DNA of 64,000 nt from NCBI GenBank assembly GCA_905193225.1, contig CAJJNV010000008.1, positions 5,860 to 69,859 of the forward strand. The letters are read 5' to 3'. Below are positions 1 to 64,000 of this stretch, piece after piece. Numbering within the stretch: the first letter of the stretch is position 1; every line of letters starts with the position of its first letter. The notes under the pieces are model-generated. The model saw nothing but the letters and a program-made list of their open reading frames with translations. It did no database searches and was not told where the DNA came from. Source of the stretch: an uncultured Oscillospiraceae bacterium. GTDB lineage: Bacteria > Bacillota > Clostridia > Oscillospirales > Acutalibacteraceae. The translations under genes were made by a program, and so were the position numbers.

Positions 1-715
1 ATTCCTCCGGTGGTTGGGAAAAATCTTGCGCGGCTGTGCTCGTCGCTGTCCTTTTCCTTTGCCGGATCAACTCCCTCGGCCTTCATCCATGCCGTAAGCT
101 CGTCGAAGGTCAGCACGGCGTCCACATATCCCTCGTAATACTGAGCCTCATCCTTTTTGGCGACGCAAGGTCCCACAAAAACGGTTTTTGCGTCCTTATA
201 CCGCCTTTTTATGTCGCGGCAATGGGCCTGCATGGGAGAAAGCACCCCCGCAAGATAAGGCAGGCAATCGGGAAAATATTTTTGTATAAGCAGGTTTACC
301 GAATGACAGCAGGAAGAAATAATAATGTTTCTTGTACCCTCGGCAAGCATTTTTTCGTATTCCTTTTTGACGATGGTTGCGCCCACGGCCGTTTCTTCAA
401 CATCGAAAAAGCCCAGCTTTTTAAGGGCAGCCCTCATAGAACCGATTCCGACGCCCTCGTAATTTGCCACAAAGGAGGGTGCAAGGCTGACTATGACCGG
501 CTCCTCTCCCTGCATAAGCACCTTGACCTTCTCGGTCTCGTCGACAATCTGCTTGGCGTCCTGGGGACATACCACAAAGCACTGACCGCAAAGAATACAT
601 TCGTTTCCGATTATGTAGGCCTGATTTCCCGAAAAACGAATGGACTTGACCGGACAGTGACGGATACATTTATAGCAGTTTTTGCAGTTGGATTTTTTTA
701 AAGTAAGGCAATCCA
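1..715 (-). CDS. [FeFe]-hydrogenase, 5' portion only (N-terminal ~238 aa; gene runs off window start). N-terminal 2x[4Fe-4S] ferredoxin domain then H-cluster domain
   Basis: Minus-strand translation from ATG at ~715 gives MDCLTLKKSNCKNCYKCIRHCPVKSIRFSGNQAYIIGNECILCGQCFVVCPQ... Later segments are IIISSCCHSVNLL (L1-like) and VFVGPCVAKKDEA (L2 MPCxxKxxE-like). RBS GGAGGAATAATCT sits before the ATG. The ORF is absent from the track because there is no stop in the window. Confidence 0.8.
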
Positions 716-719
716 TAGA

Positions 720-974
720 TTATTCCTCCGAAAGCTTTTTAACAATATTCCGTTCAAAAAAATCGTCGAATTTTTCCGGCGTTACTCCGGTAAAGACTTC
801 GTCGTCCACCATTACGGTGACCCCCTCGCGGTTGCATCTGCCGGTGCAAAAGCTCCCCGCCAAAGTAACCTGCTCCGAAAGACCTCTTTCGGCCGTCGCC
901 TTTTGGAAAAGCTCTACCAACTCCTCGGATCCCTTGAGATGACATGAGGAACCGACGCATATCTGAACTATCAT
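720..974 (-). CDS. thioredoxin-like [2Fe-2S] ferredoxin (small NuoE-fold protein)
   Basis: 84 aa with cysteine pattern CVGSSCHLKG...CTGRC, typical of thioredoxin-like 2Fe-2S ferredoxins. Lies immediately upstream of the hydrogenase gene on the same strand. Confidence 0.7.
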   Translation of the reverse strand: MIVQICVGSSCHLKGSEELVELFQKATAERGLSEQVTLAGSFCTGRCNREGVTVMVDDEVFTGVTPEKFDDFFERNIVKKLSEE

Positions 975-993
975 TTATTTCACCCTTACTGAT

Positions 994-1117
994 TTGCTGA
1001 AAGTGTTTGCTGAGTATTTGCTGAAAGTGCCGGCTGAATGCTTATCGAAAACATTCGCCGAAGAATTGTTTGGCATTTTCTGAAGTATTTACCGAAGATT
1101 TGCTGAACAATTGCTGA
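994..1117. repeat. array of at least 5 exact TTGCTGA motifs (plus degenerate copies) in the spacer between the two ferredoxin genes
   Basis: TTGCTGA at ~994, 1007, 1018, 1099 and 1111; degenerate GGCTGAA at ~1032 and TTCTGAA at ~1078. Confidence 0.6.
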
Positions 1118-1189
1118 GCATTCGCCCAAATGCCTGCTTAAATATCACCTGAACACATCCGTGACATTACAGCTTTAATGCGGGCGAGG

Positions 1190-1435
1190 CTATTTATTAA
1201 GCTTTGCCACGATCTTTTTATCAAAGAAATCATCCACAGTCTCGGGACTTACCGAATAAAATCGGTTTTCCACCGTTACGCAGACTCCTTGCTGACATTT
1301 TCCCATACAGAATGTGCCCGCAAGTTCAACGCTGTCCCCTACCTGCTTTTCGGCAACAAGCTCCTGAAGCCGCTCGACAACCTGCCTCGACCCCTTAATA
1401 TGACATGACGAGCCGATACATACCGTGACCTTCAT
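1190..1435 (-). CDS. thioredoxin-like [2Fe-2S] ferredoxin, paralog of 720..974
   Basis: 81 aa with CIGSSCHIKG...CMGKCQQGVC, same fold pattern as the neighbour. Tandem paralog. Confidence 0.7.
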   Translation of the reverse strand: MKVTVCIGSSCHIKGSRQVVERLQELVAEKQVGDSVELAGTFCMGKCQQGVCVTVENRFYSVSPETVDDFFDKKIVAKLNK

Positions 1436-1759
1436 ATATTTTTTCCTCCTTCGGTTTTTGATTTAAATACTGATTTTTCTCACAAAAAATATTAACTGCG
1501 CCCCGCTTTTTAAAAGACAGGCAAGGCGGAGTTCTTTATGCTCGGTGTTGCTTTGTTATTGCTTTGGTATTGCTTTGTTTCGCTCGGTATTTGCCTTGTG
1601 TTTTTGCTTTTGGATATTGTGCTGATGATTTAATTGCGATTGAAATTATTATATTTTTTACGGATGTTTTATTGTGCTTGTTGACAGAAAGCTACTGTTT
1701 AACTTGGCTTTTGTCAATACACCGTAGTAACCGATATAGCACCGCCGCGGCTGCAAGGT

Positions 1760-1903
1760 GTGCTGAGGCAAGTCAGCTCTGCTGACCGGAGGGCGGCCGG
1801 CAGCAAGCGCAAAGCAGCAATCGGAAAATGCGGCGTATTTTTTCTTTAAGGCTGCGGTGTTTTGCGCCCTCCGTTCTCGGCAGGGCCGAGAAGGCCTCAG
1901 CAC
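1760..1903. ncRNA. GC-rich structured repeat element, copy A (reverse orientation relative to B and C); candidate novel ncRNA or structured repeat
   Basis: Outer stem GTGCTGAGGC (1760-1769) pairs with GCCTCAGCAC (1894-1903). Sub-hairpin GTCAGC-tct-GCTGAC. Mid stem CGGAGGGCG (1787-1795) pairs with CGCCCTCCG (1865-1873). Sub-hairpin TTCTCGGC-agg-GCCGAGAA. The 69-nt core contains CTGCGGTG and AATCGGAA, which read CACCGCAG and TTCCGATT on the opposite strand. Confidence 0.6.
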
Positions 1904-1935
1904 GCCGGCGGCCGCTTGCCTATAGCATACATTTA

Positions 1936-2679
1936 TTATATATACTTCTCGACAATGGCGGTATAAAATTTTTTCTGATCCTTTCCCGCCTTGGCCGATT
2001 TCGATGCGGCAATAATGGGAAACCACCGCTCGACATATCCCCTCTCGGTTCCGCTCTTTTCGCATATTCCGTTAAGATATTGCTCGGCCGTTTCGGTCTC
2101 TCCGCCGTAAAGAAAATAGAGGTAGGTTCCGGCGGCGTCGGCTGCTCCGTTGCCCTTGGCGGCGTGAGACCAGTCGAGAATAAAAGGGTCGTTTTTATCG
2201 GAAATAACGATGTTAGACGGGTTAAAATCCCCGTGGCAGATCTTTGTGTGCTTGGGCATATCGTTAAGCCGATCAAGCAGATCGTATCTGACCGTAGCGG
2301 CAAAATCGGTGTCGCAGATGTTGCGGGTCAGTTTATCGCTTAAAAGGGTCAGCTCCGGGCATTTCTTTGAAAGCACATCAAGCTGCAGATTGATGAATTT
2401 ATCGATGTATTCATCCTTTTTTTCGGGATGCTCTGTCATAAGAGCGGCAAGGTTTTTACCCTTAATGTGTTCGTAAACAATGGCCCATTTGCCGTTGATG
2501 ACCGTTACCTCGAGAATTTTCGGAATGTTAAGACCGGTTTCCTCAAGACGCGCCTGATTGAGAGCCTCGCTGAGTACGTCGGATTTTTTATATTGACCGT
2601 TAAAAACCTTAAAACTGCTGTTGCCTTCGCAATAGACCGTTTTGCTGTTTCTAACGGCGATTATCCTATCAAGTTTCAT
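1936..2679 (-). CDS. phosphotransferase-family kinase (aminoglycoside/choline-kinase-like fold)
   Basis: 247 aa with Brenner-type motif HGDFNPSNI and DWS motif. Confidence 0.7.
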   Translation of the reverse strand: MKLDRIIAVRNSKTVYCEGNSSFKVFNGQYKKSDVLSEALNQARLEETGLNIPKILEVTVINGKWAIVYEHIKGKNLAALMTEHPEKKDEYIDKFINLQLDVLSKKCPELTLLSDKLTRNICDTDFAATVRYDLLDRLNDMPKHTKICHGDFNPSNIVISDKNDPFILDWSHAAKGNGAADAAGTYLYFLYGGETETAEQYLNGICEKSGTERGYVERWFPIIAASKSAKAGKDQKKFYTAIVEKYI

Positions 2680-2747
2680 AAAAGCACCTTCGTTCGACTG
2701 ATATAGATTTTACAATTCACATTACGTTGTTATATTGTATTATTAGC

Positions 2748-3374
2748 TTACATTTTCATCGGCTCTATCATACACCTAAGATAGGCGGGGGTCAATACGG
2801 GATTTTCATATTCCACAACCGCATCGGCCGGAGCCGACACACGACAGGGAGAAATACACCACACCGCCCTTATCCCGCTTTTATAAAGCAGATCAAAAGA
2901 TTTTTGAGCATTCTCGGGAGGGCAGCAGACTATTCCGATTTTCACCCCGTTTTTTTCGATATAACCTTTCATTTCCCTTAAGGGCAAAAGCTGTTTTCCG
3001 CTTTCCGAGCGTTTTTTTCCGCTAAAGCATCCGTCGAAAGCGGCGGGTATTTCAAGTCCGCAGTCCTCAAAGCCCTTGAAATCAAGCAGCGACAGGGCAA
3101 AGTTCCCCGATCCGACAATAACGGCACGGGTATTTTTAAGATCGAAGTACCGCTCGAGGCAGCTTAAAAGCTCGCTTGTTTTATAGCCGGTTTTCGGCCG
3201 TCCCTCGCCGCACAGCACCCCTAAATCCTTTCGCACCTGCACCTCGCCCATACAAAGATCCTTGGCGATTTTGGTGGCCGAGATGTTTTGGTCATACTTT
3301 GCTGCACTTTTAAGATATTTGAGATAAACAGGCACCCTCGAAAGGGTCGCCCTGGAAATGGCCTGTTCCTTCAT
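2748..3374 (-). CDS. rex: redox-sensing transcriptional repressor Rex
   Basis: MKEQAISRATLSRVPVYLKYLK... winged-helix N-terminus plus Rossmann GSGNFALSLL. The track ORF extends to 3389; MKEQ at 3374 matches the canonical Rex N-terminus. Confidence 0.85.
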   Translation of the reverse strand: MKEQAISRATLSRVPVYLKYLKSAAKYDQNISATKIAKDLCMGEVQVRKDLGVLCGEGRPKTGYKTSELLSCLERYFDLKNTRAVIVGSGNFALSLLDFKGFEDCGLEIPAAFDGCFSGKKRSESGKQLLPLREMKGYIEKNGVKIGIVCCPPENAQKSFDLLYKSGIRAVWCISPCRVSAPADAVVEYENPVLTPAYLRCMIEPMKM

Positions 3375-3617
3375 AACGGTGTCTCCCATCGTTTTTTAAC
3401 AAAGCCTGTATTACCCGCGTTTTTTTCGCACCTGCGTTTCTACATCGTCACCTTTACCCGCCTGCGCTTTAGACGCCTGCGTTTACCGCAGTGACTGTCT
3501 GTCATATCGGTGCCGTTTTTCGCTCGTTTTTCCGCTTAAGCAAAGTTAGCAGACAAGCCTTGAAAAAGGTGATCTCTTCGGCAAAAAAATCGCAAAAATA
3601 CCGCAGTACAGCCTTGT

Positions 3618-3635
3618 TTGTTATTATTTTAACAA
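3618..3635. promoter_or_regulatory. candidate Rex operator TTGTTATTATTTTAACAA
   Basis: 17/18 match to the clostridial Rex consensus TTGTTAAnnnnTTAACAA. Sits in the divergent region between rex and manA. Confidence 0.5.
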
Positions 3636-3889
3636 ATTAAACGACAGATGGGAATTGACATTTTTTCATATAGGTATTCCATTTATCGATATGGTAAGGT
3701 TCAATTGGAAAAACGGCTTGATTTTTCCTTAAAACAACTGTATAATCAATATGGTTTTGACCGAATCTTATACGTCAAATCCGCCGCAAGCCTAAAACCT
3801 ATTATCGACGGCCGCCGGTTTTTTCAGCGGTCCTTGCGACGGTTTCACAAAACATTTATTTTAAACAATTTTTAACGGAGATGTTATTT

Positions 3890-4819
3890 ATGAATTATTA
3901 TCCCTTAAAACTCTATCCCGCCTTTAAAGATTACCTTTGGGGCGGCACAAGGCTGCACAAATTTTTCCCCGATTGCACGGCCGATCCTGCCGCAGAAGCC
4001 TGGGTTCTTTCCTGCCACAAGGACGGACAAAGTACCGTAACAAACGGACCTCTTTCAGGCAAGACCCTGTCGGAAGCGATCGAGGTTTTCGGTGCCGATG
4101 CACTTGGCGAAAACGGTAAGGCATTTGACTTTTTCCCCGTTCTCATCAAGCTTATCGACGCAAAAAAAGATCTGTCGGTCCAGGTGCATCCCGACGATGA
4201 TTATGCCCGCAAAAACGAAAACAGCTACGGAAAGACCGAGATGTGGTATGTTGTCGACTGCGAAGAGGGCGCCCGCCTTTTCTACGGATTTAAAGACAAG
4301 ATTTCCAAAGAGGAATTTAAACAGCGCATCAAGGAAAACACCCTGACCGACGCTCTGCGCTCGGTAGACGTTAAAAAGGGTGATTGTTTCTTCATTCCCT
4401 CGGGCACCATCCACGCCATCGGCAGCGGAATGCTCATTGCCGAGATTCAGCAAAATTCCAACTGCACCTACCGCGTATACGACTACGGCCGACTGGGCGC
4501 CGACGGAAAGCCGAGGCAGCTGCACATCGAAAAGGCTCTCGACGTAACAAAGACTGAGCCTGCGCAGCCGGCTGATTTCGGCGGCAACGGCGTGCTTGCC
4601 GACTGCAAATATTTCAAAGCAAAGCTTTACAAAGGTGCGGCCGACATCGAGGTCGACGGAAAGTCCTTCTCGGCTCTTCTTGTAACCGATGGAGAAGGCA
4701 CGCTTGAATGCAGCGGCGAGACAACGGAGCTTAAAACCGGCGACTGCATATTCCTTCCCGCATCCATCGGAAAGGTCAGCGTCAAAGGTCAGCTCACCTT
4801 TATCGAGACAAAAGTTTAA
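3890..4819 (+). CDS. manA: mannose-6-phosphate isomerase, class I (Bacillus type)
   Basis: MNYYPLKLYPAFKDYLWGG..., VHPDD, and a cupin-type HAIGSG motif. GGAG RBS before the ATG at 3890 (track ORF starts 3881). Confidence 0.8.
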   Translation: MNYYPLKLYPAFKDYLWGGTRLHKFFPDCTADPAAEAWVLSCHKDGQSTVTNGPLSGKTLSEAIEVFGADALGENGKAFDFFPVLIKLIDAKKDLSVQVHPDDDYARKNENSYGKTEMWYVVDCEEGARLFYGFKDKISKEEFKQRIKENTLTDALRSVDVKKGDCFFIPSGTIHAIGSGMLIAEIQQNSNCTYRVYDYGRLGADGKPRQLHIEKALDVTKTEPAQPADFGGNGVLADCKYFKAKLYKGAADIEVDGKSFSALLVTDGEGTLECSGETTELKTGDCIFLPASIGKVSVKGQLTFIETKV

Positions 4820-4984
4820 GAGACAAAGGTTTAAATCGTTTTTCAAAGAAAACAAGCGGCGGTGCACGGTATGCAAAGCGCAGTTAACGGCGATGCAAGC
4901 CCAAGCAAAGTGCGATCAGCAGCAGGGCGCACATCGCACCGCGCAGCGCATCAGTTAATACGGCTCAATTTAATACAGCGCATT

Positions 4985-5020
4985 TTCGGCGGGGGCGTTT
5001 TGCTCCCGCTTTTTGTTTTT
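4985..5020. terminator. bidirectional rho-independent terminator between manA and the amidohydrolase gene
   Basis: GGCGGGGGCGttttgCTCCCGC followed by a T-run. Confidence 0.5.
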
Positions 5021-5056
5021 ACATTATGGCGTATGTTCGGTTTATGTGCTCTGTGC

Positions 5057-5854
5057 CTACGCCTTCAAATCAAAATACCGCTCTGCGTTGTCCCAAAGTA
5101 TCTTTCTGCGCTCACCATCGCTTAAATCAAGGGCGTTAAACCGCCGGATTTCCTCGGCGGGATCCCACATGGGGTAATCGGTTCCGTAAAAGACCCTGTC
5201 GGCGGTGTATGTCTTTATTATCTCGGCCGCCCGCTCTTTTGACATAGCAAAAAGCGACGACGAGCAATCAACCATAAGGTTTTCCACATCCCACAGTTCC
5301 TTTACCGCCTCGTCCCATATAGACCAGCCGCCCAAATGTGCCCCGATTACCTTAAGATCGGGAAATCTCTTCATAACCGTTTTTAATTTAGACGGTGCAG
5401 AAAAGGTATATCGCTTGTCCCCCATATGAATGAGAAAAGGAAGCCTGCCCCCCACTATTTCAAACATATTGAAGGCCTCTTTGCTGTCCAGCTCATACTT
5501 CTGAAAATCAGGATGAATTTTGATTCCAGCAAGGCCGAGGGAAATTATCTCCTCAACCTCATCCTCGATGTGTTCGCTTAAAGGATGAAGAGTGCCCATT
5601 CCGATGAACCTTTGGGGATTTTCCGAAACCGACGACGCGATAAAATGGTTGATGGACGAAACCTGCCTCGGTGCGGTGGCAACCGAATGAATGGCAGCGA
5701 CGGTTGTGCCCGCCTTATCAAGCTCGGTATCAAGGGATTTAAGGCTTCCGTCAAATGACATTTTCACTCCGTAAAAATTCCCGATGGCGTTGGATGCCTT
5801 TTGGGCAATTTTTTCGGGATAAATATGGCAGTGAACATCAAAAATCTTTTGCAT
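5057..5854 (-). CDS. amidohydrolase-family (TIM-barrel metal-dependent hydrolase) protein
   Basis: 265 aa starting MQKIFDVHCHIYP..., with a C-terminal GTDYP motif typical of Amidohydro_2. Confidence 0.65.
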   Translation of the reverse strand: MQKIFDVHCHIYPEKIAQKASNAIGNFYGVKMSFDGSLKSLDTELDKAGTTVAAIHSVATAPRQVSSINHFIASSVSENPQRFIGMGTLHPLSEHIEDEVEEIISLGLAGIKIHPDFQKYELDSKEAFNMFEIVGGRLPFLIHMGDKRYTFSAPSKLKTVMKRFPDLKVIGAHLGGWSIWDEAVKELWDVENLMVDCSSSLFAMSKERAAEIIKTYTADRVFYGTDYPMWDPAEEIRRFNALDLSDGERRKILWDNAERYFDLKA

Positions 5855-6025
5855 AAAAATCCTTCCTTTTTAAGAAACGTGCAGTGTATGTATCTCTGCC
5901 CGTTTCCTCTCCCCTCAATTATACAATAACCTCGGTTTTATTCAAGCATAATTTCAAATTTTCTATTTACTTTTTTTATGGGCAGGTGTATAATGTAAAC
6001 ATTCCACAAGAAAGAGGATAAACCT

Positions 6026-8350
6026 ATGAAAAAATTGTTGTCTATTTTTCTTTCGATAGCCGTTGCGGCGGGACTTTTCACCGTTCCTGCGGGCGTCTAT
6101 GCCGAAGAACAAACAACCAATGACTTTGTCGTTATCGACAGTATGGACTATGCCGGAATATGGCAGTCGAGCAGCGATGCTGTCACCAATACAACCGACA
6201 ATATGGAAGGTACCGGCTGCTTAGAGGTAACCGGCGCTGATATCAACCTTTTGCTCAGCAAAAAAATCGACGTTGAAGGCGGAATCAAGGCAAAAAAATA
6301 CCTTGAAATGTGGTTCTACTGCGAGGATGCCTCTGCTCTCACAAGTGACAGTATGGTCGTAATCAACCGAAACGGCTCAGACCTCAAGCTCAAACTCCCG
6401 GTAGAAAAACTTACAAACGGATGGAACAGACTTCATCTTTCCCTCATTCTTGCCATCGAAAAATACGACGGTATTGACGCCATCAAAATCAATCTTGCCA
6501 CCGGCGGAAAGGCTCAGAAATTTATGATGGACGATATTGTTCTTGCTCCCGTGACCAACGTAAAAAACACCGAGGCGCTTGACAAGGCTGTTGCCGATGC
6601 CAAGGCTTACGATGCGAAATATTTAAGCAAAGCTCAGGCAGTCCGTCTTGAAAAGCTTCTCACCCGTGCCGAGAATCCCGTCGCCCAGCGCGATGCCGAC
6701 GCAATCGCCGCCGACATCAACGACATTATACATGTTCCCGCATTCGACGGACAGATCACCACCCACGGCCGCACATATTATAAATGGAACGAAGCTTCGA
6801 GCAAAAACGAGCTTTATATGTCCTATTCTTCCACCGGATTTTCGGTCAGATTCTATGGAACCGAGCTTAAAGCCAAGCTCAGAGGCTCGGCAAATGCTCA
6901 GCCTGCCATCGTCAATATATATGTTGACCGCGACACCACCACATTTGACTATGACCACACCATAACCACCGAAGCCGCCGCAAAGGCCGAGCTTGACAAA
7001 TACAATCAGAACAACCCACACATTCAGCTCACCGGTACCGAAACCGAGTACACACTCGTTTCCGGCCTTACCGAAGGCATCCACACCGTAACCGTGCTCA
7101 AACGCGGCGAAGTAACCTATACCGACCGCGTGATTCTTTCGGACATTTCCACCGACGGGCAGCTTCTCGCTCCCCCCGCAAAATCCACCCGCCGCATTGA
7201 AGTCCTCGGCGACTCCAATATGACCGGTTATGCAAACCTTGCCGGCGGCGGATATTCCTACGCCACCCAGGACGGCACCGTCACCTTTGCCGGATACATT
7301 GCAAACGGCCTCGGCGCCGACTATTCCCTCATCGCCCGCAGCGGTATCACCCTTACCCCCGGCGTTGCAGGAAACTGCTCAGAAGGATTTATGTATAACA
7401 CATATCTCTACACCGACTACTGGACCAACGGCGATGCATCGGGCGGTACCTGGAACGACGCAGGAAGCAACATAAACCAGGAAGATCCCTCCAAATTCAA
7501 TTACGTATCGGAAGATAAGCTTTACGATTTTGCGCAGTCTGACAATGATGTCGTTGTTATCCACATCGGCGACAACGATCACGACGGCCGTAACGGATCC
7601 ACCGGCAGCAATGCCGATTCCTTCATCAGCTATATGAAGAAATTCATCAAGCAGGTGCGCTCCGTAAACCCCAGAGCTGAGATCATTGTATGCTTCTCCA
7701 TAAGCGGATACGAAGCTTGGAGAAACGTTGAGGAAACCGCCGTCAACCAGATCAAGGCCGAAGGCGAAGACCGCATTTGCTTCCTCAGACCCGTTTCGGG
7801 CACATTCGGAAGCTCGGGACATCCCTACAACAAGGTTCATTACGATGCGGCACAGCAGGTCATCGAAAAGATCAAGGAACTGACCGGATGGAAGGCCGCC
7901 GTTCGCGAGGTCTATTCCGATCCCACCGCAGAGGTCAAGATTGTTCCCTCTGAAAACTATGCCGAAATCGGCTCGACCGTAACCTTCAAGATCCCCGAAA
8001 ACGCTGTCCCCGAATCCATAAAAATCACCACCTACGGCAAGGACGTTGAGTTCACCAAAACCGAGGACGGTACCGTCTCCTTCACAATGCCCGACGGCGC
8101 AGTAATGATCCACGCCGACAAGAAGGAAGAAGTCGTCATCAGATACGGTTACATCAACGAGGACGATAATATCGACGCCACCGACGCACTGTGGATTCTC
8201 CAGTCCTTTGTCGGCTTACGTACACTTGACGAAGAAGTAAAACCGGCCGCCGATGTCAATCTCGACGGAGCGATCGATGCTTCCGACGCTCTCTGTGTGC
8301 TTCAGTATTATGTGGGATTGCGCACCGAGCTTCCCGTTTCCAAGAGCTAA
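6026..8350 (+). CDS. secreted CE2-like SGNH carbohydrate esterase with C-terminal dockerin (cellulosomal)
   Basis: Signal peptide MKKLLSIFLSIAVAAGLFTVPAGVYA. N-terminal beta-sandwich, then GDSN block (IEVLGDSNMTGY), GDNDHD block and DxxH-like GHPYNKVH. Dockerin repeats DDNIDATDALWILQ and DVNLDGAIDASDALCVLQ. Upstream TTTACT-17-TGTATAAT promoter and terminator 8405-8447. Confidence 0.8.
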   Translation: MKKLLSIFLSIAVAAGLFTVPAGVYAEEQTTNDFVVIDSMDYAGIWQSSSDAVTNTTDNMEGTGCLEVTGADINLLLSKKIDVEGGIKAKKYLEMWFYCEDASALTSDSMVVINRNGSDLKLKLPVEKLTNGWNRLHLSLILAIEKYDGIDAIKINLATGGKAQKFMMDDIVLAPVTNVKNTEALDKAVADAKAYDAKYLSKAQAVRLEKLLTRAENPVAQRDADAIAADINDIIHVPAFDGQITTHGRTYYKWNEASSKNELYMSYSSTGFSVRFYGTELKAKLRGSANAQPAIVNIYVDRDTTTFDYDHTITTEAAAKAELDKYNQNNPHIQLTGTETEYTLVSGLTEGIHTVTVLKRGEVTYTDRVILSDISTDGQLLAPPAKSTRRIEVLGDSNMTGYANLAGGGYSYATQDGTVTFAGYIANGLGADYSLIARSGITLTPGVAGNCSEGFMYNTYLYTDYWTNGDASGGTWNDAGSNINQEDPSKFNYVSEDKLYDFAQSDNDVVVIHIGDNDHDGRNGSTGSNADSFISYMKKFIKQVRSVNPRAEIIVCFSISGYEAWRNVEETAVNQIKAEGEDRICFLRPVSGTFGSSGHPYNKVHYDAAQQVIEKIKELTGWKAAVREVYSDPTAEVKIVPSENYAEIGSTVTFKIPENAVPESIKITTYGKDVEFTKTEDGTVSFTMPDGAVMIHADKKEEVVIRYGYINEDDNIDATDALWILQSFVGLRTLDEEVKPAADVNLDGAIDASDALCVLQYYVGLRTELPVSKS

Positions 8351-8709
8351 AGCGTCAGATTAAATTTCTCTAATACAGAAATTTTTTCACCACTTTAAAA
8401 TTATGCCCTTTCTCTTAAGGCTTTCTTTCGAGAAGGGGCATTTTTTCTTTTGTCATTCTTTTCAACACACAATGCTAAATTTGTGCACAGCCGCGCTATG
8501 CTTTCTTTTTGAAAAACTTTTGACATATAAAATATTTTTCTTTGCAATATTATAAAAATTCTTTACAAATTAAACAAATTGTATTATAATGTTATGTGTT
8601 GTGTTGCGTCGGATAGGGATAAATTACCTTATAGAGTGTTATTTATCCGATCAATCCGATTTATTCCTATCCGGTGCAATACCTACGGATGATAAAAAGG
8701 AGAAGTATA

Positions 8710-10323
8710 ATGAAAAAGCTGATTTCAATTTTAACCGCATTTTCTCTGGTTATCTCTCTTTTTGTTTTTGGCACCGGCGCTTCCGCCGACACCACAAACA
8801 AAAGCTACCTCTTGATGAGCAATTCCTCCGACCGAAACTATGTTGCAAAAAAGGGCCGCAGCTATTACAATGATACCTCCCTGCGCCTTACCTGGTCGGC
8901 TGCGGGATACTCGGTTAGATTTTACGGCACCGAGCTTAAAACAACGATGACCGCTGATGGTACAAGCGGCACCCTTAACGTATACGTTGACAAAAATAAA
9001 AACCAGTATTATTTCAATACCGAAGCCTCGAGCTATTCTGCCGCCAGGGACGAGTATAACGCCAACTGCCCCCACATTTCCCTTTCAGACGGCAAGCGCA
9101 CATATACCGTCGTATCCGGCCTTGCAAAAGGATATCATACCGTTACACTCTTAAAGCGCGCCGAGCTTGACCGTTCGTCCAACATCTCGGTAAACGACAT
9201 TATAACCGACGGTTATTTCTGCGATCCCCCTGCAAAATCCTCCCGCAAAATCGAAATTGTCGGCGACTCCAACGCCACCGGATTCGGCAATATGGCAATG
9301 TCGGGCGAAAGCGGCGATTACAACTGGTATGAGCAGGATGCCACCCTGTCCTTTGGTGCATACTGCGCCGAGGAACTTGCCGCCGATTACTCCATCTGCG
9401 CCCACAGCGGTGCGACCGTAACTCCCGGTCTTGCCGAAGGGACATTACTCGACAAATATCTGCAAACCGACGCTTACAACGGCGTTACATCGGAATATGA
9501 TTTTGAAGGCGGCTCGGATGTTGTCATAATCCACCTGGGTGACAACGACCATGACGCGACCGAAGCCAAAGGCACAAGCAATTATGTTAAATATCTCGCC
9601 CAAATGATAAATCAGGTCAGAAGCAAAAACCCGAACGCCAAGATAATTTGTGTGCTCTCTCTTGCAGGCTATTCCGACTGGCATCCCTATGTTCAGCAGG
9701 CCATTGATGCCTCGGGCGACACCAACACTTATAAATATCTCAACGGCAATTCAAACAACGGCGCTCCCGCCGGCCATGCGCTTCAAAAATATCACAAAAT
9801 TCTCGGTCTCAACCTTGCGGCATACATCCGCACCCTTATGGGCTGGAATGGTAAGGTATACGAAACTGTGGCCGACACCGCCAATTCAAATATAAGCGTC
9901 AACCTTCCACAAAGTTTCTATAAGGCGGGCGACACCGTAACCTTCACCCCATCGGTAACCGGCGGACAGGTTGGCAGCGCAACCGTCAAAACCATCGGTA
10001 CCACCTATGGCACAAATGTTGCGGTGGCAAAATCGGGCAGCAGCTTTTCATTTACAATGCCTTCCGACCGCGTGCTCGTCTCGGTTGAAGCAAGCAAACA
10101 GCTGCTTGCGGGAGACATTAATTTAAGCGGAAAATCCAATGCGGTCGATGCACTTATGGCCCTTAAATATGCAACAAAATCGCTGACCCTTTCATCCGAG
10201 CAGACCGCAGCCGGCGATGTAAACGGAGACGGCAAGCTTACCACCGTAGACGCGCTTATAATACTTCAGTATTCGGTCAAGAAAATGGTTTCATATCCCG
10301 TCGGCGAGTATGTTTATTTCTGA
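8710..10323 (+). CDS. secreted CE2-like SGNH carbohydrate esterase with C-terminal dockerin, paralog of 6026..8350
   Basis: MKKLISILTAFSLVISLFVFGTGASA signal peptide. IEIVGDSNATGFG, IHLGDNDHD, GHALQKYHK blocks. Dockerin DINLSGKSNAVDALMALK and DVNGDGKLTTVDALIILQ. AAAGGAG RBS at 8710 (track ORF starts 8674). Terminator ~10411-10450. Confidence 0.8.
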   Translation: MKKLISILTAFSLVISLFVFGTGASADTTNKSYLLMSNSSDRNYVAKKGRSYYNDTSLRLTWSAAGYSVRFYGTELKTTMTADGTSGTLNVYVDKNKNQYYFNTEASSYSAARDEYNANCPHISLSDGKRTYTVVSGLAKGYHTVTLLKRAELDRSSNISVNDIITDGYFCDPPAKSSRKIEIVGDSNATGFGNMAMSGESGDYNWYEQDATLSFGAYCAEELAADYSICAHSGATVTPGLAEGTLLDKYLQTDAYNGVTSEYDFEGGSDVVIIHLGDNDHDATEAKGTSNYVKYLAQMINQVRSKNPNAKIICVLSLAGYSDWHPYVQQAIDASGDTNTYKYLNGNSNNGAPAGHALQKYHKILGLNLAAYIRTLMGWNGKVYETVADTANSNISVNLPQSFYKAGDTVTFTPSVTGGQVGSATVKTIGTTYGTNVAVAKSGSSFSFTMPSDRVLVSVEASKQLLAGDINLSGKSNAVDALMALKYATKSLTLSSEQTAAGDVNGDGKLTTVDALIILQYSVKKMVSYPVGEYVYF

Positions 10324-10607
10324 TGCCGACACAGAAAATGCATCGATTGATTGACCGGCTGATTGATTAACCTACTGCCCTTTCAACAAACGATTTATTT
10401 CATTAAATTCAACACCTCTGACAGCGCAAAGCTTTCAGGGGTGTTTTTTGTTGGGCCATTGCCGAGGTGCCATGGTTGTTTGTTTGTATCTTCTGACCTG
10501 CGGCACCTTGCTGCTGTTTTGCGGTGCTTTTTATGCTTCTTTTTTATGCCGGCGTTTTTTGATGCCGTTTCTATACTGCGTGATTGAAAGCTGTGATTTT
10601 GACCTAC

Positions 10608-10748
10608 CGCTGAGGCAGCCTCGGCGCAGCCGAGACCGGAGGGTACGGCATCCCGCAGTCTTACCTACAAACAAGGCTGCACTTAAAAAACTTATATGCT
10701 TTTATCCGAGAGCCTCCCTCCGATCAGCTTGCGCTGATTGCCTCAGCG
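10608..10748. ncRNA. GC-rich structured repeat element, copy B
   Basis: Outer stem CGCTGAGGCA (10608-10617) pairs with TGCCTCAGCG (10739-10748). Sub-hairpin CTCGGC-gca-GCCGAG. Mid stem CGGAGGG pairs with CCCTCCG. Sub-hairpin ATCAGC-ttgc-GCTGAT. Core contains CCCGCAG and TTATCCGAG. Confidence 0.6.
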
Positions 10749-10880
10749 TCCCGCAGCCGTGCACATTAGGTCAGCTGACAACCCTTCGCAGCCTTCTGCC
10801 GCACGCAAATACACAAAACCCTGCCTAATGAAAAGGCCTTAGCATCTGCGCCAAGCCTTTAAGACTTTTATTTAATCTAA

Positions 10881-10930
10881 AAACGCACAAACAGCGTGCA
10901 TCCCATTTTGCGAGATGCACGCCGTTTTTA
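10881..10930. terminator. strong bidirectional rho-independent terminator, with no coding gene immediately upstream
   Basis: AAAAACG...GCGTGCATC-ccattttgcga-GATGCACGC-CGTTTTT. Confidence 0.55.
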
Positions 10931-11078
10931 GCTTAAGCATAATGCCGCTTTTGTATCACTTATATTTATTAAGTTGTATCTGAACATCTGCAAAACAAAA
11001 CCATAAAGTGATATTTTTTTAAATTTTTGAATATATATTTCCGACAAATATTTTCATTGAAAACAAGGCGGTGGAGAT

Positions 11079-11576
11079 ATGGGAAAAAGACTTAAACGGC
11101 GGATCGCCGTTATTTTCATCAGCGCCGGGGTGGCTGTGGCGGTCATTCTGCTGCTGGACGGACTTCTCTCGACTACGGCAAAACGGGTGTCGGCAGGTGC
11201 CGAACAGCACATCATCACAAAAGCGGTAGATTTTTTAAAGGGCTACGGTTACGAGTGCGGCAGAGAGCCTGCCGAGGTTTTTGATTATGCTGTTCCGACC
11301 GAGTTCGACAGTGTTATGACAATTTACAACGACCTGCAGAAAAGCCAGGGCTTTGATCTTGAAAAATACAAGGGAAAGACGGTCAAGCGGTTTTCGTTTA
11401 GAATAGAAAACTATCCCGATGTTGCCGAGGATGTTTTTGCCGACATTTTATTTTCCGACGGAGAGATAATCGGCGGAGATATATGCACAAGATCGCTTGA
11501 CGGATTTATGGAGGGCTTTGACCGCACAAAAGGACAAAGCGGTATTATGAAAAAGGCCATGTCGCAGGGAGCATAA
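11079..11576 (+). CDS. hypothetical membrane-anchored protein (N-terminal TM helix)
   Basis: 165 aa. RBS GGTGGAGAT before the ATG. TM segment IAVIFISAGVAVAVILLL. Confidence 0.5.
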   Translation: MGKRLKRRIAVIFISAGVAVAVILLLDGLLSTTAKRVSAGAEQHIITKAVDFLKGYGYECGREPAEVFDYAVPTEFDSVMTIYNDLQKSQGFDLEKYKGKTVKRFSFRIENYPDVAEDVFADILFSDGEIIGGDICTRSLDGFMEGFDRTKGQSGIMKKAMSQGA

Positions 11577-11764
11577 AAAGAGTGCTGCACTGCCCTGTTG
11601 TCAATGCACCGCCGATGAACATATCTTTCCACACGATAAAGCCGTTCTTTTTTTCCATCAAATAACATCACGCAAAAAAAACAGAGTACCGCCCAAAAGA
11701 CAGGGGTACTCTGTTAAAAAAACAATATTAAAAATATGATTGCGTAGGATGTATCCGTCCCTGA

Positions 11765-12028
11765 TTACTCTGCGAAGCCCGAAAGGACGAGATTTACAAG
11801 TCCCTCAACAGCTTCCTGCTCGTCGGCTCCGTCGGCGATAATGCGGATGGACGTTCCGCCGATAATACCGAGGGAAAGCACGCCGAGAAGACTCTTGGCG
11901 TTAACGCGGCGTTCTTCCTTTTCCACCCAGATAGACGATTTATATTCGTTGGCTTTCTGAATGAAGAAGGTTGCAGGGCGAGCGTGAAGTCCTACCTTGT
12001 TCTGAACCATTACATCTTTAACAAACAT
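11765..12028 (-). CDS. ptsH: phosphocarrier protein HPr
   Basis: MFVKDVMVQNKVGLHARPA..., the GLHARPA active-site His signature. Alignment to B. subtilis HPr places the start at MFVKD (track ORF starts 12067). Terminator hairpin AACAGAGTACC...GGTACTCTGTT at ~11700-11750. Confidence 0.85.
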   Translation of the reverse strand: MFVKDVMVQNKVGLHARPATFFIQKANEYKSSIWVEKEERRVNAKSLLGVLSLGIIGGTSIRIIADGADEQEAVEGLVNLVLSGFAE

Positions 12029-12266
12029 TAGAATCTCTCCCGATAATCTTGTTTTGATACTACTCATTATATCACAAAAATCTCATCAGTCAACGAATTT
12101 CGACCAATCTTTTGGGACAAAAGGTAAAGTTCTACTCCCGCACCAAATGCGGACAAATTTACCCCTTTGCCTTTGTTTATTTTACACAAAAATTTGTGCA
12201 AAAATTCACCACTATGACCAGTTTATCCTTCGACAGAATGTATTTTTGTTTTACAATATAGTGTTG

Positions 12267-13013
12267 TTATTCTCTATTTTCCTCTTTAAGCTGCGCAATA
12301 TATTGCAAATCTTCATTTGAGAGGTCGGCTTTTTCGAGCATTTCGGGACGCTTTTTAAAGGTGCGTTCCAGCGACTTTTGCCGCCGCCATTTTTTGATGT
12401 TGAGATGATGTCCCGAAAGCAGTACCTCGGGCACTTCCCTACCCTTCCAGTCTCTCGGGCGGGAATACTGGGGATACTCGAGCAGTCCCGAAAAATGGCT
12501 TTCCTCGGTAAAGCATTCGTCGCTTGAAAGCACACCGGGTACAAGCCTTGCCACCGTATCGGCAAGCACAAGAGCGGGAAGCTCACCGCCGGTCAGCACA
12601 TAATCGCCGATAGAGATTTCCTCGTCGACAATTTCCTCAAGCACCCTTTCGTCCACACCTTCATAGTGTCCGCAAAGTATAACAAGCCTCGGCAGCTTTG
12701 AAAGTTCAAGGGCCTTTTGCTGGGTCAGTGTCTTGCCCTGAGGGGACATATAAATGACGTATGGTTTATTTTCATCCATTTTTTCCACCGCTTTAAAGCA
12801 GTCGTAAACCGGCTGAGCCTGTATTATCATTCCCATTCCGCCGCCGAAGGGTGCGTCATCCACCTGCTTTTGCTTGTTTTCGGTATAATCCCTGATGTTG
12901 TGGCAATGGGTTTCGATAATGCCCTTTGCCCGAGCTCTACCGATTATACTTTCGCAAAGCACCCGATCGCACATTTCGGTAAAAAGGGTCAGAATGTCAA
13001 TCCTCATGGTCAA
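12267..13013 (-). CDS. trmD: tRNA (guanine37-N1)-methyltransferase
   Basis: (MT)MRIDILTLFTEM... with GGGMGM and the SPQG trefoil-knot motif. Overlaps the rimM stop. Confidence 0.9.
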   Translation of the reverse strand: MTMRIDILTLFTEMCDRVLCESIIGRARAKGIIETHCHNIRDYTENKQKQVDDAPFGGGMGMIIQAQPVYDCFKAVEKMDENKPYVIYMSPQGKTLTQQKALELSKLPRLVILCGHYEGVDERVLEEIVDEEISIGDYVLTGGELPALVLADTVARLVPGVLSSDECFTEESHFSGLLEYPQYSRPRDWKGREVPEVLLSGHHLNIKKWRRQKSLERTFKKRPEMLEKADLSNEDLQYIAQLKEENRE

Positions 13014-13515
13014 AAATTCCTTTCAGGGGAGTAATTTTAATGATACCGCCGTCCACGTCTACGCTGTCTACCACATCGGGAATGGCGGGAACAAGGTATT
13101 CCTTTTTGTCCTCACCCTTTATGTGCCACACGTCGTTTGCGCCGGTTTTTGAAACATCGCAAAGCTCGCCCAAAAAATCGCCGCTTTGACTGTCGTAAAC
13201 CTTGCATCCCAACAGATCCTCAATAAAGTGACTGCCCTCGGGAAGATTTGCATCGTCGCGGTTAATGTACACAATTTTGTTTCTGAAGGCCTCTGCCTGC
13301 TCGATTGTGTCTACCCCGTCAAGTTTCATTAGTACCATATTTTTGTGGGCTCTGGCGGCCTTTACGGCGATTTTACGGGCACCCTCGCCGTCGAGATAGA
13401 GAAATTTAAAGGATGTAAGAAAATCGGGGCTGTCGCTCCAGGGCTGCACCCTGACCTCTCCCCTGATTCCGTGGGTACCGGTTATTTTGCCGGTTTCGAT
13501 AAATTGTTTTTTCAT
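12997..13515 (-). CDS. rimM: 16S rRNA processing protein RimM
   Basis: 172 aa. KITGTHGIRGEVRV motif and a PRC-barrel C-terminus. Confidence 0.85.
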   Translation of the reverse strand: MKKQFIETGKITGTHGIRGEVRVQPWSDSPDFLTSFKFLYLDGEGARKIAVKAARAHKNMVLMKLDGVDTIEQAEAFRNKIVYINRDDANLPEGSHFIEDLLGCKVYDSQSGDFLGELCDVSKTGANDVWHIKGEDKKEYLVPAIPDVVDSVDVDGGIIKITPLKGIFDHED

Positions 13516-13751
13516 AAAAATTCTCCGAAAAAAGATATATTGATAGCACGAGGATTAAAACGGATTTGCCGGTCGGTTAATCTGCTCTGCGGTATCGTTT
13601 CATTTCCCATATTAGTTAGCTTAACGCACCGCGTTACCGTTTATAATTGCAGTTTCGTTACGACCGCTTGCGCCTGCTCTTCGCCGAAATATTGTGTCAG
13701 GCAGTCGGACGCGGCTTTGCGCTATACAAAGCCTTGCGGATATGTAACGGC

Positions 13752-13898
13752 CGGGCGCCGAGACTTTCCCGGCCTTGCCGGGAACGGGAGGAGCAACACA
13801 CCGCAGTTTTCGGGAAAACGACACGCTATATTATCCGATTACCGCTTCGCATCAGCAGCCTTTCCTCCCGGTCAGCTGACGCTGACAGTCTCGGCACC
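13752..13898. ncRNA. GC-rich structured repeat element, copy C
   Basis: Outer stem GGGCGCCGAGACT pairs with AGTCTCGGCACCC (one mismatch). Sub-hairpin TTCCCGGC-ctt-GCCGGGAA. Mid stem CGGGAGG pairs with CCTCCCG. Sub-hairpin GTCAGC-tgac-GCTGAC. Core contains CACACCGCAG, TTATCCGATT and GCTTCGCATCAGCAGCC, shared with copy A in reverse complement. Confidence 0.6.
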
Positions 13899-14018
13899 CT
13901 TGCTTTAACGAAAGCCATAAAGCGCACATCTGCCTTCGGCCTGATAAGCATCACACCACACGTCCGATTGCGCACCTCCCGAGCCAAAAAAGCATTGCAA
14001 AAGTACAAAAGTATTTTA

Positions 14019-14165
14019 TCACAATCTATCGGCTTTGTAAACATCAAAAAACCATTCACCGCCTATCCGTCCCGCAGCAGCCCCGCTGTAAACCGCAGCA
14101 AAGGCCACACCTCCAGCCGCAATAAACGCCGCGCCGACAATCGCCGCACATAACCCGGCTTTCAT
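14019..14165 (-). CDS. possible small hydrophobic peptide (48 aa, Gly/Ala-rich TM helix)
   Basis: Hand translation: MKAGLCAAIVGAAFIAAGGVAFAAVYSGAAAGRIGGEWFFDVYKADRL. Preceded by GGAAGGTG RBS. Below the length cutoff of the ORF track. Confidence 0.25.
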   Translation of the reverse strand: MKAGLCAAIVGAAFIAAGGVAFAAVYSGAAAGRIGGEWFFDVYKADRL

Positions 14166-14407
14166 CACCAACACCTTCCGATAAACACAAACACCCACCG
14201 CCGAAAGACGATGGGTGTTTAATTAAGTTTTAAGCAACGCCGCGATGCATCAAGTGCTTAATTAAAAACTCAAGCTGTGCATCGGCTTTTGCCTTGATAT
14301 TCACACGATGCCACAAAGCATCAGGCTTTTATATTTACATTTGCGGGATACTGCCGTGTATCAACACATTGTTTGACATTTGCTCGGTGTCCGGCAGCAT
14401 CTGTATT

Positions 14408-16498
14408 TTATTTTCCGATGGAATCGGTGCGATAGACAAACTTCACCTGTCCGTCCATATCGCCCGAAAGGCCGGTGAAGGTTTTGTAATCCTTGGATAC
14501 GTCCACCGTTGCCTTGAAGCGGGTAACAAGTTTTCCGATTCCTCCGGCCGCCTCACTGAGCTTGTCGACACCCTGCTCCTTAAAGGCTTTAAGTCCGTCG
14601 GAAAGCTTAAGTGCGCCGTCGCGGAGCTGTGTAACGCCGCTGACCAGTGCGGGGGCGCCGTCTTTAAGGGTCAAAATACCGTTGTAAAGCTCGGCTGCGC
14701 CTGCGCTCAGCTGCTCGGTACCCGCCTTTAAGGTGTCGGTGCCGTCCTTTAGCTGTCCTGCGCCTGCGGCCGCCTCGGACACCTTGTCGGTATAGGTCGA
14801 AAGTCCGTAATAGAAGGTTGCGTAGCTATCAAGCTGACCTTTAAGTGCGGTCAGGCTCTGTGCACCGGCCTGAGCCTTTTCAAGTGCTGCGGGAAGATTC
14901 TGTGCAACAAGAGCGTCGATCTGTTTTTGAACATTGCCTTCTATGGTAGCCTTAAGGTTGTCGGAAGCCATTTGCTGTGCAAGACCCGCTTCGATCTGCG
15001 CCTTGGCCTTGTCGGTGGCCATTTGCGCCTCGATTGCGGCGTTTACCTGAGCCTGTACCGCCTCGGGAACCTGTCCTGCTGCCACTGCAGCGTCATACTG
15101 TTCGACCGTCATCTGAGTCGCGGTTGAAACGACGGTTGCTTTAACGGCGGCTCTTACAGCCTCTTCAACCTTGGGTCTTACCTGCTCGGAAACGGCCTGT
15201 GTAACGCCTGCGCGGATCTGATCCTCGTTTGCCTTAACGGCATCGGTGACCTGCTTTGTAATTGCCTCGTCGCTGGGAGAAGCAACTATTCCGTCGATAA
15301 CGGTTTGATAGTTTTCAATTGTAAGCTCGGGAGCGGTGATGCCCGATGCGGCGATCTGGCTGTTTGCGGTGGCAAGCAGTGTTTCAAAAACCTGCTTTGA
15401 GCCGCCGTTTAAGGTATCGTTGTTTGCGGCAATTTGAGAAAGTCCCGAGGAAAGTGTGGAAATGCCGCCCTGAAGGGTGCCTGCACCGTTATCAAGGCTT
15501 GCTGCGCCGTCCTTAAGCTGTGCAGCGCCTGCCGCAAGCTTATCGATTCCGTCCACAAGCTCGCCGGATTTTTCAAGCAGTGTGCAAAGTCCGTCGTAAA
15601 GCTGAGAGGATCCGTCGAGCAGCTGAGATACCGCGTCGGTCAGCTTACCGAGCGAAGAATCAAGATCGTCGAGACTGTCCATTTTGCTTGTGTCAACGGC
15701 GTTGAACACCTCGTTGGTGGCTATCGTAACGGTGTTGGTGAGCGAGAACTCGTTAACGTCGGCCGAGATTTCAACATAATCGGGAATGTCAATTTCGTCG
15801 GAATCAATATCAAGGTTGGATTTAAGTCCCGGGAAGGCAATGCCGATAACCGCCATTTTGTCTCCGTCGCCCAGCATTTTTCCGTTGGTTACCTCAACGT
15901 TTCTGAAATGGTCACTGTCGAGAAGCAGACCGGTCAGCATTGCGAAGGGTACATAAATTTTTTCTTGCTGTCCGTCTATTTCAACATATTCATACTGGTT
16001 GTTTTCGTAGGTATAGCGGATTGTGACCCTTCCGCTCTTTCCGGCAAGTTCGTCGGGAGAAATGGCCTTTCCGTCCAGTGTGTAGTTGAGTTTAAGGTTT
16101 ACCGGCAGATCTTTTGTGATGTTGCCGCGATAATAAATATCATTGCCCTGGGCGTCCCATATCTTCATATTCTCGCCGTTGAGGGTATAGGTTTCGTCGC
16201 CCTTGACGTTTTCCACATCGGTAAGACCGCTTTGATCGTCTATGGTATCGGAATTAAGGCTGTTTTTGATCCAATCGCTGACGATGATCTTTTTAACCGA
16301 TCCATCGGCTCCGGCCAGTACATAAACCGTTTCGTCTTTGCTGTTTACGCCGCTGTCGGAAGTTTCGGCCGTTTCCGTAACCGACTGAGTTTCTTCCTTC
16401 TTATCATTATTTGCGGCAAGGGCCGTGGCGGCAATACCGCTTCCCACAAACAAGCAGGAAAGGGCAACCGCAAGCACACTCTTTAATTTTTTATCCAT
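14408..16498 (-). CDS. secreted YhgE/Pip-domain-like repeat protein (Ala/Gln-rich helical repeats); MMPL-associated
   Basis: 696 aa. Signal peptide MDKKLKSVLAVALSCLFVGSGIAATALA. Repeated LxxGxxxL segments (LKDGAASLDNGAGTLQGGISTLSSGLSQ). Same strand as the MMPL gene. Confidence 0.5.
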   Translation of the reverse strand: MDKKLKSVLAVALSCLFVGSGIAATALAANNDKKEETQSVTETAETSDSGVNSKDETVYVLAGADGSVKKIIVSDWIKNSLNSDTIDDQSGLTDVENVKGDETYTLNGENMKIWDAQGNDIYYRGNITKDLPVNLKLNYTLDGKAISPDELAGKSGRVTIRYTYENNQYEYVEIDGQQEKIYVPFAMLTGLLLDSDHFRNVEVTNGKMLGDGDKMAVIGIAFPGLKSNLDIDSDEIDIPDYVEISADVNEFSLTNTVTIATNEVFNAVDTSKMDSLDDLDSSLGKLTDAVSQLLDGSSQLYDGLCTLLEKSGELVDGIDKLAAGAAQLKDGAASLDNGAGTLQGGISTLSSGLSQIAANNDTLNGGSKQVFETLLATANSQIAASGITAPELTIENYQTVIDGIVASPSDEAITKQVTDAVKANEDQIRAGVTQAVSEQVRPKVEEAVRAAVKATVVSTATQMTVEQYDAAVAAGQVPEAVQAQVNAAIEAQMATDKAKAQIEAGLAQQMASDNLKATIEGNVQKQIDALVAQNLPAALEKAQAGAQSLTALKGQLDSYATFYYGLSTYTDKVSEAAAGAGQLKDGTDTLKAGTEQLSAGAAELYNGILTLKDGAPALVSGVTQLRDGALKLSDGLKAFKEQGVDKLSEAAGGIGKLVTRFKATVDVSKDYKTFTGLSGDMDGQVKFVYRTDSIGK

Positions 16499-16525
16499 AA
16501 TGAGTTTCCTCCTTCTAAAAATCGG

Positions 16526-18598
16526 TTAAACACGCTTTGGATTGATACCAAGTGTGGTTTTTCTGATAACCGGGTCGCAAAGCCTGAGCAGCGCCGGCAG
16601 CACAAAGATGACCAGCACCATACTGATGATTGCGCCTCTTGCCATAAGCATACACATCGAGCTTATGATATCGATGTCGGAGTAGATTGCCACGCCGAAG
16701 GTTGCAGCGAAAAGTCCCATACCGCTGACGATGATTGAAGGAATCGAGGTATAAAGGGCGGTGGTAACGGCATCCTTCTTAGAGGCTCCCTGTCGTCTCT
16801 CGCTCTTATAACGGGTGGTCATAAGAATGGCATAGTCGACCGTTGCGCCGAGCTGAATGGTGCTTATGCATATAGGCGCGATAAAGGGCAGCGACTGACC
16901 GAGATAATGAGGAAGTCCGAGGTTTATGAATATTGCAAGCTCGATAACCGCAATGAGTATAAAGGGAAGGGTTATACTCTTTTCAACGACTGCGATTATG
17001 AGGAATATCGCCACAATCGAAACGGCATTGACCACCTGGAAGTCATGATCTGTGGTTTCGATCATATCCTTTGTGCAGGGAGCTTCACCAATGAGCATAC
17101 CGCTCGGATCGTATTTCTTAAGAATGTTGTTAAGCTCGGTGACCTGATTGTTGACCTCGTCGCTTGCCACCTTGTACTGAGAGTTTATAAGCATAAGCTT
17201 CCAGTTATCGCTTTCAAGTACGCTTCTTAGGTCGTCGGGAATTATCTCCTCGGGAACGAGAGATCCTACCACGCTTTCCATTCCCAATACGTATTTAACG
17301 CCGTCCACCTTTTCCATTTCCTTAATCATCGAACGGACATCTTTGTTCGGCGTACTTGCGTCCACAAGCACCATATGGGTGGAGGCCATATCAAATTCCT
17401 CCGAAAGCTTGGTGTTGGCGATTACATAAGCCATATCATCGGGCAGGCACTCGCCGATGTTGTAATAGACCTCGCTGTTGGTCTTGCTGTATCCGTAATA
17501 TGCCGGAACAACAAGGATAGCAAATATAACAAGGAACACCGGGAAGATTTTTACCAGTCCCTTTGCAAATTTCTTTGTATCGGGAATGATCGAGCGGTGC
17601 CTCGTTTTTGTCAGCGGCTTGTCGAAAACAAGTATGAGTGCGGGAAGCACGGTAACGCATCCGATAACGCCCAGCAGCACGCCCTTTGCCATAACAAGAC
17701 CGAGATCAAAGCCAAGTGTAAAGGACATAAAGCACAGGGCGATAAATCCGGCAATGGTGGTTATGGAGCTTCCGAGAACAGAGGTAAAGGTCTCGTGAAT
17801 GGCGACGGCCATTGCCTCCTTGTTGTCCGAGATCTTTTCACGCTGCTCGTTGTAGCTGTGCCAAAGGAATATCGAATAGTCCATTGTAACAGCAAGCTGT
17901 AAAACCGCCGAAAGAGCTTTTGTTATGTAGGATATTTCACCGAAGATGATGTTGGTGCCCATATTGAGCATAATCATCATTCCGATACTAAGAAGGAAGA
18001 CGAAAGGAATGAGCCAGCCGTCTAAGAAAAGCATCATGGCGGCGCAGGCCAGCACAACGGCTATTCCCACATAAATGGGCTCTTCCTTTTCGCAAAGGTC
18101 TTTAAGGTCGGTAACCATTGCCGACATTCCCGAAACAAAGCACTTTTCTCCGGTTATCGAACGAATCTCTTTGATGGCTTTCATAGTAACATCCGAGGAT
18201 GTAGAGCTGTCGAAGAAAACCGCGATGACGGTGGAATTGCCGCTGTTAAAGGCATTGTATATCTCGTCGGGCAAAATCTCCATAGGCACCGATATATCGG
18301 CCAGAGAATCATACCACAGCGCTGTTTCCACGTGGTCGACCTGTTCGATTTTTTCCTTTAAGGCCGCCACATCCTTTTCGGGCATATCTTCAACGATTAT
18401 GAAGGAAAAGGCACCCTTTCCGAAATCGTCAAGCAGGATATCCTGTCCCTTGACGGTATCCATATCGCTCGGCAGATATGTAAGCATATCGTAGTTTATG
18501 CGGGTAGCGGCCATTCCGATAAATGACGGTATCATTAAGGCTATTGCGATAATGAGTATCGGCACGCGGAACTTGACTACCGCTCTTGCTAATTTCAT
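16526..18598 (-). CDS. MMPL-family (RND superfamily) membrane transporter
   Basis: 690 aa with two 6-TM blocks separated by soluble loops, typical of MMPL/YdfJ. Confidence 0.8.
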   Translation of the reverse strand: MKLARAVVKFRVPILIIAIALMIPSFIGMAATRINYDMLTYLPSDMDTVKGQDILLDDFGKGAFSFIIVEDMPEKDVAALKEKIEQVDHVETALWYDSLADISVPMEILPDEIYNAFNSGNSTVIAVFFDSSTSSDVTMKAIKEIRSITGEKCFVSGMSAMVTDLKDLCEKEEPIYVGIAVVLACAAMMLFLDGWLIPFVFLLSIGMMIMLNMGTNIIFGEISYITKALSAVLQLAVTMDYSIFLWHSYNEQREKISDNKEAMAVAIHETFTSVLGSSITTIAGFIALCFMSFTLGFDLGLVMAKGVLLGVIGCVTVLPALILVFDKPLTKTRHRSIIPDTKKFAKGLVKIFPVFLVIFAILVVPAYYGYSKTNSEVYYNIGECLPDDMAYVIANTKLSEEFDMASTHMVLVDASTPNKDVRSMIKEMEKVDGVKYVLGMESVVGSLVPEEIIPDDLRSVLESDNWKLMLINSQYKVASDEVNNQVTELNNILKKYDPSGMLIGEAPCTKDMIETTDHDFQVVNAVSIVAIFLIIAVVEKSITLPFILIAVIELAIFINLGLPHYLGQSLPFIAPICISTIQLGATVDYAILMTTRYKSERRQGASKKDAVTTALYTSIPSIIVSGMGLFAATFGVAIYSDIDIISSMCMLMARGAIISMVLVIFVLPALLRLCDPVIRKTTLGINPKRV

Positions 18599-18789
18599 AA
18601 ACTGACCCCTTTTCTTTATTTTTCGATAATATTATATCCACGCAAAAAGCAAATTTAAACAGGCATTTGACCCCTGCTGTAACATTTTTAGGCATCGGCA
18701 GACATTTGCACAAAAAAAGACCTTTGAGAAAGCTCTCAAAGGTCGGATGCTTTGTTTTGGCGCACACATTTGCACGCCTTCGGTCGGTT

Positions 18790-19398
18790 TTACAGTTCTT
18801 CACCTGCTGCACAGCGGCTGATGGTTTCCTCGATCATACCCTGTCTAAGCTCGCATATGCGCATAAAGTCAGCCTTGATATCGCCTTTCATTCCGTTTAT
18901 CAGCCAGTGATAAACCATTCCGAAGCACTCGGAGGTGTAAAGCTGAATTATAAGCTTTTTATCGGTGTCGCAGATGCTGTTTTGCTCAAAAACATTATCA
19001 AGATATCGGCTGACAACATACCGGCACATCTTCATAATATATCGGTCAAAAAGATCGCGGTTGGGAGAATTGTATATGTGATATGCCGCCTTTTTGTTTT
19101 GGACAGCAAAGTGCATTGCTACGTCAAAGGCCTTTTCCATTGTCTCGATGGTGGGATACTGAGCAATTATTTCCTCGGCCTGCTCGGTGACCATCTGCTC
19201 AAGAAGTGTGGGCAAATCGGCAAAATGATAATAAAATGTATTGCGATTGATACCGCAGTCGTCGGTTATGTCTTTAACGGTTATGCGGTTTACCGGCCGC
19301 TGATTTAACAGCTTTAAATAGGATTTCTTGATTGCGTCGGAAGTAAATTTGCCCATTCTTTTCACCTCGTTAAAAAATGCCGTTATCGCTGAAGCCAA
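18790..19398 (-). CDS. TetR/AcrR-family transcriptional regulator
   Basis: N-terminal HTH ITVKDITDDCGINRNTFYYHF. First gene of the tetR-MMPL-yhgE operon. Confidence 0.8.
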   Translation of the reverse strand: MASAITAFFNEVKRMGKFTSDAIKKSYLKLLNQRPVNRITVKDITDDCGINRNTFYYHFADLPTLLEQMVTEQAEEIIAQYPTIETMEKAFDVAMHFAVQNKKAAYHIYNSPNRDLFDRYIMKMCRYVVSRYLDNVFEQNSICDTDKKLIIQLYTSECFGMVYHWLINGMKGDIKADFMRICELRQGMIEETISRCAAGEEL

Positions 19399-19424
19399 GG
19401 TATTGTTTTTTAAAAAAGCTCCCC

Positions 19425-19465
19425 CGCACAGGGTACGGAGGAGCTGAAATCTTATCGGTCAAATA
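19425..19465 (-). terminator. rho-independent terminator after ftsZ
   Basis: Minus-strand AGCTCCTCCGTACCCTGTGCGGGGGAGCT followed by TTTTTT. Confidence 0.5.
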
Positions 19466-19502
19466 AACTTTATCAATACAATTGACAAAAGCCTTTTACT
19501 GA

Positions 19503-20567
19503 TTATTTATGATCGAAAATTCCCATAATGTCGGAATAATCGTCGTCGTTATCGGTGGAGGAAAAGATATCGTCAAGTGCTCCGCCGGAGGTCTTGCGGC
19601 GATTGTCGTTTTCGCTGGGAGCGCCGGTGGCAATGACGGTTACGCGGATCTCATCCTCAAGGCTGTCGTCGATCTGAGCACCCCAGATGATGTTGGCATT
19701 TTCATCGGCTGCTTCGGCAACAATGGCCGATGCAGCGGTAACCTCCTCAAGACCGATATCCGAAGGACCGGTGATGTTGATGATAACACCCTTGGAGCCG
19801 TTCATAGAGGTCTCGATAAGCTTTGAGGTTATGGCGGCGTTTGCTGCAACCTCAGCCTTGTCCTTGCCGGTGGCAATACCCACGCCCATGTGAGCATAAC
19901 CGGAATTCTTCATAACTGCGGTAACATCAGCAAAGTCGAGGTTAACAAGTGCGGGGATGGAGATAAGCTCAGAAATGCTCTGAACGCCCTGACGAAGAAC
20001 ATCGTCGGCAATGTTGAAGGCATTGGTGAGTGTGATTTTGGTGTCGGAGACATACTGGAGACGCTCGTTGGGGATGACCACAAGGCTGTCGACGTTCTCG
20101 CGGAGAGCGGCAATGCCTATCTCGGCCTGTTCCATACGACGCTTTCCCTCAAAGGAGAAAGGTTTGGTAACAATACCGACGGTGAGTATATCCATTTCTT
20201 TGGCTATCTGAGCAACGATGGGAGCGGCACCTGTACCTGTTCCGCCGCCCATACCGCTGGTGATGAATACCATATCTGCGGTTTTGATGGCGTCAACAAT
20301 AAGGTCTCTCGATTCCTCGGCAGCCTTTGCGCCAACATCGGGATTTGCGCCTGCGCCCTTACCCTGGGTGGCTTTTTCGCCGATCTGAATTTTCTGGTCG
20401 GCCTTGGAATGGTAAAGAGCCATACTATCGGTGTTGATGGCGATAAATTCAACGCCCTTAACGCCTGCGTCGACCATACGGTTGACAGCGTTTCCGCCGC
20501 CTCCGCCGACACCGATAACCTTAATCTGTACTACATTTGAATATTCCTGTGCAAGTTCATAAGCCAT
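19503..20567 (-). CDS. ftsZ: cell division GTPase FtsZ
   Basis: Tubulin signature GGGTGTG ([15 protein letters not shown]...[20 protein letters not shown]) and an acidic C-terminal tail. Confidence 0.95.
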
Positions 20568-20875
20568 TATATTTTTACCTCCAGTTTTTTTACCACTGTT
20601 TTCTGTTTTTTGAAATTCCGGTTTAGTCTTTTACTGCTTTAAATTCCGCACCGTAAAAGGACGGCGCAATTCAATAGCTATAATTCACAATGTATTGTAT
20701 CACAAAAAAAATGGCATTTCAATATCTTTTTTGCGATTTTTCTTTTTTTTTGGATTTTTTCGCGGTATTTCATCAAGCCGTCCCTTTAAAGTGAAAGCAC
20801 ATCTGCAAAGCTCCCCTAACCTTCACTGTTTTTGCGGCGGCGATTTTTCGTTATTCCCGCTTTACATCAATGTTT

Positions 20876-21823
20876 TTACGGAAGCGTTATCTCCCCGTTT
20901 ATGTTTTTAGAACTATAGAATCCCTTTTTGTTGGTATCGGTGACATATCTTACGTCGATCACGCCCTGATTCTGCTCGGTCTCGGCCACCTTTATGCAGA
21001 ATTTAAGCTTATATTCGAGCAAATCGGTGTTTCCTAAATCAAGTACATACCTTGATTTATAAAGCAGCTTAATGTTGTTTTGATCGGTCATATCTATAAC
21101 CGTTACTTCACCTATTCCCACCGCGTCCATAGCCGTTTTAAGGGAAACGAGCGACTGCTTTGCTTCATCGGCAATGCCCAAAGTTTCTCCCGCTTTGACT
21201 TCAGCTGTTTCAAGACCCACCACCGTCTGTTCGGCGGCGCCTTCGGTCATCTCAAGCACCTTGAAATCCTTTGAAACGGCGGCATATTCCTCACCGCATT
21301 TAATGGTATATTCGACCGTCTCGGGAGTTACCGAAATGACAATAGTCGAAGGAAGCACCCGCTTTACCGCTGCGCTGCCTACAAAGGGAAGCTGACTGCA
21401 TATTCTCTTTTTCACGTCCTCGGCCTTTATGGAAAACATATTGACCCCTTCGGATATTCCCGAGGCTTCGATTATCTGCTCGGATGAATAGCGGCTTTCT
21501 CCCTCGGTTCTTATCTGACTTATACGGAAAAGCACCGTCATACTCAGACAAACCCCGACGGTTATAAGAATAAGTATCAGCAGCACGCAGGTCAGAATTT
21601 TTCCGCGTTTTCGCCTTGCAGCATTCTTTTTGGCATTCTGTTCCCTGCCCTGTCTGTTTTTCCGTTCCCGCAAGGTCTCGCCGTCCTGCTGCGGGACATT
21701 TCGATTCACAGTTTGACCGTCGTCCTGTCGACCGCTTTTAAGACTCCTTTGTCGGTATGTGTTACGTCGGCCGACGCTCTGTCCTCTCGGACGGTTTTGC
21801 CCGCCTCTTTTGTCGTTAGTCAT
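20876..21823 (-). CDS. ftsQ: cell division protein FtsQ/DivIB (POTRA domain)
   Basis: Basic N-terminus, single TM (ILTCVLLILILITVGVCL), then POTRA-like FRISQIRTEGESRYSSEQI. Confidence 0.7.
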   Translation of the reverse strand: MTNDKRGGQNRPRGQSVGRRNTYRQRSLKSGRQDDGQTVNRNVPQQDGETLRERKNRQGREQNAKKNAARRKRGKILTCVLLILILITVGVCLSMTVLFRISQIRTEGESRYSSEQIIEASGISEGVNMFSIKAEDVKKRICSQLPFVGSAAVKRVLPSTIVISVTPETVEYTIKCGEEYAAVSKDFKVLEMTEGAAEQTVVGLETAEVKAGETLGIADEAKQSLVSLKTAMDAVGIGEVTVIDMTDQNNIKLLYKSRYVLDLGNTDLLEYKLKFCIKVAETEQNQGVIDVRYVTDTNKKGFYSSKNINGEITLP

Positions 21824-23091
21824 ACTTTTTCCGTTCCTTCAAAAGTTATATCCGCCCCTATGGAGCGAAGGTTTTCAACAAGTTTTTCATATCCCCGTTT
21901 TATAAAATGAACATTGCCCACACGGGTCTTTCCCGCCGCGCAAAGTCCCGCTATAACAAGAGCCGCCCCGCCCCTTAAATCGGCGGCGTCAACGTCCGCT
22001 CCTATAAGCTCGGGCACGCCTCTTACCCTTGCAACTTTTTTATCGACCTCTATGTCAGCTCCCATTTTTTTAAGAGCCTTGCTTTGGGTGAATCGGTTTT
22101 CAAAGATGTTTTCCTCAAAAACCGTCTGCCCGCCGCACACCGTTGCCATTGCCATAAGAGCCGGCTGAGCGTCGGTGGGAAAGGCGGGGTAAACCCCCGT
22201 GCGTATCCTTCCAAAGCCTTGGGGTCTTTCTTTAACCTCGATCTCCACTGTGTTTTTATCGGCGCTTATGTTGCACCCTGCCCTTCTAAAGCAGCAGAGC
22301 ACCGACACAAGATGATCGGGACACACACTGTTTATTTTAACCCTTCCGCCGCAGGCACCCACAGCCGAAAGATATGTAGCGGCGGCAATGCGGTCGGGAA
22401 TTACCGTATGCTCACAGCCGAAAAGCTTTTCGACGCCGTAAACGGTGATTTTGCCCGTTATAGGGTCGATGTGTATATTCGCACCGCAGCCGTTGAGAAA
22501 TCTTGCAAGATCGCTTATTTCAGGCTCTTTTGCGGCATTGTTAATGGTGGTTTTGCCCCTTGCCTTAACCGCCGCCAGCATAATGTTTTCGGTTGCCCCG
22601 ACGCTTGGAAAAGGCAGCAGAATGTCGCATCCTTCAAGGCCCTTTTCACAAAAGCAATCGAGCCTTCCGTTTTTTTGGAAAATGGTCATACCCATTTTTT
22701 CAAGGGCACGGATATGGATGTCGATAGGTCTCGGTCCAAGCTCGCATCCTCCCGGCAGCGACAAAAAAGCCGATCCGCATTTTGCCGCAAGGGCACCTAA
22801 AAAAATAATGGACGAACGCATTTCCCTCATCAGCTTTTCCGGCACTTCTCTGCAATTAAAGCCCGAGGAATCGACGACGAGCGTCCCCTCATGCCGCTTA
22901 ACACTACATCCGAGAAACTCGAGAATGTCCCTTGCCGCCTTAATGTCGGAAATATCGGGACAGTTATGTATCACGCTTTCACCGCCGCACAGAAGCGACG
23001 CCGAGAGTATAGGCAAGGCGCTGTTTTTCGCACCCTGAATATCTATTTCCCCAAACAGAGGATTTTTGCCCTTTATACATATATGCGGCAT
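21820..23091 (-). CDS. murA: UDP-N-acetylglucosamine 1-carboxyvinyltransferase
   Basis: MPHICIKGKNPLFGEIDIQGAKNSALPIL... Overlaps ftsQ by 4 nt (track ORF starts 23112). Confidence 0.9.
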   Translation of the reverse strand: MPHICIKGKNPLFGEIDIQGAKNSALPILSASLLCGGESVIHNCPDISDIKAARDILEFLGCSVKRHEGTLVVDSSGFNCREVPEKLMREMRSSIIFLGALAAKCGSAFLSLPGGCELGPRPIDIHIRALEKMGMTIFQKNGRLDCFCEKGLEGCDILLPFPSVGATENIMLAAVKARGKTTINNAAKEPEISDLARFLNGCGANIHIDPITGKITVYGVEKLFGCEHTVIPDRIAAATYLSAVGACGGRVKINSVCPDHLVSVLCCFRRAGCNISADKNTVEIEVKERPQGFGRIRTGVYPAFPTDAQPALMAMATVCGGQTVFEENIFENRFTQSKALKKMGADIEVDKKVARVRGVPELIGADVDAADLRGGAALVIAGLCAAGKTRVGNVHFIKRGYEKLVENLRSIGADITFEGTEKV

Positions 23092-23240
23092 AGCGGTACA
23101 CCTCTTAAACAAAACTTCAATTACAGTTTATTCAAAGGTGTATCTTCCCGTTACATCTGCATCAAAAGAAAGCAACGTGATACAATTTTTAAATGCCGTT
23201 TAACGAATCGGACGTTTTTTTATGAATCAAATCGCAAAAA

Positions 23241-24353
23241 TTAAATCAGCGCCATAATGGCCTCGTAAATGCGTTTGTTGGCGTCGATATACGCCATAGA
23301 CCTTGCATTGGCGCCCATTTGTTCAAGCTCCGATTTATTATCAAGCAGCTCATAAACCGTGTTGCAAAGCAGCTCACCGGTCAGATCCTTTTCCTCAATA
23401 ACCTCGGCCGCCCCCTTGTTTTTAAGGGTCATTGCGTTGTGATATTGATGGTTTTCGGCAACGTTGGGCGACGGAATAAGCACCGATGCCTTGCCTTTAG
23501 CCTCTATTTCACTTAATGTTATGGCTCCCGCACGGCTGATAACAAGATCGGCCGCCGCCATACAAAGATCCATATCATTTATGTATTCGCTGACCCTTAT
23601 CTGCGGGCAGAGAGACAGGTCAACGCCTCTCGATTCGATGTCTTTTATAAAGCTGTCCAAGGAGCCTCTGCCGGTGCCGTGGAAGTGATAAAACTGCTGA
23701 CTTCCGGCGTGCCTTCCCATAAGCTCGGCCACAGCCCGGTTGACCGCCATTGCTCCGAGGCTTCCTCCAAAGGAAAGTATCATAGGACGGTTATCTATGG
23801 AAAGGGCCTTTCTGGCCTTTGCTCTGTCCACATCGAGCACCGCCGTTCTTACGGGATTGCCCGTGACGATATATTCCCTTTTAGGCAAATACATCTCGGC
23901 CTCGGGCATTGCAAGCATTACCGTATCAACATATTTTGAAAGCAGCTTTGTGGTAAGTCCCGGATAGGCATTTTGCTCGTGGGTGGCGGTTTTGATGCCC
24001 ATTTTATGAGCCTTTCTGAGCACCGGCCCGCAGGCGAATCCGCCCGTTCCCACAACAACGTCGGGATTAAGCTCCCTTATGATACGTCCCGCCTCAACCG
24101 AGGAGGAAAACATTCTGAAAAAGGATTTAAAATTGTTGGCAATGTTGTGCACCGTAAGCTTTCGCTCAAATCCCGAAATATGAATAGGATAGAAGTTATA
24201 TCCCGCCTCGGGCACAAGCCTCGATTCCATTCCCGTTTTGTTGCCGACAAAATTTATGACCGCCCCGGGATTTTTCTCTTTTATGTATCCGGCGATGGCA
24301 AGGGCGGGATTTATGTGACCGCCCGTTCCTCCGCAGGCAAAAAGTATATTCAT
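23241..24353 (-). CDS. murG: UDP-GlcNAc:undecaprenyl-PP-MurNAc-pentapeptide GlcNAc transferase
   Basis: MNILFACGGTGGHINPALAI... Confidence 0.9.
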   Translation of the reverse strand: MNILFACGGTGGHINPALAIAGYIKEKNPGAVINFVGNKTGMESRLVPEAGYNFYPIHISGFERKLTVHNIANNFKSFFRMFSSSVEAGRIIRELNPDVVVGTGGFACGPVLRKAHKMGIKTATHEQNAYPGLTTKLLSKYVDTVMLAMPEAEMYLPKREYIVTGNPVRTAVLDVDRAKARKALSIDNRPMILSFGGSLGAMAVNRAVAELMGRHAGSQQFYHFHGTGRGSLDSFIKDIESRGVDLSLCPQIRVSEYINDMDLCMAAADLVISRAGAITLSEIEAKGKASVLIPSPNVAENHQYHNAMTLKNKGAAEVIEEKDLTGELLCNTVYELLDNKSELEQMGANARSMAYIDANKRIYEAIMALI

Positions 24354-25537
24354 TTTTTGCTCACCCTCTTTTTAACCGAGCTTTGCCTCGATATTGAAAG
24401 CATAATTCCCATTTGCGCCAAAAGCACAAGCAGCGCCGTTCCGCCGTAGCTGAAGAAAGGAAGGCTTATGCCGGTATTGGGAATGGTGTTTGTAACCACA
24501 AGCACGTTAAGCGCCGCCTGGAATCCCACCTGGAAGGTTATTCCGAGGGCCATAAGTCCTCCGAAACGATCGGGAGCACGGCGGGCAATAAGAATACCTC
24601 TCCACACAAGCACGCAGAATGCCGCAAGAATGGCAATCGCGCCGATAAGTCCCAGTTCTTCGCAAATGACCGAAAAGATAAAGTCATTGTGAGGTTCCGG
24701 AACCCACAGATATTTCTGTCTCGATTGGCCGATTCCTCTTCCCCACAGTCCGCCCGATCCAATGGCCAAAATGGACTGAAGGGTCTGAAAGCCGTCGCCC
24801 TGGGGATCGAGACGGGGATTAAGCCATACGTCGATTCTGGTCTGAGCATATGAAATAAGTCCGGTAGCCACAACAGCAATAAAACCTGCCGCAGCAATTC
24901 CGCCGCCCACTCCAAGCCAATAAAGACGTATACCGCCCACGATCATCAGCACGGCGCCGATGGAAAACACCAGTACCGTAGCCGAAAGATGAGGTTCCTT
25001 CAAAAGCAATCCGCAGTATATCGCAAGCAGTATCATAAAGGGAAGTATTCCCGATTTAAAGGTTTTCATCTTTTCCTTTTTGATTGAAATGAGGTAGGAA
25101 AAAAGCAGGATTATCGCAAACTTTGCAACCTCTGACGGCTGAAAGGAAAAGGATCCCACCCCTATCCAGCGGTGAACGTTGTTTCGCTCGGGAAATGCAA
25201 AAACCGCAACAAGCATCAGTCCCGCCACAACATATAATATCCATGGCAGATGAAATTTTTTAAGCCATCGGTAGTCGAAAAATGACAGCACGATCATAAC
25301 CGCCACACCGACCACCGCAAAAAGCGCCTGATTGCCGATAAATTTATAGCTGTTTCCGTCGTAGTTATAGTATGCATAGGCATAGCTCGACGAAAAGAGC
25401 ATAACAAGACCCACCGTAAGCAGTAAAATGACCATACCGAAAAAGGTCATATCCATTTTACCCTTTGAGGCAATGTTATTTTCACTTTTCTTTTCGGCAA
25501 TGACATTATCAATTTGTTGACTTTCCGGTGAAATCAT
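24350..25537 (-). CDS. ftsW: SEDS-family peptidoglycan glycosyltransferase FtsW
   Basis: 10-TM SEDS protein. Sits between mraY and murG, 4-nt overlap with murG. Confidence 0.85.
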   Translation of the reverse strand: MISPESQQIDNVIAEKKSENNIASKGKMDMTFFGMVILLLTVGLVMLFSSSYAYAYYNYDGNSYKFIGNQALFAVVGVAVMIVLSFFDYRWLKKFHLPWILYVVAGLMLVAVFAFPERNNVHRWIGVGSFSFQPSEVAKFAIILLFSYLISIKKEKMKTFKSGILPFMILLAIYCGLLLKEPHLSATVLVFSIGAVLMIVGGIRLYWLGVGGGIAAAGFIAVVATGLISYAQTRIDVWLNPRLDPQGDGFQTLQSILAIGSGGLWGRGIGQSRQKYLWVPEPHNDFIFSVICEELGLIGAIAILAAFCVLVWRGILIARRAPDRFGGLMALGITFQVGFQAALNVLVVTNTIPNTGISLPFFSYGGTALLVLLAQMGIMLSISRQSSVKKRVSKK

Positions 25538-25567
25538 AATTTCCTCCTAAATGTAATATGAACTGGT

Positions 25568-26617
25568 CTACATTCCGAAGTAAACGAGCAAGATCGCCGC
25601 GACACAGCCCAAAAGGGTCACACCCGAGAAAACCGTAACGATCTTGTTTTCGCTCCATCCGCTCATTTCAAAGTGATGATGGATGGGGGTCATTTTGAAA
25701 ATTCTTTTCTTGGTTTTTTTGTAATAGGTAACCTGAATTATGACCGAAAGGGCCTCAAGCAGGTACAAAATCCCTGCAAGCAGCAGAACTATCGGATAGC
25801 CGGTTGAAAAGGCCAGCGCAACCACCGCTCCTCCGAGGAAAAGGGATCCGGTATCGCCCATAAACACCTTGGCAGGCTTTAAATTCCAGCAAAGGAATCC
25901 GCAGCATCCGCCCGCAACCGAGCAGGCAAGCACACTGAGGGCTCTGTTTTGAAGTATTCCCGAAAGAACCATAAAGCATACCGAAATTACCATAGTAACC
26001 GAGCTGCAAAGTCCGTCGATACCGTCGGTAAGGTTAACGGCGTTGACAAATCCGTATATAAACAGCAGCGCAATGGGCCAGTATATAAGGCCTATACCCT
26101 TAGACACGTCCACCGCTCCCACAAAGGGGATCTTGGTAACCGTATCCCCCGAAAGTGCAAGACAGGTGAGGTATGCCGCCGACACAAGAAACTGCAGAAC
26201 GGTTTTTTGCTTTGCGGTAAGGCCGAGATTTCTTTTTTTAACAACCTTGATATAATCGTCAATAAAGCCGATGAGTCCGAAAGACAGCGCCATAACCGCT
26301 CCCGCCCCTGCTCTTATAACAAAGATACGGTGCTGAGGGGTAGTGGATGTCAGCTGTGCGTAAAATCCACTGTCCCCTTTTATTCCGATGGCGAGCAGCG
26401 TGGTCACAATAATGGAAAAAATAATGCCGATTATAAACATTATTCCCCCCATTGTGGGTGTGCCCTGCTTAGACTTGTGCCAGTTGGGACCGATGTCAAG
26501 AATGGTCTGACCAAACTTCAACCTGTGAAGAAAAGGGACGATAATAAGCCCCAAAAGTGCGGTGGTCAGAAAGCCGAGGGCCACGGCCACTATCGAATAA
26601 ACAGTATCCATACTCAT
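25568..26617 (-). CDS. mraY: phospho-N-acetylmuramoyl-pentapeptide transferase
   Basis: 349 aa polytopic membrane protein with MraY motifs DDxxD and HHHFE (PIHHHFEMSGW). Confidence 0.9.
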   Translation of the reverse strand: MSMDTVYSIVAVALGFLTTALLGLIIVPFLHRLKFGQTILDIGPNWHKSKQGTPTMGGIMFIIGIIFSIIVTTLLAIGIKGDSGFYAQLTSTTPQHRIFVIRAGAGAVMALSFGLIGFIDDYIKVVKKRNLGLTAKQKTVLQFLVSAAYLTCLALSGDTVTKIPFVGAVDVSKGIGLIYWPIALLFIYGFVNAVNLTDGIDGLCSSVTMVISVCFMVLSGILQNRALSVLACSVAGGCCGFLCWNLKPAKVFMGDTGSLFLGGAVVALAFSTGYPIVLLLAGILYLLEALSVIIQVTYYKKTKKRIFKMTPIHHHFEMSGWSENKIVTVFSGVTLLGCVAAILLVYFGM

Positions 26618-26621
26618 CTTC

Positions 26622-28052
26622 CTATTTCAAATTCTTAATGGCATCGGCCACAATTTCCCGTTCGTCAAGATGAATGGTCTCATCCTTCAAAACCTGATAT
26701 GTCTCGTGGCCCTTTCCGGCCAGAAGTATCATGTCTCCCGGCTGTGACGTCATAATAGCGTGACGAACAGCCTCTTCGCGGTCGGCAATGGTCTCAACGG
26801 GCACGTCGCTGCCCTCTATTCCGGCCATAACATCCTTAATTATCTCCTCGGGATCCTCCGAGCGGGGATTGTCGGAGGAAACAATAACCTTATCGGAATT
26901 TTCCACCGCCAGCCTTCCCATAACAGGGCGCTTGGTTTTATCTCTTTCGCCGCCGCAGCCGAAAACGGTCACAAGGCGGCCTTTTTTGACTTCATTCAAG
27001 GTCTGCATAATTTTAAGCAGACCGTCCGGAGTGTGGGCATAATCTATAACAACGGTGAAATCCCTGCCGGTGGGAACGACCTCCGCCCTGCCCTTGACCT
27101 TCGGCCCGTCGCACAAAGCATCGACCACTCCCGCAAAAGGAAGTCCCAGCGCCACTGCACAAACGCCCGCAGCCATGGCATTATAAACCGAAAATTCTCC
27201 CGGAGTTTTGAAATGCACACGACCGATAACACCGTCGCCGCAAAGCTCAAAGTCCACGCCGTCAACCCTCTGACAAATGGATTGCGCCTTAAATGTGGCG
27301 TCCTTTTCGACGGCGTATGTATAAACATCGCAGTCGCAGGCGTCGATTATATCTTTGGCATATTTGTCATCGGCATTTACAACCGCCTTTGTGCAAAGGC
27401 TGAAAATTCTCTTTTTAACGTTAAGATAGTTTTCCATGGTCTTGTGATAGTCCAGATGATCCTGGGTAAGGTTTGTAAAGACACAGGCGGAATATCTAAG
27501 ACCGTACACCCTTTTCATATCAATGGCATGGGAAGAAACCTCCATAACCGCATAATCGCAGTCGGCCGCCACCATAAGCGAGAAGAGCGAATGAAGCTCG
27601 TAGGGATCGGGAGTGGTATTTTTTGCGGGAAGAATCTCGTCGCCGATCATATTCTGAACGGTGCCGATAAGTCCGACCTTGTGTCCGAAATGCTCCAATA
27701 TCGATTTAAGCACCGTGCAGGTGGTGGTCTTTCCGTTTGTTCCGGTAACGCCCACTATCTTGAGCTTTTTGGCGGGATGTCCGAAATATGCGGCGCACAT
27801 AAGTGCGTAGGCCTTGCGGCTGTCCTCAACGATAAGCTGATTTTCAAGTCCCACATCATGCTCGCAGATAACGACTGCGGCACCGTGCTCGGCGGCGGTC
27901 TTTGCAAACTTGTGTCCGTCGGCCGTTACACCGTTTATACACACAAAGGCATCGCCCTTGTCGACCTTTCGCGAATCCTTTTTGACGTTGGCTATCTCGA
28001 TTTCCGAAAAACGACTGCCCGCCGCCTCGGTTAAAAGCTCCTTAAGTTTCAT
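26622..28052 (-). CDS. murE: UDP-N-acetylmuramoyl-L-alanyl-D-glutamate--2,6-diaminopimelate ligase (meso-DAP-adding)
   Basis: MKLKELL... GVTGTNGKTT, DYAHTPD, and DNPR (meso-DAP specificity motif). Confidence 0.85.
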   Translation of the reverse strand: MKLKELLTEAAGSRFSEIEIANVKKDSRKVDKGDAFVCINGVTADGHKFAKTAAEHGAAVVICEHDVGLENQLIVEDSRKAYALMCAAYFGHPAKKLKIVGVTGTNGKTTTCTVLKSILEHFGHKVGLIGTVQNMIGDEILPAKNTTPDPYELHSLFSLMVAADCDYAVMEVSSHAIDMKRVYGLRYSACVFTNLTQDHLDYHKTMENYLNVKKRIFSLCTKAVVNADDKYAKDIIDACDCDVYTYAVEKDATFKAQSICQRVDGVDFELCGDGVIGRVHFKTPGEFSVYNAMAAGVCAVALGLPFAGVVDALCDGPKVKGRAEVVPTGRDFTVVIDYAHTPDGLLKIMQTLNEVKKGRLVTVFGCGGERDKTKRPVMGRLAVENSDKVIVSSDNPRSEDPEEIIKDVMAGIEGSDVPVETIADREEAVRHAIMTSQPGDMILLAGKGHETYQVLKDETIHLDEREIVADAIKNLK

Positions 28053-28073
28053 AACACCCTACTCCTTATATTT

Positions 28074-30311
28074 TTATTCGGCCACATCGGTATATTTGAA
28101 ATACACCGTAATAACCGAGCCGTATTCCACTGTTTCGCCTGCATCGCGGCTCTGTTTATAGCAAACGGCGCCGTTCTTATTATTGTCTCTAAGTCCGTAT
28201 AAATCAACCGTCAGTCCAACGTCGGCAGCCTTTTGCTCAGCTTCCGACGGCGACATTCCCGAAAAATCAGGCACGGTGACAGTACTCTGTTCATCATCCT
28301 CGGTGGTGTAAAGCACAACGCTTCCACCCGAGGGACTGGCCGTTCCTGCCGCAGGATTCTGACGAAGAATCGTATCTCCGTCACCCTTAACGGTGGCCGA
28401 AAGTCCCGCCGCAGAAATGGTCTGCTTAGCCTTTTCAACATCCATTCCAACCGTTTCGGGAACGGTCTTGTTAATGCTTTCATATTCGCTGTCGGTATAC
28501 TTTGCCTCAACCCCGAGATAGGGCAGGATTTCTCCCATTATGGAGGATGCAACAGGTGCCGAAACGGCGCTTCCGTAGTATGCTCCCGCCCTCGGCTCGT
28601 CGATTATGACGATTATGGCATACTCGGGATCGTCGGCCGGAGCATATCCGCAGAAGGATGCGACATAAAGCATTGTTCCCGATTCATCCACCTTGTCTAT
28701 CTTTTGGGATGTACCGGTCTTTCCGCACATTCTGTATCCCGCCACATAGGCGTTTTTTCCCGACCCGTTTTCAACAACCGAGCTGAGGCAGGTGCTGATG
28801 ATCTGTGAAGTTTCCTCCGAAACCACCTGTCTGAGCTTTTCGGTGGAGAAGCTTTGCGTGACATTTCCGTTGCTGTCGAGAATTTCCTTAACAATGTGGG
28901 GCTTAACATAGTATCCCCCGTTTGCCACCGCCGAAACCGCAGAAATCATCTGCATGGGCGTGATTCTGAAGGTCTGACCGAAGGATTCCGATGCAAGCTC
29001 AACCGGTCCCATATTGTCGGCGGTATAATAAACGCCGGTAGTTTCTCCGGGAAGGTCGATGCCGGTTTTTTGGGTAAATCCAAAGGCCTTAAAGTAATTA
29101 TAAAAAAGATTTGGACCAAGTCTCTGACCGATTTCGATAAAGGCGGGGTTGCAGGAATTTTCAAAAATGTTGATAAAGCTCTGCGCCCCGTGACCGCTAA
29201 GCTGATGGCAGTTATACCGCGTTCCGGCAATAACAATGTAACCCGGGCAGTTGAATGTCGAACTTGTGGAAACCTTTTTTTCTTCAAGAGCGGCCGAACC
29301 GGTTATAATCTTGAAAACCGATCCCGGCTCATATGTATCGGTAATGGCCTTGTTTTTCCATTGCTCAGATAAAAGCGACGTGCGCTTTGCTGAAATTTCT
29401 TTTTGGTCGGTGGAGCTTGCCGAAAGTTCCTCCATGGTCTTTTTGTCGGTCTCGCTGTAAAGGGTGAATGGCTCATTGGGATCGAAATCGGGTTTAACCG
29501 CCATTCCCAGCACATCACCGGTGTTGACATTCATAACCACAACGCATCCGCGGTTTCCGGCATTGTTTTCGGTCACTGCCTCGTCAAGATATTTTTCACA
29601 GACGTGCTGAACATATTCGTCAATGGTCAGCTTTACCGATCCGCCGGGAGTAGCCTCCACCATCGTTTCATAGTTGAAGGGCATATCCCCGCCCCTGGCA
29701 TTTCTCGAAGCCACAAGCTTGCCGGGGATACCCTCAAGGGTGGAATCGTATTGATACTCAATACCGCTCAGCCCCTGATTGTCGTCGCCGACGAATCCGA
29801 GCACGGTCGAAGCCATATTTCCGTTAGGATAATAGCGTTTTGTGGATGTTTCAAGACCGATGATGTCGCCCAGCTTGTTTTCCGAAATAAAGGTTCTGAC
29901 CTTTTCGGCCGCGTCGTTCTCGATCTTGGACTTAACACGCTCATAAGCCGTCTGCTTTTGAGTCTGAGAAAGCACCTTTTCGGCGTCAATCTCTAAAATC
30001 TCAGCAAGCCCGTCGGCAACAAGACGGGCTTTTTCAGTATCTTCAATATTTTTCGGAACGATATAAACCGTCCATACCGTGGCGCTTGTGGCAAGGATTT
30101 TGCCGTTGCAGTCAAGGATGTCGCCTCTTTCGGCGGTAAGCGAAACGGTGCTGAGCTGCTGCTCGGCCGCCTCGATGGAGTTTTCTTTTCCGTGGATTAT
30201 CATTATATTAAAAAGGCTGACGCCGCACACGCCCACGAGAATTATCGAAAGGGTCACCGCCACGGCTATCATACGGTTGCACATTTGCTGGGTCGGACTC
30301 TTTTTAGCCAA
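28074..30311 (-). CDS. class B penicillin-binding protein (FtsI/SpoVD-like) with two C-terminal PASTA domains
   Basis: SVFK (SxxK), SCN (SxN) and KTGT transpeptidase motifs. PASTA repeats TVPETVGMDVEKAKQTI and VTVPDFSGMSPSEAEQKA. Confidence 0.85.
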   Translation of the reverse strand: MAKKSPTQQMCNRMIAVAVTLSIILVGVCGVSLFNIMIIHGKENSIEAAEQQLSTVSLTAERGDILDCNGKILATSATVWTVYIVPKNIEDTEKARLVADGLAEILEIDAEKVLSQTQKQTAYERVKSKIENDAAEKVRTFISENKLGDIIGLETSTKRYYPNGNMASTVLGFVGDDNQGLSGIEYQYDSTLEGIPGKLVASRNARGGDMPFNYETMVEATPGGSVKLTIDEYVQHVCEKYLDEAVTENNAGNRGCVVVMNVNTGDVLGMAVKPDFDPNEPFTLYSETDKKTMEELSASSTDQKEISAKRTSLLSEQWKNKAITDTYEPGSVFKIITGSAALEEKKVSTSSTFNCPGYIVIAGTRYNCHQLSGHGAQSFINIFENSCNPAFIEIGQRLGPNLFYNYFKAFGFTQKTGIDLPGETTGVYYTADNMGPVELASESFGQTFRITPMQMISAVSAVANGGYYVKPHIVKEILDSNGNVTQSFSTEKLRQVVSEETSQIISTCLSSVVENGSGKNAYVAGYRMCGKTGTSQKIDKVDESGTMLYVASFCGYAPADDPEYAIIVIIDEPRAGAYYGSAVSAPVASSIMGEILPYLGVEAKYTDSEYESINKTVPETVGMDVEKAKQTISAAGLSATVKGDGDTILRQNPAAGTASPSGGSVVLYTTEDDEQSTVTVPDFSGMSPSEAEQKAADVGLTVDLYGLRDNNKNGAVCYKQSRDAGETVEYGSVITVYFKYTDVAE

Positions 30312-30576
30312 AAAACGCCACTCCTTTTTAAAAATTAAACAATCGGGCGAAATATTTCATCCGCCCGCAATTCAAGTGTATTTATTTATTAAAATATATT
30401 ATATCACAAATCCATAGCAAAAGCAATTCAGATTCTCACAAATAGATTTATGTCGATCACGCCGTTTTTATAACCATTAAACCCCGGCAGCTGCTTGTCT
30501 TTCCTGCTCTTTTCACCGTTTAAACACAGCCTTTCGCCCGCGAAAAAAGCAGCATCCTTTCAAAAGCCCCGGCGGC

Positions 30577-30636
30577 ATATCTTAAAATACATCTTAAAAC
30601 GCATCTTAGAACGCATCTTAGAACGCATCTTAGAAC
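30577..30636. repeat. 12-bp tandem repeat, about 5 copies (RCATCTTARAAY), in the ftsL-pbp intergenic region
   Basis: acatcttaaaac / gcatcttagaac x3, preceded by the degenerate copy atatcttaaaat. Confidence 0.8.
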
Positions 30637-31085
30637 AAATCAGCAATCTTTTCAAAGATGTTTTTATTATCCTCGGCCACTTCAACCGAATCCTCATCGC
30701 AGATGTTGATGTAGCCGGTCTGCACACCGGTGGCCTTTTGCATTTCCTTTTCCTTTGCGACGTTTTCGATGTTGTTAAAGGAAACGATGGAGCTAAGTTC
30801 AACATTAAGGCGGCTTTCCTCCTGTTTAAGGGCGGTTATCTGCTCATTTGCGGCATTGATCTGTGCACAGACCTCGGAATTTTTGATCTGTCCGTGGATT
30901 TGTATAACAATGAGGGTCAAAACGATGGTCGCCACCGCACCGATTTTAAGCTTGGCCTTAAGACCGGCATTATGAGAACTTCTGTGACGATTGCGATTTT
31001 CGGGCAAACGAATAACCTTTGCCTCGTTCTTTTTGGGAGCAAATTTTTCAAAATCGTATGCTGCGTTGTCATAAAATCTATTCAC
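30630..31085 (-). CDS. ftsL: FtsL-like bitopic cell-division protein
   Basis: Single TM IGAVATIVLTLIVIQI then coiled coil. Lies between rsmH and pbp as in dcw clusters. Confidence 0.5.
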   Translation of the reverse strand: MNRFYDNAAYDFEKFAPKKNEAKVIRLPENRNRHRSSHNAGLKAKLKIGAVATIVLTLIVIQIHGQIKNSEVCAQINAANEQITALKQEESRLNVELSSIVSFNNIENVAKEKEMQKATGVQTGYINICDEDSVEVAEDNKNIFEKIADLF

Positions 31086-31222
31086 AAAAGTTCCTTCTTT
31101 CTATATTTATACGCCGGTCATTTCCCGGCCGGCCGTCTGTCTGCACGTTCATCAATCGATATGTTGATCGGGCTGATTTATCGGTGCATTTATCCGTATT
31201 TTCCCTGCGTATTTTATTTTTT

Positions 31223-32149
31223 TTAATTTATCCGCCTGATAGCCCGCAGTTTTGCACTGCGCGAACGGGGGTTTTCCGAAAGTTCCTGTTCGCTTGCCGT
31301 TTTTGGCCGGCGGAAAACCAGTTGTGCAAAGGGTACCTTTCCGCAAACGCACACCGGAAAATCCGGCGGGCAGGTGCATCCCTTGCAAAGAGAAGTAAAG
31401 CGCTGTTTAACCATCCTATCCTCAAGGGAATGGAAGGTTATAACCGCTAAAACGCCGCCGATTTTAAGCAGCCCCTTAGCATCGTCAAGTCCCTTTGAAA
31501 GAGCATCAAGCTCCCCGTTAACCGCAATTCTCAGCGCCTGAAAGCTCTGTCTTGCCGGATGTCCCTTTCTCCGTTCCTTGGCGGGAACGCTTTCGGAAAT
31601 TATCTCGGCAAGCTGCAATGTGGAGACAATGGGCTGTTTTTCCCTTTCTCTGACTATTGCGGCGGCGATACGGCGGGAATACTGTTCCTCACCGTATTCA
31701 AAAAAGATTTTGGAAAGCTCATTTTCCGAAAGGCCGGCCACAAGATCGGCCGCCGTCGGTCCCGATTTGCTCATTCGCATATCGAGCGGCGCGTCGTTAT
31801 GGAAAGAAAAGCCTCTTTCGGGAGCATCCAGCTGATATGACGAAACACCGATGTCAAGCAGTATTCCGTCGACCTCATCAATGCCGAGCCCCTCGGCAAT
31901 TTGTTTCATCTCAGAAAAATTTCCCTCAATCACCCTTGCCTGCGGATATGGCGAAAGACGTTTTGCCGCCGCATTTAAAGCATCGGGATCGCGGTCGATG
32001 GAAATAAGACGGCCGCTTTCAAGGCGCTTTGCGATTTGCTCGCTGTGCCCGCCCCCGCCGGCGGTTCCGTCGATATAGATTCCGTCTTTTTTTATGTCGA
32101 GTGCATCTATTGTTTCTTCAAGCAGCACGGGCTTGTGACAAAATTCCAT
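31223..32149 (-). CDS. rsmH: 16S rRNA (cytosine1402-N4)-methyltransferase
   Basis: HKPVLLEETIDAL...YIDGTAGGGGHS. Confidence 0.9.
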   Translation of the reverse strand: MEFCHKPVLLEETIDALDIKKDGIYIDGTAGGGGHSEQIAKRLESGRLISIDRDPDALNAAAKRLSPYPQARVIEGNFSEMKQIAEGLGIDEVDGILLDIGVSSYQLDAPERGFSFHNDAPLDMRMSKSGPTAADLVAGLSENELSKIFFEYGEEQYSRRIAAAIVREREKQPIVSTLQLAEIISESVPAKERRKGHPARQSFQALRIAVNGELDALSKGLDDAKGLLKIGGVLAVITFHSLEDRMVKQRFTSLCKGCTCPPDFPVCVCGKVPFAQLVFRRPKTASEQELSENPRSRSAKLRAIRRIN

Positions 32150-32160
32150 TTCCCTGCTCC

Positions 32161-32586
32161 TTAAATGTAATTGATTTGTTCAAGCAGCCCGCGTATATCC
32201 TCGTCTGTAATGGCCTTCTGAGCCTCGTCCCACTTTGCGGGCTCCCATATTTCTGCGTGATTGGATGCACCGATAACAACCGCCTGTTTGCCGATTCCGG
32301 CGCGATTGCGAAGTTCGGTGGGGATGATCACCCTGCCCTGGAGGTCAGGCTCGACCTCGAAGGAATAGGCGTTGAAAAAGCGGGAAAGCTTTTCGGCTGC
32401 GGTAAAGGAAAGGGTGCTTCTGATGGCGGTGTTGAATTTTTCCCATTCGGTTTGAGAGAAGATGTAAAGACAGCTGTCAAGACCGACGGTTAAAAAGAAC
32501 GAATCGCCAAGCTCGGCGCGGAATTTGACCGGAACGGCCATTCTTCCCTTTGCGTCAACCGAGTGACGGTAGATTCCGTTAAGCAC
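32161..32586 (-). CDS. mraZ: division/cell-wall cluster transcriptional regulator MraZ
   Basis: Duplicated SpoVT/AbrB-like DAKGRMAVP / LQGRVIIP motifs. Confidence 0.85.
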   Translation of the reverse strand: MLNGIYRHSVDAKGRMAVPVKFRAELGDSFFLTVGLDSCLYIFSQTEWEKFNTAIRSTLSFTAAEKLSRFFNAYSFEVEPDLQGRVIIPTELRNRAGIGKQAVVIGASNHAEIWEPAKWDEAQKAITDEDIRGLLEQINYI

Positions 32587-33019
32587 ACTGCCATCTCCTT
32601 TCCCAAACGTTTTTTAAAACTAAAGAAAAATCAACAAGTCAAAAATGAATTAACAAAGTAGGCAATCAAAAGCAATTGATACGCCCGATAATGATTTCAG
32701 AAGATTTCAAATGATTCTCAATCCCATCAAGGCCGTTTAGCAATCCGATCACCGAAAGCTTTTCAGACTATCAAAGCCTATTAGCACCCATATCATTGAA
32801 AGATTTAATTACCGGACAACTTAATTGCCGGAGAAACCACCCTCAAAAGGGTTTAAATCAGATCAAAAATCACCACAAAGACACACTTTTACGCTAAAAG
32901 TGCCTCTGTATCCCCATTATAACGTGATGCAATGTAAAAATCAAGAGTTTTTTATATAAAAAAACAAATTTATTAGTTTTTTTCTTAAAAATCAAAAAGA
33001 AAGCAAAACAGAAAATAAA

Positions 33020-33125
33020 AAAGCCCGCAAAAAGCGGGCCTAAAAACGAAATTAAATAAAAAATATAATAATACAAAACAGCGCAAAAAAACGGCGCCCC
33101 GTAAAACGGAACGCCGCTTTTATTA
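33020..33125. terminator. two hairpin terminators in an AT-rich spacer (bidirectional GCCCGC-aaaaa-GCGGGC; second CGGCG...CGCCG then T-run on the minus strand), downstream of the giant dockerin gene
   Basis: Read directly from sequence 33020-33045 and 33085-33125. Confidence 0.5.
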
Positions 33126-33163
33126 ATGTTTGTTTTCCGACAATTTAAATCTTTCGAATTAAA

Positions 33164-36100
33164 TTATTCAGCAGTTGCAGCCTTTACGGGAAGCTCGGTG
33201 CGGAGCTGTACGAAGTACTGGAGAATTGCCAGTGCATCGGAAGTATCAACAACACCGTCAAGGTTGACGTCGGCAGCCTTGGCAGCAGCCTCATCGAGAG
33301 TACGGGAACCAACGAATGCCTGGAGAGCCCAGAGAGCATCGGTAGAGTCGATAGTGCCGTTTCCGTCAACATCACCGTATTTTACGGTAGGTGCGGGAGG
33401 CTCGTTAATGCGCTCAACGAGCTTGGCAAGCTTATTCTTCTTCTCTGCAGGGACAAGATCCTTCCGAGCGTCGGTAAGAGCGGTGAACTGAGCGTTAGCA
33501 GTAACGATATTTGCCTTGTCAGCATCTGTTAACTCAGCGTCAACTGCGGGCAGAGCATCGATAAGATCCTCAACAGCCTTAGCAGCAGCGATGTCATCGG
33601 TCAGCTCAGTAATCTTTTCACCAACAGCAAAGAGTTTCTCTTTGTTGTTTACGTTGTCCTGAAGTTCCTCGGTAAGAGCATCGAAAGCTGCCTTTGCTTC
33701 ATCGTACTTCGGTTTAACATCATTGAGGTTAGTATAATTGATGTCACCGGGCTCGGTAAGAGCATCGATGAGATCCTCAACGGGTTTAACCTTCTTGATA
33801 ATGTCAAAAGCCTTGCGGACTGCAGCAAGTTTATTGGTTTCTTCGGTGGGAAGCATATCCTTCTTAGCATCGGTAAGAGCATCGAAAGCGTTGCCTGCAT
33901 CAACGATAGCAGCCTCGTTATCGAGGGTTACATCTTTAGCCTCGGGAAGAGCAATGATCTTCTCGTGGACAGCCTTAACATCGGCATTTGCGGGATCGAG
34001 CAGAGCATACTCAAGGATAGCTCTGTCGAGGGTTGCAGAAGCTGCAAGATTTTCAGCAGTTGCAGTGTTGATCCAGTTGTTGAGTGCTTCGCGGGCAGTC
34101 TTTGCAGCCTCGATAGCATCACCGGACTCAGCAGTTACGGTTCCGATAGCGGCAACAGCGTCGATGAATTTCTTCTCGGCGTTAGCGCGTCTTTGGGCAT
34201 AGGCAAAAGATACAACGGCGATGTCCTTCATGTAGAATTTGCCGGAGTTAGCCTGGCCGAAATGGAGGAGGTTAACATTTTCAAGACCGTATTTGGGAGT
34301 CATGTTCTCAACAACGGATGTTCCGATTTCGGAAATGAGGCAGGAAGCTCTCTGCCACTCGTTACCCTTAACGGAAATAACGCTGGGATACTGCCACTGG
34401 ATACCGTTGTCCTCGTTACCGTGGGTAATGTAGAAGGTGTTGTCCTTATCGGGATTTACAAGGAACTCGAACTGATAGTAATCATTGTAGTTGAAGGAAT
34501 GGGTATAGGTGTCTTCACCGAAGTAACGGCCTACACGGACATATACCGAGTTGTAGAGTTCAACATTGGGATAGGAGGTACCGCCGGTCTGAACATCCAT
34601 CCAGAAGGCGCCGTCCTTCATTGCGTGTTCGTTTCCGCAGAAATCAAATACATCCTCAGTGTCCTTTTCGCAGGTGCACATAATGTCGCCCTTGACAATT
34701 ATTCTGGCCTGGTAAGCTTGTTTAACCTTGCTAAGCTTTCCGGGAAGTTCGGGATATTTATTCTTGAACTCGGTAGCCTGAGGTCTGGTAAGACTCCTGG
34801 TAATGGTGTCGATTTCGTCAAGTTTCACCTTGAGTTCAGCCAGGTCATCTTCTTCAGCGGAAACTTCATCGGGCTCGGGAAGAGCCATGATCTTTGCAGC
34901 AAGCTGATCAATGATATCCTTGAACTTCTCTTCTTCTTCTGCGAGAAGAGCGTTAAGTTTCTCTGTGCCCTTAACCTCGGCCTTCTGCTCGTCGGTCAAA
35001 GCATTGTATGCTTCCTTGGCAGCGGCAAGAGCCTTAAGGTCGTTGATGGTGAGAGAGCCGGGTGCGGGAAGAGCGTCGATGAGCTCGTCAACCTGCTCGG
35101 CGGGAGTGAGGTTCTTAATTCCGTAAACATATACCCAGTTGGTATCTTTTTCACCGGCCTGCTCGGGTTCGATTTCGATGTTTACACCGTCATCTGCGGG
35201 GCAGAAGGAGGTGAGGAGGGTCTCTCCGTCGTAAACTTCGATTTCGTAAACGGTAAGAGCGGCGTTGGGAATATCAGCAGATTTTCTTCCGCCGTAAACG
35301 AAGGAAGCCTTGTAAGTATCGGCAGCGTCAACTGCGATCTCGGAAACGAGAGTCTTATAATCGTAATCGTATCTGCTGTTGTGCTCGGTTGCAAGAGCCT
35401 CGTAATCGGCAATGTTGAGTCGGCTTCCGGCATGATTGGAGCCTGCGTCGCCGAGGAGCTGGAGATAACCGAAGTAGCGCTGATCAGAGCCGCCTACGGC
35501 GTTGATCTTAGCCTTAACGGTAAGGGTCTTTCCGGCTTCTACCTCAAACTTATTATTGTCGCCGTAGATGGTGGAGTAAGCCCAAACGAACTTAACACCG
35601 ATCTTGTCGGCCTGTGCCATAAGAGCATCAAGAGCTTCCTTGGCGGCAGTAAGCTTTGCGGCATTGGTAACTTCAGCCTTCTGAATGTCGGTCAGGGCAT
35701 CGAAAGCAGCCTTGGCGGCATTGATGGCGTCGGCGTCGCCGAGGGTAACATCTGCAGCGGCGGGAAGAGCATCGATAGCAGCGATAACTCCTGCAACGGC
35801 AGCGTCAACGGGCCATGCACTGGTGTTGGCCTTCAGAGCGTGGAAATAAGCACTCTGTCCGCCGGGACGGCCGACAAATACCATACCGGTAACCTTGGTG
35901 ATGTCAAACTTAGCACCTGCGGTGGAAAGGTCAACAGCAAAGGTGTTTTCACCGGCGACTACATCGCCGTTAACGGTGAGGCGAACACCGTAATCGGTGT
36001 AAGCTTCGGATTGGGAGATTTTTTCCACAACGGGAAGGTCTCCGTCGAAAGAGGTAAGAACCATACCGTACTGGTCGGGATCTGCAACCTCGCGGCTGAA

Positions 36101-37651
36101 AACGGTCTCGAAGGGAGAATCTCCGCCGAATTCAGATTCCTGAGAAGAACCGGTCCAGTCGATGAATACGCTTTCGATTCCGGTGAGGTTTTTAACCTCC
36201 GCAAACTTAACGCGGGCACGGAGAGGCCACCAAATATTTACGGCATCGCCCTGCCATGCACAGTTGTCTGCCGCTTTCCAGTTGGCAACAGAAGCCTCGG
36301 TGCACTCGTCGAGAACGATCTGGTCCTTGACTTTGAGAGCCTCAAGAGCGGCAACAACAGCGGTAAGCTTTTCAGCATTGGTAACATTAGCCTTTTGCTC
36401 GTCGGTAAGTGCATCATAAGCAGCCTTTGCGGCGAGAATGTCGGCTTTGTTGCCGATAACAACATCGGCAGCCTCGGGCAGAGCGTCGATGGCGGCGATG
36501 ACAGCGTCAACAGCCGCATCGGACTGAACGGCTATGTTGGCGACAACATTGTCGAGCCACTGTACGTGATCTCCGTTGTAAGCGGTGCAGCCCCAGAAAT
36601 AGAATCCGGTAACATTGGTTATGTCAAAGTTTTCACCGGTGGAAACGGGGGTGGTGGTGATGGTAGCGAAGGACTCGTCGCCCTTGCCGTAGCCGGCGCG
36701 GATGGCGGCGACATCAAAAGCCATAACCTTAGAGGTATCAACTTCATTAAGCTCAAAATACCTGTCTCCTCTTTCAGGATTAATTCCGTCATTTCCGCTG
36801 AAGAGGTAGAAGGCTACGTCTGCGGGGCCGGTAAGAGCCTCGGCAGTGTTGGCGGCAAAGTCGAAGGAGATGGACTGGATTCCGGTAAGGTCAAGACCTG
36901 CGATGGGTCCGCCCTGGCAGAAACCGCCGCTCTGAGAGGTGCGGATAGAGCCGGTTCCTTCGGTCTTCTTCTCGGTGGTCACCTCAAGGCCGTCACCCGG
37001 ATAGGGTGCCCAACCCTCTGCGCTGTCGCAGTTGTTGAGCATAACGGTCTTGGTGGTAACAGCAGGAGCATAGTAAACTTCGTCGGTGGTGAGAACCTGA
37101 CGAACAGCGTCCTTACCGTCGAGTATTGTGTTAGCCTTCAAATCGGGACAAAATGCTCTGCCAAGTGCATCTTTAACAATACCGTCCTGAACAGCAGCAT
37201 CAGCGAACTCGCGAACGATACCGGCAAGCTCGCCTCTACCGGCAGCTGCATACTCCTCGGCAGGAGTGGTACCGCCGATAAGGGGGAACTTGGTTGCGAA
37301 ATAAAGGTTTCCGTTTTCATCATAACCCCAAGTGTTTAAGTTCCAGTTTCCGTCAACTCTCTCGTGAGGGTTCTCGGAAGTGGCGGGTAAAATTCCCCAC
37401 TGAGCCTCGTAGCCGTAGCTACTGAGATCAACGGGGCCGCCGTTAAGAGCGGTTAAATCTTCTTCTGTTGCATTGAAAATGAAGCGGGTGGTGCAGTACT
37501 CTGCGCCCTCTTCGGGCTTCATTGCAACAACAGCGATCATTGTTAACTCTTTATCTTCTGCCAAGGTTGAAATCATTCCTGCTGAAAGAACGCTTAAAAC
37601 CATAAGCACAGACAAAAGAACCGACAATGATCTTTTGAATGTTTTTTTCAT
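33164..37651 (-). CDS. giant secreted multi-module protein (1495 aa) with C-terminal dockerin, beta-sandwich (CBM-like) modules, about 9 copies of a ~50-aa helical repeat, and a Cys-rich KDTEDVFDFCGNEH module
   Basis: GGAGGA RBS + ATG at 37651. Signal peptide MKKTFKRSLSVLLSVLMVLSVLSA. Repeats IDALP...AAKAAYDALTDEQKA.V.N..KL. Dockerin DVDGNGTIDSTDALWALQ / DVNLDGVVDTSDALAILQ. Terminator downstream. Confidence 0.8.
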   Translation of the reverse strand: MKKTFKRSLSVLLSVLMVLSVLSAGMISTLAEDKELTMIAVVAMKPEEGAEYCTTRFIFNATEEDLTALNGGPVDLSSYGYEAQWGILPATSENPHERVDGNWNLNTWGYDENGNLYFATKFPLIGGTTPAEEYAAAGRGELAGIVREFADAAVQDGIVKDALGRAFCPDLKANTILDGKDAVRQVLTTDEVYYAPAVTTKTVMLNNCDSAEGWAPYPGDGLEVTTEKKTEGTGSIRTSQSGGFCQGGPIAGLDLTGIQSISFDFAANTAEALTGPADVAFYLFSGNDGINPERGDRYFELNEVDTSKVMAFDVAAIRAGYGKGDESFATITTTPVSTGENFDITNVTGFYFWGCTAYNGDHVQWLDNVVANIAVQSDAAVDAVIAAIDALPEAADVVIGNKADILAAKAAYDALTDEQKANVTNAEKLTAVVAALEALKVKDQIVLDECTEASVANWKAADNCAWQGDAVNIWWPLRARVKFAEVKNLTGIESVFIDWTGSSQESEFGGDSPFETVFSREVADPDQYGMVLTSFDGDLPVVEKISQSEAYTDYGVRLTVNGDVVAGENTFAVDLSTAGAKFDITKVTGMVFVGRPGGQSAYFHALKANTSAWPVDAAVAGVIAAIDALPAAADVTLGDADAINAAKAAFDALTDIQKAEVTNAAKLTAAKEALDALMAQADKIGVKFVWAYSTIYGDNNKFEVEAGKTLTVKAKINAVGGSDQRYFGYLQLLGDAGSNHAGSRLNIADYEALATEHNSRYDYDYKTLVSEIAVDAADTYKASFVYGGRKSADIPNAALTVYEIEVYDGETLLTSFCPADDGVNIEIEPEQAGEKDTNWVYVYGIKNLTPAEQVDELIDALPAPGSLTINDLKALAAAKEAYNALTDEQKAEVKGTEKLNALLAEEEEKFKDIIDQLAAKIMALPEPDEVSAEEDDLAELKVKLDEIDTITRSLTRPQATEFKNKYPELPGKLSKVKQAYQARIIVKGDIMCTCEKDTEDVFDFCGNEHAMKDGAFWMDVQTGGTSYPNVELYNSVYVRVGRYFGEDTYTHSFNYNDYYQFEFLVNPDKDNTFYITHGNEDNGIQWQYPSVISVKGNEWQRASCLISEIGTSVVENMTPKYGLENVNLLHFGQANSGKFYMKDIAVVSFAYAQRRANAEKKFIDAVAAIGTVTAESGDAIEAAKTAREALNNWINTATAENLAASATLDRAILEYALLDPANADVKAVHEKIIALPEAKDVTLDNEAAIVDAGNAFDALTDAKKDMLPTEETNKLAAVRKAFDIIKKVKPVEDLIDALTEPGDINYTNLNDVKPKYDEAKAAFDALTEELQDNVNNKEKLFAVGEKITELTDDIAAAKAVEDLIDALPAVDAELTDADKANIVTANAQFTALTDARKDLVPAEKKNKLAKLVERINEPPAPTVKYGDVDGNGTIDSTDALWALQAFVGSRTLDEAAAKAADVNLDGVVDTSDALAILQYFVQLRTELPVKAATAE

Positions 37652-37866
37652 TGAAAATTCCTCCATTTAATATTTAAGGCCATGCCTTGTTAATAACATT
37701 TTAATAAATACATAGTAAAAAGTCAAGGGGTTTTGACCTTTTTATTTAAAAAATTTTTATATACGGAAGGTTGTTTTTGTACACTTTTTCGAAAATCAAT
37801 ACATAATTTTGAAAATGTGCAGAATTGCATTGTTAGACATTTTTTCAAATAAGAATATAATATACG

Positions 37867-38934
37867 TCACCGAAAATCGCTTTTTTGCGGAAAATATGAG
37901 CAAAAAACGAGAAAAACCGAGCAAAGCACAAGCAAAACGGCGGGAATGGGTGAGCAGGAAAGAGAAGCCGACAGCACTCCCCCACTCCCGTTTGAAATTG
38001 CGGGGACGGACATTTTAAAAACAGACATCAGTCCCTTGCAAATTCCCGCCGAAAGGGCGGCCGTTGAAAAACGCAGGAGCAAAAATATCCAAACATTTGG
38101 AAAGGCACGGCCGGAAAGTGCGGCGGTCTGAAAAAATGTTGACACCCCGCCGAAGGAAAGAACGGCGGCGGTAACAAAGACAGGAAGATTTTTTGCCGAA
38201 AAGTCGGCGGCCGAGGCAGTTTCAAAAAGGCAGGTAAGAATCTCGGAAATGGCGGGGTATTTTATCAATTCCTTTAAAAGGGCAAGAACCGAGCAGCAGA
38301 AAATGGCGGTAGCGCATATTGTCAGACAGCTTTTTGAGGCATTCTCAATTGACGATACAAAGAGAGCCGAAGGGTCGGGTCTTTTAAAAGGGACCGGCGG
38401 AGAATTTACGACGGGTTTTTTTATCCGACAAACGGCCATTCCCGAAGCAAGAGCTGAAATAACACAGGAGGCATAAAGTACGAGGCCGATGCTCTCACTT
38501 TGGTACATTCCCCTGCCCACGGCGGTTATGCAAAATGCGGGTGTTGGGCAAAAGCAGAAAAGAAGCAGACGGCGTGAAATCTGCAAAGAGATTTTTTGCT
38601 GTTTTAATAGCGGGCTGAGCATTGCGGCGGCGGCAGGATAGCCCCCGAGGAGGGAAAAAAAGAATATATATGAAAAGCCTGAAAGCCTGCCGAAAAGCAG
38701 TTTTGAAATGTGTGGAAGCAGTTTTGAAAAAAGACGGTCTCCCCCGCTTTCAGACAAAAGCAGGCAAAGGCACATAAAGGGAAAGACCGACGGAATTATG
38801 ACCGATGTGCAAAGAGACGCGCCGTTTTTCGCTCCCTGCGCCGTAACATCGCCGAAAAAAACAAATCCCGCCGCCAGAGCAAGCATAAGCACAGGCGGCA
38901 GGATAGCAGTAAAATGAATTTTCAATTTTTTCAT
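37867..38934 (-). CDS. polytopic membrane protein, YlbJ-like (sporulation integral membrane / nucleoside-recognition-domain family)
   Basis: About 10 TM segments. AAGGTGA RBS before MKKLKIHF (track ORF starts 39018). Confidence 0.45.
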   Translation of the reverse strand: MKKLKIHFTAILPPVLMLALAAGFVFFGDVTAQGAKNGASLCTSVIIPSVFPFMCLCLLLSESGGDRLFSKLLPHISKLLFGRLSGFSYIFFFSLLGGYPAAAAMLSPLLKQQKISLQISRRLLLFCFCPTPAFCITAVGRGMYQSESIGLVLYASCVISALASGMAVCRIKKPVVNSPPVPFKRPDPSALFVSSIENASKSCLTICATAIFCCSVLALLKELIKYPAISEILTCLFETASAADFSAKNLPVFVTAAVLSFGGVSTFFQTAALSGRAFPNVWIFLLLRFSTAALSAGICKGLMSVFKMSVPAISNGSGGVLSASLSCSPIPAVLLVLCSVFLVFCSYFPQKSDFR

Positions 38935-39102
38935 ACCCATCACCTTACATATACAATATATATGAGGCGATAGTGGGGATATGCGCGGTGGGGTATATGA
39001 TGTATTACAATATAGCATACAGATATATTCCGCGGGTGCGGGAGTGATATATTGCTTATTACATTATTTATTGATTGTGGTCAGATTGCTTACGGCCGAC
39101 GG

Positions 39103-40167
39103 TTATATAACGGTCAGTTCTTTTTCCGACTCGGTGAAATCTTCGAAATCGTTTGAAGTAACGCAGCCGAAATCCTCTATCCTCACGCCGAATTTGCCCG
39201 GAACATAAATTCCCGGCTCGACGGTAACGACGTTGCCCTTTTCGAGGGTGTCGGGAGAAAGGGGGGAAAGGTTGGGAAATTCGTGAATATCAAGACCTAC
39301 GCCGTGACCTGTGGAATGGGTGAAATATTCGCCGAAGCCCGCCTCGCTTATAATGTCGCGGCAGATCTTATCGGCATCGCGGCATTTAAGGCCGGGGGCA
39401 AGGGCGGCAATTCCCGCTTTTTGGCTTTTAAGGACGGTGTTATAGACCTCTTTCATTTCGTCGGTGACAGAGCCGATAGCTACCGTGCGGGTCATATCGC
39501 TGTGGTATCCGTCGACTATGGCGCCAAAGTCCATTGTAACAAAATCGCCCTTTTCGATTTCCCTTTCGGTCGGTACGCCGTGAGGCATCGAGGTGCGTTT
39601 GCCCGATACGACGATGGTATCGAAGGATTCCTTTTCGGCCCCCTGCCGTTTCATAAAGAATTCAAGCTCCAATGCGGCGTCGCGCTCGGTAACGCCGGGG
39701 CGCAGGAAATTGCAGATGTGGGTAAATGCGAGATCGGTCAGTCGCTGCGCCTCGATTATGCGGCGTATCTCATCGCGGTTTTTGATCATACGGAGCTTTT
39801 TAATGCCCTCGTCAAATCCGCCGTCGTTGAAAAATTCCACACTTCCGCAAAGACCTTTAAGACTTTTAAGCCGGGCAAGGGAGGTGCTTCCCTCGACAAC
39901 AACCTTTTTAACCGAAAGCTTTTGCAAAAGCTCCTTTAAAAAGTCGCCGTAGTTTGATACCTGTATAACATTTATACCGCTTATCTTTTGCTTTGCTGCT
40001 TCGATATATCGGCCGTCGACGCCGAAAACGGCATATTCTCTTGTGACGACAAGCATTCCGTCGCTTGAAGGAAAATCGGTGAAATAACGGCGTGAAACGG
40101 CGTTTTCGATAAGGGCGCAATCGGCGCACTGAGGTATAATTTCCGAAAGGGCTTTACATCTTGACAT
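39103..40167 (-). CDS. pepP: M24-family Xaa-Pro aminopeptidase
   Basis: HSTGHGVGLDIHEFP, VEPGIY and other M24 metal-ligand motifs. Confidence 0.85.
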   Translation of the reverse strand: MSRCKALSEIIPQCADCALIENAVSRRYFTDFPSSDGMLVVTREYAVFGVDGRYIEAAKQKISGINVIQVSNYGDFLKELLQKLSVKKVVVEGSTSLARLKSLKGLCGSVEFFNDGGFDEGIKKLRMIKNRDEIRRIIEAQRLTDLAFTHICNFLRPGVTERDAALELEFFMKRQGAEKESFDTIVVSGKRTSMPHGVPTEREIEKGDFVTMDFGAIVDGYHSDMTRTVAIGSVTDEMKEVYNTVLKSQKAGIAALAPGLKCRDADKICRDIISEAGFGEYFTHSTGHGVGLDIHEFPNLSPLSPDTLEKGNVVTVEPGIYVPGKFGVRIEDFGCVTSNDFEDFTESEKELTVI

Positions 40168-41027
40168 TATTTTTGCTCCAAATAAAGTTTTTTCATAAAG
40201 GCGGCGTCCTCGGCCTGGGTCCCCGCCGATTCGCAGATGGTAACGGGGGTCAGTCCTTTTTTATAGATAAGCTCGGCCAAAAAGTCGAATACGGGGCCGT
40301 ATTTTTCGTCCTCGAAGGTAAGGTGGCACTTCTCGCCGCCTTCGGTATATTCGATTTTTGAAAAATGTGAGTGGTAGACCTTCAATCGGTCGAAGCCGAG
40401 GGCTTTTTCGATTTTATCGAGCACCGCTTCAAAATCGGCATAGGTCGCAAGACCTCCGTGGGTGCGGGCGTTGAGATGTCCGAAATCAATGCAGGGAATG
40501 AAACGCTCGTCCACGCCGCACATAAAAAGAACCTCGTCGAGATTGCCAAGCTGATTTATCTTCCCCATTGTTTCAGGGCAGATGTGCACATTTGAAAGGC
40601 CGTGCTCATCAAGGGCTTTCTGCGCTTTTTTAAGTGTCTCGCAGGCAAGAGCGGTGGCCTTTTCTCTTTCAAGTCCGCCCAGCCCCCCGGGATGAACGAC
40701 GATGCGGTCTCCGCCCATTGCGTTTACCGCTTCTGCGCTTTTTAAGATATAGTTTACCGAGTTTTCCCGTTTTTGCTCCTCTTTGGATGCAAGGGAAATG
40801 TAATAGGGCGCGTGAAGTGACACTCCCTTGTTTGCCTCCTTCATCACTTCTCCGAACATACGGCATTTTTCAAGGCCTATATTGACCCCTCTGCCGCACT
40901 GGTATTCAAACCAGTCGAGTCCCATTCTTTCGAGGTATTTCGGAGTGTCAAGGCTGTTTTTATATCCCATTTCGGCAAAGCTCACGGAATTGCCGGCAGG
41001 ACCGAAAAGCGCCCGTTCAAAAGTCAT
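40167..41027 (-). CDS. AP endonuclease family 2 (endonuclease IV-like) TIM-barrel protein
   Basis: Motifs LHAPYYISLAS, VVHPGG, CPETMGK, CIDFGHLNA and HSHFS align to endonuclease IV metal-binding blocks. Confidence 0.55.
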   Translation of the reverse strand: MTFERALFGPAGNSVSFAEMGYKNSLDTPKYLERMGLDWFEYQCGRGVNIGLEKCRMFGEVMKEANKGVSLHAPYYISLASKEEQKRENSVNYILKSAEAVNAMGGDRIVVHPGGLGGLEREKATALACETLKKAQKALDEHGLSNVHICPETMGKINQLGNLDEVLFMCGVDERFIPCIDFGHLNARTHGGLATYADFEAVLDKIEKALGFDRLKVYHSHFSKIEYTEGGEKCHLTFEDEKYGPVFDFLAELIYKKGLTPVTICESAGTQAEDAAFMKKLYLEQK

Positions 41028-41533
41028 AAAATTTTGTCCCCCTTGTTTTTTCTGTATCTTGACAAAAAGGGTTTTTCAAAAAACCGTTTGATTTTAAAGC
41101 CCGCTCCCCTTTCGGCATGAACGGGAGAAACGAGCAGTGTTTTAACGCGAAAAAGATTTCCGCAAAGCATATCGGTAAAAAGCTGATCGCCGCAAAGCAT
41201 TACCTCGTTTTTCGAAAGTCCCATTCGGCAAATGGCTTTTTTCAGCCCGCCTGTCAAAGGCTTTTTTGCCTTATACTCAAAATCGAGGTTAAGCTTTTTT
41301 GCGAAGGGCTCCACCCTGCTTTTCGGGGAATTTGAAAGGATGATCAGCTTTATGCCTCCGTCCCTCATTTCCTTTAAAAACGTGTCGATACCGTCAAAGG
41401 GCGTTTTATCGAAATGGCGGGAAAGGGTGTTGTCCACATCCAGCACAAGACCCTTTACCCCCAGTTTCTTTAAGGTATCGGCATTCAAATCGCAAAGCCG
41501 GTCACGCATGACCGCAGGCTTGAAAAGTGCCAT
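41024..41533 (-). CDS. YqeG-family HAD-IIIA phosphatase
   Basis: LDVDNTL (DxDxT) and GDQLFTD motifs. Confidence 0.75.
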   Translation of the reverse strand: MALFKPAVMRDRLCDLNADTLKKLGVKGLVLDVDNTLSRHFDKTPFDGIDTFLKEMRDGGIKLIILSNSPKSRVEPFAKKLNLDFEYKAKKPLTGGLKKAICRMGLSKNEVMLCGDQLFTDMLCGNLFRVKTLLVSPVHAERGAGFKIKRFFEKPFLSRYRKNKGDKIL

Positions 41534-43479
41534 TACTTTTTGTTTATCCTGCGGGTTTTGATCTCGTCGTCGGCCTTTTTAATAAAGGCGTCAAGCCCCA
41601 TAGAACCGAGATCTCCCTCGTCGCGGGAACGTACCGACACGGTGCCGCTTTCAACCTCTTTTTCGCCGACGATGAGCATATAGTTGACCTTTTCCAGCTG
41701 AGCCGAGCGGATCTTGTATCCGATCTTTTCGCTTCTGGCGTCGCAGGTGGTACGCACTCCGGCAGCTTTAAGGGCGGCGGTTATTTCATCGGCTCTGTCA
41801 AGGAACTTCTCGCTTATGGGAAGTACCCTTACCTGCTCGGGAGACAGCCACATAGGCAGTGCGCCGGCATATTTTTCGAGAATGAGAGCAAGTGTGCGCT
41901 CATAGCAGCCGATAGAGGTACGATGGATTATATAAGGATTCTTTTTGGTGCCGTCCTTATCGACATATTCCATTCCGAATTTTTCCGAAAGCATCTGGTC
42001 GATCTGAATGGTGATAAGAGTATCCTCTTTACCGTAAACATTCTTTATCTGAATGTCGAGCTTGGGGCCGTAGAAAGCGGCCTCTCCGATACCCACCTTA
42101 TAGGGAATTTCAAGGTGTTTAAGTATCTTTTCCATTGTTCCCTGAGCCTCGTCCCACTGCTCGGGAGTGCCGATGTACTTCTCGCGGTCGTTAGGATCCC
42201 ACTGGGAGAAACGATAGGATACATCCTCGTAAAGTCCCACGCTCTTGAGCATATAAACAGCAAGCTCAAGGCAGCTCTTAAATTCCTGTTCGAGCTGCTC
42301 GGGGGTGCACATAAGGTGACCCTCGCTTATTGTGAACTGGCGAACGCGGATAAGGCCGTGCATCTCGCCGCTGTCCTCGTTGCGGAAAAGTGTGGAAGTC
42401 TCGTTATAGCGAAGGGGCAGGTCGCGATAGGAACGTGCGCGGTTAAGATAGGCCTGATACTGGAAGGGGCAGGTCATGGGACGAAGTGCAAAAACCTCGT
42501 CGTCCTTTTCCTCGTCGCCCAGTACAAACATACCTTCCTTATAGTGTCCCCAGTGACCCGACAGTTTATAAAGGTCGCTTTTTGCCATATAGGGGGTCTT
42601 TGTGAGCAGCCAGCCCCTTCTCTCCTCCTCGTCCTCAACAAAGCGCTGAAGGGTCTGGATAACTCTTGCACCCTTGGGAAGAAGAATGGGAAGTCCCTGG
42701 CCGATAATATCGACTGTGGTAAAGTATTCGAGCTGACGGCCGATGACATTGTGGTCGCGCTTTTTGGCTTCCTCAAGCATTTCAAGGTGAGCGGTCAGCA
42801 GGGACGCCTTGGGGAAAGCGGTACCGTATACGCGGCAGAGCACTTTGTTTTTGGAATCTCCGCGCCAATATGCGCCTGTGCACTGGGTCAGCTTAAAGGC
42901 CTTGACCGTACCGGTGGACATAAGGTGAGGGCCGGCGCAAAGGTCGGTGAAATCGTCCTGTTTATAAAAGGAAATTTTTTCTCCCTTGCCGCTGTGTTCC
43001 TTTATAAGCTCGACCTTGTAAGGCTCGTTTTCCATAAGCTTTTCGGCATCGGCAGGATCAAGCTCAAAACGCTCGAGAGCAATGTCCTCCTTGACGATCT
43101 TCTTCATTTCGGCCTCGATCTTTTCGAGGGTCTCGGGTGTGAAATGCTCGTCGATATCAAAGTCATAATAAAATCCGTCCTCGATAGCGGGACCGATGCA
43201 GAGCTTGACATCGGGGAAAAGGCGTTTGACCGCCTGAGCCATAATGTGAGAAGCAGTGTGGTTGAATGCGCGCTTGCCGTCCTCGTCGTCGAAGGTCAAA
43301 AATTCCAGATCGCAGTCGCTTTCAACGGGGGTGCGAAGATCGCAAACCCTGCCGTTTATCTTACATGCACAGGCCGCCTTGTAAAGTCCCATACCGATGG
43401 ACTTTGCGATTTCAAAAGCAGGTGTGCCCTTTTCAAAGGGTTTTTGTTCTCCTCGCAGGTTTACATTGATTTCTGACAT
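41533..43479 (-). CDS. thrS: threonine--tRNA ligase
   Basis: TGS domain, second-additional domain and class II core (FRNEDSGEMHGLIRVRQFTISEGH). GGAGTGA RBS before MSEINV (track ORF starts 43527). Confidence 0.95.
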   Translation of the reverse strand: MSEINVNLRGEQKPFEKGTPAFEIAKSIGMGLYKAACACKINGRVCDLRTPVESDCDLEFLTFDDEDGKRAFNHTASHIMAQAVKRLFPDVKLCIGPAIEDGFYYDFDIDEHFTPETLEKIEAEMKKIVKEDIALERFELDPADAEKLMENEPYKVELIKEHSGKGEKISFYKQDDFTDLCAGPHLMSTGTVKAFKLTQCTGAYWRGDSKNKVLCRVYGTAFPKASLLTAHLEMLEEAKKRDHNVIGRQLEYFTTVDIIGQGLPILLPKGARVIQTLQRFVEDEEERRGWLLTKTPYMAKSDLYKLSGHWGHYKEGMFVLGDEEKDDEVFALRPMTCPFQYQAYLNRARSYRDLPLRYNETSTLFRNEDSGEMHGLIRVRQFTISEGHLMCTPEQLEQEFKSCLELAVYMLKSVGLYEDVSYRFSQWDPNDREKYIGTPEQWDEAQGTMEKILKHLEIPYKVGIGEAAFYGPKLDIQIKNVYGKEDTLITIQIDQMLSEKFGMEYVDKDGTKKNPYIIHRTSIGCYERTLALILEKYAGALPMWLSPEQVRVLPISEKFLDRADEITAALKAAGVRTTCDARSEKIGYKIRSAQLEKVNYMLIVGEKEVESGTVSVRSRDEGDLGSMGLDAFIKKADDEIKTRRINKK

Positions 43480-43499
43480 ATCTATCACTCCAAAAATTA

Positions 43500-43800
43500 T
43501 TTTAAAAAAACAAAACACTCCACCCAAAAACAGGGTGAAGTGTTACTCCACGGTTCCACCTGAATTACGGCAAAAGCCGTCACTCGCGCGTTTTATAACG
43601 GAAACGACCCGTCCGCCTTGAATACGGCGGCTCTGACGAGGGCGGTCTTCACGCAATTCCTCGGTTTGCCGCTCTCAGCCGGTGACGGCAATTCTCTTTA
43701 AGCCTTCGTCTGCAGCACACCGCAGCCCTTTCGGCCTTTACCGAGGGGAAAAGCACTACTCTTCCTCCTAAACGATTTGATCCGATTTTATCTTTTTATG
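43500..43800 (-). ncRNA. T-box riboswitch leader of thrS
   Basis: Minus-strand AATTCAGGTGGAACCGTG (plus coordinates ~43549-43566) matches the T-box consensus AAnnnGGGTGGnACCGCG. Followed by terminator CACTTCACCC-tgttttt-GGGTGGAGTG + U-run (~43506-43545). Confidence 0.8.
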
Positions 43801-44035
43801 TTGCACAAAACAGGGATAACCATATCCTGTACAACAGTTATTTTAACACCCGCAAAAGCCAATGTCAAGTGGCAATATCATAATATTTTTTTGAAAAATT
43901 TTTGTGCGTGTGCCGCAGATATATTGCGCGGAATATCATACAGACACTGCTGAATCTCGGTCGCTAAATCTCAGCTGCAGTTTTCATCACTGAGCTTAAC
44001 CGCCAAGCCTCGGTCACTGAGCCTCTATTCCTGAA

Positions 44036-44088
44036 CATTAACCGTTAAACCTCGTTAACCGTTAAACCTCGTTAACCGTTAAACCTCG
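44036..44088. repeat. 17-bp tandem repeat x3 (TTAACCGTTAAACCTCG)
   Basis: Three perfect contiguous copies, preceded by a TCACTGAGC x2 motif. Confidence 0.85.
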
Positions 44089-44106
44089 TTCGCCGATTCT
44101 TAGACA

Positions 44107-45366
44107 TCAAGCCTTGTCTTTAGCAAACTGCTTCCACGGCAGGCAGGACAAAAGCGCAAAGAGCAGGCCCAGCGCCGCAGCCCCCGTAAATATTTTCATA
44201 GAGACTCCCCAACCGCTGTTTTCGGTAACAAGAGCCACGCCGTATATCGAAAGGGCGCTTCCCACATATGTGCAGGCGTTGAGTATTCCCGAAATTAGGG
44301 AAACATGACCTGTCTTTAAAAAATAAGGCGGCAGCATACATATAAGCATAACGTTTGCCCCGTGCATACAGCCGGTGGCAAGGGTCAGGCAGATTATCGA
44401 AAGGGCCATACTGCTGCCTCCGAAAAAACACATTACAAGCAGGCAGGCAAGACACATTGCAAAGAAAAAGGCGGCGCAGAATACCTCGTTTGGGAAAAGC
44501 CGGCGATTAAGTATCTCGGCCAATTTGCAGAAAATTATGCTGAAAACAGGCATTCCCACGCCTGTTAAAATTGATGCTGCACTTTCGAGATTAAAGCTGT
44601 CGGATATGTAGGTCGGCAGCCACGTTGTAACGCCGTCCCGAATAATGCCCTGAAAAATTATGGCCATCATTATCATAACAAGCATTATGACCGTACCCGT
44701 TTTAAGGGCTTTTCTTCCGTTTTGCGCCGTTTTTACGGCGTCCTTATCCTTAAATCCGCAGGGCAAAATCGGCACAAGGGTATTTTCAAAATAGGTCATT
44801 TTTCTTTGCCAGAAGAAGGCCGCCAAAGCCGCCGCAACGGCCACGATATAAAAAAGCGACCGCCATCCCCAAAAGGAAACGCACAACGGCGCAAAAAGGT
44901 ATATGGCTATGGTACCTAACGAGCCGCCCCAGGATACGCTTACCGTAGCGGTTTTGTATCGCTCGGGAGTAAGATATTCGGAAAAAATACGCACAATTGG
45001 CGGCCACATTAAAGCCTGCGCAAAGCCGTTTACGCACCACGCTGCCGTCAAATAAAAGGTGGACGGGCAAAACGGCACCGCAAGATTCATTGCAGCTGAA
45101 GCAAGCAGTCCGATGGTTATAAGCTTTTTAGGGCTTATCTTGTCTCCCAAAAGGCCGCTTATTATCTGCCCTGCTCCGTATGTTATAAATAGGCCGGTCA
45201 CTGCCGCGCCGGCCGCGCTTTTGGCATAGCCTTCACTCTCGATTATGTCCACCATCACTGCGCTGTAATTCTGGCGGGTAAGGTAACTTATAAAGTAAAC
45301 CAGCGAACAGGCCGTTACAAGACCTGAAAAGCTTTTGTTTTTTTGTTTGTCTATGTTCAAGTTCAA
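44107..45366 (-). CDS. MFS-family transporter (12 TM)
   Basis: 419 aa with typical MFS topology and a G-x-x-x-D-K/R loop. Confidence 0.8.
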   Translation of the reverse strand: MNLNIDKQKNKSFSGLVTACSLVYFISYLTRQNYSAVMVDIIESEGYAKSAAGAAVTGLFITYGAGQIISGLLGDKISPKKLITIGLLASAAMNLAVPFCPSTFYLTAAWCVNGFAQALMWPPIVRIFSEYLTPERYKTATVSVSWGGSLGTIAIYLFAPLCVSFWGWRSLFYIVAVAAALAAFFWQRKMTYFENTLVPILPCGFKDKDAVKTAQNGRKALKTGTVIMLVMIMMAIIFQGIIRDGVTTWLPTYISDSFNLESAASILTGVGMPVFSIIFCKLAEILNRRLFPNEVFCAAFFFAMCLACLLVMCFFGGSSMALSIICLTLATGCMHGANVMLICMLPPYFLKTGHVSLISGILNACTYVGSALSIYGVALVTENSGWGVSMKIFTGAAALGLLFALLSCLPWKQFAKDKA

Positions 45367-45386
45367 TGGGAAAACCTTCTGTCAGC

Positions 45387-46148
45387 TCAGCCGCGGTCGA
45401 CTGCTATCTTTTCTTTCTTGTATAGCTCGAAAATGTTGTCGTCAAGGCCGGGATCGGTTATAAAGGTCATACCGGCGGTTATGTCGCTGATTTTGAGCAT
45501 GGCATTTTTCTCAAATTTATTGCTGTCGGCCAGCACAAAAATTTTGTCGGCCGCCTTGAGCATGGCCTTCTGCACAAGGGTAAGGTCATAGTTATAGTCG
45601 GTGATTCCGTTTTCAAGAGAAACGGCCGAGGGAAATATAAAGGCCTTGTTGGCGTGAAGATTTCTTAAGGCATCTAAGGTCAGATCCCCATAAAAGGCAT
45701 TTTCGTCCCTATGGAAAAATCCGCCCAGCATTACCATATTCATTCCGTTGATTCCCGAAAGATTGGCAAAGACATCATTGCTGGCGGTAATTATGGTGAG
45801 GCTTTCAAAACGTCCGGCAAGAGTCTTTGAAAATTCATAGGCCGTGCTTCCGGTATCGACGATAATTATATCGCCCTCGTTTATGTAATTGCAGGCAATG
45901 CGGGAAAGAGCCTGCTTCTGACTGCGGCAGTCGTCCATACGGGACTCAAGCTTTTTCATAGGAACGGATTTTTTAACCGAAATTGCTCCGCCGTGGGTAC
46001 GACGCAAAAGGCCGTCGCTTTCCAGCTTCATTAAATCCTTTCTGAGCGTTTCACCGGTCACCTCAAATATCTTTATAAGCTCCGATGATTCGACCGAGCC
46101 GTTCTTTTCCACCATCTGATGGATCTTGGTTCTTCTTTCGACCGCTAA
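45387..46148 (-). CDS. DeoR/GlpR-family transcriptional regulator
   Basis: HTH (SVESSELIKIFEVTGETLRKDL) plus DeoR C-terminal sugar-phosphate-binding domain. Confidence 0.8.
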   Translation of the reverse strand, partial: LAVERRTKIHQMVEKNGSVESSELIKIFEVTGETLRKDLMKLESDGLLRRTHGGAISVKKSVPMKKLESRMDDCRSQKQALSRIACNYINEGDIIIVDTGSTAYEFSKTLAGRFESLTIITASNDVFANLSGINGMNMVMLGGFFHRDENAFYGDLTLDALRNLHANKAFIFPSAVSLENGITDYNYDLTLVQKAMLKAADKIFVLADSNKFEKNAMLKISDITAGMTFITDPGLDDNIFELYKKEKIAVDRG

Positions 46149-46182
46149 CATCTGCAAACCTCCCATTGGTATTTGTTATATT

Positions 46183-46863
46183 CTAACCCAACATTTCGCA
46201 AATGTCAACAACCCAAAGCGCACTTTTTTCCACTCGGAAAGAAACTTCCAGATTACCATAGGTCATTTTATATATTCTCTCGGGATTGTCGTGATAGGAT
46301 GGACGGGGATCTCCCGACAAAATTTCCTTAAGTTCCCGCACCTTTTGCTTTTGCAATTTTTCGCAAATTTCTTGGGGAATTTCCACCGAAAGTGAATACC
46401 CCTCTTTTTCCTTGGCAAAGCCTCCCCTTGCCTCGGGCTTGCATTCGATCGACGGAAGATAGGGTTTTATATCGTATATGGGAGTACCATCGCAAAGATC
46501 TGCTCCCGATATTTTAAGCACGGTGCCCCTTTCTCTGTCGTTAGCAATATCTTCAAGTTCCACAAGGGACAGTCCGATGTGATTGGGTCTGAATGGTGAA
46601 CGGGTGGCAAATACCCCCATTCTTATGTTTCCGCCCAGTCTCGGAGGACGGACGGTTAAGGATATGCCTTCCTTTTCTATTCGGTCAAATCCCCACAAAA
46701 GCCATATATGGGAATATCCCTCAAGACCTCGAAAGGCATCGGGCGAGGAATATTCGGGCAGAAAGACTATCTCGGCCTTTGTGTTTGCAAGACCGCTTTG
46801 GCGGGGAATTCCGAATTTTTCTTTAAAGTCGCAATTGATGCGGCCGATAGGTTCAATGTTCAT
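46183..46863 (-). CDS. trmO: tRNA (adenine37-N6)-methyltransferase TrmO/TsaA family
   Basis: IGRINCDFKEKFGIPRQSG...VFATRSPFRPNHIGLS, the TsaA-like beta-barrel. Confidence 0.8.
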   Translation of the reverse strand: MNIEPIGRINCDFKEKFGIPRQSGLANTKAEIVFLPEYSSPDAFRGLEGYSHIWLLWGFDRIEKEGISLTVRPPRLGGNIRMGVFATRSPFRPNHIGLSLVELEDIANDRERGTVLKISGADLCDGTPIYDIKPYLPSIECKPEARGGFAKEKEGYSLSVEIPQEICEKLQKQKVRELKEILSGDPRPSYHDNPERIYKMTYGNLEVSFRVEKSALWVVDICEMLG

Positions 46864-47206
46864 GGGATTTTTTCGGTATTTCCTTTCCTGTCAGCTCGGC
46901 GTAGGATTGCTCCTCGGCCTCGGTAAGGGGCGGTGTCGGCACGCTGCCGGTACAGTCCCCCGACGAGACCACGCCGGATATATCGGGATAATATTTCTTT
47001 TTAAGTTTTCTTTTCAAAGAACTCACTCCTTTGAAAATATGCTTTCCGAAAAGCACGTCTTTTATTCCGAAGCAGAGTTTTTCTTTCCAAACACAGCTTT
47101 TTCATCAAACGAAGCCTTTTTTCAGATGCAGTTTTTCTTTTCAAGGGTCGCTTCTTTCTCGGGTACGGCTTTTCTTCCAAAGGAATGTTTCTTCAAAGCA
47201 GCTCTC

Positions 47207-49765
47207 TTATTCCACCTTAACGACCTTATACCCCTCTTTTTCCACGGTGGATTTAAGTGTGTCGTCAGAAACATCACCGCCGAGAATAATCTTTGCAAGA
47301 CCGCTCTCGTGGCTGACATCGGCACTTTTAACGCCCTCGATGCCCTCTAATGCTTTCTTAACCCTGCCCGAGCAGTGTCCGCACATCATCCCTTCTATAA
47401 GCATTGTTTTTTCGATTTTGTTTTCCATTTCGTTTTGCTCCTTTACCTTGATTTTTTCTTTTCCGTTATCGCCCTTGCGGGTGTCGTTTTCCGTGCCGTC
47501 GGTCTCTGCCGCCGGCTTTTTCATCTTGAAGAAATTGAGCCGCAAGGCGTTTGTCACAACACAAAAGCTCGAAAGACTCATGGCCGCCGCGCCGAACATA
47601 GGATTAAGCTCCCATCCAAGCAGGCTTATAAAAACTCCTGCGGCAAGAGGTATTCCTATGATGTTGTAAATAAAGGCCCAGAAAAGATTTTCCTTGATAT
47701 TCCTCAGAGTCTTTTTGGAAAGCTCTATTGCCCCTGCAACCTGGCTCAAACTGCTGCCGGTAATGACCACATCGGCCGAATCTATGGCAATATCGGTGCC
47801 CGCTCCCACGGCGATTCCCACATCTGCGGCAGTAAGGGCGGGAGCGTCGTTTATTCCGTCGCCCACCATAATTACCTTTCCGCCTGATTTGTGCTGTTTT
47901 ACGGCCTGTTCCTTGCCCTCGGGAAGCACTCCCGCAATGACCTCATCGACCCCTACGGCCTTTGCCACGGCGTCGGCGGTCTTTTGGTTATCTCCCGTTA
48001 GCATAACAGTTTTAATGCCCATCTTCTTCATATCGGAAATTGCCCGTTTGCTGTCCTCTCTTATTTCGTCGGCAACGGCGATTATTCCGAGAAGGGTATC
48101 ATTCTCACAGAAGAACATAGGGGTCTTGCCCTGTTCCGAAAGAGCCTCGGCGGCGCTTTTTGCCTCTTTCGATATTTCCGTATGTTCCGAAATGTATTCG
48201 GCATTTCCTCCGAGCAGTGTCTTTCCGTCTATTTTGGCGCATATTCCCTTCCCCGAAACCACCTTTATCTCGTCCGAATCGGCAAGAACCGTTCCCTGCT
48301 TTTTGGCATAATAGACAATAGCCTTCCCGAGAGGATGCTCGCTTTTTTGCTCGACAGACGCGGCGGCCCTCACAAGCTTTTGCTCCTCGCAGTTTATGGG
48401 CACAAGGTCGGTAACGGCAGGCTTGCCCTTTGTTATGGTGCCTGTTTTGTCAAGCAGCACGGTTTTTGCCCGCCCGGTCTGTTCGAGAGATACGGCGGTT
48501 TTGAAAAGTACGCCGTTTTTGGCTCCAACGCCGCTTCCCACCATAATGGCAACGGGCGTGGCAAGGCCGAGAGCACAGGGGCAACTGATGACAAGCACAG
48601 ATATGGCTCTTCCAACGGCAAATCCGAAATCCTTACCGATCAGCAGCCACACTACAAGGGTCAAAATGGCTATGCCTATGACCGTGGGAACAAATATTCC
48701 CGACACCCTATCGGCAAGTCTTGCCACAGGTGCCTTTGTGCCCGATGCGTCGCTGACCATTTTTATTATCTTGGCAATGGCGGTGTCCTCTCCGACGCCC
48801 TTTGCCTCGCATTTAATATATCCTGCGCGGTTGACGGTAGCGGCCGAGACTTTGTCTCCTTTTCTTTTTTCGACAGGCAGGCTTTCACCTGTCAGAGCCG
48901 ATTCGTCCACCGAGGCTTCACCATCTAAAACGATTCCGTCAACGGGAATGTTTCCGCCCGAGCGCACGGCAAAGATGTCCCCCACCTTGACCTGAGAAAC
49001 CGGCACTTCGGTCTCCTTTCCGTCCTTTATTACAAAGGCGGTTTTGGGAGTTAGGTCCATAAGAGCCTTTATGGCATTTGTGGTCTTTCCCTTTGAACGG
49101 GCTTCGAGCATTTTGCCGAGAGTTATAAGAGCAAGTATCATTGCGGCCGATTCGAAATAAAGGCCGTGATAAAGCTCCATTTGCACCATACTGTCGGTAA
49201 CGGCAGTCATTTTAAAGAGGATGTATGTGCTGTATAAAAATGCGGCGGCCGACCCCATGGAAACGAGGGTATCCATATTGGGCGAGCGGTTTATGATGCC
49301 TTTAACGCCGCTTATAAAGAATTTTTGGTTGATAACACACACTGCCCCCGACAAAATCAGCTGTAAAAGTCCGAGAGCAATGTGATTATGCTCGAAAAAC
49401 GCCGGCACAGGAAAGCCCCACATTGCATGACCCATTGAAAAATACATCAAAACCGCCAGTATAATAAGAGAACTGACAAGCCGTCTTACAAGCTTAGGGG
49501 TTTGTTTATCCTCGATTTGCCCGTTTTGCCCGCTTTGAGTGGAGTTTCCGGCCGACTGCCCGTTTCGGCCGACGGCCCTTGCGCCGTATCCCGCCTTTTC
49601 CACCGCCTCGATAATTTCGGCAGCGGCAGCCGTTCCTTCCACCGTCATGGAGTTTGTCAAAAGGTTTACCGAGCAGGCTTTGACCCCCTCAACCTTTGAA
49701 ACCGCCTTTTCCACACGGGCGCTGCAGGCGGCACAGCTCATCCCCGTTACATTGTATCTATCCAC
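47207..49765 (-). CDS. copA: copper-translocating P1B-type ATPase with N- and C-terminal HMA domains
   Basis: [12 protein letters not shown] (HMA), CPC motif ([12 protein letters not shown]), [16 protein letters not shown]-terminal [10 protein letters not shown]. Confidence 0.9.
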
Positions 49766-49775
49766 GGATTACACC

Positions 49776-50078
49776 TCACTTCATAAGCCGACGAAGGGTA
49801 TCGATAAGCTCGTCGACGGTCTGTTCCTTTCCGTTTTTAATATCGTCGGTAACGCAGGTTTTTATGTGTTCCTCCAAAAGCTTTCGGTTAAAAGCGTCCA
49901 GCGCCGAGGAAGCGGCCTGAGCCTGCATCATTATATCAACGCAATAAGCGTCGTTTTCTATCATTCCTTTTATTCCCCGAATCTGCCCTTCTATTCTGTT
50001 TAGTCGGTTGATGAGCTTTTTGTGCTCCTCGGCAGATCGGATCTTGTTTCTGTGGCAGTGACAGCATTTTTCCTGCAT
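49776..50078 (-). CDS. csoR: CsoR-family copper-sensing transcriptional repressor
   Basis: 100 aa all-helical protein carrying the Cys, His and Cys ligand positions of the CsoR metal site (Cys44, His69, Cys73 of this protein). Directly upstream of copA. Confidence 0.8.
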   Translation of the reverse strand: MQEKCCHCHRNKIRSAEEHKKLINRLNRIEGQIRGIKGMIENDAYCVDIMMQAQAASSALDAFNRKLLEEHIKTCVTDDIKNGKEQTVDELIDTLRRLMK

Positions 50079-50100
50079 ATTTTACACCTCGTCTGCATTA

Positions 50101-50120
50101 TATACCCCCATAGGGTATAT
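50101..50120. promoter_or_regulatory. candidate CsoR operator (GC-rich pseudo-palindrome TATACCCCCATAGGGTATAT) just upstream of csoR
   Basis: Inverted repeat ATACCC-N5-GGGTAT 23-42 nt upstream of the csoR start codon. Confidence 0.45.
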
Positions 50121-50309
50121 GTCAACAGCTTTTTTAAAATTTTTGCGGTCAAAGTGTTGCTTTTAAAGCCTGCAGATATTAAAATGGTCAGGAGATATTA
50201 AAACAGATGATACTAAACGCTGCTTTTAAGACACATAAACCGAGTAAAGCCCATTTAACAGGTTGGCAAAACCTTTTACCGTAGTATAACCGAAAAAGGA
50301 AGTGAAACA

Positions 50310-52202
50310 ATGAACGATCCCTTTGTACACAAGCCGGTTTCCGGATCGGCACAGGACGAGACCTGCCCGCAGGACAGCACCGCTGAGCAAAACAATACCG
50401 CTGCTCAAAACAATACCGCTGCTCAAAACAATACCGCTGCTCAAAGCAACACTACCGTGCAAGACACCACCGCCACACAAAACATTACTGTCGCACGAAA
50501 CAATGCCATCCGGCAAGGCACTTCCGTCACGCAAAGCATCTCAGATAGCAGCAAAAGCACTGCAGCTAAATCTCCAAATAATCGTTCCTTTTACGGCGAC
50601 GTGCTGAACACTGCGGGAAGTATTTTCTTTGCTGCAATGGCGGGATTTTTCCCCCTTTTCTGCGGCGGAAGCTATAACATAATTCTTGATTCAAAATATG
50701 CTGCCTTTGAAACCATAACAATTTTTTCGGCGGTATTTTTCGTTTTTTTCTGCCTTCTTAAAAATGTTTCCATCCGCCGCTCTAAACCGTCGATCACTTT
50801 AACGGATCGAACAAAAGCCTCCTTTAAATCTGCCGTTCTGACGCTCGTCAAAACGGCCGACGTCACGGTTATTCTGCTTATATGCTTCTGCCTTTTGACG
50901 CTTCTTTCAGCCGTCCTTTCACCCTATGCCTTTTCCCTTAATTCGGCGGGAAAAAGCGCGGTGATTTTCGGATCGGGGCGATATGACGGGCTGTATGTTT
51001 TAGCCCTTTACGTCGCGGTTTTTGCCCTTTCATATTTTTTCGTAAAGTTTGATTATAAATGCGTTTTGCTGGTTGGTGCGGTCACCCTTATTATGTCGAT
51101 CATCGGCATACTTCAGCTTTTCGGCATAAACGCCTTCGGCCTCTACCCGGCTGACATTTACACCGGTTATTACGCCGAGTTCATTTCCACCATGGGCAAC
51201 ATTGATTTTATGTCGGCGCTCATGTCTATGTTTTTGCCTCTTGTCTTCGGCTGCTTTTTGTCGGCGGACGGGAGCAGAAAAAGCGAGGCTTTTCTACTGA
51301 TTTGTTTCTTTGTCGGCGGATTCTGCCTTATAAAAACCGATGTCCAGTCGGGTATGATTGCCCTTCTTGTAACGGCGGCGCTGACCCTTCCCCTCTCTTT
51401 AAAAAGCAAAAGAAGTCTTGCCAAAGCCCTTGTATTTTTGCAAACGTCGACGGTGCTCATATGGCTTTGCAACTGCTTTGATCTTTCTAAGGGAGAGGGC
51501 ACGACGGTTGTGCAATTTTGCATAAACGCAAAGCTGACGATTGCCGCAGCCGCAGTGATTTTCCTGCTTTTAGCCTTGCTGATTCTGCAAAGGAAAAAAG
51601 GACTTTCAAAAAAAGTCCTGTCAAAACTCCCCTGCGCCCTATTTATTTTTGAAGGAGCGGCCCTTTTGCTCCTTGCCGCATATATGTATTTCCTTTTCAC
51701 CCCCGCCGACAAAGACAACGCCTTAAACCAGCTTTACGCCCTGCTTCACGGAAGCCTTTCCCAAAGCTCGGGCTCGGGCAGGGGCGGCATTTGGAAATAC
51801 AGCTTTTTAATGGGTCTTGAGCGCCCCGTTTTAGGCCATGGGCAGGGATGCTATAAGCTTGCCATGGACGATTTTTCCGCAAGGGTAGGTTACACATACT
51901 ACACATCAAGAAACGCCTCTCTCGACGCCGCACACAACGAATTTTTGCAGCTTTTCTGCACCGGCGGTATTTTAGGCCTTTTAAGCTATGCGGGAGCTCT
52001 CGCCTCCCTTATTGCAAGGAGTATAAAAAGGCGATTTAGCGGAAAATACACCGTTTGCCTGCTTTCGGCGGTTGTCGGCTATCTTGTCCAAAGCTTTTTC
52101 ACCTTTTCCATCGTCGAGGTGGCTCCCGTATTCTTTATGCTTTGCGGAATTCTTTTGCATAATGTGCGGGACGCCGAAAAGGTTTCCTCACCGGAAAAAT
52201 AA
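50310..52202 (+). CDS. O-antigen ligase/polymerase-domain (Wzy_C) polytopic membrane protein with N-terminal low-complexity repeat
   Basis: About 12 TM. Motif SGSGRGGIWKYSFLMGLERPVLGHGQG matches the Wzy_C loop. N-terminus carries a TAAQNN x3 repeat encoded by an 18-bp tandem DNA repeat. Confidence 0.6.
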   Translation: MNDPFVHKPVSGSAQDETCPQDSTAEQNNTAAQNNTAAQNNTAAQSNTTVQDTTATQNITVARNNAIRQGTSVTQSISDSSKSTAAKSPNNRSFYGDVLNTAGSIFFAAMAGFFPLFCGGSYNIILDSKYAAFETITIFSAVFFVFFCLLKNVSIRRSKPSITLTDRTKASFKSAVLTLVKTADVTVILLICFCLLTLLSAVLSPYAFSLNSAGKSAVIFGSGRYDGLYVLALYVAVFALSYFFVKFDYKCVLLVGAVTLIMSIIGILQLFGINAFGLYPADIYTGYYAEFISTMGNIDFMSALMSMFLPLVFGCFLSADGSRKSEAFLLICFFVGGFCLIKTDVQSGMIALLVTAALTLPLSLKSKRSLAKALVFLQTSTVLIWLCNCFDLSKGEGTTVVQFCINAKLTIAAAAVIFLLLALLILQRKKGLSKKVLSKLPCALFIFEGAALLLLAAYMYFLFTPADKDNALNQLYALLHGSLSQSSGSGRGGIWKYSFLMGLERPVLGHGQGCYKLAMDDFSARVGYTYYTSRNASLDAAHNEFLQLFCTGGILGLLSYAGALASLIARSIKRRFSGKYTVCLLSAVVGYLVQSFFTFSIVEVAPVFFMLCGILLHNVRDAEKVSSPEK

Positions 52203-52297
52203 TTTTTGCAAAAATCGGAACAATTCAAGCAAGAATCGGTAACAGGAAAAAATTTTTTCGACCGGGCAAAAAAACCTTATTCGGAAAATAATAATTG

Positions 52298-52326
52298 TTG
52301 ATTTTAAGCGCCGCGGGTGGTATAAT
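52298..52326 (+). promoter_or_regulatory. sigma-A-type promoter of the stn-like operon (TTGATT-17-TGGTATAAT, extended -10)
   Basis: -35 TTGATT at 52298-52303, 17-nt spacer ending TGG, -10 TATAAT at 52321-52326, about 125 nt upstream of the ATG. Confidence 0.55.
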
Positions 52327-52451
52327 TGCCGATGAATATATTATTTGCCGAAAACGGCAACGGACAGTTAAGGCGATACCGCAGATTAAAATAAAAATCC
52401 GCAGGGTATCGGCCTGTCGCAAGCTTACGGTTCGGCGTTAGGAGGACGGTT

Positions 52452-52940
52452 ATGTGCAACTGTAAACCAAGCGATCTTTCGCTGATCGACCCTGTACTCG
52501 AAAAATACGGTAATTCTTCCGGAAATCTCATCACCATTCTGCAAAAGGGTCAGGAAATATACGGTTATCTGCCAACCGATGTCATTTATAAAATAGCCGA
52601 AAAAACCGGCACCACCCCCGCTAAGGTCATGGGAGTGGCCACATTCTACACCCAGTTCAGATTAAAGCCCATAGGCAGGTATCTCATCATGCTGTGTAAG
52701 GGAACGGCCTGCCATGTCAACGGCGCCGACCGTATCGAATCGGCTCTTTGCGAGGAGCTTAAAATAAAGGACGGCGAGACCACCGACGACGGTCTTTTCA
52801 CCCTTAAAAACGTCGCATGTCTCGGATGCTGCTCCCTTTCGCCGGTCATGATGATAAACGAAGAGACCTTCGGAAATCTTACCCCCGAAAAGGCGGTCGG
52901 CATCATAAAGGATTTAAGAGAAAGGGGCGGTGACAAATGA
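52452..52940 (+). CDS. NuoE/HydC-like thioredoxin-like [2Fe-2S] subunit (StnA-like)
   Basis: 162 aa with CKGTACHVNGA...CLGCCSLSPV. GGAGGA RBS. Confidence 0.8.
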   Translation: MCNCKPSDLSLIDPVLEKYGNSSGNLITILQKGQEIYGYLPTDVIYKIAEKTGTTPAKVMGVATFYTQFRLKPIGRYLIMLCKGTACHVNGADRIESALCEELKIKDGETTDDGLFTLKNVACLGCCSLSPVMMINEETFGNLTPEKAVGIIKDLRERGGDK

Positions 52941-54673
52941 GAATAGCGGTCGGACAGGGAAGCTGCGGTATCGCGGCGGGCGCCGGCGGGGTCTATTCCC
53001 GCCTCAAAGAGCTTTGCAATGACGTACATACCACAGGATGTATCGGTATGTGCTTTGCCGAGCCCATCGTTGACATCTACGACGGAAAGGCACTTAAAAA
53101 ACGCCTTGTAAAGGTCAAGGCCGACGATACCGAAAGAATCGCAAACGCCGTAAATTCCGGCGATCTCGAAAGTCTCAACGATCTTGAGATATCTCCCGAG
53201 GATGAAGCCTTTCTCGACGGACAGACCCGCATTGCGCTGCGCAACTGCGGCATAATCGATCCCACAAGCATCGACGAATACATTGCCGTCGGCGGATATG
53301 AGGCCGTTAAAAAGGCGGTGTGCGAGCTTTCTCCCGAGCAGGTCATCGACATCATAAAGGTCTCCGGCCTTGCGGGACGCGGCGGTGCGGGATTCCCCAC
53401 CTGGTTTAAATGGAATGCGGCAAGACAGTCGGTCTCGGATAAAAAATATCTCATATGCAACGCCGATGAGGGCGATCCCGGCGCATTTATGGACCGTGCC
53501 GTAATCGAAAGCGATCCCCATAATCTCATTGAAGGTATGCTCATCGGCGCATACGCCATCGGTGCCGACGAATGCGTTGTTTACGTCCGCGCAGAATACC
53601 CCCTTGCCATCGTGCGCCTTGAGGAAGCCATTAAGCAGGCCGCCGAAAAGGGAATGCTCGGCAAAAACATTTTCGGCAGCAATTTCAACTGTACAATACG
53701 CATAAAAGCCGGTGCAGGCGCATTTGTGTGCGGTGAGGAAACCGCCCTTATCGAATCCCTTGAAGGAAAACGCGGTATGCCCCGTCTCAAGCCCCCCTTC
53801 CCGGCTCAGTGCGGATATAACGGCCTTCCCTCCAACATCAATAACGTCGAGACCTTCGCCAATGTCCCCTGGATAATCAAAAACGGCGGCGAGAAATTTG
53901 CCGCAATGGGCACCCAGACCAGCAAGGGCACCAAGGTCTTTGCCCTGACAGGTAAAATAAAGCGGGGCGGCCTTGTGGAAATCCCAATGGGTAAAACCCT
54001 TAGGGATGTAATCTTCGGCATAGGCGGCGGAATCAGAGACGGCAAGGAATTTAAAGCCGTGCAGATGGGCGGCCCTTCAGGCGGATGTATTCCCAAAGAG
54101 CTGCTGGACACGGTCATCGACTATAAAGCCCTTTCGGCCACCGGAGCGATAATGGGCTCGGGCGGAATGGTGGTTATGGACGAAAGCACCTGTATGGTGG
54201 GAATGGCAAAATTCTTCCTCGATTTTACGACCAAGGAATCCTGCGGAAAATGCGTTCACTGCCGTCTCGGTACCAAGAGAATGCTCGGCATACTCACCCG
54301 AATCGTAAACGGCGAGGGAAAAGAGGGCGATTCAGAACTGCTTGAAGAGCTTTGCTATGCCGTTAAGGACGGCGCTCTTTGCGGCCTCGGCCAGACTGCG
54401 CCAAACCCCGTGCTCACCACGCTCAAATACTTTAAAAACGAATACGACGCTCACATTAACGATAAAAAATGTCCCGCAAAGGAATGTGCCGAGCTTATAA
54501 CCTACTCTATCGACAGCGAAAAATGCCGCGGCTGTTCCCTTTGCGCCAAAAAATGTCCTGTGGGCGCCATTTCCGGGCAGCTTAAAAACCCGTATGAAAT
54601 AAACACCGAGCTTTGCATTAAATGCGGCAACTGCCTGACCGCCTGTCGTTTCGGCGCGGTTTTTGCACAATAA
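52937..54673 (+). CDS. NuoF/HydB-like NADH-binding FMN/Fe-S subunit (StnB-like)
   Basis: GRGGAGFPTWFKW (FMN/NADH site), N-terminal 2Fe-2S, C-terminal 2x[4Fe-4S] (CRGCSLCAKKCP / CIKCGNCLTAC). 4-nt overlap with the upstream gene. Confidence 0.85.
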   Translation: MRIAVGQGSCGIAAGAGGVYSRLKELCNDVHTTGCIGMCFAEPIVDIYDGKALKKRLVKVKADDTERIANAVNSGDLESLNDLEISPEDEAFLDGQTRIALRNCGIIDPTSIDEYIAVGGYEAVKKAVCELSPEQVIDIIKVSGLAGRGGAGFPTWFKWNAARQSVSDKKYLICNADEGDPGAFMDRAVIESDPHNLIEGMLIGAYAIGADECVVYVRAEYPLAIVRLEEAIKQAAEKGMLGKNIFGSNFNCTIRIKAGAGAFVCGEETALIESLEGKRGMPRLKPPFPAQCGYNGLPSNINNVETFANVPWIIKNGGEKFAAMGTQTSKGTKVFALTGKIKRGGLVEIPMGKTLRDVIFGIGGGIRDGKEFKAVQMGGPSGGCIPKELLDTVIDYKALSATGAIMGSGGMVVMDESTCMVGMAKFFLDFTTKESCGKCVHCRLGTKRMLGILTRIVNGEGKEGDSELLEELCYAVKDGALCGLGQTAPNPVLTTLKYFKNEYDAHINDKKCPAKECAELITYSIDSEKCRGCSLCAKKCPVGAISGQLKNPYEINTELCIKCGNCLTACRFGAVFAQ

Positions 54674-54687
54674 CGGAGGTGGGAAAA

Positions 54688-56724
54688 ATGGAAAAAATCA
54701 TTAACATTGTCATCGACGGAAAGGCCGTTTGCGCAAAGGAAGGCCAGACCGTTTTAAAGGCGGCGGCCGATGCCGGAATAGAGATTCCCACCCTTTGTCA
54801 GAACGAAACGGTCAAGGTATACGGTGCCTGCGGACTGTGCGTTGTGGAGGCCGAAGGAATTCCAAAACTGTTGCGTGCCTGCTCGGCAAAGGTCAGCGAG
54901 GGAATGGTCATTCACACCCACTCAAAGCGGGTCGACCAGTCCCGCAAGATAGCTCTCGAGCTGCTTATGAGCGATCACGAGGGCGATTGCATAGGCCCCT
55001 GTTCTCTCAACTGTCCGGCCCACACCGATTGCCAGGAATATGTCAAACAAATAGCCCTCGGCAACGACAAAAAGGCGGTTGAGGTCATCAAGGAAAGAAT
55101 ACCCCTTCCCCGCTCCATCGGCAGAGTATGTCCCCATCCCTGTGAGACCGCCTGCCGCAGAAAAAATGTTGAGCAGCCCATTTCCATATGCTCACTTAAA
55201 GCCTTTGCGGCCGACAAAAACAAAAATTCAGACGACCGCTTTATCCCCGAGATCAGCGCCCCCACGGGAAAGACGGTGGGAATTATCGGAGGAGGCCCCG
55301 GAGGACTTACCGCCGCATATTTCCTTGCGCTGAAAGGCCATAAGGTAACAGTTTACGATATGATGCCAAGAATGGGTGGAATGCTCCGTTACGGAATTCC
55401 CGAATACCGTCTGCCCAAGGCCGTTTTAGACTCCGAAATCGCCGACATTGCCTCTCTCGGAGTGGAATTTAAAAACAACTTTAAAATCGGAAAAGACGCG
55501 AGCTTTGAAGATATAAAATCGCAGCACAACGCCGTTATTGTCGCCATCGGAGCCTGGAAGAGCATGGGACTCAGATGCGGTGGAGCAGAACTTTCGGGAG
55601 TTTACGGAGGAATTGATTTCCTTGAAGCGGTAGCCCTTAAAAAGGCTCCCGAAATCGGCAAAAGCGTGGCTGTGATCGGCGGAGGAAACACCGCAATGGA
55701 CGCCTGCCGCACGGCGGTACGACTGGGCGCAGAAAAGGTATACGTTGTATACCGCCGCACCCGTGCCGAAATGCCGGCCGAGGACATTGAAATCGAGGAA
55801 GCAATGGAAGAGGGCGTGGAATTTAAATTTCTCACAAATCCCGATACCATTTTGGGCGAAAACGGCCGTGTTTCCGGTATCAAGCTTCAGGTTATGGAGC
55901 TTGGCGAGCCTGACGAAAGCGGACGCCGCTCCCCTGTTGCGGTTGAAGGCAAGTTTGAACAGATAAGTGTTGATTCGGTCATCTCGGCTCTCGGCCAGCG
56001 CATAAGTGCCGAAGGCTTTGAAGAAATCGAAAAGAACGTCAAAGGCAACATTGCCGCCGACGAAGGCACATATAAGACCAATCTCGACGGCGTTTTTGCC
56101 GTGGGCGACGCCACAAACAAGGGTGCATTTATCGCTATCGACGCCATCGGCGAGGCAGGACGGTGCGCCGTAATCTGCGATGCCTTCCTTCACGGTGTTG
56201 ATGTTTATTACAAAAAGCCCTTCGTTTCCGAGCGCAAGGCAGAGGACATCGATTTTTCGGAATATAAAAAAGCTCCCCGCGCCAAAATGCCCACAAGACC
56301 CGCAAACGAACGCAAAAAGGATTTCGGCGAAGTGGCACTGGGCTTTTCGGACGAGCAGGCAAGAGAGGAAGCAAAGCGCTGTCTCGAATGCGGATGCCAC
56401 GATTACGGTCACTGCAAGCTAATTAAATATGCAAACGATTATCCCATAAGTCCCGCAAGACTGGGTGAAGAGAAGCATCCCTGTTTTGTCGAACACCGCC
56501 TTAATGTTATCGAGCGCAATCAGGGAAAATGCATTCTTTGCGGACTTTGCGTGAGAATATGTGATGAGGTTGCAAAGCAGGGCATTCTCGGACTTGTCGG
56601 ACGCGGATTTACAACCGTTATTAAGCCCGAGTTCAACAAACCCGAAACCATAGCCATCTGCGCTTCCTGCAAAAAGTGCGCCGAAGGCTGTCCCACAGGC
56701 GCCCTTAAAATAATCAAAAAGTAA
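54688..56724 (+). CDS. fusion of [2Fe-2S]/[4Fe-4S] HydA-N-terminal-like Fe-S domains with a GltD-like NAD(P)H:FAD oxidoreductase domain, no H-cluster (StnC-like)
   Basis: N-terminal 2Fe-2S (CQNETVKVYGACGLC) and CxxC clusters. GIIGGGPGGLTAAYFL and AVIGGGNTAMD dinucleotide-binding motifs of glutamate-synthase-beta-like proteins. C-terminal 4Fe-4S. GGAGGTG RBS + ATG at 54688 (track ORF starts 54622). Confidence 0.75.
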   Translation: MEKIINIVIDGKAVCAKEGQTVLKAAADAGIEIPTLCQNETVKVYGACGLCVVEAEGIPKLLRACSAKVSEGMVIHTHSKRVDQSRKIALELLMSDHEGDCIGPCSLNCPAHTDCQEYVKQIALGNDKKAVEVIKERIPLPRSIGRVCPHPCETACRRKNVEQPISICSLKAFAADKNKNSDDRFIPEISAPTGKTVGIIGGGPGGLTAAYFLALKGHKVTVYDMMPRMGGMLRYGIPEYRLPKAVLDSEIADIASLGVEFKNNFKIGKDASFEDIKSQHNAVIVAIGAWKSMGLRCGGAELSGVYGGIDFLEAVALKKAPEIGKSVAVIGGGNTAMDACRTAVRLGAEKVYVVYRRTRAEMPAEDIEIEEAMEEGVEFKFLTNPDTILGENGRVSGIKLQVMELGEPDESGRRSPVAVEGKFEQISVDSVISALGQRISAEGFEEIEKNVKGNIAADEGTYKTNLDGVFAVGDATNKGAFIAIDAIGEAGRCAVICDAFLHGVDVYYKKPFVSERKAEDIDFSEYKKAPRAKMPTRPANERKKDFGEVALGFSDEQAREEAKRCLECGCHDYGHCKLIKYANDYPISPARLGEEKHPCFVEHRLNVIERNQGKCILCGLCVRICDEVAKQGILGLVGRGFTTVIKPEFNKPETIAICASCKKCAEGCPTGALKIIKK

Positions 56725-57055
56725 CCGGGTATTTAAAGGCACTTCATAAATTCAATAAAAGATTATGCGGTCGTAAAATTTCTCGGCCGCTTTTCTTTTG
56801 CGGGTCTGCCGATTACCTTTGCCGGTTGATTTTTTTATACTTGCTGCGCTTCTTTTTATCCCACTTTTTCCCTTTATAACCGTCTATCTGTTTTTGAAAC
56901 CTCTTTTCATTTCCTAAACTTTTTTTGTTTCTAAAACCTTTTTTCCGCTTTGAAACGCTTGCCTTTTTCTTCCGACAAAAAACACTTGTAATTCTTTTAC
57001 GGTTATTGTATAATTTATTTTGTCGAATTATGTGCCGTAAAGGAGGTCTGTAATC

Positions 57056-58018
57056 GTGAACAAAACAATCGACAGTTTTGAGGAGACAAAAACCGAAGAA
57101 ATATCGGCTGACGCTCCGAAGGTTTCACTTGCAGAAAAGCCAAAGCGCAAACGCCGCTTCGGCGACCGATACGACGGTTATCGCGTTAAAAAGCTGGACA
57201 CCCAGTTCTGGATCGTTCCAAACATTATGAGAACCAGAACCGACAGTCAGGTCTTTTTTAACGAGGTCATAGGGGTCGGAGAGCTCGACCGCTATATCCA
57301 CAAAAAGCGTGAAGGTGAAATTCCCAATCTTCGTATGATACACGTTATCATTGCCGCCACCATCCGCCTTTTTGCCGAACGCCCGAGACTTAACCGTTTT
57401 ATCGCAGGAAAAAAGATTTTTGCCCATAACAACATCCGCCTGTCAATGTCCATCAAGCGGTCGATGACCGACGACGGCGAGGAGACCGAGATTCTTCCGG
57501 TATTTGAACCGACCGACACGCTTTATGACGTTGTCAGAAAATTCGAGGACGCCCTTTCCGAAAGCATTGAGGAAGCAACCAAACAAAACAACAACACAGA
57601 CAAGGTGGCCGGCGCTTTAAGCCACATTCCCACCTGGCTCAAAAGTTTTGTGGTTTTTGCCATCCGCAATCTCGACAAGATCGGTCTTATGCCCAAGATG
57701 ATATACCACGCAAGTCCCTTCCATTCCAGCGTTTTCATCACCGATGTAGGCAGCCTTGGTATCGACTCGATCTATCATCATCTTTACGAATTCGGAACCA
57801 CATCCTGCTTTATTGCAATGGGCAAAAAGCAGTTTGTTCCATTCGTCCGTCCCGACGGAACCCTCGGACAGCGAAAGATTATAAACTTCCGCTTTGTACT
57901 CGACGAACGCATTTGCGACGGATATTATTACGCCGCATCAATCAAGAAATTCCGTCGGTACATAAAGCATCCCGAGCTTCTTGAACTGCCCCCCGAGAAC
58001 CTTCCCGACGAGATATAA
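57056..58018 (+). CDS. 2-oxoacid dehydrogenase E2 catalytic-domain-like (CAT-fold) protein; GTG start
   Basis: C-terminal LDERICDGYYYAASIKKF aligns to the E2 DHRxxDG motif but with Glu in place of the catalytic His. AAAGGAGG RBS. Upstream TTGTAA-17-TGTATAAT promoter. Confidence 0.5.
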   Translation: MNKTIDSFEETKTEEISADAPKVSLAEKPKRKRRFGDRYDGYRVKKLDTQFWIVPNIMRTRTDSQVFFNEVIGVGELDRYIHKKREGEIPNLRMIHVIIAATIRLFAERPRLNRFIAGKKIFAHNNIRLSMSIKRSMTDDGEETEILPVFEPTDTLYDVVRKFEDALSESIEEATKQNNNTDKVAGALSHIPTWLKSFVVFAIRNLDKIGLMPKMIYHASPFHSSVFITDVGSLGIDSIYHHLYEFGTTSCFIAMGKKQFVPFVRPDGTLGQRKIINFRFVLDERICDGYYYAASIKKFRRYIKHPELLELPPENLPDEI

Positions 58019-58547
58019 GCCCGTCGCAGTAATTTAAGCAAATCTAAAAAGGTAAATTTCTTAAAAGAAATTAAAAACAACCAACGGATATGAAAAATCA
58101 TATCCGTTTTTTTCCGAAATAAGGAAAGGCTTTTGTCGATACCTCACAAAAAAATACAAATTTTCATTGATTTTTTTCTTTATGCGTGATATACTTAGAC
58201 AAAGCTGAGAATACGTCTCACAGCAAGTGCATCGGCCGTCGGCCGCCAAAAGGATGTTGAAAGCCCAACCGGCAGCGCATATGACGGAATGTGTTTTGAG
58301 CAGCATAAGCAACGGACGGTATTTCCCAGCGCGATCTGCGGCATTACCGCGGCAGCACCGCACCTGCGTTGCAGCACCACAAGCATATACCGCAGCATAA
58401 CCATGGCGTATACCACGGCAAATCATCAGCGCAAGCCATCGGTGCACATCATCGGCACATTCTCAGCAAATATCAGCGGCACATTCAAAAAGCAAAATCC
58501 CCGGGTTCCCTATCCGCGGTAAAATCGGCGGCAGTAAAGCCGGCAAC

Positions 58548-58640
58548 AGCCCAGCCGCGCAACGGACGATTTGACCTAAGCCCAGCCGCGCAACGGACGA
58601 TTTGACCTAAGCCCAGCCGCGCAACGGACAAGTTGGCCGA
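58548..58640. repeat. 32-bp tandem repeat, about 2.6 copies (AGCCCAGCCGCGCAACGGACGATTTGACCTAA), about 100 bp upstream of the amidase gene
   Basis: Two perfect copies plus a diverging third. Confidence 0.8.
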
Positions 58641-58735
58641 AATTAACCACGTTACGGACAAATCCGAGCAAGGCAGCAACCGAACAACGCATCATCTCAC
58701 AGGCCGTAAACGGCCAAACCACAGGAGGAAGACTT

Positions 58736-60928
58736 ATGAAAAAAACCGCTTTACAAAAAAAACTATTGGTCTTGTTTTTGGCAATCGGCGTTGCTTTTAC
58801 GTCGCTGCCGCTATCCTGTCTTGTCGCGTCGGCCGACGACACCGCCGCTCTGCCGAAGATCTGGCTTGACGCAGGTCACGGCGGAAGCGATCCCGGTGCC
58901 ATGAACGGCGACCGTCACGAGGCCGATGATAACCTGCGGGTAACCCTCGCCGTAGGCGCAAAACTTGAAGCAGCCGGCTTTGACGTGGGGTATTCAAGAA
59001 CCACCGACGTGTATGTTGATCTGGGCGACCGCGTGCCTATGGCAAAGCGGTATGGCGCCGATTTCGTCATCAGCTTTCACAGAAATTCTGCCGACAACCC
59101 CGCCGCCACCGGCCTTGAAACCTACTATCATTTTAAAGAAACCACCGCTTCGACGGCATATAAGCTTGCAAACACCCTTCAGATAAATATTCAGGCCATA
59201 ACCGGATGGGCAAACCGCGGCACCAAGGCCGACGGCGATCCCAGTGCCGGAGATACCGGCCTTCGCATAACAAGAAACTCGTGGGAAAACGGCATTGCCG
59301 GAGCTCTTATCGAGCTTGGATTTATCAGCAACGATTCCGACAATGCGATTTACGACGAAAAATTCGACGAGATGGTCACCGGTCTTGCAACGGCAATTTC
59401 CGAAACTGCCGGCGGACAGGAAATTTCCGATGCCATTAAGCCCTATGAAAAGAACGGCGAGCTCTATCTCACCGATTGTGATTCTCTCACCGGATGGTGG
59501 ACCGCCCCCGATACCGAAATAAACCTTGAGCCAAGCGACATCGGCGACGGCAATGTCATCCATATGAAGAATCCCACCTCGTATAAAGATCATCCCGCCG
59601 CAGTGGGAGCAATGGCCTTCCTTGACTTTGACCACGGTTATCAGGCAGACCTCTCAAAGTATAACAAGCTGCGTTTTTACCTCTGGAGCAGCATCGACTA
59701 TGCAAACGACATCGATCGCCGCTATCTCGACGTTTTCCAGGTAAACCTCGTTACCCGCACCGAGGCCGGTCACGGAATCGAGCAGGACGGCTATAACATT
59801 CCCATTCTCGGCGCATACATTCAAAAGGGCTGGAATGATTTCGTAATCACTCTTGACGAAGGTTACAAGGTGGTCAACACGGCCGACAAAACAAAGATCC
59901 ACCGTCTCCGTTTTTCCTGGTTCAACAATTCCAATGGCGACAATGTTGAATTTAAAATCGACAACGTAAGATGCTATTACGCCGACGACGTCAAATCTCT
60001 TTGCTCCTGCAAAAAGGACACCGAAGATGTTTTTGACTTCTGCGGCAACGAGCACAGCGCCGAAAACGACATTCTGACCGTAAACGGGCAGACGGTCACC
60101 GATTCCTATCCCGGCAAGGACAGCGTTATAAACTCCTTCTATGCAAGGGTCGGAAAAAATTACGGTGACACCGATTATACCAGAAGCTTCAACTACACAA
60201 AATATTATTCTCAGTTTGAGATGATGGTTCTTTCGGAAAAGGAAAACACCATTTTCGTATCCCACGGGAACGAGAAGAACAATATGGAATGGCAGTTCCC
60301 GAGCTCGGTCAATGTGACGGCCGGCAAATGGCAAAGAGCCGAGATCAAGATGTCCGACATCGGCGCCAACGCTCTTCTGGGAGACTGCAAATACGGTCTT
60401 GACAACGTAAACCTGCTCCATTTTGCCCAAGCCGAAAAGGGCGTCCTGCAAATAAAGAATATGGTGCTTGTAACCGAGGAATACGCAAACGAGCGAAGCG
60501 CTACCGAGCAGGCTTTCTTTGAAGCCGTTGAGGCTATTGGCGGAGTTAACGGACGCTCCTATGACATAATCGAGTATGCAAAGGCTTGCAGAATTACCGT
60601 ATCGCAGTTTGTCAATTTTCGCACCGCAAAATTCGAAGCATTCAGCAAGTCTCTTGACGATGCAATTGCCGAATACGAGGATCTTACATCGGCCGCAAAG
60701 GGCGACGTGGACTTGGACGGAGAAATCACCGTAAGTGATGCGCTGCTGGCCCTTCAAACGGTGGTAGGCAGCCGCACCCTCACTCAAAAGGCATTTTACA
60801 CCGCCGACATCGGAAACAAGGGTCAGGTTACCATCACCGATGCTCTGCTCATTCTCCAAACTTCGGTCGGTATGCTGACAAAAGATGATCTGGAAAACTA
60901 TGATCCTTATGCACAGCCGATAGAATAA
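58736..60928 (+). CDS. secreted N-acetylmuramoyl-L-alanine amidase (Amidase_3) with beta-sandwich module, Cys-rich KDTEDVFDFCGNEH module and C-terminal dockerin
   Basis: Signal peptide. LDAGHGGSDPGA...SFHRNS...ALIELGFISN (Amidase_3 zinc site). Dockerin DVDLDGEITVSDALLALQ / DIGNKGQVTITDALLILQ. GGAGGAAG RBS. Confidence 0.8.
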   Translation: MKKTALQKKLLVLFLAIGVAFTSLPLSCLVASADDTAALPKIWLDAGHGGSDPGAMNGDRHEADDNLRVTLAVGAKLEAAGFDVGYSRTTDVYVDLGDRVPMAKRYGADFVISFHRNSADNPAATGLETYYHFKETTASTAYKLANTLQINIQAITGWANRGTKADGDPSAGDTGLRITRNSWENGIAGALIELGFISNDSDNAIYDEKFDEMVTGLATAISETAGGQEISDAIKPYEKNGELYLTDCDSLTGWWTAPDTEINLEPSDIGDGNVIHMKNPTSYKDHPAAVGAMAFLDFDHGYQADLSKYNKLRFYLWSSIDYANDIDRRYLDVFQVNLVTRTEAGHGIEQDGYNIPILGAYIQKGWNDFVITLDEGYKVVNTADKTKIHRLRFSWFNNSNGDNVEFKIDNVRCYYADDVKSLCSCKKDTEDVFDFCGNEHSAENDILTVNGQTVTDSYPGKDSVINSFYARVGKNYGDTDYTRSFNYTKYYSQFEMMVLSEKENTIFVSHGNEKNNMEWQFPSSVNVTAGKWQRAEIKMSDIGANALLGDCKYGLDNVNLLHFAQAEKGVLQIKNMVLVTEEYANERSATEQAFFEAVEAIGGVNGRSYDIIEYAKACRITVSQFVNFRTAKFEAFSKSLDDAIAEYEDLTSAAKGDVDLDGEITVSDALLALQTVVGSRTLTQKAFYTADIGNKGQVTITDALLILQTSVGMLTKDDLENYDPYAQPIE

Positions 60929-60930
60929 CC

Positions 60931-61005
60931 TCCGACATGGTGACATCTGACAGAGTAATATCCGACAGAACTACATCCGACTAAATAACAGTCAGATAGA
61001 ACACA
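60931..61005. repeat. degenerate 15-bp tandem repeat x5 (TCCGACAnnnnnACA) immediately after the amidase stop codon
   Basis: tccgacatggtgaca / tctgacagagtaata / tccgacagaactaca / tccgactaaataaca / gtcagatagaacaca. Followed by terminator GGCGGCCGGAAA...TTTCCGGCCGCTTTTT (61005-61046). Confidence 0.7.
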
Positions 61006-61346
61006 TACAAATCGGGCGGCCGGAAAAACAGTCAATGAATTTCCGGCCGCTTTTTGCAGCAATAAATACCGTACCGGGTAATGAAAAACGCACAGCAGCA
61101 ATTACCGTGGGCAGCAGTAAAAATCCAATACAAAAAACAGGTGATACAATGATTCATAACCCATCGGGAGAAATCGAGTATTCGACAATCGACATTCCCA
61201 AGAAATACGACAAAAAATTTAGATGGTGTTACTCGGCAAATGAACTTGAAAATCAGCTTAAAGGTCATTTCTCTGGAAATATCATCTGATCGGTATATGT
61301 CGATCTTGAAGGGTATCTTGGTTCCTCCCATCACGATACAAATCGA

Positions 61347-61763
61347 GTGGATCTGTCCTTTGAAAACGGCGGATGCATTGTCGCATTTGAAAATGAAATA
61401 CTGTATCTTATAATACACGCCGAAGGATTGTTTAAATATAGTTTTGTTCCCATTGAATCGGTCGTTATTAACAAGGTCAAAGGTCTGCCGCCGAAAGAAT
61501 CCGACAAGCTGCACGGCTGCTTTTTCGACATCGAAAATCACGACACCACCCTTGAATTTACCAATCAAACAGTGGAGGACATAAAGGTGATCGCCACCAA
61601 TTGCCCGGCATTTTTGATCGACGGCGCAGATGCCGCCAAGCTTGAAGTAGCCGCAAAGTCATACGACCTTCCCCGGGAGATCGACATATTCACAAAGAGT
61701 TGTAAAATTCGAATAATAGGCGATGAATTAGAGTATTTCGCCATAAAGCTTGAAAGGATATGA
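61347..61763 (+). CDS. hypothetical protein (138 aa); possibly continuous with the upstream same-frame ORF 61035/61149..61289 across a TGA
   Basis: From ORF track. No recognisable motifs. Hairpin terminator 61869-61920 downstream. Confidence 0.3.
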   Translation: MDLSFENGGCIVAFENEILYLIIHAEGLFKYSFVPIESVVINKVKGLPPKESDKLHGCFFDIENHDTTLEFTNQTVEDIKVIATNCPAFLIDGADAAKLEVAAKSYDLPREIDIFTKSCKIRIIGDELEYFAIKLERI

Positions 61764-62077
61764 GCATTTAATTTTACCGTTACACAGTGCCCGCGATACC
61801 GTCAACGCAGCATTTGAGCGCGTACACAGGGCCTCGTGACATCGTTTCCTTACAAAAAATCCATAACAAAAGACTTCCCATGGGCGCACATCAGCGTGAC
61901 CTTTGGGAAGTCTTTATTTTCTAATCCGATATTATATTTTGGCCGTAATTCAACACTTACGGCGCCGAGGGGCTTTCTGTCCGTTCTATCGGCTGTCTTT
62001 AAATCAAGCCTGTGTCCTTTGACTAAAGCTCGTCTATCGTCTTAAGCAATAGATGGTCGAGCACCGTTGTCTGTTGC

Positions 62078-63694
62078 TTATGCTTCCTTCTCTTTGAGAA
62101 CGATTTCATAAACCGTAATTCCGTTCTGACGGGCAATGACGTAAATTTTTCCGTCGATAACATTGATGCCTTCCGGCTCGGGCGACCAGGAATTCCATTC
62201 GGGCATATCCACCTGGAATTTAAGCTGACCGTTCCAATCGTATATTCTCAGCTCCGAGAAGGTGGCGCCTCCCGCATGAGAACGAACGAAATAGATATAT
62301 TCCGAATCGCAGAAAACGCCCTGAGAAAGGGATGAGGGCTGCGTCACGTCAAATTCGTTGAGCAGCGTCAGATCGCCGTTCCAGGTGTGTACCTTCTGAC
62401 CTGCCGAAAATCCCGACGCATACTTATCAAGCACCGGGCTGTATGCCATAGAGAAAAAATTCCGCTCGCAGGTGCCGCTTGAAATCTCTTTCAATGTATC
62501 GGCGTCGATAAAGGAATATACATTCCAGCCGGGCTGGCAATGGGAAACGAGATAGGCATTCATCTTTGGCACAAAGGTGACATTGTTTCCGTGCTCAATG
62601 TTGAGCTGCTCGCTCCACTTGATTATGCTGCCGTTTTTGTCGTATTCGGCAATTATTCCGACCTCGTTGTTCTGGCGCATGGAGCCTCTTGTCAGCGCGC
62701 AGACAAACTTGGTTCCGTCGAAATATCCGCCCTGAATGTTTGTATAATTTGCATCGGGAGTTTTAAAATTGAGAATCTGCTTATACTCGCCGACGGCGTA
62801 GCTTTTGCCCTCCTCGAGGGTAAGGGTCGAGGAAAAATATTTGGATTTTTCGCCGATACGGGGCCTCTCCCCTACTGCGAAGCTTTTGACTGTTCCGACA
62901 TAATACTGCAGTATGAGAAGTGCGTCCTTCGCCGTGATCTCACCGCTTGCATCCACATCGCAAAGCTGCTTTTGACCATCGTCAAGCTGCACTATTCTGA
63001 CCGCCGTCTGAAGGCCCAAAAGGGCGTCGCTGACATCGATCTCGCCGCTTTTGTTTACGTCTCCGAAGGCGTATTCCGACAGCTTTCCGTCCAAAATGTC
63101 GATGTAATTATCGCTGACCGCAAAGAAATTGTCGAAATAAAGGATCGGCTTAACGTTCTCTTTAAGATTATCTATAAAGGCCAGCTTAACGGCCTTGATG
63201 CTGCTCCAGCTTGCAGTTTTATCCTTAACCGCCACCTGTGTCTTTTTGAAAACGATCTTGTTAAGTCCCTCCGACATTTTGCCGGGTATAACATAGTCAA
63301 AACCGCTGTCGGCCGATTTATCGGGCAAAAAGGAGATGAGAAGGCTGCCGTTATCAAAGCTGTTTTGAGAAAAGACGTCTATGTTAAAATACTCGAATAA
63401 CGAAAGATCTATCTTCCCCACATCCACCTTCATTCCGGCGGCGATTTTATCGTCGCGGTTGCTGGCTAAGATGGGAGACATTTTTGTGGACGACGATCCT
63501 TGAGAAACATATTTTTCATCTGTGTTTTGGGCGATAAGGCAGATGCCGATCCGTTCACAGCTTGGATTATCAAAGCTTTCGATCATCAAATTGCCGAAGG
63601 AATCGGTGCGCTGCGTACCGTTATCCGCGCTGCAAAGAATCACGCCCGACAGCGATAGGCAAACCGCAAGAACAATGCATACAAATTTTTTCAT
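62078..63694 (-). CDS. secreted protein with N-terminal beta-sandwich module, internal dockerin and a C-terminal beta-propeller-like domain
   Basis: Signal peptide MKKFVCIVLAVCLSLSGVILCSA. Dockerin DVNKSGEIDVSDALLGLQ / DVDASGEITAKDALLILQ. C-terminal WNGDL...IYDWNGQL repeats. Start ATG overlaps the stop of the upstream paralog (TGATG). Confidence 0.7.
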   Translation of the reverse strand: MKKFVCIVLAVCLSLSGVILCSADNGTQRTDSFGNLMIESFDNPSCERIGICLIAQNTDEKYVSQGSSSTKMSPILASNRDDKIAAGMKVDVGKIDLSLFEYFNIDVFSQNSFDNGSLLISFLPDKSADSGFDYVIPGKMSEGLNKIVFKKTQVAVKDKTASWSSIKAVKLAFIDNLKENVKPILYFDNFFAVSDNYIDILDGKLSEYAFGDVNKSGEIDVSDALLGLQTAVRIVQLDDGQKQLCDVDASGEITAKDALLILQYYVGTVKSFAVGERPRIGEKSKYFSSTLTLEEGKSYAVGEYKQILNFKTPDANYTNIQGGYFDGTKFVCALTRGSMRQNNEVGIIAEYDKNGSIIKWSEQLNIEHGNNVTFVPKMNAYLVSHCQPGWNVYSFIDADTLKEISSGTCERNFFSMAYSPVLDKYASGFSAGQKVHTWNGDLTLLNEFDVTQPSSLSQGVFCDSEYIYFVRSHAGGATFSELRIYDWNGQLKFQVDMPEWNSWSPEPEGINVIDGKIYVIARQNGITVYEIVLKEKEA

Positions 63695-64000
63695 CAGCCT
63701 TTTTCCTCCAAAATTATTTCATAAACGGCGAATTCCTCGTCCTCGCCCATTATGTATATGTGTCCGTCGACAATATTTATCGACTCCGGCTCCATATCCC
63801 AGGAATCCCACTCATCAAGATCAATCTGAAAGGCAAGAGTGCCGTCCCATCTGTAAATGCGGATTTCCGACCAGGTGCCGGGTCCGTTAAAGGAACGGAC
63901 AAAGTAGATATACTTGCTGTCGCAGAAAGCGCCCTGTGAAAGGGATGCGGGCTTTTCCACGTTGAATTCATCAATGAGCTCAAGATCGCCGTTCCATGTG
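63694..64000 (-). CDS. paralog of the 62078..63694 C-terminal domain, 3' part only (gene continues beyond window end)
   Basis: ...TWNGDLELIDEFNVEKPASLSQGAFCDSKYIYFVRSFNGPGTWSEIRIYRWDGTLAFQIDLDEWDSWDMEPESINIVDGHIYIMGEDEEFAVYEIILEEKG, colinear with the C-terminus of the downstream gene. Confidence 0.6.
   Translation of the reverse strand, partial: TWNGDLELIDEFNVEKPASLSQGAFCDSKYIYFVRSFNGPGTWSEIRIYRWDGTLAFQIDLDEWDSWDMEPESINIVDGHIYIMGEDEEFAVYEIILEEKG

Follow-up and report, generated by a model that had tools for sequence, protein, structure and literature searches.

Three intergenic loci in a 64-kbp stretch of DNA from an uncultured Oscillospiraceae bacterium (hereafter the window, at its full 64,000 nucleotides) carry GC-rich elements of about 145 nt, raising the question of whether they represent a novel non-coding RNA or a structured repeat. 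The nested architecture that a first-pass annotation had assigned to all three was borne out, with the stems at the positions given there and a common fold at z-scores of about -6. The folds of copies A, B and C have energies of -65 to -82 kcal/mol (z -5.7 to -6.5; copy A, -70.3 kcal/mol, z -6.09), all 200 dinucleotide shuffles fold less well, and folding places all three copies in a four-way junction on either strand. Copy A had been described as inverted relative to B and C; its reverse complement does align to both at a mean column identity of 77%, including the core motifs quoted at that stage. A covariance model derived from these copies identifies all three as the sole family matches in the window, where the next, unrelated match scores 11 bits (E=0.6), and a model from 22 copies (R2) recovers the same three copies only. 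A search of the window for solo fragments of the element found none, and a generic repeat finder missed the family because its copies are too diverged. Positions of all features are collected in Table 1.

Table 1. Positions of elements, their parts and nearby features (window coordinates unless another stretch, with an L number, is named).
Feature	Position	Strand	Basis or remarks
Copy A, full conserved element	1758..1906	-	covariance model 150 bits; 136.7 bits with the 22-copy model R2
Copy A, 3' tail (minus strand = ACCTTGCAGCCGCGGCGGTG)	1740..1759	-	anchored alignments of right flanks
Copy A, P1 arm GTGCTGAGGC (plus-strand letters)	1760..1769	-	pairs with 1894-1903; sequence, fold
Copy A, hairpin P4, GTCAGC-tct-GCTGAC	1772..1786	-	sequence, parse
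Copy A, P3 arm CGGAGGGCG (plus-strand letters)	1787..1795	-	pairs with 1865-1873; sequence, fold
Copy A, variable core	1796..1864	-	73 nt between 7-bp P3 arms; G-poor on the family strand
Copy A, P3 second arm CGCCCTCCG (plus-strand letters)	1865..1873	-	sequence
Copy A, hairpin P2, TTCTCGGC-agg-GCCGAGAA	1874..1892	-	sequence, parse
Copy A, P1 second arm GCCTCAGCAC (plus-strand letters)	1894..1903	-	sequence, fold
Copy B, full element	10604..10751	+	covariance model 145 bits; fold z -5.7
Copy B, helices P1; P2; P3; P4	10608-10617/10739-10748; 10618-10636; 10637-10643/10716-10722; 10723-10738	+	
Copy B, core	10644-10715	+	
Copy B, 3' tail TCCCGCAGCCGTGCAC	10749..10764	+	conserved
Copy C, full element	13752..13899	+	covariance model 147.6 bits
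Copy C, helices P1; P2; P4	13757-13765/13887-13895; 13766-13784; 13871-13886	+	
Copy C, P3, CGGGAGG/CCTCCCG	13785-13791/13864-13870	+	
Copy C, core	13792-13863	+	
P3 arms with Shine-Dalgarno-like/anti-Shine-Dalgarno-like motifs, copies A; B; C	1787-1793/1867-1873; 10637-10643/10716-10722; 13785-13791/13864-13870		
Sigma-70-like promoter	14041..14013	-	TTTACA, 17 nt, TG-TAAAAT; 10/12 matches
Degenerate 11-nt tandem repeats beside copy A	992-1037; 1544-1619		types TTGCTTTGTTA and TTTGCTGAAAGTG
Strain-specific insertion near copy B	L003:3214-4684 vs window 10928-10997		1.47 kb
12-nt tandem repeat, x5	30579-30638		
Dockerin protein, 1500 aa	33164..37666	-	internal repeats
17-nt tandem repeat, x3	44038-44095		
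18-nt tandem repeat, x7	50374-50499		start of Wzy_C/O-antigen-ligase-like gene
31-nt tandem repeat, x3	58548-58640		
Intact copy in L128	L128:4354-4503		
Decayed, 3'-truncated copy in L128	L128:6751-6891		
Full copies followed by a solo 3'-end fragment	L125:2515-2665; L127:383-530		
Inverted copies around a comM-like gene	L022:2198-2345; L022:4174-4323		
FMN riboswitch	L113:308-479		102.8 bits

In all 22 intact copies that were parsed, helices P1 to P4 abut in a four-way junction without a single unpaired base. The outer stem P1 pairs GC[T/C]GAGGC and one further pair with GCCTC[A/G]GC; P2 is an 8-bp hairpin (NTCTCGGC, a 3-nt loop, GCCGAGAN); the mid stem P3 (CGGAGGG/CCCTCCG) closes the core; and P4 is a 6-bp hairpin ([A/G]TCAGC, a loop of 3-5 nt, GCTGA[T/C]). 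The core measures 72-77 nt in 21 of the 22 copies, the outlier being 90 nt, and is poor in G on the family strand (C 455, A 452, T 432 and G 298, summed over the 22 cores). It is no more structured than shuffled sequence on either strand, in agreement with the single-stranded core proposed earlier. The stems were as first described, whereas the outer stem proved not to be the limit of the element: a conserved 3' tail of ~15-20 nt, YCCC(G)CAGCCGTGC, follows P1, and in one subfamily (subfamily i) this tail and a degenerate left arm pair with each other, and the copies stay similar for ~40-55 nt further on both sides. The tail is unpaired in the other subfamily. Each copy is an imperfect palindrome with a conserved center of ~150 nt, which the 3' tail and the degenerate outer arms extend to ~190-260 nt. 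As a separate observation, both P3 variants (CGGAGGG/CCCTCCG and CGGGAGG/CCTCCCG) place a Shine-Dalgarno-like GGAGG in one arm and an anti-Shine-Dalgarno-like CCTCC in the other; in window copies A, B and C, no start codon stands at a suitable spacing after the GGAGG.

The first-pass annotation had proposed a search for the element in related genomes with a covariance model, and at least 22 distinct intact copies and one truncated copy, scoring 62-150 bits, are now known from three related genomes/metagenomes: those of the window species, of a sister MAG (CAKSDF01, ~90-92% nucleotide identity) and of a third MAG (CAKSPR01). A degenerate pattern scan of a genome collection, confirmed with the model, yielded nine copies on eight contigs of CAKSDF01 and one copy in CAKSPR01 among the matches listed; both are Hadza-gut MAGs labeled ‘uncultured Eubacteriales’, and they are the only genomes with true copies among those matches. 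This pattern is loose and draws chance matches from high-GC genomes (10 of 114 stretches among the matches listed were true), so that the family may well range more widely and have more copies than counted here. In a metagenome collection, a stricter pattern returned 11 stretches with 13 copies, ten of the stretches coming from ERZ857629, whose contigs are ~98.7% identical to the window, and one from ERZ827492. B and C recur in metagenome contigs of the same species at ~98% identity to the window, and A is likewise present in same-species contigs; copy B was found in L001, L004 and L130, and each of the six same-species contigs contains copy C, as does the orthologous site of CAKSDF01 (L080). 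The strict pattern recovers ~12-13 intact copies per genome, and from this pattern-limited recovery we estimate roughly 15-25, far fewer than in classical REP families.

No true copy was found in the viral collection or among phage and plasmid records. Rfam 15 at gathering thresholds returned no match in the window and none on the elements in L113, L121 and L128, and at E<=10 copy A drew chance-level matches only, so the annotation's failure to match the element to a known riboswitch or RNA family is upheld by that database. The element-bearing CAKSPR01 contig L113 does contain an FMN riboswitch, which is unrelated to the element. The literature searched holds no description of such an element; the family is uncatalogued, and it could not be assigned to a named one.

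Pairing is retained through sequence change. In the 22-copy alignment, 88% of paired cells are complementary against 33-49% with slid partners, 22 pairs have changed on both sides against 1-8 in the slid controls, and none of 500 shuffles reaches the observed covariation score; in this respect the earlier statement that the stems differ between copies and stay complementary is supported. Compensatory changes fall in all four helices, among them T-A to C-G in P1, G-C to C-G in P1 of L128, an A/G swap in copy C's P3, and a junction-proximal pair of P2 that occurs as three pair types. The same annotation had taken this pattern to indicate selection on secondary structure rather than on primary sequence, a conclusion that, in those words, the larger alignment does not support: the stems are the most sequence-conserved part of the element (P2 CTCGGC in 20/22, P3 CGGAGGG in 20/22, P4 TCAGC in 22/22), and it is the loops and the core that vary. 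Four copies occupy orthologous sites in the window species and CAKSDF01, and over these pairs substitutions per site amount to 5.5% in stems, 12.5% in the tail, 14% in hairpin loops, 17.5% in flanks and 20% in the core. Purifying selection thus acts on the arms in situ and preserves both their sequence and their pairing. The core drifts neutrally with its length kept, and the arms change at about one third of the neutral rate. Because selection on the stems is this strong, the copies are not junk, and a host function, including one at the level of RNA, is possible. Cores of paralogous copies align poorly, with few conserved columns, which suggests that the copies arose before the two species separated.

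The elements could be a structured RNA family, either small RNA genes or cis-acting modules of neighboring transcripts, in which the four-way junction is the functional form, for instance by blocking nucleases, marking a site of processing or serving as a scaffold for protein binding, with the GGAGG/CCTCC of P3 or the tail as active motif. A fold this stable and so well above shuffles, compensatory changes in every helix, stems under purifying selection in situ and a 3' tail conserved where it is unpaired all speak for such an RNA. Strand signals do not bear it out. Conserved stem sequence with variable loops and junction-distal parts is the reverse of what is seen in known structured RNAs, and in well-registered stems G.U mismatches number 5 against 11 for A.C, so that, with G.U not enriched over A.C, no RNA strand is marked. 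Folding energy is lower on the reverse strand in 20 of 22 copies, which would favor an RNA on that strand; we rejected this as a sign of the transcribed strand, since the asymmetry is a composition effect of the scarcity of G in the core of the family strand. A terminator-like hairpin with a T run within the core was also considered and rejected, being weak, inconsistent between copies and in a core no more structured than shuffles.

Genomic context likewise argues against an RNA gene or leader. Neighbors are unrelated housekeeping genes at varying distances, including an APH-like kinase, 2Fe-2S proteins, CE2 and SASA esterases with dockerins, DUF4830, rimM-trmD, comM-like, metA, purA, RNase H, ilvD, aroA, penicillin-binding proteins, mini-RNase III, DegV and TauE, and the window itself contains the dcw cell-division cluster and other housekeeping genes. 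Independent copies run in the same direction as the upstream gene in 12 cases and in the opposite direction in six, and with unrelated neighbors and variable distances this departs from what a riboswitch or leader would show. Neither a promoter nor a terminator was found to be conserved alongside the elements, several copies lie past an intrinsic-terminator-like hairpin that follows the upstream gene, and within the elements no terminator-like site was called, P1 being followed by the C-rich tail and not by T residues. Truncated and partial copies and the absence of an Rfam match point the same way. In favor of an RNA role, copy C, antisense to its flanking genes, probably sits in the rimM-trmD leader. 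A sigma-70-like promoter on the minus strand (Table 1) would give rimM-trmD a leader of ~490 nt containing copy C reversed. Weighing both sides, we regard a structured RNA family as possible but unlikely. Of the two options in the earlier phrase ‘novel ncRNA or structured repeat’, the second fits better, whereas mixed orientations, the lack of wobble bias and decayed copies tell against the first.

Since no RNA strand signal is present, the element might instead be read as double-stranded DNA, that is, as a cluster of sites for protein binding, a recombination site, or a small invertible, phase-variable segment between inverted arms. P2 and P4 would then be palindromic operators whose phasing is set by the ~73-bp core, equivalent to seven helical turns; the arms are indeed sequence-conserved short palindromes, and the core keeps to 72-77 bp in nearly every copy though its sequence drifts. 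However, arms separated by 72-130 nt carry compensatory changes, evidence that they genuinely pair within one strand, and inversion finds no support in the data: no inverted core was seen, the core being collinear in every same-species contig and in the four orthologous pairs. A segment of 72-130 bp is also very short, in terms of DNA looping, for recombinase-mediated inversion, and neither the surroundings of the copies nor the 43 window ORFs scanned revealed a transposase or recombinase. We consider a double-stranded site cluster very improbable.

Two L022 copies of CAKSDF01 bracket a comM-like (Mg-chelatase/ComM) gene in inverted orientation. It is the only gene found to be so flanked, probably by coincidence.

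The distribution of the copies records duplication and decay. Each of the two subfamilies has extended arms in common among its members. In L128 a decayed, 3'-truncated copy lies 2.3 kb from its intact closest relative, and both have the rare P1 variant GCTCAGGC and the left flank GGACGCCGGAA, which suggests local duplication. A solo 3'-end fragment, GAT[A/G]GCCTYRGCGCCC, lies ~45 nt downstream of full copies in both L125 and L127, and from its presence beside both paralogues it follows that the copied unit in this sub-lineage had a second 3' end. Copies also cluster: stretches of 3-12 kb in the window, L022, L124 and L128 contain two or three each. Copy A is missing at the orthologous spacer of relatives with 72-82% protein identity, where this spacer is 89-266 nt long as against 500 nt in the window; these spacers are too diverged to define the edges of the element. 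The only present/absent site lies between two CE2 genes, where CAKSDF01 has a copy and the window none, and the difference there is a replacement of 382 nt versus 63 nt, not a clean insertion. Beside copy A, the spacers are filled by degenerate 11-nt tandem repeats of two types. In the relatives L134 and L135 the counterparts of the genes around these spacers abut or lie ~90 nt apart, so the spacers have expanded in the window lineage.

A small, non-coding, intergenic element with inverted terminal arms, multiple dispersed copies, subfamilies and one site that differs between sister species recalls a conventional MITE, a deletion derivative of an IS with a DDE transposase, mobilized in trans through terminal inverted repeats, with movement recent or ongoing. 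In 22 copies no direct repeat marks a target-site duplication at the edges of conservation, and no sharp common terminus was found, similarity between copies fading gradually although inverted arms are present (P1, and the outer arms in subfamily i). The copies are old, as the poorly aligning cores attest, and there are no near-identical paralogues among those recovered. They are also fixed among strains. The first-pass annotation had raised variation in copy number between strains as a sign of mobility; none was seen, A, B and C being present in every same-species contig retrieved, with differences only between species. In one strain of the window species (L003), a 1.47-kb insertion with a 398-aa dockerin-domain gene lies to the right of copy B, ~180 nt away. 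Moreover, the internal hairpins and the distant P3 arms covary, and recognition of terminal repeats would need neither. A weak examination turned up no match to a known IS or MITE family with terminal repeats, the finding that the annotation had named as counting against its proposal. No autonomous partner or transposase was found in ~280 kb of these genomes, itself a weak test, and tblastn with RayT and IS200 TnpA sequences, a weak and incomplete probe for a Y1 transposase, gave nothing in 282 kb. A conventional MITE is, in our assessment, improbable.

The reading that we favor, with moderate confidence, is that the family is a clade-restricted, interspersed, non-coding palindromic repeat of the REP, BIME, ERIC, BOX, Correia or decayed-MITE kind, old and mostly immobile, whose folded arms are constrained by a factor acting in trans. 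A single strand of a copy would fold into the perfect four-way junction of P1, the hairpin P2, P3 closing the ~72-nt unstructured core, and the hairpin P4; that strand could be RNA produced by read-through from neighboring genes or DNA exposed during replication. The family would have spread by copying, giving rise to subfamilies, neighboring duplicates and truncated copies, and would by now be old and largely immobile, fixed among strains and at orthologous sites common to two species. Because the arms stay paired and nearly identical while loops and core drift, a sequence-specific reader acting in trans is the likely source of constraint, and it would read the arms in their folded form. Candidates are a hairpin-recognizing HUH/Y1 enzyme, comparable to those of REP-RAYT and IS200/IS605 systems, or an RNA-binding or RNA-processing protein. 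The copies may also affect neighboring transcripts.

Known repeat systems offer partial parallels. REP and BIME repeats and REPINs are mobilized or maintained by RAYT, a Y1 HUH transposase, and the association of REPINs with RAYT is established mainly in Proteobacteria. Like these, the present elements are intergenic and non-coding, have conserved stems and variable loops, consist of two inverted hairpin-bearing halves around a spacer, persist for long periods at fixed sites and include mosaic and partial copies; recognition as a folded single strand would be a further likeness, here only suggested. They differ in that REP units measure 20-40 nt and occur in hundreds of copies, whereas these measure ~150 nt at the few copies per genome estimated above; in that their halves carry different hairpins (CTCGGC versus TCAGC) and form a four-way junction, not one long hairpin; and in that the weak tblastn search found no RAYT gene. 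ERIC/IRU elements of Enterobacteria and Correia/NEMIS elements of Neisseria are likewise clade-restricted, intergenic imperfect palindromes of 100-160 nt, often transcribed and in either orientation, with a stable RNA fold able to alter mRNA processing or stability, but those are single long hairpins without sequence similarity to the present family, and Correia elements are numerous and have 26-bp terminal repeats and a TA duplication, whereas the present copies showed no duplication. BOX elements of Streptococcus pneumoniae are modular structured repeats of a Gram-positive host with predicted complex stem-loops, mosaic or partial copies and no known transposase; they are built from boxA, boxB and boxC modules with a variable number of boxB, have no fixed-arm four-way junction, and are unrelated in sequence.

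Elements recognized as folded single-stranded DNA provide two further comparisons. PATEs derived from IS200/IS605 are short and non-autonomous with a subterminal hairpin near each end, and an element of this type would need neither terminal inverted repeats nor a target duplication, which would explain why none were found. The end hairpins of a PATE, however, resemble each other and the parent IS, and there is no pairing between the ends equivalent to P1 and P3; here no TnpA or TnpB gene and no conserved cleavage tetranucleotide could be identified. Integron attC sites also fold as a single strand with paired outer and inner boxes and a variable central part. They have RYYYAAC/GTTRRRY core sites, extrahelical bases and same-orientation arrays by intI, whereas the present outer boxes read GCYGAGGC/GCCTCRGC, the copies are dispersed in both orientations and the window holds no integrase. 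By analogy, the family may work in the manner of a REP/REPIN- or PATE-type element.

A more specific proposal, which we put forward tentatively and think doubtful, is that the elements form the cis half of an undescribed two-part system of Clostridia, in which a dedicated protein reads the sequence-defined and perfectly stacked four-way junction, and the G-poor 72-nt loop of fixed length and the conserved tail are functional. The reader could be a domesticated HUH/Y1 enzyme, another structure-specific enzyme, or an RNA-binding or RNA-processing factor, and the junction could form in single-stranded DNA or in RNA. If true, this would amount to a REPIN-RAYT-like partnership or to a new class of structured RNA.

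The elements form a real and well-defined family, unusual in its perfect four-way junction, its sequence-locked arms and its neutral spacer of fixed length. It adds a structured repeat family from poorly studied, uncultured, fiber-degrading gut Clostridia whose genes carry dockerin domains, and it accounts for several unusually long intergenic spacers in the window genome. Unless the family is known as a repeat, it will yield false ‘novel ncRNA’ calls in covariation screens. The pattern of constraint points to a four-way-junction reader acting in trans, and its discovery would extend REP/RAYT-type partnerships or structured-RNA biology to this group.

Repetition of other kinds also occurs in the window. 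Short tandem repeats with units of 12, 17, 18 and 31 nt lie at four further sites, the 18-nt repeat at the start of a Wzy_C/O-antigen-ligase-like gene. A 1500-aa dockerin protein encoded on the minus strand has internal repeats of ~714 nt as well as shorter ones, and no other Pfam domain.

Follow-up and report, generated by a model that had tools for sequence, protein, structure and literature searches.

Between two plus-strand genes of the window, by which we mean the whole 64,000-nucleotide stretch analysed, lies a GC-rich palindromic block, and the question raised by this locus is what kind of object the block represents: a switch for a neighbouring gene, the gene of a structured RNA, or a repeat. 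Copy B, as the block is called here, is a real element and one of three diverged copies (A, B and C) of a GC-rich intergenic repeat of about 150-190 bases. It does not act as a switch for either bordering gene, CE2 esterase or DUF4830, and it resembles a dispersed "selfish" or recombining repeat more than a gene switch. The noncoding gap holding it, put earlier at about 750 bp after the second CE2 esterase gene, measures 755 nt from the end of that gene at 10323 to the start of the next gene at 11079, and no ORF lies inside the element. The stems, hairpins and mid stem that an earlier note on this DNA had described, as well as its CCGCAG and TTATCCGA motifs and its GTCAGCTGAC palindrome, were all recovered at the coordinates it gave. 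The features of the locus are as follows.

8674-10323, plus strand: second CE2/dockerin esterase gene, 5' of copy B on the plus strand and left border of the gap.
10600-10773, minus strand: copy B, the whole palindromic unit including P0, from sequence, covariance model and fold.
10600-10606 with 10767-10773: P0, outermost stem of copy B, TGACCTA with TAGGTCA, which extends the palindrome.
10608-10617 with 10739-10748: P1, the outer stem, CGCTGAGGCA with TGCCTCAGCG in plus-strand reading.
10739-10748, minus strand: 5' strand of P1 in the sense of copy B, CGCUGAGGCA, pairing with 10608-10617.
10608-10617, minus strand: 3' strand of P1 in the sense of copy B.
10619-10635, minus strand: P4 hairpin, sense (G)UCUCGGC-UGC-GCCGAG(GC).
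10620-10634 and 10723-10738: the plus-strand hairpins, CTCGGC-gca-GCCGAG and ATCAGC-ttgc-GCTGAT.
10637-10722, minus strand: P3 (CGGAGGG with CCCUCCG) and the variable interior that it encloses.
10637-10643 with 10716-10722: the mid stem (P3) in plus-strand reading, CGGAGGG with CCCTCCG.
10723-10738, minus strand: P2 hairpin, AUCAGC-GCAA-GCUGAU, with a GNRA loop on the sense strand.
10749-10790, minus strand: degenerate 5' box, just upstream of P1 in the sense direction, GUUGUCAGCUGACCUAAUGUGCACGGCUGCGGGA.
10770-10779: the GTCAGCTGAC palindrome.
10889-10927: orphan 17-pair hairpin flanked on either side by T-runs, resembling a bidirectional terminator, about 120 nt 5' of copy B on the sense strand.
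11079-11576, plus strand: DUF4830 gene, right border of the gap.

Copy B had been described as sharing the architecture of copy A with different hairpins at the same positions, and it had been read on the plus strand. Both points have to be reversed. The same-orientation alignment of B with A is broken and was replaced by an inverted one, in which A on the plus strand (1750-1915) and the reverse complement of B align from end to end with 77% mean column identity. The first plus-strand hairpin of B, CTCGGC..GCCGAG, corresponds to A's second (TCTCGGCAGGGCCGAGA), and its second, ATCAGC..GCTGAT, to A's first (GTCAGC..GCTGAC). Since B is homologous to A only when reverse-complemented, the hairpins that had appeared different are A's own two seen from the other strand. 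Covariance model R1 places B at 10586-10762 of the minus strand with 148 bits (E = 5e-45), while the plus strand scores 29 bits, and finds exactly three copies in the 64 kb. This score and the multi-stem architecture in common uphold the proposal that A, B and C are copies of one structured element. The similarity is not that of generic GC-rich palindromes, a reservation raised in the earlier note, since the non-palindromic interior motifs CTGCGG and TCGGAWAA of the sense strand (CCGCAG and TTATCCGA on the plus strand) also align, and do so in inverted orientation only. The other two copies and the genes beside A are the following.

1190-1435, minus strand: 2Fe-2S thioredoxin-like gene, neighbour of copy A.
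1739-1925, plus strand: copy A, 173 bits with the covariance model.
1936-2679, minus strand: APH-like kinase gene, neighbour of copy A.
13733-13917, minus strand: copy C, found with a profile from A and B (nhmmer, E = 5e-14), 155 bits with the covariance model.

The similarity between the three is limited to about 150-160 nt, at 60-72% identity, beyond which nothing significant is common to A, B and C. TG/AC-rich tracts lie beside A and B, in inconsistent orientation relative to the core. Two widely spaced inverted pairs, CTGAGGC-N100-130-GCCTCAG and CGGAGGG-N50-80-CCCTCCG, each occur twice in the window, in A and in B, against an expectation of about zero.

The change of strand also alters the meaning of the T-run hairpin. 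A strong hairpin with a T-run (10881-10930) had been taken to lie downstream of the element and to mark the 3' end of a plus-strand transcript containing it. The 17-pair hairpin at 10889-10927 does exist, but on the sense strand of B it stands upstream, so that neither the downstream placement nor the 3' end of a plus-strand transcript carrying a functional element can be maintained. As it is not shared with A or C, it probably lies outside the repeat. At most other loci a terminator also precedes the element, yet belongs to the upstream gene.

Folding the copies jointly, as had been proposed, gave a common four-way junction. The structure set drew on the window and on related uncultured gut Oscillospirales for 13 copies, ten of them clearly distinct, and was analysed by RNAalifold and direct pair counting. 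The junction consists of a closing stem P1 of 10 pairs, P2 of 6, P3 of 9 and P4 of 8, 33 pairs in total; the P2 loop is usually GCAA, and P3 encloses a variable interior of about 70 nt. Standard pairs occupy 98.6% of the 427 cells, and compensatory changes on both sides are seen in 13 of the 33 pairs. Across the copies P1 has compensatory changes in seven of its ten pairs. None of 500 shuffles reached the observed values, and slid controls paired at 38-45%. Compensatory changes are exemplified by GCUGAGGC/GCCUCAGC versus GCCGAGAC/GUCUCGGC, by CGGAGGG/CCCUCCG versus CGGGAGG/CCUCCCG and UCUCGGC/GCCGAGA versus UCCCGGC/GCCGGGA. In copy B the fold of the region outperformed 200 of 200 shuffles on each strand, the minus-strand fold reaching -75.4 kcal/mol (z = -3.8). 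Its P2 is homologous to 1782-1796 in A and 13872-13885 in C, and its interior carries the conserved sense-strand motifs UCGGAUAA and CUGCGG. The P1 inverted repeat is 10 bp long and perfect in B, where the 7 bp of P0 are added, and about 20 bp long in copies of the L012 type. P1 is marked by the sequence GCACTGAGG.

Which strand carries the fold can be approached from the imperfect pairs. Non-Watson-Crick cells comprise 14 G·U and 2 A·C. Of the four substitutions that separate copy C from its counterpart in a strain 98% identical to the window, three convert a Watson-Crick pair to G·U on the sense strand. The excess of G·U over A·C and these substitutions indicate that the fold is selected on one strand, which is plus for A and minus for B and C. 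P4 of copy B reaches its eight pairs only by way of a U·G pair on the minus strand. The stems are near-invariant in sequence, whereas the interior is variable apart from CTGCGG; no conserved interior structure was established across the copies, and a candidate interior helix of GCAGC with GCUGC was discarded since it breaks in L023 and L025. Conservation that is higher in stems than in the interior is the reverse of what is usual in ribozymes and riboswitches, and is typical of protein-recognised hairpins or terminal repeats.

The distribution of the repeat was followed by pattern scans. The scan of genome contigs allowed a first gap of 60-90 nt, and since this gap is 57-58 nt in the window copies, their own species lay outside its reach. 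It returned three true loci in addition to chance matches in Streptomyces coding sequence. Both source MAGs come from Hadza gut samples and bear the label "uncultured Eubacteriales"; one has L001 and L012 on a single contig, the other has L011. For the metagenome scan the first gap was adjusted to suit the window copies, and the whole scan gave about ten true matches; the window alone has three copies in 64 kb. Copies were found on the metagenome contigs L016, L022, L023, L025, L028 (one full and one 5'-truncated), L032 (two) and L035 (truncated). L022 and L032 represent the strain about 98% identical to the window, in which A, B and C occur at the same places and in the same orientations. The pattern scan detected no copy of this family, family 1, in IMG/VR viral contigs. 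By its RimM homologues, at 57-63% identity, the organism falls near Ca. Howiella and Acutalibacteraceae.

No described family accounted for these sequences. At gathering thresholds the 4227 models of Rfam 15 gave no match in the window or in ten related loci, and relaxing the limit to E <= 10 over B, A and the L012 copy added unrelated chance matches only. The sole match overlapping an element, IRES_Bip at the start of A, is marginal (8.6 bits against a gathering threshold of 40, E = 2.4). The literature consulted yielded no named repeat specific to Oscillospiraceae or Faecalibacterium.

The neighbours of the copies share no theme. Copy A sits in a conserved minus-strand cluster encoding Rex, the APH-like kinase, two 2Fe-2S proteins, a hydrogenase-like protein and SpoIIE. 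Copy C lies about 220 nt upstream of rimM in the same sense, and about 95 nt downstream of a predicted sigma-70-type promoter (14041->14013, 10 of 12 matches and an upstream TG) which plausibly serves rimM. Elsewhere the flanking genes are of unrelated kinds: mannitol dehydrogenase/MatE near dnaA, an HtrA-like protease/DeoR-E2-E3, and DUF815/ilvD. A, B and the full copy of L028 (L028a) are antisense to both flanking genes, B lying between two plus-strand genes, and this arrangement holds at roughly half the independent loci. The 30 window ORFs that were scanned included no transposase, reverse transcriptase or recombinase, and no protein gene in the window is associated with A, B and C.

Comparison with relatives shows that the element may be present or absent at a given site. 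The rimM-trmD-HPr genes are found in L037 (RimM 92% identical), L039 (75%) and L041 (65%), the DUF4830 gene in L037 and L039, and none of the three has a copy near rimM or, where present, DUF4830. Copy C is absent from L039, where the upstream gene adjoins rimM as it does in the window. Likewise, L043, L044 and L045 (kinase 82%, 74% and 72% identical) keep the gene order around A and have no element, their kinase-to-2Fe-2S gaps measuring 266, 93 and 89 nt, where the window has 500 nt. Because the gene junction beside B is rearranged in relatives, empty and filled sites can be compared directly for A and C and not for B, and the species are too diverged for exact boundaries. Between the window and the 98%-identical strain the three cores differ by 0.6-2.2%, coding DNA by 0.9-1.3%, and the remainder of the A and B gaps by 30% and 16%, respectively. 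At two loci an orthologous copy has been kept between species, one proximal to dnaA (L001/L011/L016/L025) and one proximal to E2/E3 (L012/L023).

Decayed, interrupted and nested copies were also encountered. L028 carries a 5'-truncated, decayed copy at 6733-6914. The L035 core is interrupted inside P4, beside the C-terminal portion of a gene for a large serine recombinase, and this copy is the integration point of an element with that recombinase. L012 and L023 stem from essentially one species (E2 protein 99% identical), and three blocks of about 165, 39 and 250 bp around the same core distinguish them. The extra blocks belong to a second family, of which L037 holds a full copy (12866-13112). 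Family 2 has a different P1, of 28 bp, and a different P3 (GGAGGGTAGTAG with CTTACTACCCCTC), and keeps the GCAA-looped P2, the P4 hairpin and the four-way fold (z = -7.6). Its ends read CTGAGGGGTAGTAAG. L037 also contains arrays of solo 3' halves of family 2, and such halves turn up in two IMG/VR contigs. The family-1 core of L012 is nested within a family-2 element at an interior TGCTGCGGG motif, and in L023 the core is flanked on both sides by GCTGCGGGTG. Block indels may lie at GCACGGCTGCGG sites.

No clean target-site duplication was found at the copies. Candidate flanking direct repeats are of unequal length, TATAGCA at A, GGCTTT or CGTTA..GCAAGG at C, GCTGCGGGTG in L023 and none at B. 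They span 6-12 bp or longer, and some are homologous between copies. Owing to these unequal lengths and to the homology they look like parts of the element.

Taken as a whole, these observations make it on balance probable that the element is a structured interspersed repeat of the sort represented by bcr1, ERIC or BOX, and new to Rfam 15. It speaks for this reading that copies stand in either orientation relative to genes and that decayed, nested and interrupted copies exist. Against it stand the want of a clean target-site duplication, the low copy number and the age of the copies, whose 60-72% identity is unlike a recent burst of miniature transposons, and the lack of a mobilising enzyme among the window ORFs. 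The conservation at two loci and the slow cores fit a functional RNA gene equally well, and the strand-specific G·U bias fits RNA most naturally.

The main rival is therefore a set of multicopy, independently transcribed small RNA genes. Each copy would encode a four-way-junction RNA of about 150-200 nt, acting in trans or binding a protein through single-stranded GCACGGCUGCGG motifs and conserved hairpins, with new copies arising by duplication. We regard this as possible, but hold it with clear reserve. The core conservation relative to the hypervariable flanking intergenic DNA, the two orthologous loci, the few and old copies and the G·U bias are what keep it in contention, and strand-specific covariation and the GNRA loop of P2 agree with it. 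In the absence of any Rfam match such a family would be new. Multicopy small RNAs such as LhrC of Listeria and Qrr of Vibrio come with clear promoters and intrinsic terminators, and their single-stranded seed regions are conserved. The element resembles them in having several diverged paralogues per genome, some within about 12 kb, and in being a compact candidate for a structured RNA; it differs in lacking promoter and terminator signals and in having its stems best conserved, contrary to most functional RNAs.

Since A and B are antisense to their neighbours, a sense transcript would need a promoter of its own. A conserved box (..CACCGCAATGACCGATATGGCACGGCTGCGG) immediately 5' of P1 in most copies counts in favour of this rival. 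In B this box is degenerate; it includes the recurring GCACGGCUGCGG motif and the GTCAGCTGAC palindrome, and was aligned with the box of A, L001, L011, L012, L016, L025 and L028a. Judged by the consensus sequences of sigma promoters, however, the box has no acceptable sigma-70 -10 or -35: its best -10-like hexamers, TATGGC and TATAGC, are without the final T, and the -35 region is not conserved between paralogues. Scans for sigma-70-type promoters around A, B and C gave none of canonical form immediately before a copy, and terminator scans gave no intrinsic terminator after any of them. A sigma-D/FliA reading of the box (CCGATAT) was set aside, any TAAA-like -35 standing about 3 nt too near, as was a sigma-54 reading (TGGCACG-N4-..GC), of which only the -24 half fits. 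The vacant sites in close relatives and the truncated and nested copies further weaken the case for small RNA genes.

A more far-reaching form of the RNA proposal strikes us as rather doubtful. The copies would then be the genes of a hitherto undescribed RNA class, four-way junctions of about 150-200 nt produced from non-canonical promoters or by processing, and family 2 would be a sister class of the same fold and different helices. Such RNAs would act through the GCACGGCUGCGG motifs, for example by sequestering a protein as a sponge, or by guiding or templating a recombination system that would also explain the nesting and the block indels at CTGCGG sites.

The fold might instead be a signal in single-stranded DNA: the ends of a non-autonomous HUH/Y1 derivative (an IS200/IS605-type PATE or a REPIN-like element), or a site resembling a single-strand origin, recognised on one strand at replication. 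The wobble strand bias suits single-stranded DNA hairpins as well as RNA, the hairpin sequences are conserved, promoter and terminator are missing, and CTGCGG recurs at junctions and in the interior, as in the GCTGCGGGTG flanks of L023 and the nesting at TGCTGCGGG in L012. We nevertheless consider it unlikely, as the ends of the element pair with each other in the terminal inverted repeat P0/P1. Such pairing ends typify cut-and-paste miniature elements, not IS200/IS605. The copy number is low, the proposed target motif is absent from the flanks of A and C, and the window and the flanks examined contain neither a Y1 transposase nor a RAYT gene. REP/REPIN sequences, as defined in PMC3733652, are palindromes of 20-40 bp, or doublets of these, with a conserved GTAG or CGTC head, high copy number and a RAYT gene. 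RAYT-mobilised repeats of that kind were rejected: the element is a multi-branch structure of 150-190 nt that lacks a GTAG or CGTC head, it is present three times in 64 kb, and the window encodes no Y1 transposase.

Could P1 be the pair of crossover sites of an invertase, so that the opposite orientations of A and B reflect an inverton? Inverted repeats of 10-20 bp around about 125 bp, both orientations among the copies, and promoter-like TTGACA/TGTCAA hexamers in the 5' flank of some of them would suit such a switch. The 98%-identical strain (L022/L032), however, has A, B and C in the orientation that they have in the window, the covarying internal hairpins P2-P4 and the G·U strand bias would be unexpected, and no invertase gene lies nearby, which leaves this explanation with very little probability.

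Least credible of all is a cis-regulatory leader (riboswitch, attenuator or protein-binding site) of the esterase or DUF4830 gene for B and of rimM for C: the position of C, in sense between the good predicted promoter 14041->14013 and rimM, would suit it, but A and B are antisense to both neighbours, which effectively refutes it for these two, different loci have unrelated genes downstream, rimM-trmD-HPr occurs without the element in relatives at 65-92% RimM identity, and there is neither a visible expression platform nor an Rfam match. A group II intron remnant, a retron, an integron attC site, a tRNA-like element and a single-strand origin were likewise set aside, none having an Rfam signal or an associated gene.

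Returning to the interspersed repeat, its most likely form is a core of about 150-190 bp, about 235 bp with the flanking boxes, that has been scattered through the intergenic DNA of a restricted set of uncultured gut Oscillospirales with kinship to Acutalibacteraceae and Ca. Howiella. In anatomy, the terminal inverted repeat P0/P1 encloses two sequence-conserved hairpins, P2 and P4, and P3 around the variable interior, so that one strand folds into the four-way junction. The module may spread or recombine as a non-autonomous element, in which case the mobilising or recombining enzyme would be encoded elsewhere, and the inverted repeat and conserved hairpins may be recognised by that machinery or by an RNA-binding factor. 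The folded single strand would be the selected form, either as RNA, if the element is transcribed, or as transient single-stranded DNA, and sequences containing CTGCGG may serve as preferred junction or target. With respect to MITEs, the copies have terminal inverted repeats without a transposase gene and show presence/absence at related sites, and they correspond to that class in part.

The closest described example is bcr1 of the Bacillus cereus group (Okstad 2004, Klevan 2007, via PMC3184786). According to that source, bcr1 is a non-coding, intergenic repeat of about 155 bp without a transposase, its distribution is not conserved between related genomes, compensatory changes keep a cruciform-like RNA structure, it is transcribed, and it is flanked by 5-bp direct repeats. 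Measured against this account, the present element is alike in length, intergenic non-coding position, unconserved distribution, structure maintained by compensatory changes and lack of a transposase. By the same account it is unlike bcr1 in that no consistent target duplication and no sequence similarity were found, in its host clade, Oscillospirales, in an apparently lower copy number with more diverged copies, and in its four-way junction with a long variable arm. Transcription, known for bcr1, is a possibility for the present element. ERIC, BOX, RUP and Correia-type repeats are imperfect palindromes of 100-200 bp, intergenic and in either orientation, with inserted-block or modular variants; they fold into stable RNA when co-transcribed and are present or absent between relatives (PMC3184786). 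The element shares with them the palindromic intergenic form, both orientations, the modularity and the presence/absence. These repeats differ in usually having tens to hundreds of copies and in forming one long hairpin, not a four-way junction, and several of them have defined target duplications or known mobilising insertion sequences.

If the reading as a repeat is right, copy B is an ordinary kind of object, found in poorly studied fibre-degrading gut Clostridia. It would be usable as a strain marker, it would explain hypervariable intergenic regions and spurious ORFs, and it would call for caution against annotating such folds as riboswitches. The L035 junction suggests that such repeats can serve as landing sites for mobile DNA. 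If, on the other hand, the sense strand is a stable RNA, then the strong covariation on one strand, a second family of the same fold and the recombination-like junctions at CTGCGG would indicate an RNA class not yet described, or a mobility mechanism guided by RNA or ssDNA.

The conserved gene cluster at 720-3389, which encodes a Rex-like repressor, an APH/RIO-like kinase, two 2Fe-2S thioredoxin-like proteins, a hydrogenase-like protein and a SpoIIE phosphatase, is common to the window and to the contigs of three relatives (L043, L044 and L045). In the species of the window, copy A of the family-1 repeat is inserted antisense in the gap that separates the kinase gene from the first of the two 2Fe-2S genes, which expands this gap from about 90 nt to 500 nt.

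When the window was compared with a 98%-identical strain, the parts of the A and B gaps outside the repeat core showed differences at 30% (A) and 16% (B) of their positions, chiefly through indels and changes in repeat units; coding DNA diverged by about 1%. The TG-rich tracts of the plus strand that adjoin copies A (1451-1700) and B (10450-10555) are hypervariable in the same comparison. The flanks of copies B and C hold further features:

10889-10927, bidirectional: orphan terminator-like hairpin, between copy B and the DUF4830 gene
10838-10855, minus strand: second hairpin, with a T-run, between copy B and the DUF4830 gene
14019-14165, minus strand: possible 48-codon ORF, upstream of copy C

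No gene is annotated as ending at either hairpin on either strand. The candidate ORF is preceded by a GGAAGG-type ribosome-binding site, its putative product is a small hydrophobic peptide (MKAGLCAAIVGAAFIAAGGVAFAAVYSG...), and at its 3' end the ORF runs into the predicted promoter of rimM.

The octamer GGCTGCGG, which also marks the junctions of repeat modules, occurs 11 times in the window (at 1850, 8898, 10751 and 22484, for example) against 2.4 occurrences expected from dinucleotide shuffles. Since the majority of these sites fall within coding regions, the excess may be due to codon usage.

A second repeat family shares the four-way fold of family 1. Its P1 is long, with an end reading ...CCAGCTCCCCTGACAAGGGGCGCCACGG, its P3 is formed by pairing of GGAGGGTAGTAG with CTTACTACCCCTC, and its P4 is TCTCGGCagaGCCGAG. 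Both full copies and solo 3' halves arranged as tandem arrays were seen, and a family-1 core was found nested within a family-2 element. Family-2 sites are as follows:

L037:12600-13300, contig of a relative
L012:1960-2120 and 2330-2600, related locus
Flanks of L016 and L028, related loci
L046:1987-2060 and L047:5250-5322, two viral contigs (IMG/VR)

One orthologous element copy is found in four different assemblies (L001, L011, L016 and L025) at 1-3 kb from dnaA/dnaN, and likewise from gyrA in L025, which appears full of frameshifts; this copy is thus close to the probable replication origin.

The core copy at L035:843-1055, an orthologue of those in L012 and L023, is broken within the P4 hairpin. 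The foreign DNA past the break carries an ORF (L035:36-824) that corresponds to the C-terminal portion of a large serine recombinase and includes the domains Recombinase, Zn_ribbon_recom and DUF4368. A mobile element may use the palindromic P4 as its attachment site.

Follow-up and report, generated by a model that had tools for sequence, protein, structure and literature searches.

What is the structured element that lies upstream of rimM in this DNA, and does it belong to rimM at all? The element, copy C, is one of three related copies, A, B and C, in the stretch of 64,000 nucleotides that was analysed as a whole (the window). A preliminary description took it for a functional RNA structure, whose outer stem changes on both strands around a conserved core. 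The observation is confirmed by our analysis and the interpretation is partly supported: copy C is one member of a hitherto undescribed family of repeats of about 150 bases, restricted to an uncultured gut Ruminococcaceae clade that comprises this species and at least two sister species.

Over positions 13753-13899 copy C folds into a four-way junction, composed of a 12-bp closing stem (P1), a 6-bp hairpin (P2), an 8-bp stem (P3) and an 8-bp hairpin (P4) (Table 1). Because only 0-1 unpaired bases separate the helices, the junction is near-perfect. The same architecture is predicted on both strands, with -72.4 kcal/mol on the plus strand (z -6.27) and -83.9 kcal/mol on the minus strand (z -6.52), and on each strand 0 of 200 shuffles folded as well. 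All pieces that had been described are present, but one base further right: the pairing outer arms are GGGCGCCGAGACT (13753-13765) and AGTCTCGGCACCC (13887-13899), and the sub-hairpins TTCCCGGC-ctt-GCCGGGAA and GTCAGC-tgac-GCTGAC occupy 13766-13784 and 13871-13886. The outer stem had been counted as 12 of 13 bp, and there is indeed one C.A mismatch on the plus strand, but on the minus strand the same position is a G.U pair. Minus is also the favoured strand of copy C, and not the strand on which it had been written. Nor is its outer stem unrelated to those of A and B, since in the 8-bp core it departs from them at two pair positions (GCTGAGGC/GCCTCAGC versus GCCGAGAC/GTCTCGGC) and is a two-pair variant of the family consensus. 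In the aligned copies P2 reads RTCAGC..GCTGAY and P4 GTCTCGGC..GCCGAGAC, and the inverted repeat that forms P3 in the family is CGGAGGG/CCCUCCG. Searches for known RNAs were negative: at gathering thresholds Rfam 15 gave 0 matches across the window, and in 13500-14420 at E<=10 only unrelated ones of 12-23 bits, far under the thresholds; ARAGORN found 0 genes over the window, copy C not being tRNA-like.

Table 1. Features of copy C, of copies A and B and of the rimM-trmD locus (positions in the window)
Feature	Position	Strand	Evidence or remark
Copy C, whole element	13746..13904	- (RNA-sense strand)	cmsearch 162.9 bits, E 2.6e-32; fold -83.9 kcal/mol
P1 5' arm, RNA GGGUGCCGAGAC, one U.G pair included	13888..13899	-	sequence and fold
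P2 hairpin GUCAGC-GUCA-GCUGAC	13871..13886	-	fold; 99% paired, 18 copies
P3 5' arm CGGGAGGA	13863..13870	-	fold; P3 98.6% paired, 18 copies
Variable interior inside P3, 70 nt	13793..13862	-	near-random among copies; folding at shuffle level
P3 3' arm UCCUCCCG	13785..13792	-	fold and 18-copy pairing
P4 hairpin UUCCCGGC-AAG-GCCGGGAA	13766..13784	-	fold; 95.8% paired, 18 copies
P1 3' arm GUCUCGGCGCCC	13753..13764	-	sequence, fold and strain comparison
Copy A	1752..1912	+ (RNA-sense)	covariance model 158.4 bits; antisense to both neighbour genes
Copy B	10598..10756	-	covariance model 144.3 bits; antisense to both neighbour genes
rimM	12997..13515	-	Pfam RimM and PRC barrel
trmD	12267..13013	-	Pfam tRNA_m1G_MT
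rimM promoter TTTACA-17-TGnTAAAAT (predicted)	14013..14041	-	conserved in five species
Expanded 5' leader of rimM-trmD (inferred), holds copy C	13516..14005	-	promoter-to-ATG span without terminator-like site
Intrinsic terminator-like hairpin after the upstream 696-aa gene	14188..14221	-	terminator scan
48-codon hydrophobic ORF, doubtful	14019..14165	-	frame not kept in L007

The homology of A and B to C, proposed from the sequence by eye, holds up under profile searches. With copy C as query, nhmmer reached ~1759-1905 on the opposite strand (E 3.7e-14) and ~10605-10749 (E 2e-4). A covariance model from the three-copy alignment, the check that had been suggested, was run over the 64-kb window with filters off and recovered exactly copies A (E 1e-31), B (E 1e-28) and C; these three loci also gave significant matches when read on the other strand, and all further matches had E values of 0.4 or worse. 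Outside the full copies, no P2 or P4 hairpin standing alone was found in the window. Similarity among A, B and C stops at the element, and the flanks are unalignable. The Alifold consensus is better when A is read on the plus strand and B and C on the minus strand, where several C.A or A.C positions become G.U. A first count, by which A and B seemed more conserved than their flanks between strains, was withdrawn, as the adjacent flanks are equally conserved in full alignments; the excess flank mismatches around A and B came from distant indels, and thus no selection is inferred from those comparisons.

Beyond the window, 18 distinct full copies were aligned, together with one 5'-truncated copy (L091, 6745-6879), and their hosts are this species, two sister species and two metagenomes. 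Copy C is present in six same-species contigs, a full copy B also in two, and a third contig (L003) ends inside copy B. Among 60 rimM loci from genome representatives, copies occur only in the two closest. One of these, L007 (97% RimM identity, ~90% nucleotide identity, syntenic), has the orthologue of copy C and one extra copy; in the other, L008 (91% RimM identity), the region upstream of rimM is free of the element, and a single copy lies at another place. No copies occur in the 57 rimM loci that are more distant (<=78% RimM identity, mostly 33-61%; ~0.85 Mb). The genome records closest to the locus are uncultured Eubacteriales, Ruminococcaceae and Ruminococcus MAGs from the human gut. Metagenome contigs from two assemblies contributed 15 copies, almost all from one sample, ERZ857629, and such contigs may be chimeric at repeats. 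These contigs were scanned with an exact-match core pattern, which gave 37 stretches, 13 of them confirmed by the model; two more copies in the same loci had missed the pattern. Neither BLAST of the element against phages and plasmids nor a pattern scan of viral contigs returned anything relevant, and no repeat or ncRNA of such kind was found in the literature searched for Ruminococcaceae.

Every copy is intergenic and sits beside unrelated housekeeping genes, with rny, fusA, aroA, ilvD, ksgA, rsgA, genes for PBPs and others as neighbours. In first-pass ORF calls for the 18 copies, four are co-oriented with both neighbours, seven are antisense to both, three are convergent and two divergent, and the remaining two have a single neighbour on the contig, downstream and co-oriented; under better gene calls the copy in L090 shifts to the co-oriented group. 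A link to ribosome-biogenesis genes, considered on account of the neighbours rimM, ksgA, rsgA, fusA and rny, is too weak to claim.

The case for a selected fold is carried by the way in which paired positions have changed. In the alignment of 18 copies, which was fitted to the covariance model, 87.5% of cells pair, versus 78.5% with the 3' partners shuffled and 33-45% with the partners slid by 1-3 columns. Both sides have changed at 30 of the 50 pairs, a count that 0 of 500 shuffles reach; in L067b, for example, P3 is GGAGAG/CUCUCC. By helix, the paired fraction is 89% for P1, 99% for P2, 99% for P3 and 96% for P4. The changes are also asymmetric between the strands. On the favoured strand the core stems hold 18 G.U cells against three A.C (p 0.0015), or 12 against three when distinct events are counted (p 0.035), and the sense strand is the more stable one in 15 of the 18 copies.

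Within the species, the outer stem of copy C exists in more than one state. Other strains of the species, represented by L001, L003 and L094, combine the consensus 5' arm GCUGAGGC with a 3' arm that reads GUCUCGGC, so that one U.G and one G.U pair result. In the window strain the 5' arm is now GCCGAGAC and both wobbles are resolved to Watson-Crick pairs (C-G, A-U), and the outer stem of the L007 orthologue represents a third state, U-A and A-U. On this comparison, the outer stem of copy C is a case of stepwise compensation via wobble intermediates that is possible on the window's minus strand only. The signature of functional structure that had been claimed is therefore borne out as far as selected pairing goes, by covariation and by G.U intermediates, but its tie to rimM, its strand and its unrelated outer stem are not. 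G.T is the least destabilising mismatch in single-stranded DNA as well, so that the strand bias cannot separate RNA from single-stranded DNA. As far as the aligned copies can tell, the wobble asymmetry proves strand-specific single-strandedness, not RNA as such.

The interior closed by P3 behaves quite differently from the core. It measures 70-75 nt in 18 of 18 copies; its mean pairwise identity is 57%, versus 48% for shuffled interiors and 82% for the core, the last value being partly built in and inflated, since the exact core pattern supplied 13 of the 15 metagenome copies. Its predicted folding is at the level of dinucleotide shuffles (mean z +0.06), and its G+C content is below that of the core. 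Between the copy C orthologues of the window and L007, three of 68 core positions differ and 21 of 75 in the interior; in the flanks of copy C the figure is 112 of 523 (about 21%, large indels included), and the whole gap is ~87% identical. By these counts the length of the interior is conserved and its sequence is not. Concatenated interiors searched against phages, as a test for a spacer-like origin, gave chance 26-nt matches only. Read by eye, the sequence that follows the GGAGG of P3 shows no consistent start codon or frame, and a peptide encoded in the interior was rejected.

How the element relates to rimM can be judged from the gap that contains it. What had been called an 880-bp non-coding gap is a long gap indeed (892 bp, 13516-14407), but it holds a terminator, a doubtful ORF, a promoter and a long leader. 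The possible 48-aa ORF pointed out earlier has a good Shine-Dalgarno sequence, but it is judged doubtful because its reading frame is lost in L007 through indels of 53, 6 and 2 nt. Other genes of the neighbourhood encode an HPr-like protein, a DUF4830 protein and a CE2/GDSL esterase with a dockerin domain. The gap has a single strong promoter-like site on its minus strand, TTTACA-17-TGnTAAAAT, and the same sequence is conserved, as GTTTACAAA-N12-GTGnTAnAATA, in the window, L007, L008, L009 and L024. The distance from this promoter to the rimM ATG is 40-60 nt in L008, L009 and L024, and about 490-560 nt in the window and L007; in L009 and L024 the entire upstream gap of rimM measures ~110 nt. 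Since the promoter has moved from about 50 to ~490 nt off the ATG, ~440 nt have been added, copy C in sense orientation included. No terminator-like site was found between promoter and rimM. Lying between a conserved promoter and rimM with no terminator in between, copy C very probably forms part of the transcribed rimM-trmD leader, read on the strand with the G.U pairs.

This does not make copy C a part of the rimM system. A tie to rimM is not supported, as the element is a dispersed repeat with unrelated neighbours in all orientations, and in the comparison of regions upstream of rimM that had been suggested, L008, L009 and L024 have no copy. Transcription signals are also scarce around the other copies. 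A sigma-70 scan up to 200 nt upstream of the 18 copies found only the rimM promoter (copy C and its L007 orthologue) and one weak match (L100, 9/12), and downstream of the copies no terminator was consistent and none directly adjoining; several copies sit downstream of the terminator of the upstream gene. The signs of a stand-alone small RNA gene, an own promoter (sigma-70-like sites only) and terminator at conserved distances, were not found. A sigma-54 reading of an upstream GCACRGC motif was rejected by eye, the GG/GC spacing and the bases being a misfit.

The boundaries of the unit inform us on how it may have come to be dispersed. Conservation drops to background 2-4 nt beyond the 8-bp P1 core on both sides, and the ends are terminal inverted repeats of the kind found in MITEs, formed by the P1 arms GCUGAGGC/GCCUCAGC. 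The target-site duplication of a MITE was not found: the longest direct repeat between a copy's own flanks has a mean of 6.06 nt, versus 5.98 nt for mismatched pairs of 5' and 3' flanks, and some 6-7-mers near +/-20 nt (TATAGCA at copy A, TAAGCGT at L067a) are within chance. The best pair of paralogues in one assembly is 79% identical, so nothing points to recent spread. The extra copy of L007 and the lack of copy C in L008 fall within larger indels and leave no clean empty site, no transposase or RAYT was present among ~26 flanking proteins scanned, and copies keep their positions in different strains as well as from the window to L007. Some copies share more than the unit itself: a flank of 40-60 nt is common to the sub-families A/L008/L091, L073/L090/L086 and L097/L073, and two copies have a degenerate half-copy ~45 nt upstream. 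In L101 the 5' flank known from L067a is combined with the 3' flank of L097, either through recombination between copies or as an assembly chimera. L008 contains a second short repeat family, absent from the window, with a variable hairpin that is P2-like or P4-like; the hairpins thus behave as reusable modules.

These data bear on the earlier statement that the element is unlike a transposase-recognised terminal inverted repeat. The missing target-site duplication agrees with it, but sharp ends at a terminal inverted repeat, unrelated flanks and truncated or half copies do not, and a mobile origin of the units is plausible. Sharp P1 boundaries, dispersal beside unrelated genes and the truncated and half copies together argue for spread as a discrete DNA unit. 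Covariation, strand-biased wobbles and positional stability argue that the fold was maintained long after dispersal, in single-stranded form.

The reading that we favour, with moderate confidence, is that copy C is an interspersed structured repeat confined to one lineage, that selection acts on its fold in the single-stranded state, probably as RNA, and that its closest counterparts are bcr1, ERIC and REPINs. Like members of the bcr1/ERIC class, the family is multi-copy, intergenic and lineage-specific, and has a predicted fold with compensatory changes. The unit is a nested palindrome, with P1 at its termini, two different hairpins, P2 and P4, just inside, and P3 closing an arbitrary interior of 70-75 nt. 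Discrete pieces bounded by P1 would have spread through intergenic DNA, by a mobile origin that shows no recent activity. After spreading, to judge from the alignment, which shows compensatory substitutions via G.U, copies were kept foldable on one strand. Compensation on one strand implies that the fold matters when single-stranded, most likely as RNA when a copy is transcribed. If active, copy C would place a very stable structure (-84 kcal/mol) in the 5' UTR of rimM-trmD, with a possible cis role as mRNA stabiliser or RNase processing site, as has been proposed for ERIC, REP, BOX and bcr1. For the family as a whole, a role in cis, as RNA structure within transcripts, is most likely. Against this reading stand the seven of 18 copies that are antisense to both neighbours and, outside copy C and its L007 orthologue, the lack of promoter-like sites upstream (the weak L100 match apart) and of terminators directly downstream; against the mobile origin in particular stand the lack of a target-site duplication, of a clean empty site and of paralogues above 79% identity per assembly.

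Could the copies instead be independent small RNA genes? The junction would then be a protein-binding scaffold, and each paralogue would present its own single-stranded guide, decoy or sponge of 70-75 nt, released by processing at P1. We regard this as unlikely. Covariation and strand-specific use of G.U are what such genes should show, and 5' and 3' ends locked in a helix recall stable processed RNAs, but no conserved promoter or terminator accompanies the copies and the flanks are unconserved from 2-4 nt beyond P1. P1 reaches ~19 bp in some copies (L091) and could be an RNase III substrate. As for the interior, its length is fixed at 70-75 nt despite an identity of ~57% versus 48% for shuffled sequence, and it is no more structured than shuffles and so plausibly single-stranded. 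A guide or seed is, however, expected to be conserved, and between the window and L007 the copy C interior has changed no more slowly than the neutral flanks (21/75 versus 112/523). The interiors have no phage-genome matches beyond chance, and the family is limited to a very narrow clade, which also speaks against this explanation. Its fullest version, a host-maintained multi-copy ncRNA class in gut Clostridia, in which a four-way-junction scaffold binds a common protein and each copy offers a different single-stranded segment of 70-75 nt, is more doubtful still. If true, this scaffold-RNA family would be a new ncRNA class; to our knowledge, the architecture of scaffold plus variable region has no described counterpart.

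Selection could also act on the DNA itself, an explanation to which we assign a low probability. The element would be a non-autonomous transposon, MITE-like or REPIN-like or of the IS200/IS605 'peel and paste' style, moved by a trans-acting transposase that would recognise its terminal inverted repeat and subterminal hairpins, or else a pair of inverted protein-binding sites at fixed spacing, with the fold selected as single-stranded DNA or cruciform. The copies are numerous, intergenic, in both orientations and sharply bounded by terminal inverted repeats, yet no transposase or RAYT is found beside any copy in the ~26 flanking proteins. IS200/IS605-type elements make no target-site duplication, as is the case here, and carry end hairpins that match each other. 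The subterminal hairpins at each end of the unit are reminiscent of these, but P2 and P4 have sequences unlike each other, and GTAG or CGTC flanking P2 or P4 is not seen in aligned copies. Truncated and half copies exist, the P2-like and P4-like hairpins are reused in the second repeat family of L008, and presence varies among sister species (an extra copy in L007, none at rimM in L008); set against this, no copies are recent (<=79% identity within an assembly) and the sites of the copies do not shift among strains or from the window to L007. The spacer of free sequence, fixed at ~71 bp, would suit a spacing constraint. A, B and C lie in mixed orientation within 14 kb, so that no replication-strand rule applies.

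That the copies are decaying repeat debris without function, their structure being inherited palindromy, is very improbable. A narrow taxonomic range, the lack of transcription signals and an ascertainment bias toward intact cores would be expected of debris, but compensatory double substitutions and G.U-biased intermediates above the shuffle and slide controls would not, nor would an interior that keeps its length constant while its sequence is randomised. Weakest of all, and close to the original idea, is a rimM-trmD-specific cis-regulatory leader (riboswitch, r-protein-type autoregulatory site or attenuator): copy C does lie in sense orientation in the rimM leader downstream of a conserved promoter, but homologous copies sit beside unrelated genes in all orientations with no consistent sense position upstream of homologous genes (7/18 antisense to both neighbours), in L008, L009 and L024 this promoter stands at 40-60 nt from rimM and the element is absent, and no Rfam family matches, so a rimM-specific regulator or ligand switch is, on these comparisons, effectively excluded.

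Even if the ordinary reading is true and the family is one more lineage-specific structured repeat, it offers a clean case of compensatory evolution via G.U intermediates inside one species, in an uncultured human-gut Ruminococcaceae lineage of whose non-coding elements almost nothing is known. An essential operon, rimM-trmD, has gained an insertion of ~440 nt downstream of its conserved promoter and ahead of the start codon, a very stable structure included. The family also breaks metagenome assemblies, as in contig L003, which ends inside a copy, and it may mediate rearrangements, as suggested by L101, which joins the flanks of two other copies.

Several known systems invite comparison. Like integron attC sites, the units are imperfect inverted repeats with a structure more conserved than the sequence, a variable centre and a putative function on one strand. 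Unlike attC, they are dispersed in mixed orientation and not arrayed as same-orientation cassettes, their centre is constant in length, and their termini GCTGAGGC/GCCTCAGC, read directly, lack RYYYAAC/GTTRRRY core sites. MITEs of the ERIC, Correia and RUP type are likewise intergenic imperfect palindromes of 100-160 bp. They have terminal inverted repeats, target-site duplications such as TA and conserved internal sequence; the present family, in contrast, has no duplications, a randomised interior and a four-way junction in place of their single long hairpin. These MITEs are often co-transcribed and are reported to alter mRNA stability or processing (PMC3184786).

REPINs and BIMEs consist of palindromic units inverted around a less conserved spacer that can form one long fold, and are intergenic, multi-copy and long-lived (PMC3116915, PMC3337134, PMC2817692). 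Similarly, our unit comprises two inverted palindromic parts around a less conserved spacer, with one long fold possible. Unlike in REPINs, each half is a composite of ~35 nt (P1 arm, hairpin, P3 arm) and the two hairpins differ. The REP/REPIN-RAYT criterion asks for palindromes of 20-40 nt with a 5' GTAG or CGTC tag (PMC3733652), and the aligned copies have no such tag.

Among described systems the nearest analogue is bcr1, a repeat of ~155 bp from the Bacillus cereus group, also Firmicutes, with dozens of interspersed intergenic copies and a lineage-specific distribution (PMC3184786). It has 5-bp flanking direct repeats and a distribution that is non-conserved between close strains (PMC3184786), whereas the present family shows no target-site duplication and holds its positions across strains and in one sister species. 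Its predicted RNA fold is cruciform-like, with two independent stem-loops and compensatory changes, and it is transcribed (PMC3184786). Likened by description and not by sequence, the two families agree in size, intergenic copies, lineage limits, cruciform-like fold and compensation.

The sister species L008 carries an AAA_14/DUF4143 ATPase gene upstream of the rimM promoter, and the corresponding position in two other rimM loci without the four-way-junction element (L009, L024) is occupied by a different, unrelated gene of 709-723 aa. Upstream of rimM, this clade thus has a hotspot of gene turnover. In the window, that region also holds a hydrophobic ORF of 48 codons with the Shine-Dalgarno sequence GGAAGG, whose 3' end overlaps the rimM promoter; when compared with the other sister species, L007, its N-terminus is conserved and its frame is not.

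Two small genes, paralogs of each other and 84 and 81 aa long, lie in the apparent gap of about 1.2 kb around element copy A; the cysteine-motif proteins they encode both start with M..V.IC[VI]GSSCH[LI]KGS. A 398-aa dockerin-domain gene, located between the DUF4830 gene and copy B in another strain (L003) and in both sister species, is missing from the window strain. Further repeats of the window, found by a repeat scan, are included in the table.

Outside the window, L101 (sample ERZ827492) joins the 5' flank of copy L067a to the 3' flank of copy L097, and the element between these flanks is closest to L083a. The mosaic is explained either by recombination among copies or by a chimera that metagenome assembly produced at the repeat. 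One L091 copy is truncated at its 5' end, beginning within the 5' arm of P3, and lies 2.3 kb away from the full L091 copy, with which it shares the 3' flank. This arrangement resembles the outcome of a segmental duplication that subsequently decayed.

Coordinates of the features discussed
Feature	Sequence	Position	Strand
AAA_14/DUF4143 gene	L008	8453-9820	
48-codon ORF	window	14019-14165	-
Paralogous small genes	window	720-974; 1190-1435	-
Dockerin-gene site	window	10928-10997	
	L003	3214-4684	
	L007	9000-10071	
	L008	13117-14313	
L101 junction comparison	L067	about 10000-10400	
	L097	about 400-1180	
Truncated copy	L091	6745-6879	-
Family-2 units	L008	1691-1745; 2095-2155; 5620-5690; 5830-5890; 5950-6005; 11920-11980 (and 12240-12420)	
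TTGTCAATGCAC module	window	1712-1745	
	L008	1800-1835	
	L008	6040-6010	-
	L091, L067	upstream of copies	
12 nt x5 repeat	window	30579-30638	
Internally repetitive coding region, large	window	33500-37500	
17 nt x3 repeat	window	44038-44095	
18-nt units	window	50374-50499	
31 nt x3 repeat	window	58548-58640	

L008 additionally harbors a second family of short repeats, family 2, with the layout CCGTGGCGCCCCTTGTCAGGGGAGCT-[hairpin]-TGAGGGGTAGTAAG, in which the hairpin is P2-like, P4-like or of a third type. At least six copies lie within 14.8 kb, two of them flanking the four-way-junction copy; the 64-kb window has none. A common module, TTGTCAATGCAC-N12-13-TATTAAC (or GATATAGC), is located upstream of copies A, L008, L091 and L067b, and the same module also occurs 5' of family-2 units in L008. 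Its spacing is promoter-like, but the final T is missing from its -10 element.

Follow-up and report, generated by a model that had tools for sequence, protein, structure and literature searches.

Characterized StnC/NfnA proteins are 963-1178 aa long, with a formate-dehydrogenase-like (Fdh-like) domain at the C-terminus. The StnC of S. ovata has 1172 aa, of which residues 683-1172 form this domain (there termed FdhF-like), and no functional complex was obtained once it had been deleted (PMC10482914). The Fdh-like domain of the C. saccharolyticus enzyme forms part of a cleft that receives the N-terminal domain of the small subunit (PMC11829005). The FAD of the GltD-like domain is not the bifurcating flavin in Stn (PMC10482914). 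Here, we describe a related operon in a 64-kb stretch of DNA from an uncultured Oscillospiraceae bacterium (the window hereafter).

Organization of the operon

Three co-directional ORFs, in the order A-B-C, were found on the + strand at 52452-56724, just where the original prediction had placed a NuoE-like gene, a NuoF-like gene and a gene combining Fe-S and GltD-like parts. All three are real, and the predicted StnABC-like order (nuoE-like, nuoF-like, large subunit) is indeed that of S. ovata.

52298..52326, + strand, sigma-70-type promoter-like site TTGATT-17 nt-TATAAT, with TG before the -10 box (putative)
52333..52451, + strand, leader of ~120 nt with a small hairpin GCCGAAAACGGC, a 7-bp stem and AGGAGG
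52374-52411, + strand, 7-bp leader stem CGATACC/GGTATCG
52440-52445, + strand, ribosome-binding site AGGAGG of gene A
52452..52940, + strand, gene A, NuoE/HydC-like small subunit (StnA / NfnC / BfuC), 162 aa
52937..54673, + strand, gene B, NuoF/HydB-like FMN/NAD(H) subunit (StnB / NfnB / BfuB), 578 aa
54675..54681, + strand, ribosome-binding site GGAGGTG of gene C
54688..56724, + strand, gene C, short StnC/NfnA-type large subunit, 678 aa
56767..56799, + strand, putative terminator-like hairpin, GCGGUCG, 10-nt loop, CGGCCGC, then UUUUCUUUU

The ATG of gene B overlaps the stop codon of gene A, as ATGA. The longest ORF for gene C reaches back to ATG 54622, within gene B. We placed the start at ATG 54688, behind a ribosome-binding site located 1 nt past the gene B stop; homologues of gene C begin at the equivalent position. 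Thus, C comprises 678 aa.

The predicted promoter was found as a site matching the consensus at 10/12 positions, in a region with no excess of such sites (4 seen vs. 4.6 expected), and it was kept in the two closest relatives (L001 and L002). The predicted 7-bp leader stem also exists. Compared with shuffled sequence, the leader is somewhat more stably folded (MFE -38.7 kcal/mol, z = -2.6), and it had no match in Rfam. Because the stem was not conserved in L001, we claim no regulatory role for it. The terminator-like hairpin was missed by the consensus scan because its loop is longer than 8 nt.

Subunits and family assignment

Subunit A matched PF01257, thioredoxin-like [2Fe-2S] (E = 8e-53), and retained the motifs CKGTACHV and CLGCCSLSP. 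Its best PDB matches were 9bov_C (E = 1.4e-64, 62% identity) and 8oh5_A (E = 1.4e-55, 55% identity). Subunit B contained a Complex1_51K FMN domain (E = 1.5e-49), an NADH_4Fe-4S domain (E = 2e-31) and a C-terminal Fer4 pair, with conserved Cys at 10/35/39, 436/439/442/482, 512/517, 530-540 and 560-570. It aligned end to end with 8oh5_B (residues 1-576 on 1-582, E = 2.8e-253, 65% identity) and also matched 9bov_B (E = 1.3e-248). An N-terminal thioredoxin-like Cys pattern, an H..CPAKEC linker and a C-terminal 2x[4Fe-4S] domain were all retained in B; the three features are absent from non-bifurcating NuoF homologues (PMC9304861).

Subunit C contained Fer2_4, Fer4_20 and Pyr_redox_2 domains and then a 4Fe-4S dicluster at the C-terminus. 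A [2Fe-2S] domain is followed by the first half of a split His/Cys motif, a GltD/NfnL-like FAD and NADPH domain that carries two [4Fe-4S] clusters, the second half of the split motif and a 2x[4Fe-4S] ferredoxin-like domain, after which the protein ends.

54688..54975, + strand, C residues 1-96, HydA/NuoG-type N-terminal [2Fe-2S] domain (Fer2_4, E = 7e-19; Cys 37, 48, 51, 65)
54976..56379, + strand, C residues 97-564, motif H97-x3-C-x3-C-x3-CP, then GltD/NfnL-like domain (Fer4_20, Pyr_redox_2)
56380..56724, + strand, C residues 565-678, C-x2-C-x-C-x5-C, then two C-x2-C-x2-C-x3-C motifs (615-625, 658-668)

Both dinucleotide sites noted originally were located, the FAD motif GGGPGG at 201 and the NADPH motif GGGNTA at 331, with YRR at 355-357. 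All 24 Cys residues common to StnC and the C. saccharolyticus NfnA in their first 670 residues are present in C (24/24), the last of its Cys sitting 10 codons before the stop codon. Cys 37, 48, 51 and 65, common to StnC and NfnA, are invariant in 34 short-form sequences, and so are the other ligand Cys, H97, K171, C115 and R241. The last three correspond to K170, C114 and R239 of StnC, where K170 was reported to be strictly conserved and essential (PMC10482914). Residues 565-678 align to StnC 524-671 and HydA ~98-207.

Over residues 3-673, the best PDB matches of C were 9bov_A (E = 4.9e-224) and 8oh5_C (E = 1.3e-212), at 50-52% identity. Its AlphaFold model (pLDDT 89.5) superposed on 8oh5_C (StnC) and 9bov_A (NfnA) (query-normalized TM-scores, 0.90 and 0.88, respectively). 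Among solved structures, A, B and C thus all matched StnABC (8oh5) and NfnABC (9bov) subunits best, at 50-65% identity, as expected from the Stn-type assignment of the original prediction. HydABC, NfnSL (5jca_L, E = 5e-86) and GltD (E = ~8e-72) scored far below these.

We also considered whether C might be a variant of GltD, or else linked to glutamate synthase or related to [FeFe]-hydrogenases, and receive NADH-derived electrons from A and B. Its best NCBIfam model is PRK12814, 'putative NADPH-dependent glutamate synthase small subunit' (E = 5e-200; 666 bits, under the model cut-off of 916), and the FeFe_hydrog_A6 and HoxU models match its N-terminus. However, solved GltD chains cover only residues 105-490 (E = 8e-72 vs. 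5e-224 for NfnA). No gltB was found in the 64-kb window, whose sole 1500-aa ORF encodes a dockerin protein, and none is conserved beside the homologues. HydA matches only ~100 N-terminal residues (E = 1e-34) and, as originally noted, C has no H-cluster motifs (TSCCP, MPCxxK or ExMxCxxGC). This reading is contradicted by the evidence and is very improbable.

A natural short form of the large subunit

C stops just ahead of the point where the Fdh-like domain begins in StnC, and the whole domain of ~490 residues is missing. The claim that the domain content matches StnC was thus wrong; the description of StnC given there fits the shortened C, not the published S. ovata enzyme. The exact coincidence between the end of C and the start of the domain might suggest that a full-length stnC was truncated to a pseudogene or cut short by an assembly artefact. 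This was refuted by conservation, and we give it practically no credence. Among 80 related species-level genomes, C has a length of 673-694 aa in all 79 loci that reach a stop codon (79/79), so that 79/80 genomes share the end point. Every one of the best 120 database homologues has 674-687 aa. The ligand residues are invariant across the short clade, and a terminator-like hairpin follows the stop codon of C. No Fdh-like remnant was found in the 330 nt between this stop codon and the next gene, or in the related loci. The order A-B-C was kept in every related locus with sufficient upstream DNA.

In a neighbor-joining tree, built without bootstrap support, the short clade branches from within the long forms, StnC and the C. 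saccharolyticus NfnA among them, which indicates that the Fdh-like domain was lost. The short C is not an artefact, and the operon is a natural minimal variant of the Stn/NfnABC type. Our literature search found no paper describing the short form.

Proposed reaction and assembly

The product of the operon is likely a soluble flavin/iron-sulfur enzyme with three subunits that belongs to the Stn/NfnABC (Nfn-Bfu) family; we infer its activity, direction and oligomeric state. It would catalyze the reaction 2 NADPH + NAD+ + 2 Fd(ox) <-> 2 NADP+ + NADH + 2 Fd(red) + H+, as defined by the biochemistry of the S. ovata, C. saccharolyticus and T. sibiricus enzymes (PMC7483475, PMC11829005, PMC12018979). 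By the mechanism modeled on solved homologues, the GltD-like FAD domain of C would bind NADP(H), and single electrons would run along the Fe-S chain of C (the Lys-ligated cluster, the second [4Fe-4S], the split His/Cys cluster, the [2Fe-2S] and the ferredoxin-domain cluster) to the [4Fe-4S] and FMN of B. The electron pair would be split at the FMN/[4Fe-4S]/[2Fe-2S] site built by B and A. One share would pass to NAD+. The mobile [2Fe-2S] domain of A and the 2x[4Fe-4S] domain at the C-terminus of B would carry the other share to low-potential ferredoxin. For a member of the Oscillospirales that ferments in the gut, the reverse direction is likely, from NADH and reduced ferredoxin to NADPH for biosynthesis. 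Motifs and analogy make both the NADPH specificity and this in vivo direction likely, and the product most likely makes NADPH from NADH and reduced ferredoxin. The nearest genomes and the dockerin and CE2 genes in the window are consistent with the Ruminococcus-like, fibre-degrading lineage first proposed. No hydrogenase was found in the annotated part of the window; canonical NfnAB, hydrogenases or an Fdh-like protein may be encoded elsewhere in the genome.

As C lacks the whole Fdh-like domain, the complex is probably a single ABC heterotrimer of ~155 kDa, not a tetramer of trimers. Given the S. ovata deletion and the C. saccharolyticus cleft, assembly and tight coupling of the short form cannot be assumed. 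Bifurcation might have been lost along with the domain that is indispensable in S. ovata, leaving an uncoupled NAD(P)H/ferredoxin or NADH/NADP+ oxidoreductase; low uncoupled side activities are known in Stn itself (PMC7483475). We regard this as unlikely. B retains all features separating bifurcating BfuB from non-bifurcating NuoF homologues (PMC9304861), and A retains its [2Fe-2S]. Moreover, the missing domain carries only dead-end clusters off the electron path (PMC10482914, PMC11829005), and the T. sibiricus NfnABC still bifurcates with a reduced domain (PMC12018979).

Slightly less likely still, A-B-C might be an NAD(P)H/ferredoxin module feeding an unlinked catalytic partner, such as a hydrogenase, an Nso/Sfr-type sulfur or metal reductase or another oxidoreductase, through the ferredoxin-domain cluster. 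Both Cys motifs of the ferredoxin-like domain are retained in C, among them the one for the cluster from which HydA continues to the H-cluster and Stn to the dead-end branch; with the Fdh-like domain gone, this cluster should lie near the surface. Bfu enzymes are modular (PMC9304861), and the original description of the T. litoralis homologue, cited in PMC7483475, made it a sulfur oxidoreductase. Nevertheless, there was no conserved fourth gene within 4 kb in the 80 genomes and no Fdh-like coding sequence in 1.38 Mb of related DNA. C also brings a third-substrate site itself, namely FAD/NADPH, the defining trait of Type 1 Bfu enzymes.

Comparison with known systems

In HydABC (PDB 7p5h, 7q4v, 8a6t), HydB is homologous to B (E = 1e-169 to 1e-207) and HydC to A (E = 1e-34 to 1e-48), and the Fe-S parts at the two ends of C together correspond to the N-terminal [2Fe-2S]/His-cluster/2x[4Fe-4S] module of HydA. 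C differs from HydA in lacking the H-cluster domain and in having the GltD-like FAD/NADPH domain inserted in the His-cluster motif. NfnAB/NfnSL (5jca, 4ylf) and GltD (6s6s) share the fold and two [4Fe-4S] clusters of C residues ~103-500 (E = 5e-86 and 8e-72 for NfnL and GltD; target-length TM-score 0.79-0.82). However, a Glu cluster ligand of NfnL is Lys in C, and their partner subunits are unrelated to A and B; no NfnS/FNR-like subunit or GltB is present here.

The operon differs from all characterized Stn/NfnABC members in its large subunit without the Fdh-like domain. The S. ovata StnABC (PDB 8oh5/8oh9; PMC7483475, PMC10482914) is alike in gene order, and identities are 65% between B and StnB end to end, 55% between A and StnA, and 50% between C and StnC 4-671. 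All Fe-S ligands of its path FAD-C7-C6-C5-C4-C3-B1-FMN, and K170, C114 and R239, are kept in the window proteins. [quoted passage not shown] The N-terminus of A is ~11-14 residues shorter than that of StnA. S. ovata is an acetogen, whereas the window host is a gut fermenter whose operon is not beside Wood-Ljungdahl pathway genes.

The C. saccharolyticus NfnABC (PDB 9bov/9bp5; PMC11829005) is the best overall match for C (52% identity, query-normalized TM-score 0.88) and the best for A (62% identity), with the same cofactor-binding motifs, and its host is likewise a plant-fibre-degrading Firmicute. Its NfnA, of 1178 aa, has an Fdh/NuoG-like lobe with the dead-end clusters and part of the small-subunit cleft (PMC11829005), and four trimers assemble into the holoenzyme. 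The lobe is missing here, and so, probably, is the tetrameric arrangement.

The T. sibiricus NfnABC (PDB 9n5u/9n5v; PMC9304861, PMC12018979) is an active, bifurcating, single ABC heterotrimer with a reduced Fdh-like domain. Its large subunit is archaeal, with only 39% identity to C, and among its 963 aa still has ~270 Fdh-like residues, whereas C has none. The second ferredoxin-domain cluster has its Cys in C but not in the T. sibiricus protein. Since the T. sibiricus enzyme is active as a heterotrimer with a reduced domain, the reaction requires neither tetramerization nor a complete Fdh-like domain, and this enzyme is the closest functional precedent for a trimmed one.

Operon layout and family assignment

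Three co-directional genes occupy 52452-56724. The original prediction had reported this cluster and read it as an Stn-type transhydrogenase operon, and we found both the layout and the family to be as it proposed.

52452-52940, + strand: gene A, NuoE-like, 162 aa; its own TGA and the ATG of gene B share the sequence ATGA
52937-54673, + strand: gene B, NuoF-like, 578 aa
54688-56724, + strand: gene C, Fe-S and GltD-like large subunit, 678 aa; ATG at 54688

A GGAGGTG ribosome-binding site is located between B and C, 1 nt after B. A longer ORF for C begins at 54622, inside gene B. The homologues, which all begin at the MEK... start, do not support it, and gene C was therefore taken as 678 aa.

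For all three subunits, the best PDB matches were subunits of StnABC from S. ovata (8oh5/8oh9) and NfnABC from C. saccharolyticus (Csac; 9bov/9bp5). The arrangement of adjacent NuoE-like, NuoF-like and Fe-S/flavin large-subunit genes is also that of the Stn/NfnABC (Nfn-Bfu) family. Subunit A belongs to the thioredoxin-like [2Fe-2S] proteins (PF01257, E = 8e-53). It has conserved its four Cys, is 55-62% identical to the NfnABC/StnABC subunits (E = 1.4e-64 and 1.4e-55) and has the C-terminal thioredoxin-like [2Fe-2S] domain of BfuC-type proteins. Subunit B comprises Nuo51 FMN and NuoF [4Fe-4S] domains and a C-terminal pair of 4Fe-4S motifs. It aligned end to end with its PDB matches (E = 2.8e-253 and 1.3e-248), with 65% identity to StnB. 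All Cys corresponding to those of StnB are conserved; the cofactor sites, as predicted by alignment, include by sequence the FMN/NADH site, the [4Fe-4S] cluster B1 and the Zn-site linker of BfuB-type proteins. Subunit B also keeps the N-terminal thioredoxin-like Cys pattern, the linker Cys/His and the C-terminal 2x[4Fe-4S] ferredoxin domain. The N-terminal Cys pattern, the linker and the C-terminal 2x[4Fe-4S] domain set bifurcating BfuB apart from non-bifurcating NuoF homologues (Schut et al., PMC9304861). Subunit C matched the two large subunits over residues 3-673 (E = 4.9e-224 and 1.3e-212; 50-52% identity).

Four other assignments were considered and rejected. HydABC hydrogenase subunits were the next-best matches for A and B. 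In C, HydA chains matched only the Fe-S module, and no TSCCP, MPCxxK or ExMxCxxGCxxG motif was found, which agrees with the absence of the H-cluster noted originally and argues against an [FeFe]-hydrogenase. NfnL (E = 5e-86) and GltD (E = 8e-72) matched only residues about 103-500 of C. An NfnAB/NfnSL complex would place an FNR-like small subunit beside C, and the neighbours are NuoE- and NuoF-like. For a glutamate synthase, no gltB was seen in the 64-kb window, and no conserved gltB was found in the flanks of related loci; the only comparably large ORF of the window (1500 aa, 33164-37666) encodes a dockerin protein, not GltB. An SfrAB-type NADPH oxidoreductase was discarded because no Fdh-like gene was found in the window or related loci and the partners of C are NuoE- and NuoF-like. 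A Ruminococcus-like genome with an stn/nfnABC-type operon adds, by itself, an ordinary new member to a family whose reaction and structure are already known.

The large subunit ends before the Fdh-like domain

Pfam divided C into an N-terminal Fer2_4 [2Fe-2S] domain, Fer4_20 plus Pyr_redox_2, and a C-terminal 4Fe-4S dicluster domain. Fer4_20 plus Pyr_redox_2 form a FAD/NADPH module of the GltD/NfnL type. It is inserted in a split motif (HxxxCxxxCxxxCP at 97-110 and CxxCxCx5C at 565-576) and has dinucleotide motifs at 201 (GGGPGG) and 331 (GGGNTA). Every Cys common to StnC and Csac NfnA in the first 670 residues is present in C, covering the [2Fe-2S] ligands, the split motif and both ferredoxin-type motifs. 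K171 of C aligns with StnC K170, an unusual ligand of the FAD-proximal [4Fe-4S] cluster that was reported to be essential and strictly conserved (PMC10482914). C also has Cys115 and Arg241, and these two residues, K171 and the Cys set are invariant across 34 members of the short-form clade. The AlphaFold model of C (pLDDT 89.5, pTM 0.85) gave query-normalised TM-scores of 0.90 when superimposed on StnC and 0.88 on Csac NfnA, so its fold matches both. The target-normalised TM-score was only 0.52-0.53, in line with a missing lobe.

This lobe is the C-terminal Fdh-like domain (FdhF/NuoG-like and molybdopterin-oxidoreductase-like). S. ovata StnC has 1172 aa, of which residues 683-1172 form the FdhF-like domain (PMC10482914). 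Csac NfnA (1178 aa) has the same lobe (PMC11829005), and in the archaeal T. sibiricus NfnA (963 aa) it is reduced (PMC12018979). Every characterised member, and every StnC homologue in the table of Kremp et al. (891 to 1241 aa; PMC7483475), has a whole or partial Fdh-like domain with its own [4Fe-4S] cluster. Subunit C stops 10 residues past the last Cys of the ferredoxin-like domain, where the lobe would begin, and its PDB alignments end at StnC residue 671. Neither Molybdop_Fe4S4 nor Molybdopterin was matched by Pfam in C or other short forms (large subunits of ~680 aa ending before the lobe), whereas the long forms P0124 and P0125, which include it, have both. The original prediction had described StnC as a HydA-type Fe-S part fused to a GltD-like domain only. 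That description fits the window protein but not the published StnC, since the latter also has the FdhF-like domain.

Motifs for the following clusters persist in C: the [2Fe-2S] cluster, two in the GltD-like domain, that of the split His/Cys motif and two in the ferredoxin-like domain. The sole cluster missing is that of the Molybdop_Fe4S4 motif. Counted by motif, a whole trimer would hold about 9 [4Fe-4S] and 3 [2Fe-2S] clusters, 1 FMN and 1 FAD. Kumar et al. traced a linear route, FAD-C7-C6-C5-C4-C3-B1-FMN, with clusters C1 and C2 lying off it. Judged from these motifs, everything required for electron transfer between NADPH and the B/A core appears to be intact in C, and one side cluster, formerly buried, would sit at or near the surface of the short form.

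The short form is genuine and common

Among 5.8 billion proteins, at least 8000 sequences matched C at E <= 1e-30, and the best 120, for which lengths are known, were all 674-687 aa. Relatives were encoded in 342 stretches (one genome per species). The best 80 of the 342 came mostly from Oscillospiraceae, Ruminococcus, Acutalibacteraceae, Faecousia and unclassified Clostridia MAGs, sampled from human, ruminant and other guts; the nearest relatives (96-97% identity) were 'Eubacteriales' MAGs from Hadza guts. A and B lie directly upstream of C, in the same order, in all loci with enough DNA, and C has 673-694 aa in the 79 loci where its stop codon is reached. This conserved short length across homologues rules out a truncation artefact. 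The short form is thus genuine and common.

A fourth subunit and a separately encoded Fdh-like protein were considered and rejected. When ORFs up to 4 kb on either side were clustered for the 80 loci, no further gene was conserved; the largest flank family occurred in 14 of the 80, and the flanks held scattered housekeeping genes (ParA, ParB, SerRS and others). The Fdh-like domains of ten long forms, searched by tblastn against the window and the 80 loci (1.38 Mb), gave no match. Therefore, no split-off Fdh-like partner is encoded nearby.

In a library clustered at 50% identity, the window clade was reduced to one representative, P0121 (677 aa), and the next-best proteins were long forms of 1000-1250 aa with 50-55% identity. 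In a neighbour-joining tree built from the region that 155 large-subunit sequences share, the window clade fell among long forms, StnC and Csac NfnA being two of them. As the short clade is nested inside long forms in this tree, which was built without bootstrap or other support values, we conclude that the Fdh-like domain was lost rather than never gained. Other short proteins (P0174, P0225, P0229, P0235, P0213, P0240 and P0259) branch elsewhere; they have ~675-720 aa and 41-48% identity and end after the ferredoxin-like domain. Their separate branching hints at repeated, independent domain loss, although some may be gene fragments. Two proteins nearest the short clade, P0123 (839 aa) and P0135 (706 aa), match C to residues 599 and 529, respectively; the rest of each is unrelated to C. 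Frameshifts, chimeric gene calls or additional variants of the architecture may account for both proteins.

A short-form A-B-C operon was also seen in a complete chromosome labelled Bacteroidales (OY759745.1; locus L043, 10001-12034) and in a Bacteroidaceae MAG (L073), with C at 63-64% identity. Horizontal transfer out of Firmicutes could explain these two operons, as could mislabelling.

Public records name C only 'FAD-dependent oxidoreductase' or '4Fe-4S dicluster domain-containing protein', and the names of cluster members are generic MAG annotations. We found no description of a ~680-aa StnC/NfnA in the literature searched, a search that was not exhaustive; the shortest homologue in the table of PMC7483475 has 891 aa. 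A conserved, widespread large subunit without the Fdh-like domain, an architecture not found described in that literature, is the notable point of this operon.

Regulatory signals and genomic surroundings

The predicted promoter (TTGATT-17-TATAAT with TG before the -10 box) was found at 52298-52326 and is kept in the two nearest relatives. Over the region as a whole there was no excess of such sites, with four promoter-like sites versus 4.6 expected. The leader of ~120 nt folds moderately better than shuffled sequences (z = -2.6). Its predicted hairpin with a 7-bp stem is indeed present (52374-52411), but the stem is not conserved in the related locus L001. An Rfam search of the leader gave no match, and the hairpin is not conserved in a relative with 97-98% identical proteins; a regulatory RNA (riboswitch or attenuator) was rejected on these grounds, and we attribute no function to the stem. 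We also rejected an operator for the NADH sensor Rex: the best site in the window had 5/14 mismatches, and the sequences upstream of 68 loci barely exceeded background. Downstream of C, a hairpin followed by a U-run (56767-56799) looks like an operon terminator.

No functionally linked genes were seen near the operon, and neither a hydrogenase nor gltB was among the annotated ORFs of the window. The neighbouring and other genes were as follows.

6026-8350 and 8674-10323, + strand, and 62078-63694, - strand: dockerin proteins, two of the three with CE2 esterase N-terminal domains, one of those two also with a GDSL lipase domain
14408-16498, - strand: 696-aa ORF without Pfam match, adjoining an MMPL-family transporter (16526-18598)
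19503-32149, - strand: dcw cluster with FtsZ, FtsQ-like, EPSP-synthase-fold (MurA-like), MurG, FtsW, MraY, Mur ligase, PASTA-domain PBP and MraW
33164-37666, - strand: the 1500-aa ORF, with only a C-terminal type I dockerin by Pfam and the remainder unmatched at E <= 1e-5; presumably cellulosomal
47207-50078, - strand: copper-efflux pair of a CopA-type P-type ATPase (852 aa, two HMA domains) and a CsoR-type repressor (100 aa), upstream, just beyond the operon's neighbour gene
50310-52202, + strand: 630-aa membrane protein with a Wzy_C (O-antigen ligase-like) domain and about 4-5 N-terminal tandem repeats of the hexapeptide TAAQNN, upstream of the operon
57056-58018, + strand: 320-aa protein with only the C-terminal third of a 2-oxoacid dehydrogenase acyltransferase catalytic domain, downstream of the operon

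The 320-aa gene has its own promoter-like site (56986-57014). It lies outside the conserved unit, since no relatives except the three closest (L001-L003) have it after the operon. A cell-wall amidase gene is also located downstream of the operon, and the window includes a ThrRS gene. The dockerin and CE2 proteins indicate a cellulosome-type fibre degrader, and the gene content fits a cellulosome-type Oscillospirales chromosome.

Discussion

The genes that supply NADPH and balance NADH against ferredoxin in fibre degraders of the gut and rumen are poorly assigned. The Stn/NfnABC assignment provides a concrete candidate link from ferredoxin and NADH to NADPH in many Oscillospiraceae, Ruminococcus and Acutalibacteraceae genomes, and the operon is likely a major NADPH-generating route in such organisms. 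By homology, the complex would catalyse 2 NADPH + NAD+ + 2 Fd(ox) <-> 2 NADP+ + NADH + 2 Fd(red) + H+. In this scheme, the binding sites would be the FAD of C for NADP(H), the FMN of B for NAD(H) and the C-terminal domain of B for ferredoxin, with gating by the mobile [2Fe-2S] domain of A (after PMC10482914, PMC11829005 and PMC12018979). In an anaerobe fermenting sugar or fibre, the useful direction would be from NADH and Fd(red) to NADPH. Among acetogens, Stn and Nfn are mutually exclusive.

The short form bears directly on the published claim that assembly requires the Fdh-like domain. Deletion of the FdhF-like domain from S. ovata StnC left no functional complex (PMC10482914), and in Csac the lobe partly holds the N-terminal domain of the small subunit (PMC11829005). 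Either the short-form lineage must have compensated for the lost lobe, or coupling in this lineage may differ. The lobe also provides the tetramer contacts of Stn and Csac Nfn (PMC10482914, PMC11829005), and T. sibiricus NfnABC, without part of it, is an active monomeric heterotrimer (PMC12018979). A single ABC trimer of ~155 kDa would therefore be expected. Such a natural Nfn-Bfu complex would be ~30% smaller than those studied (~155 versus 214 kDa per trimer). Being without dead-end clusters and the tetramerisation domain, it would be a simpler system for the flavin/Fe-S bifurcation site and a simpler natural model of Bfu-type bifurcation.

In HydA, the second [4Fe-4S] cluster of the ferredoxin domain leads on to the H-cluster; in Stn/NfnABC it is buried and forms a dead end. 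Loss of the Fdh-like domain might have uncovered this cluster as an extra electron port, giving a four-way hub or a coupling altered relative to known Nfn-Bfu complexes, but we consider this improbable. If it were true, the hub would join NADH, NADPH, ferredoxin and an unlinked partner in a short form widespread in gut and rumen. In a more modest version, the short form would be a natural minimal bifurcating heterotrimer able to assemble without a domain found indispensable in S. ovata. T. sibiricus NfnA is without the Cys of the second ferredoxin-domain cluster and retains part of the Fdh-like lobe, whereas the opposite holds for the window protein.
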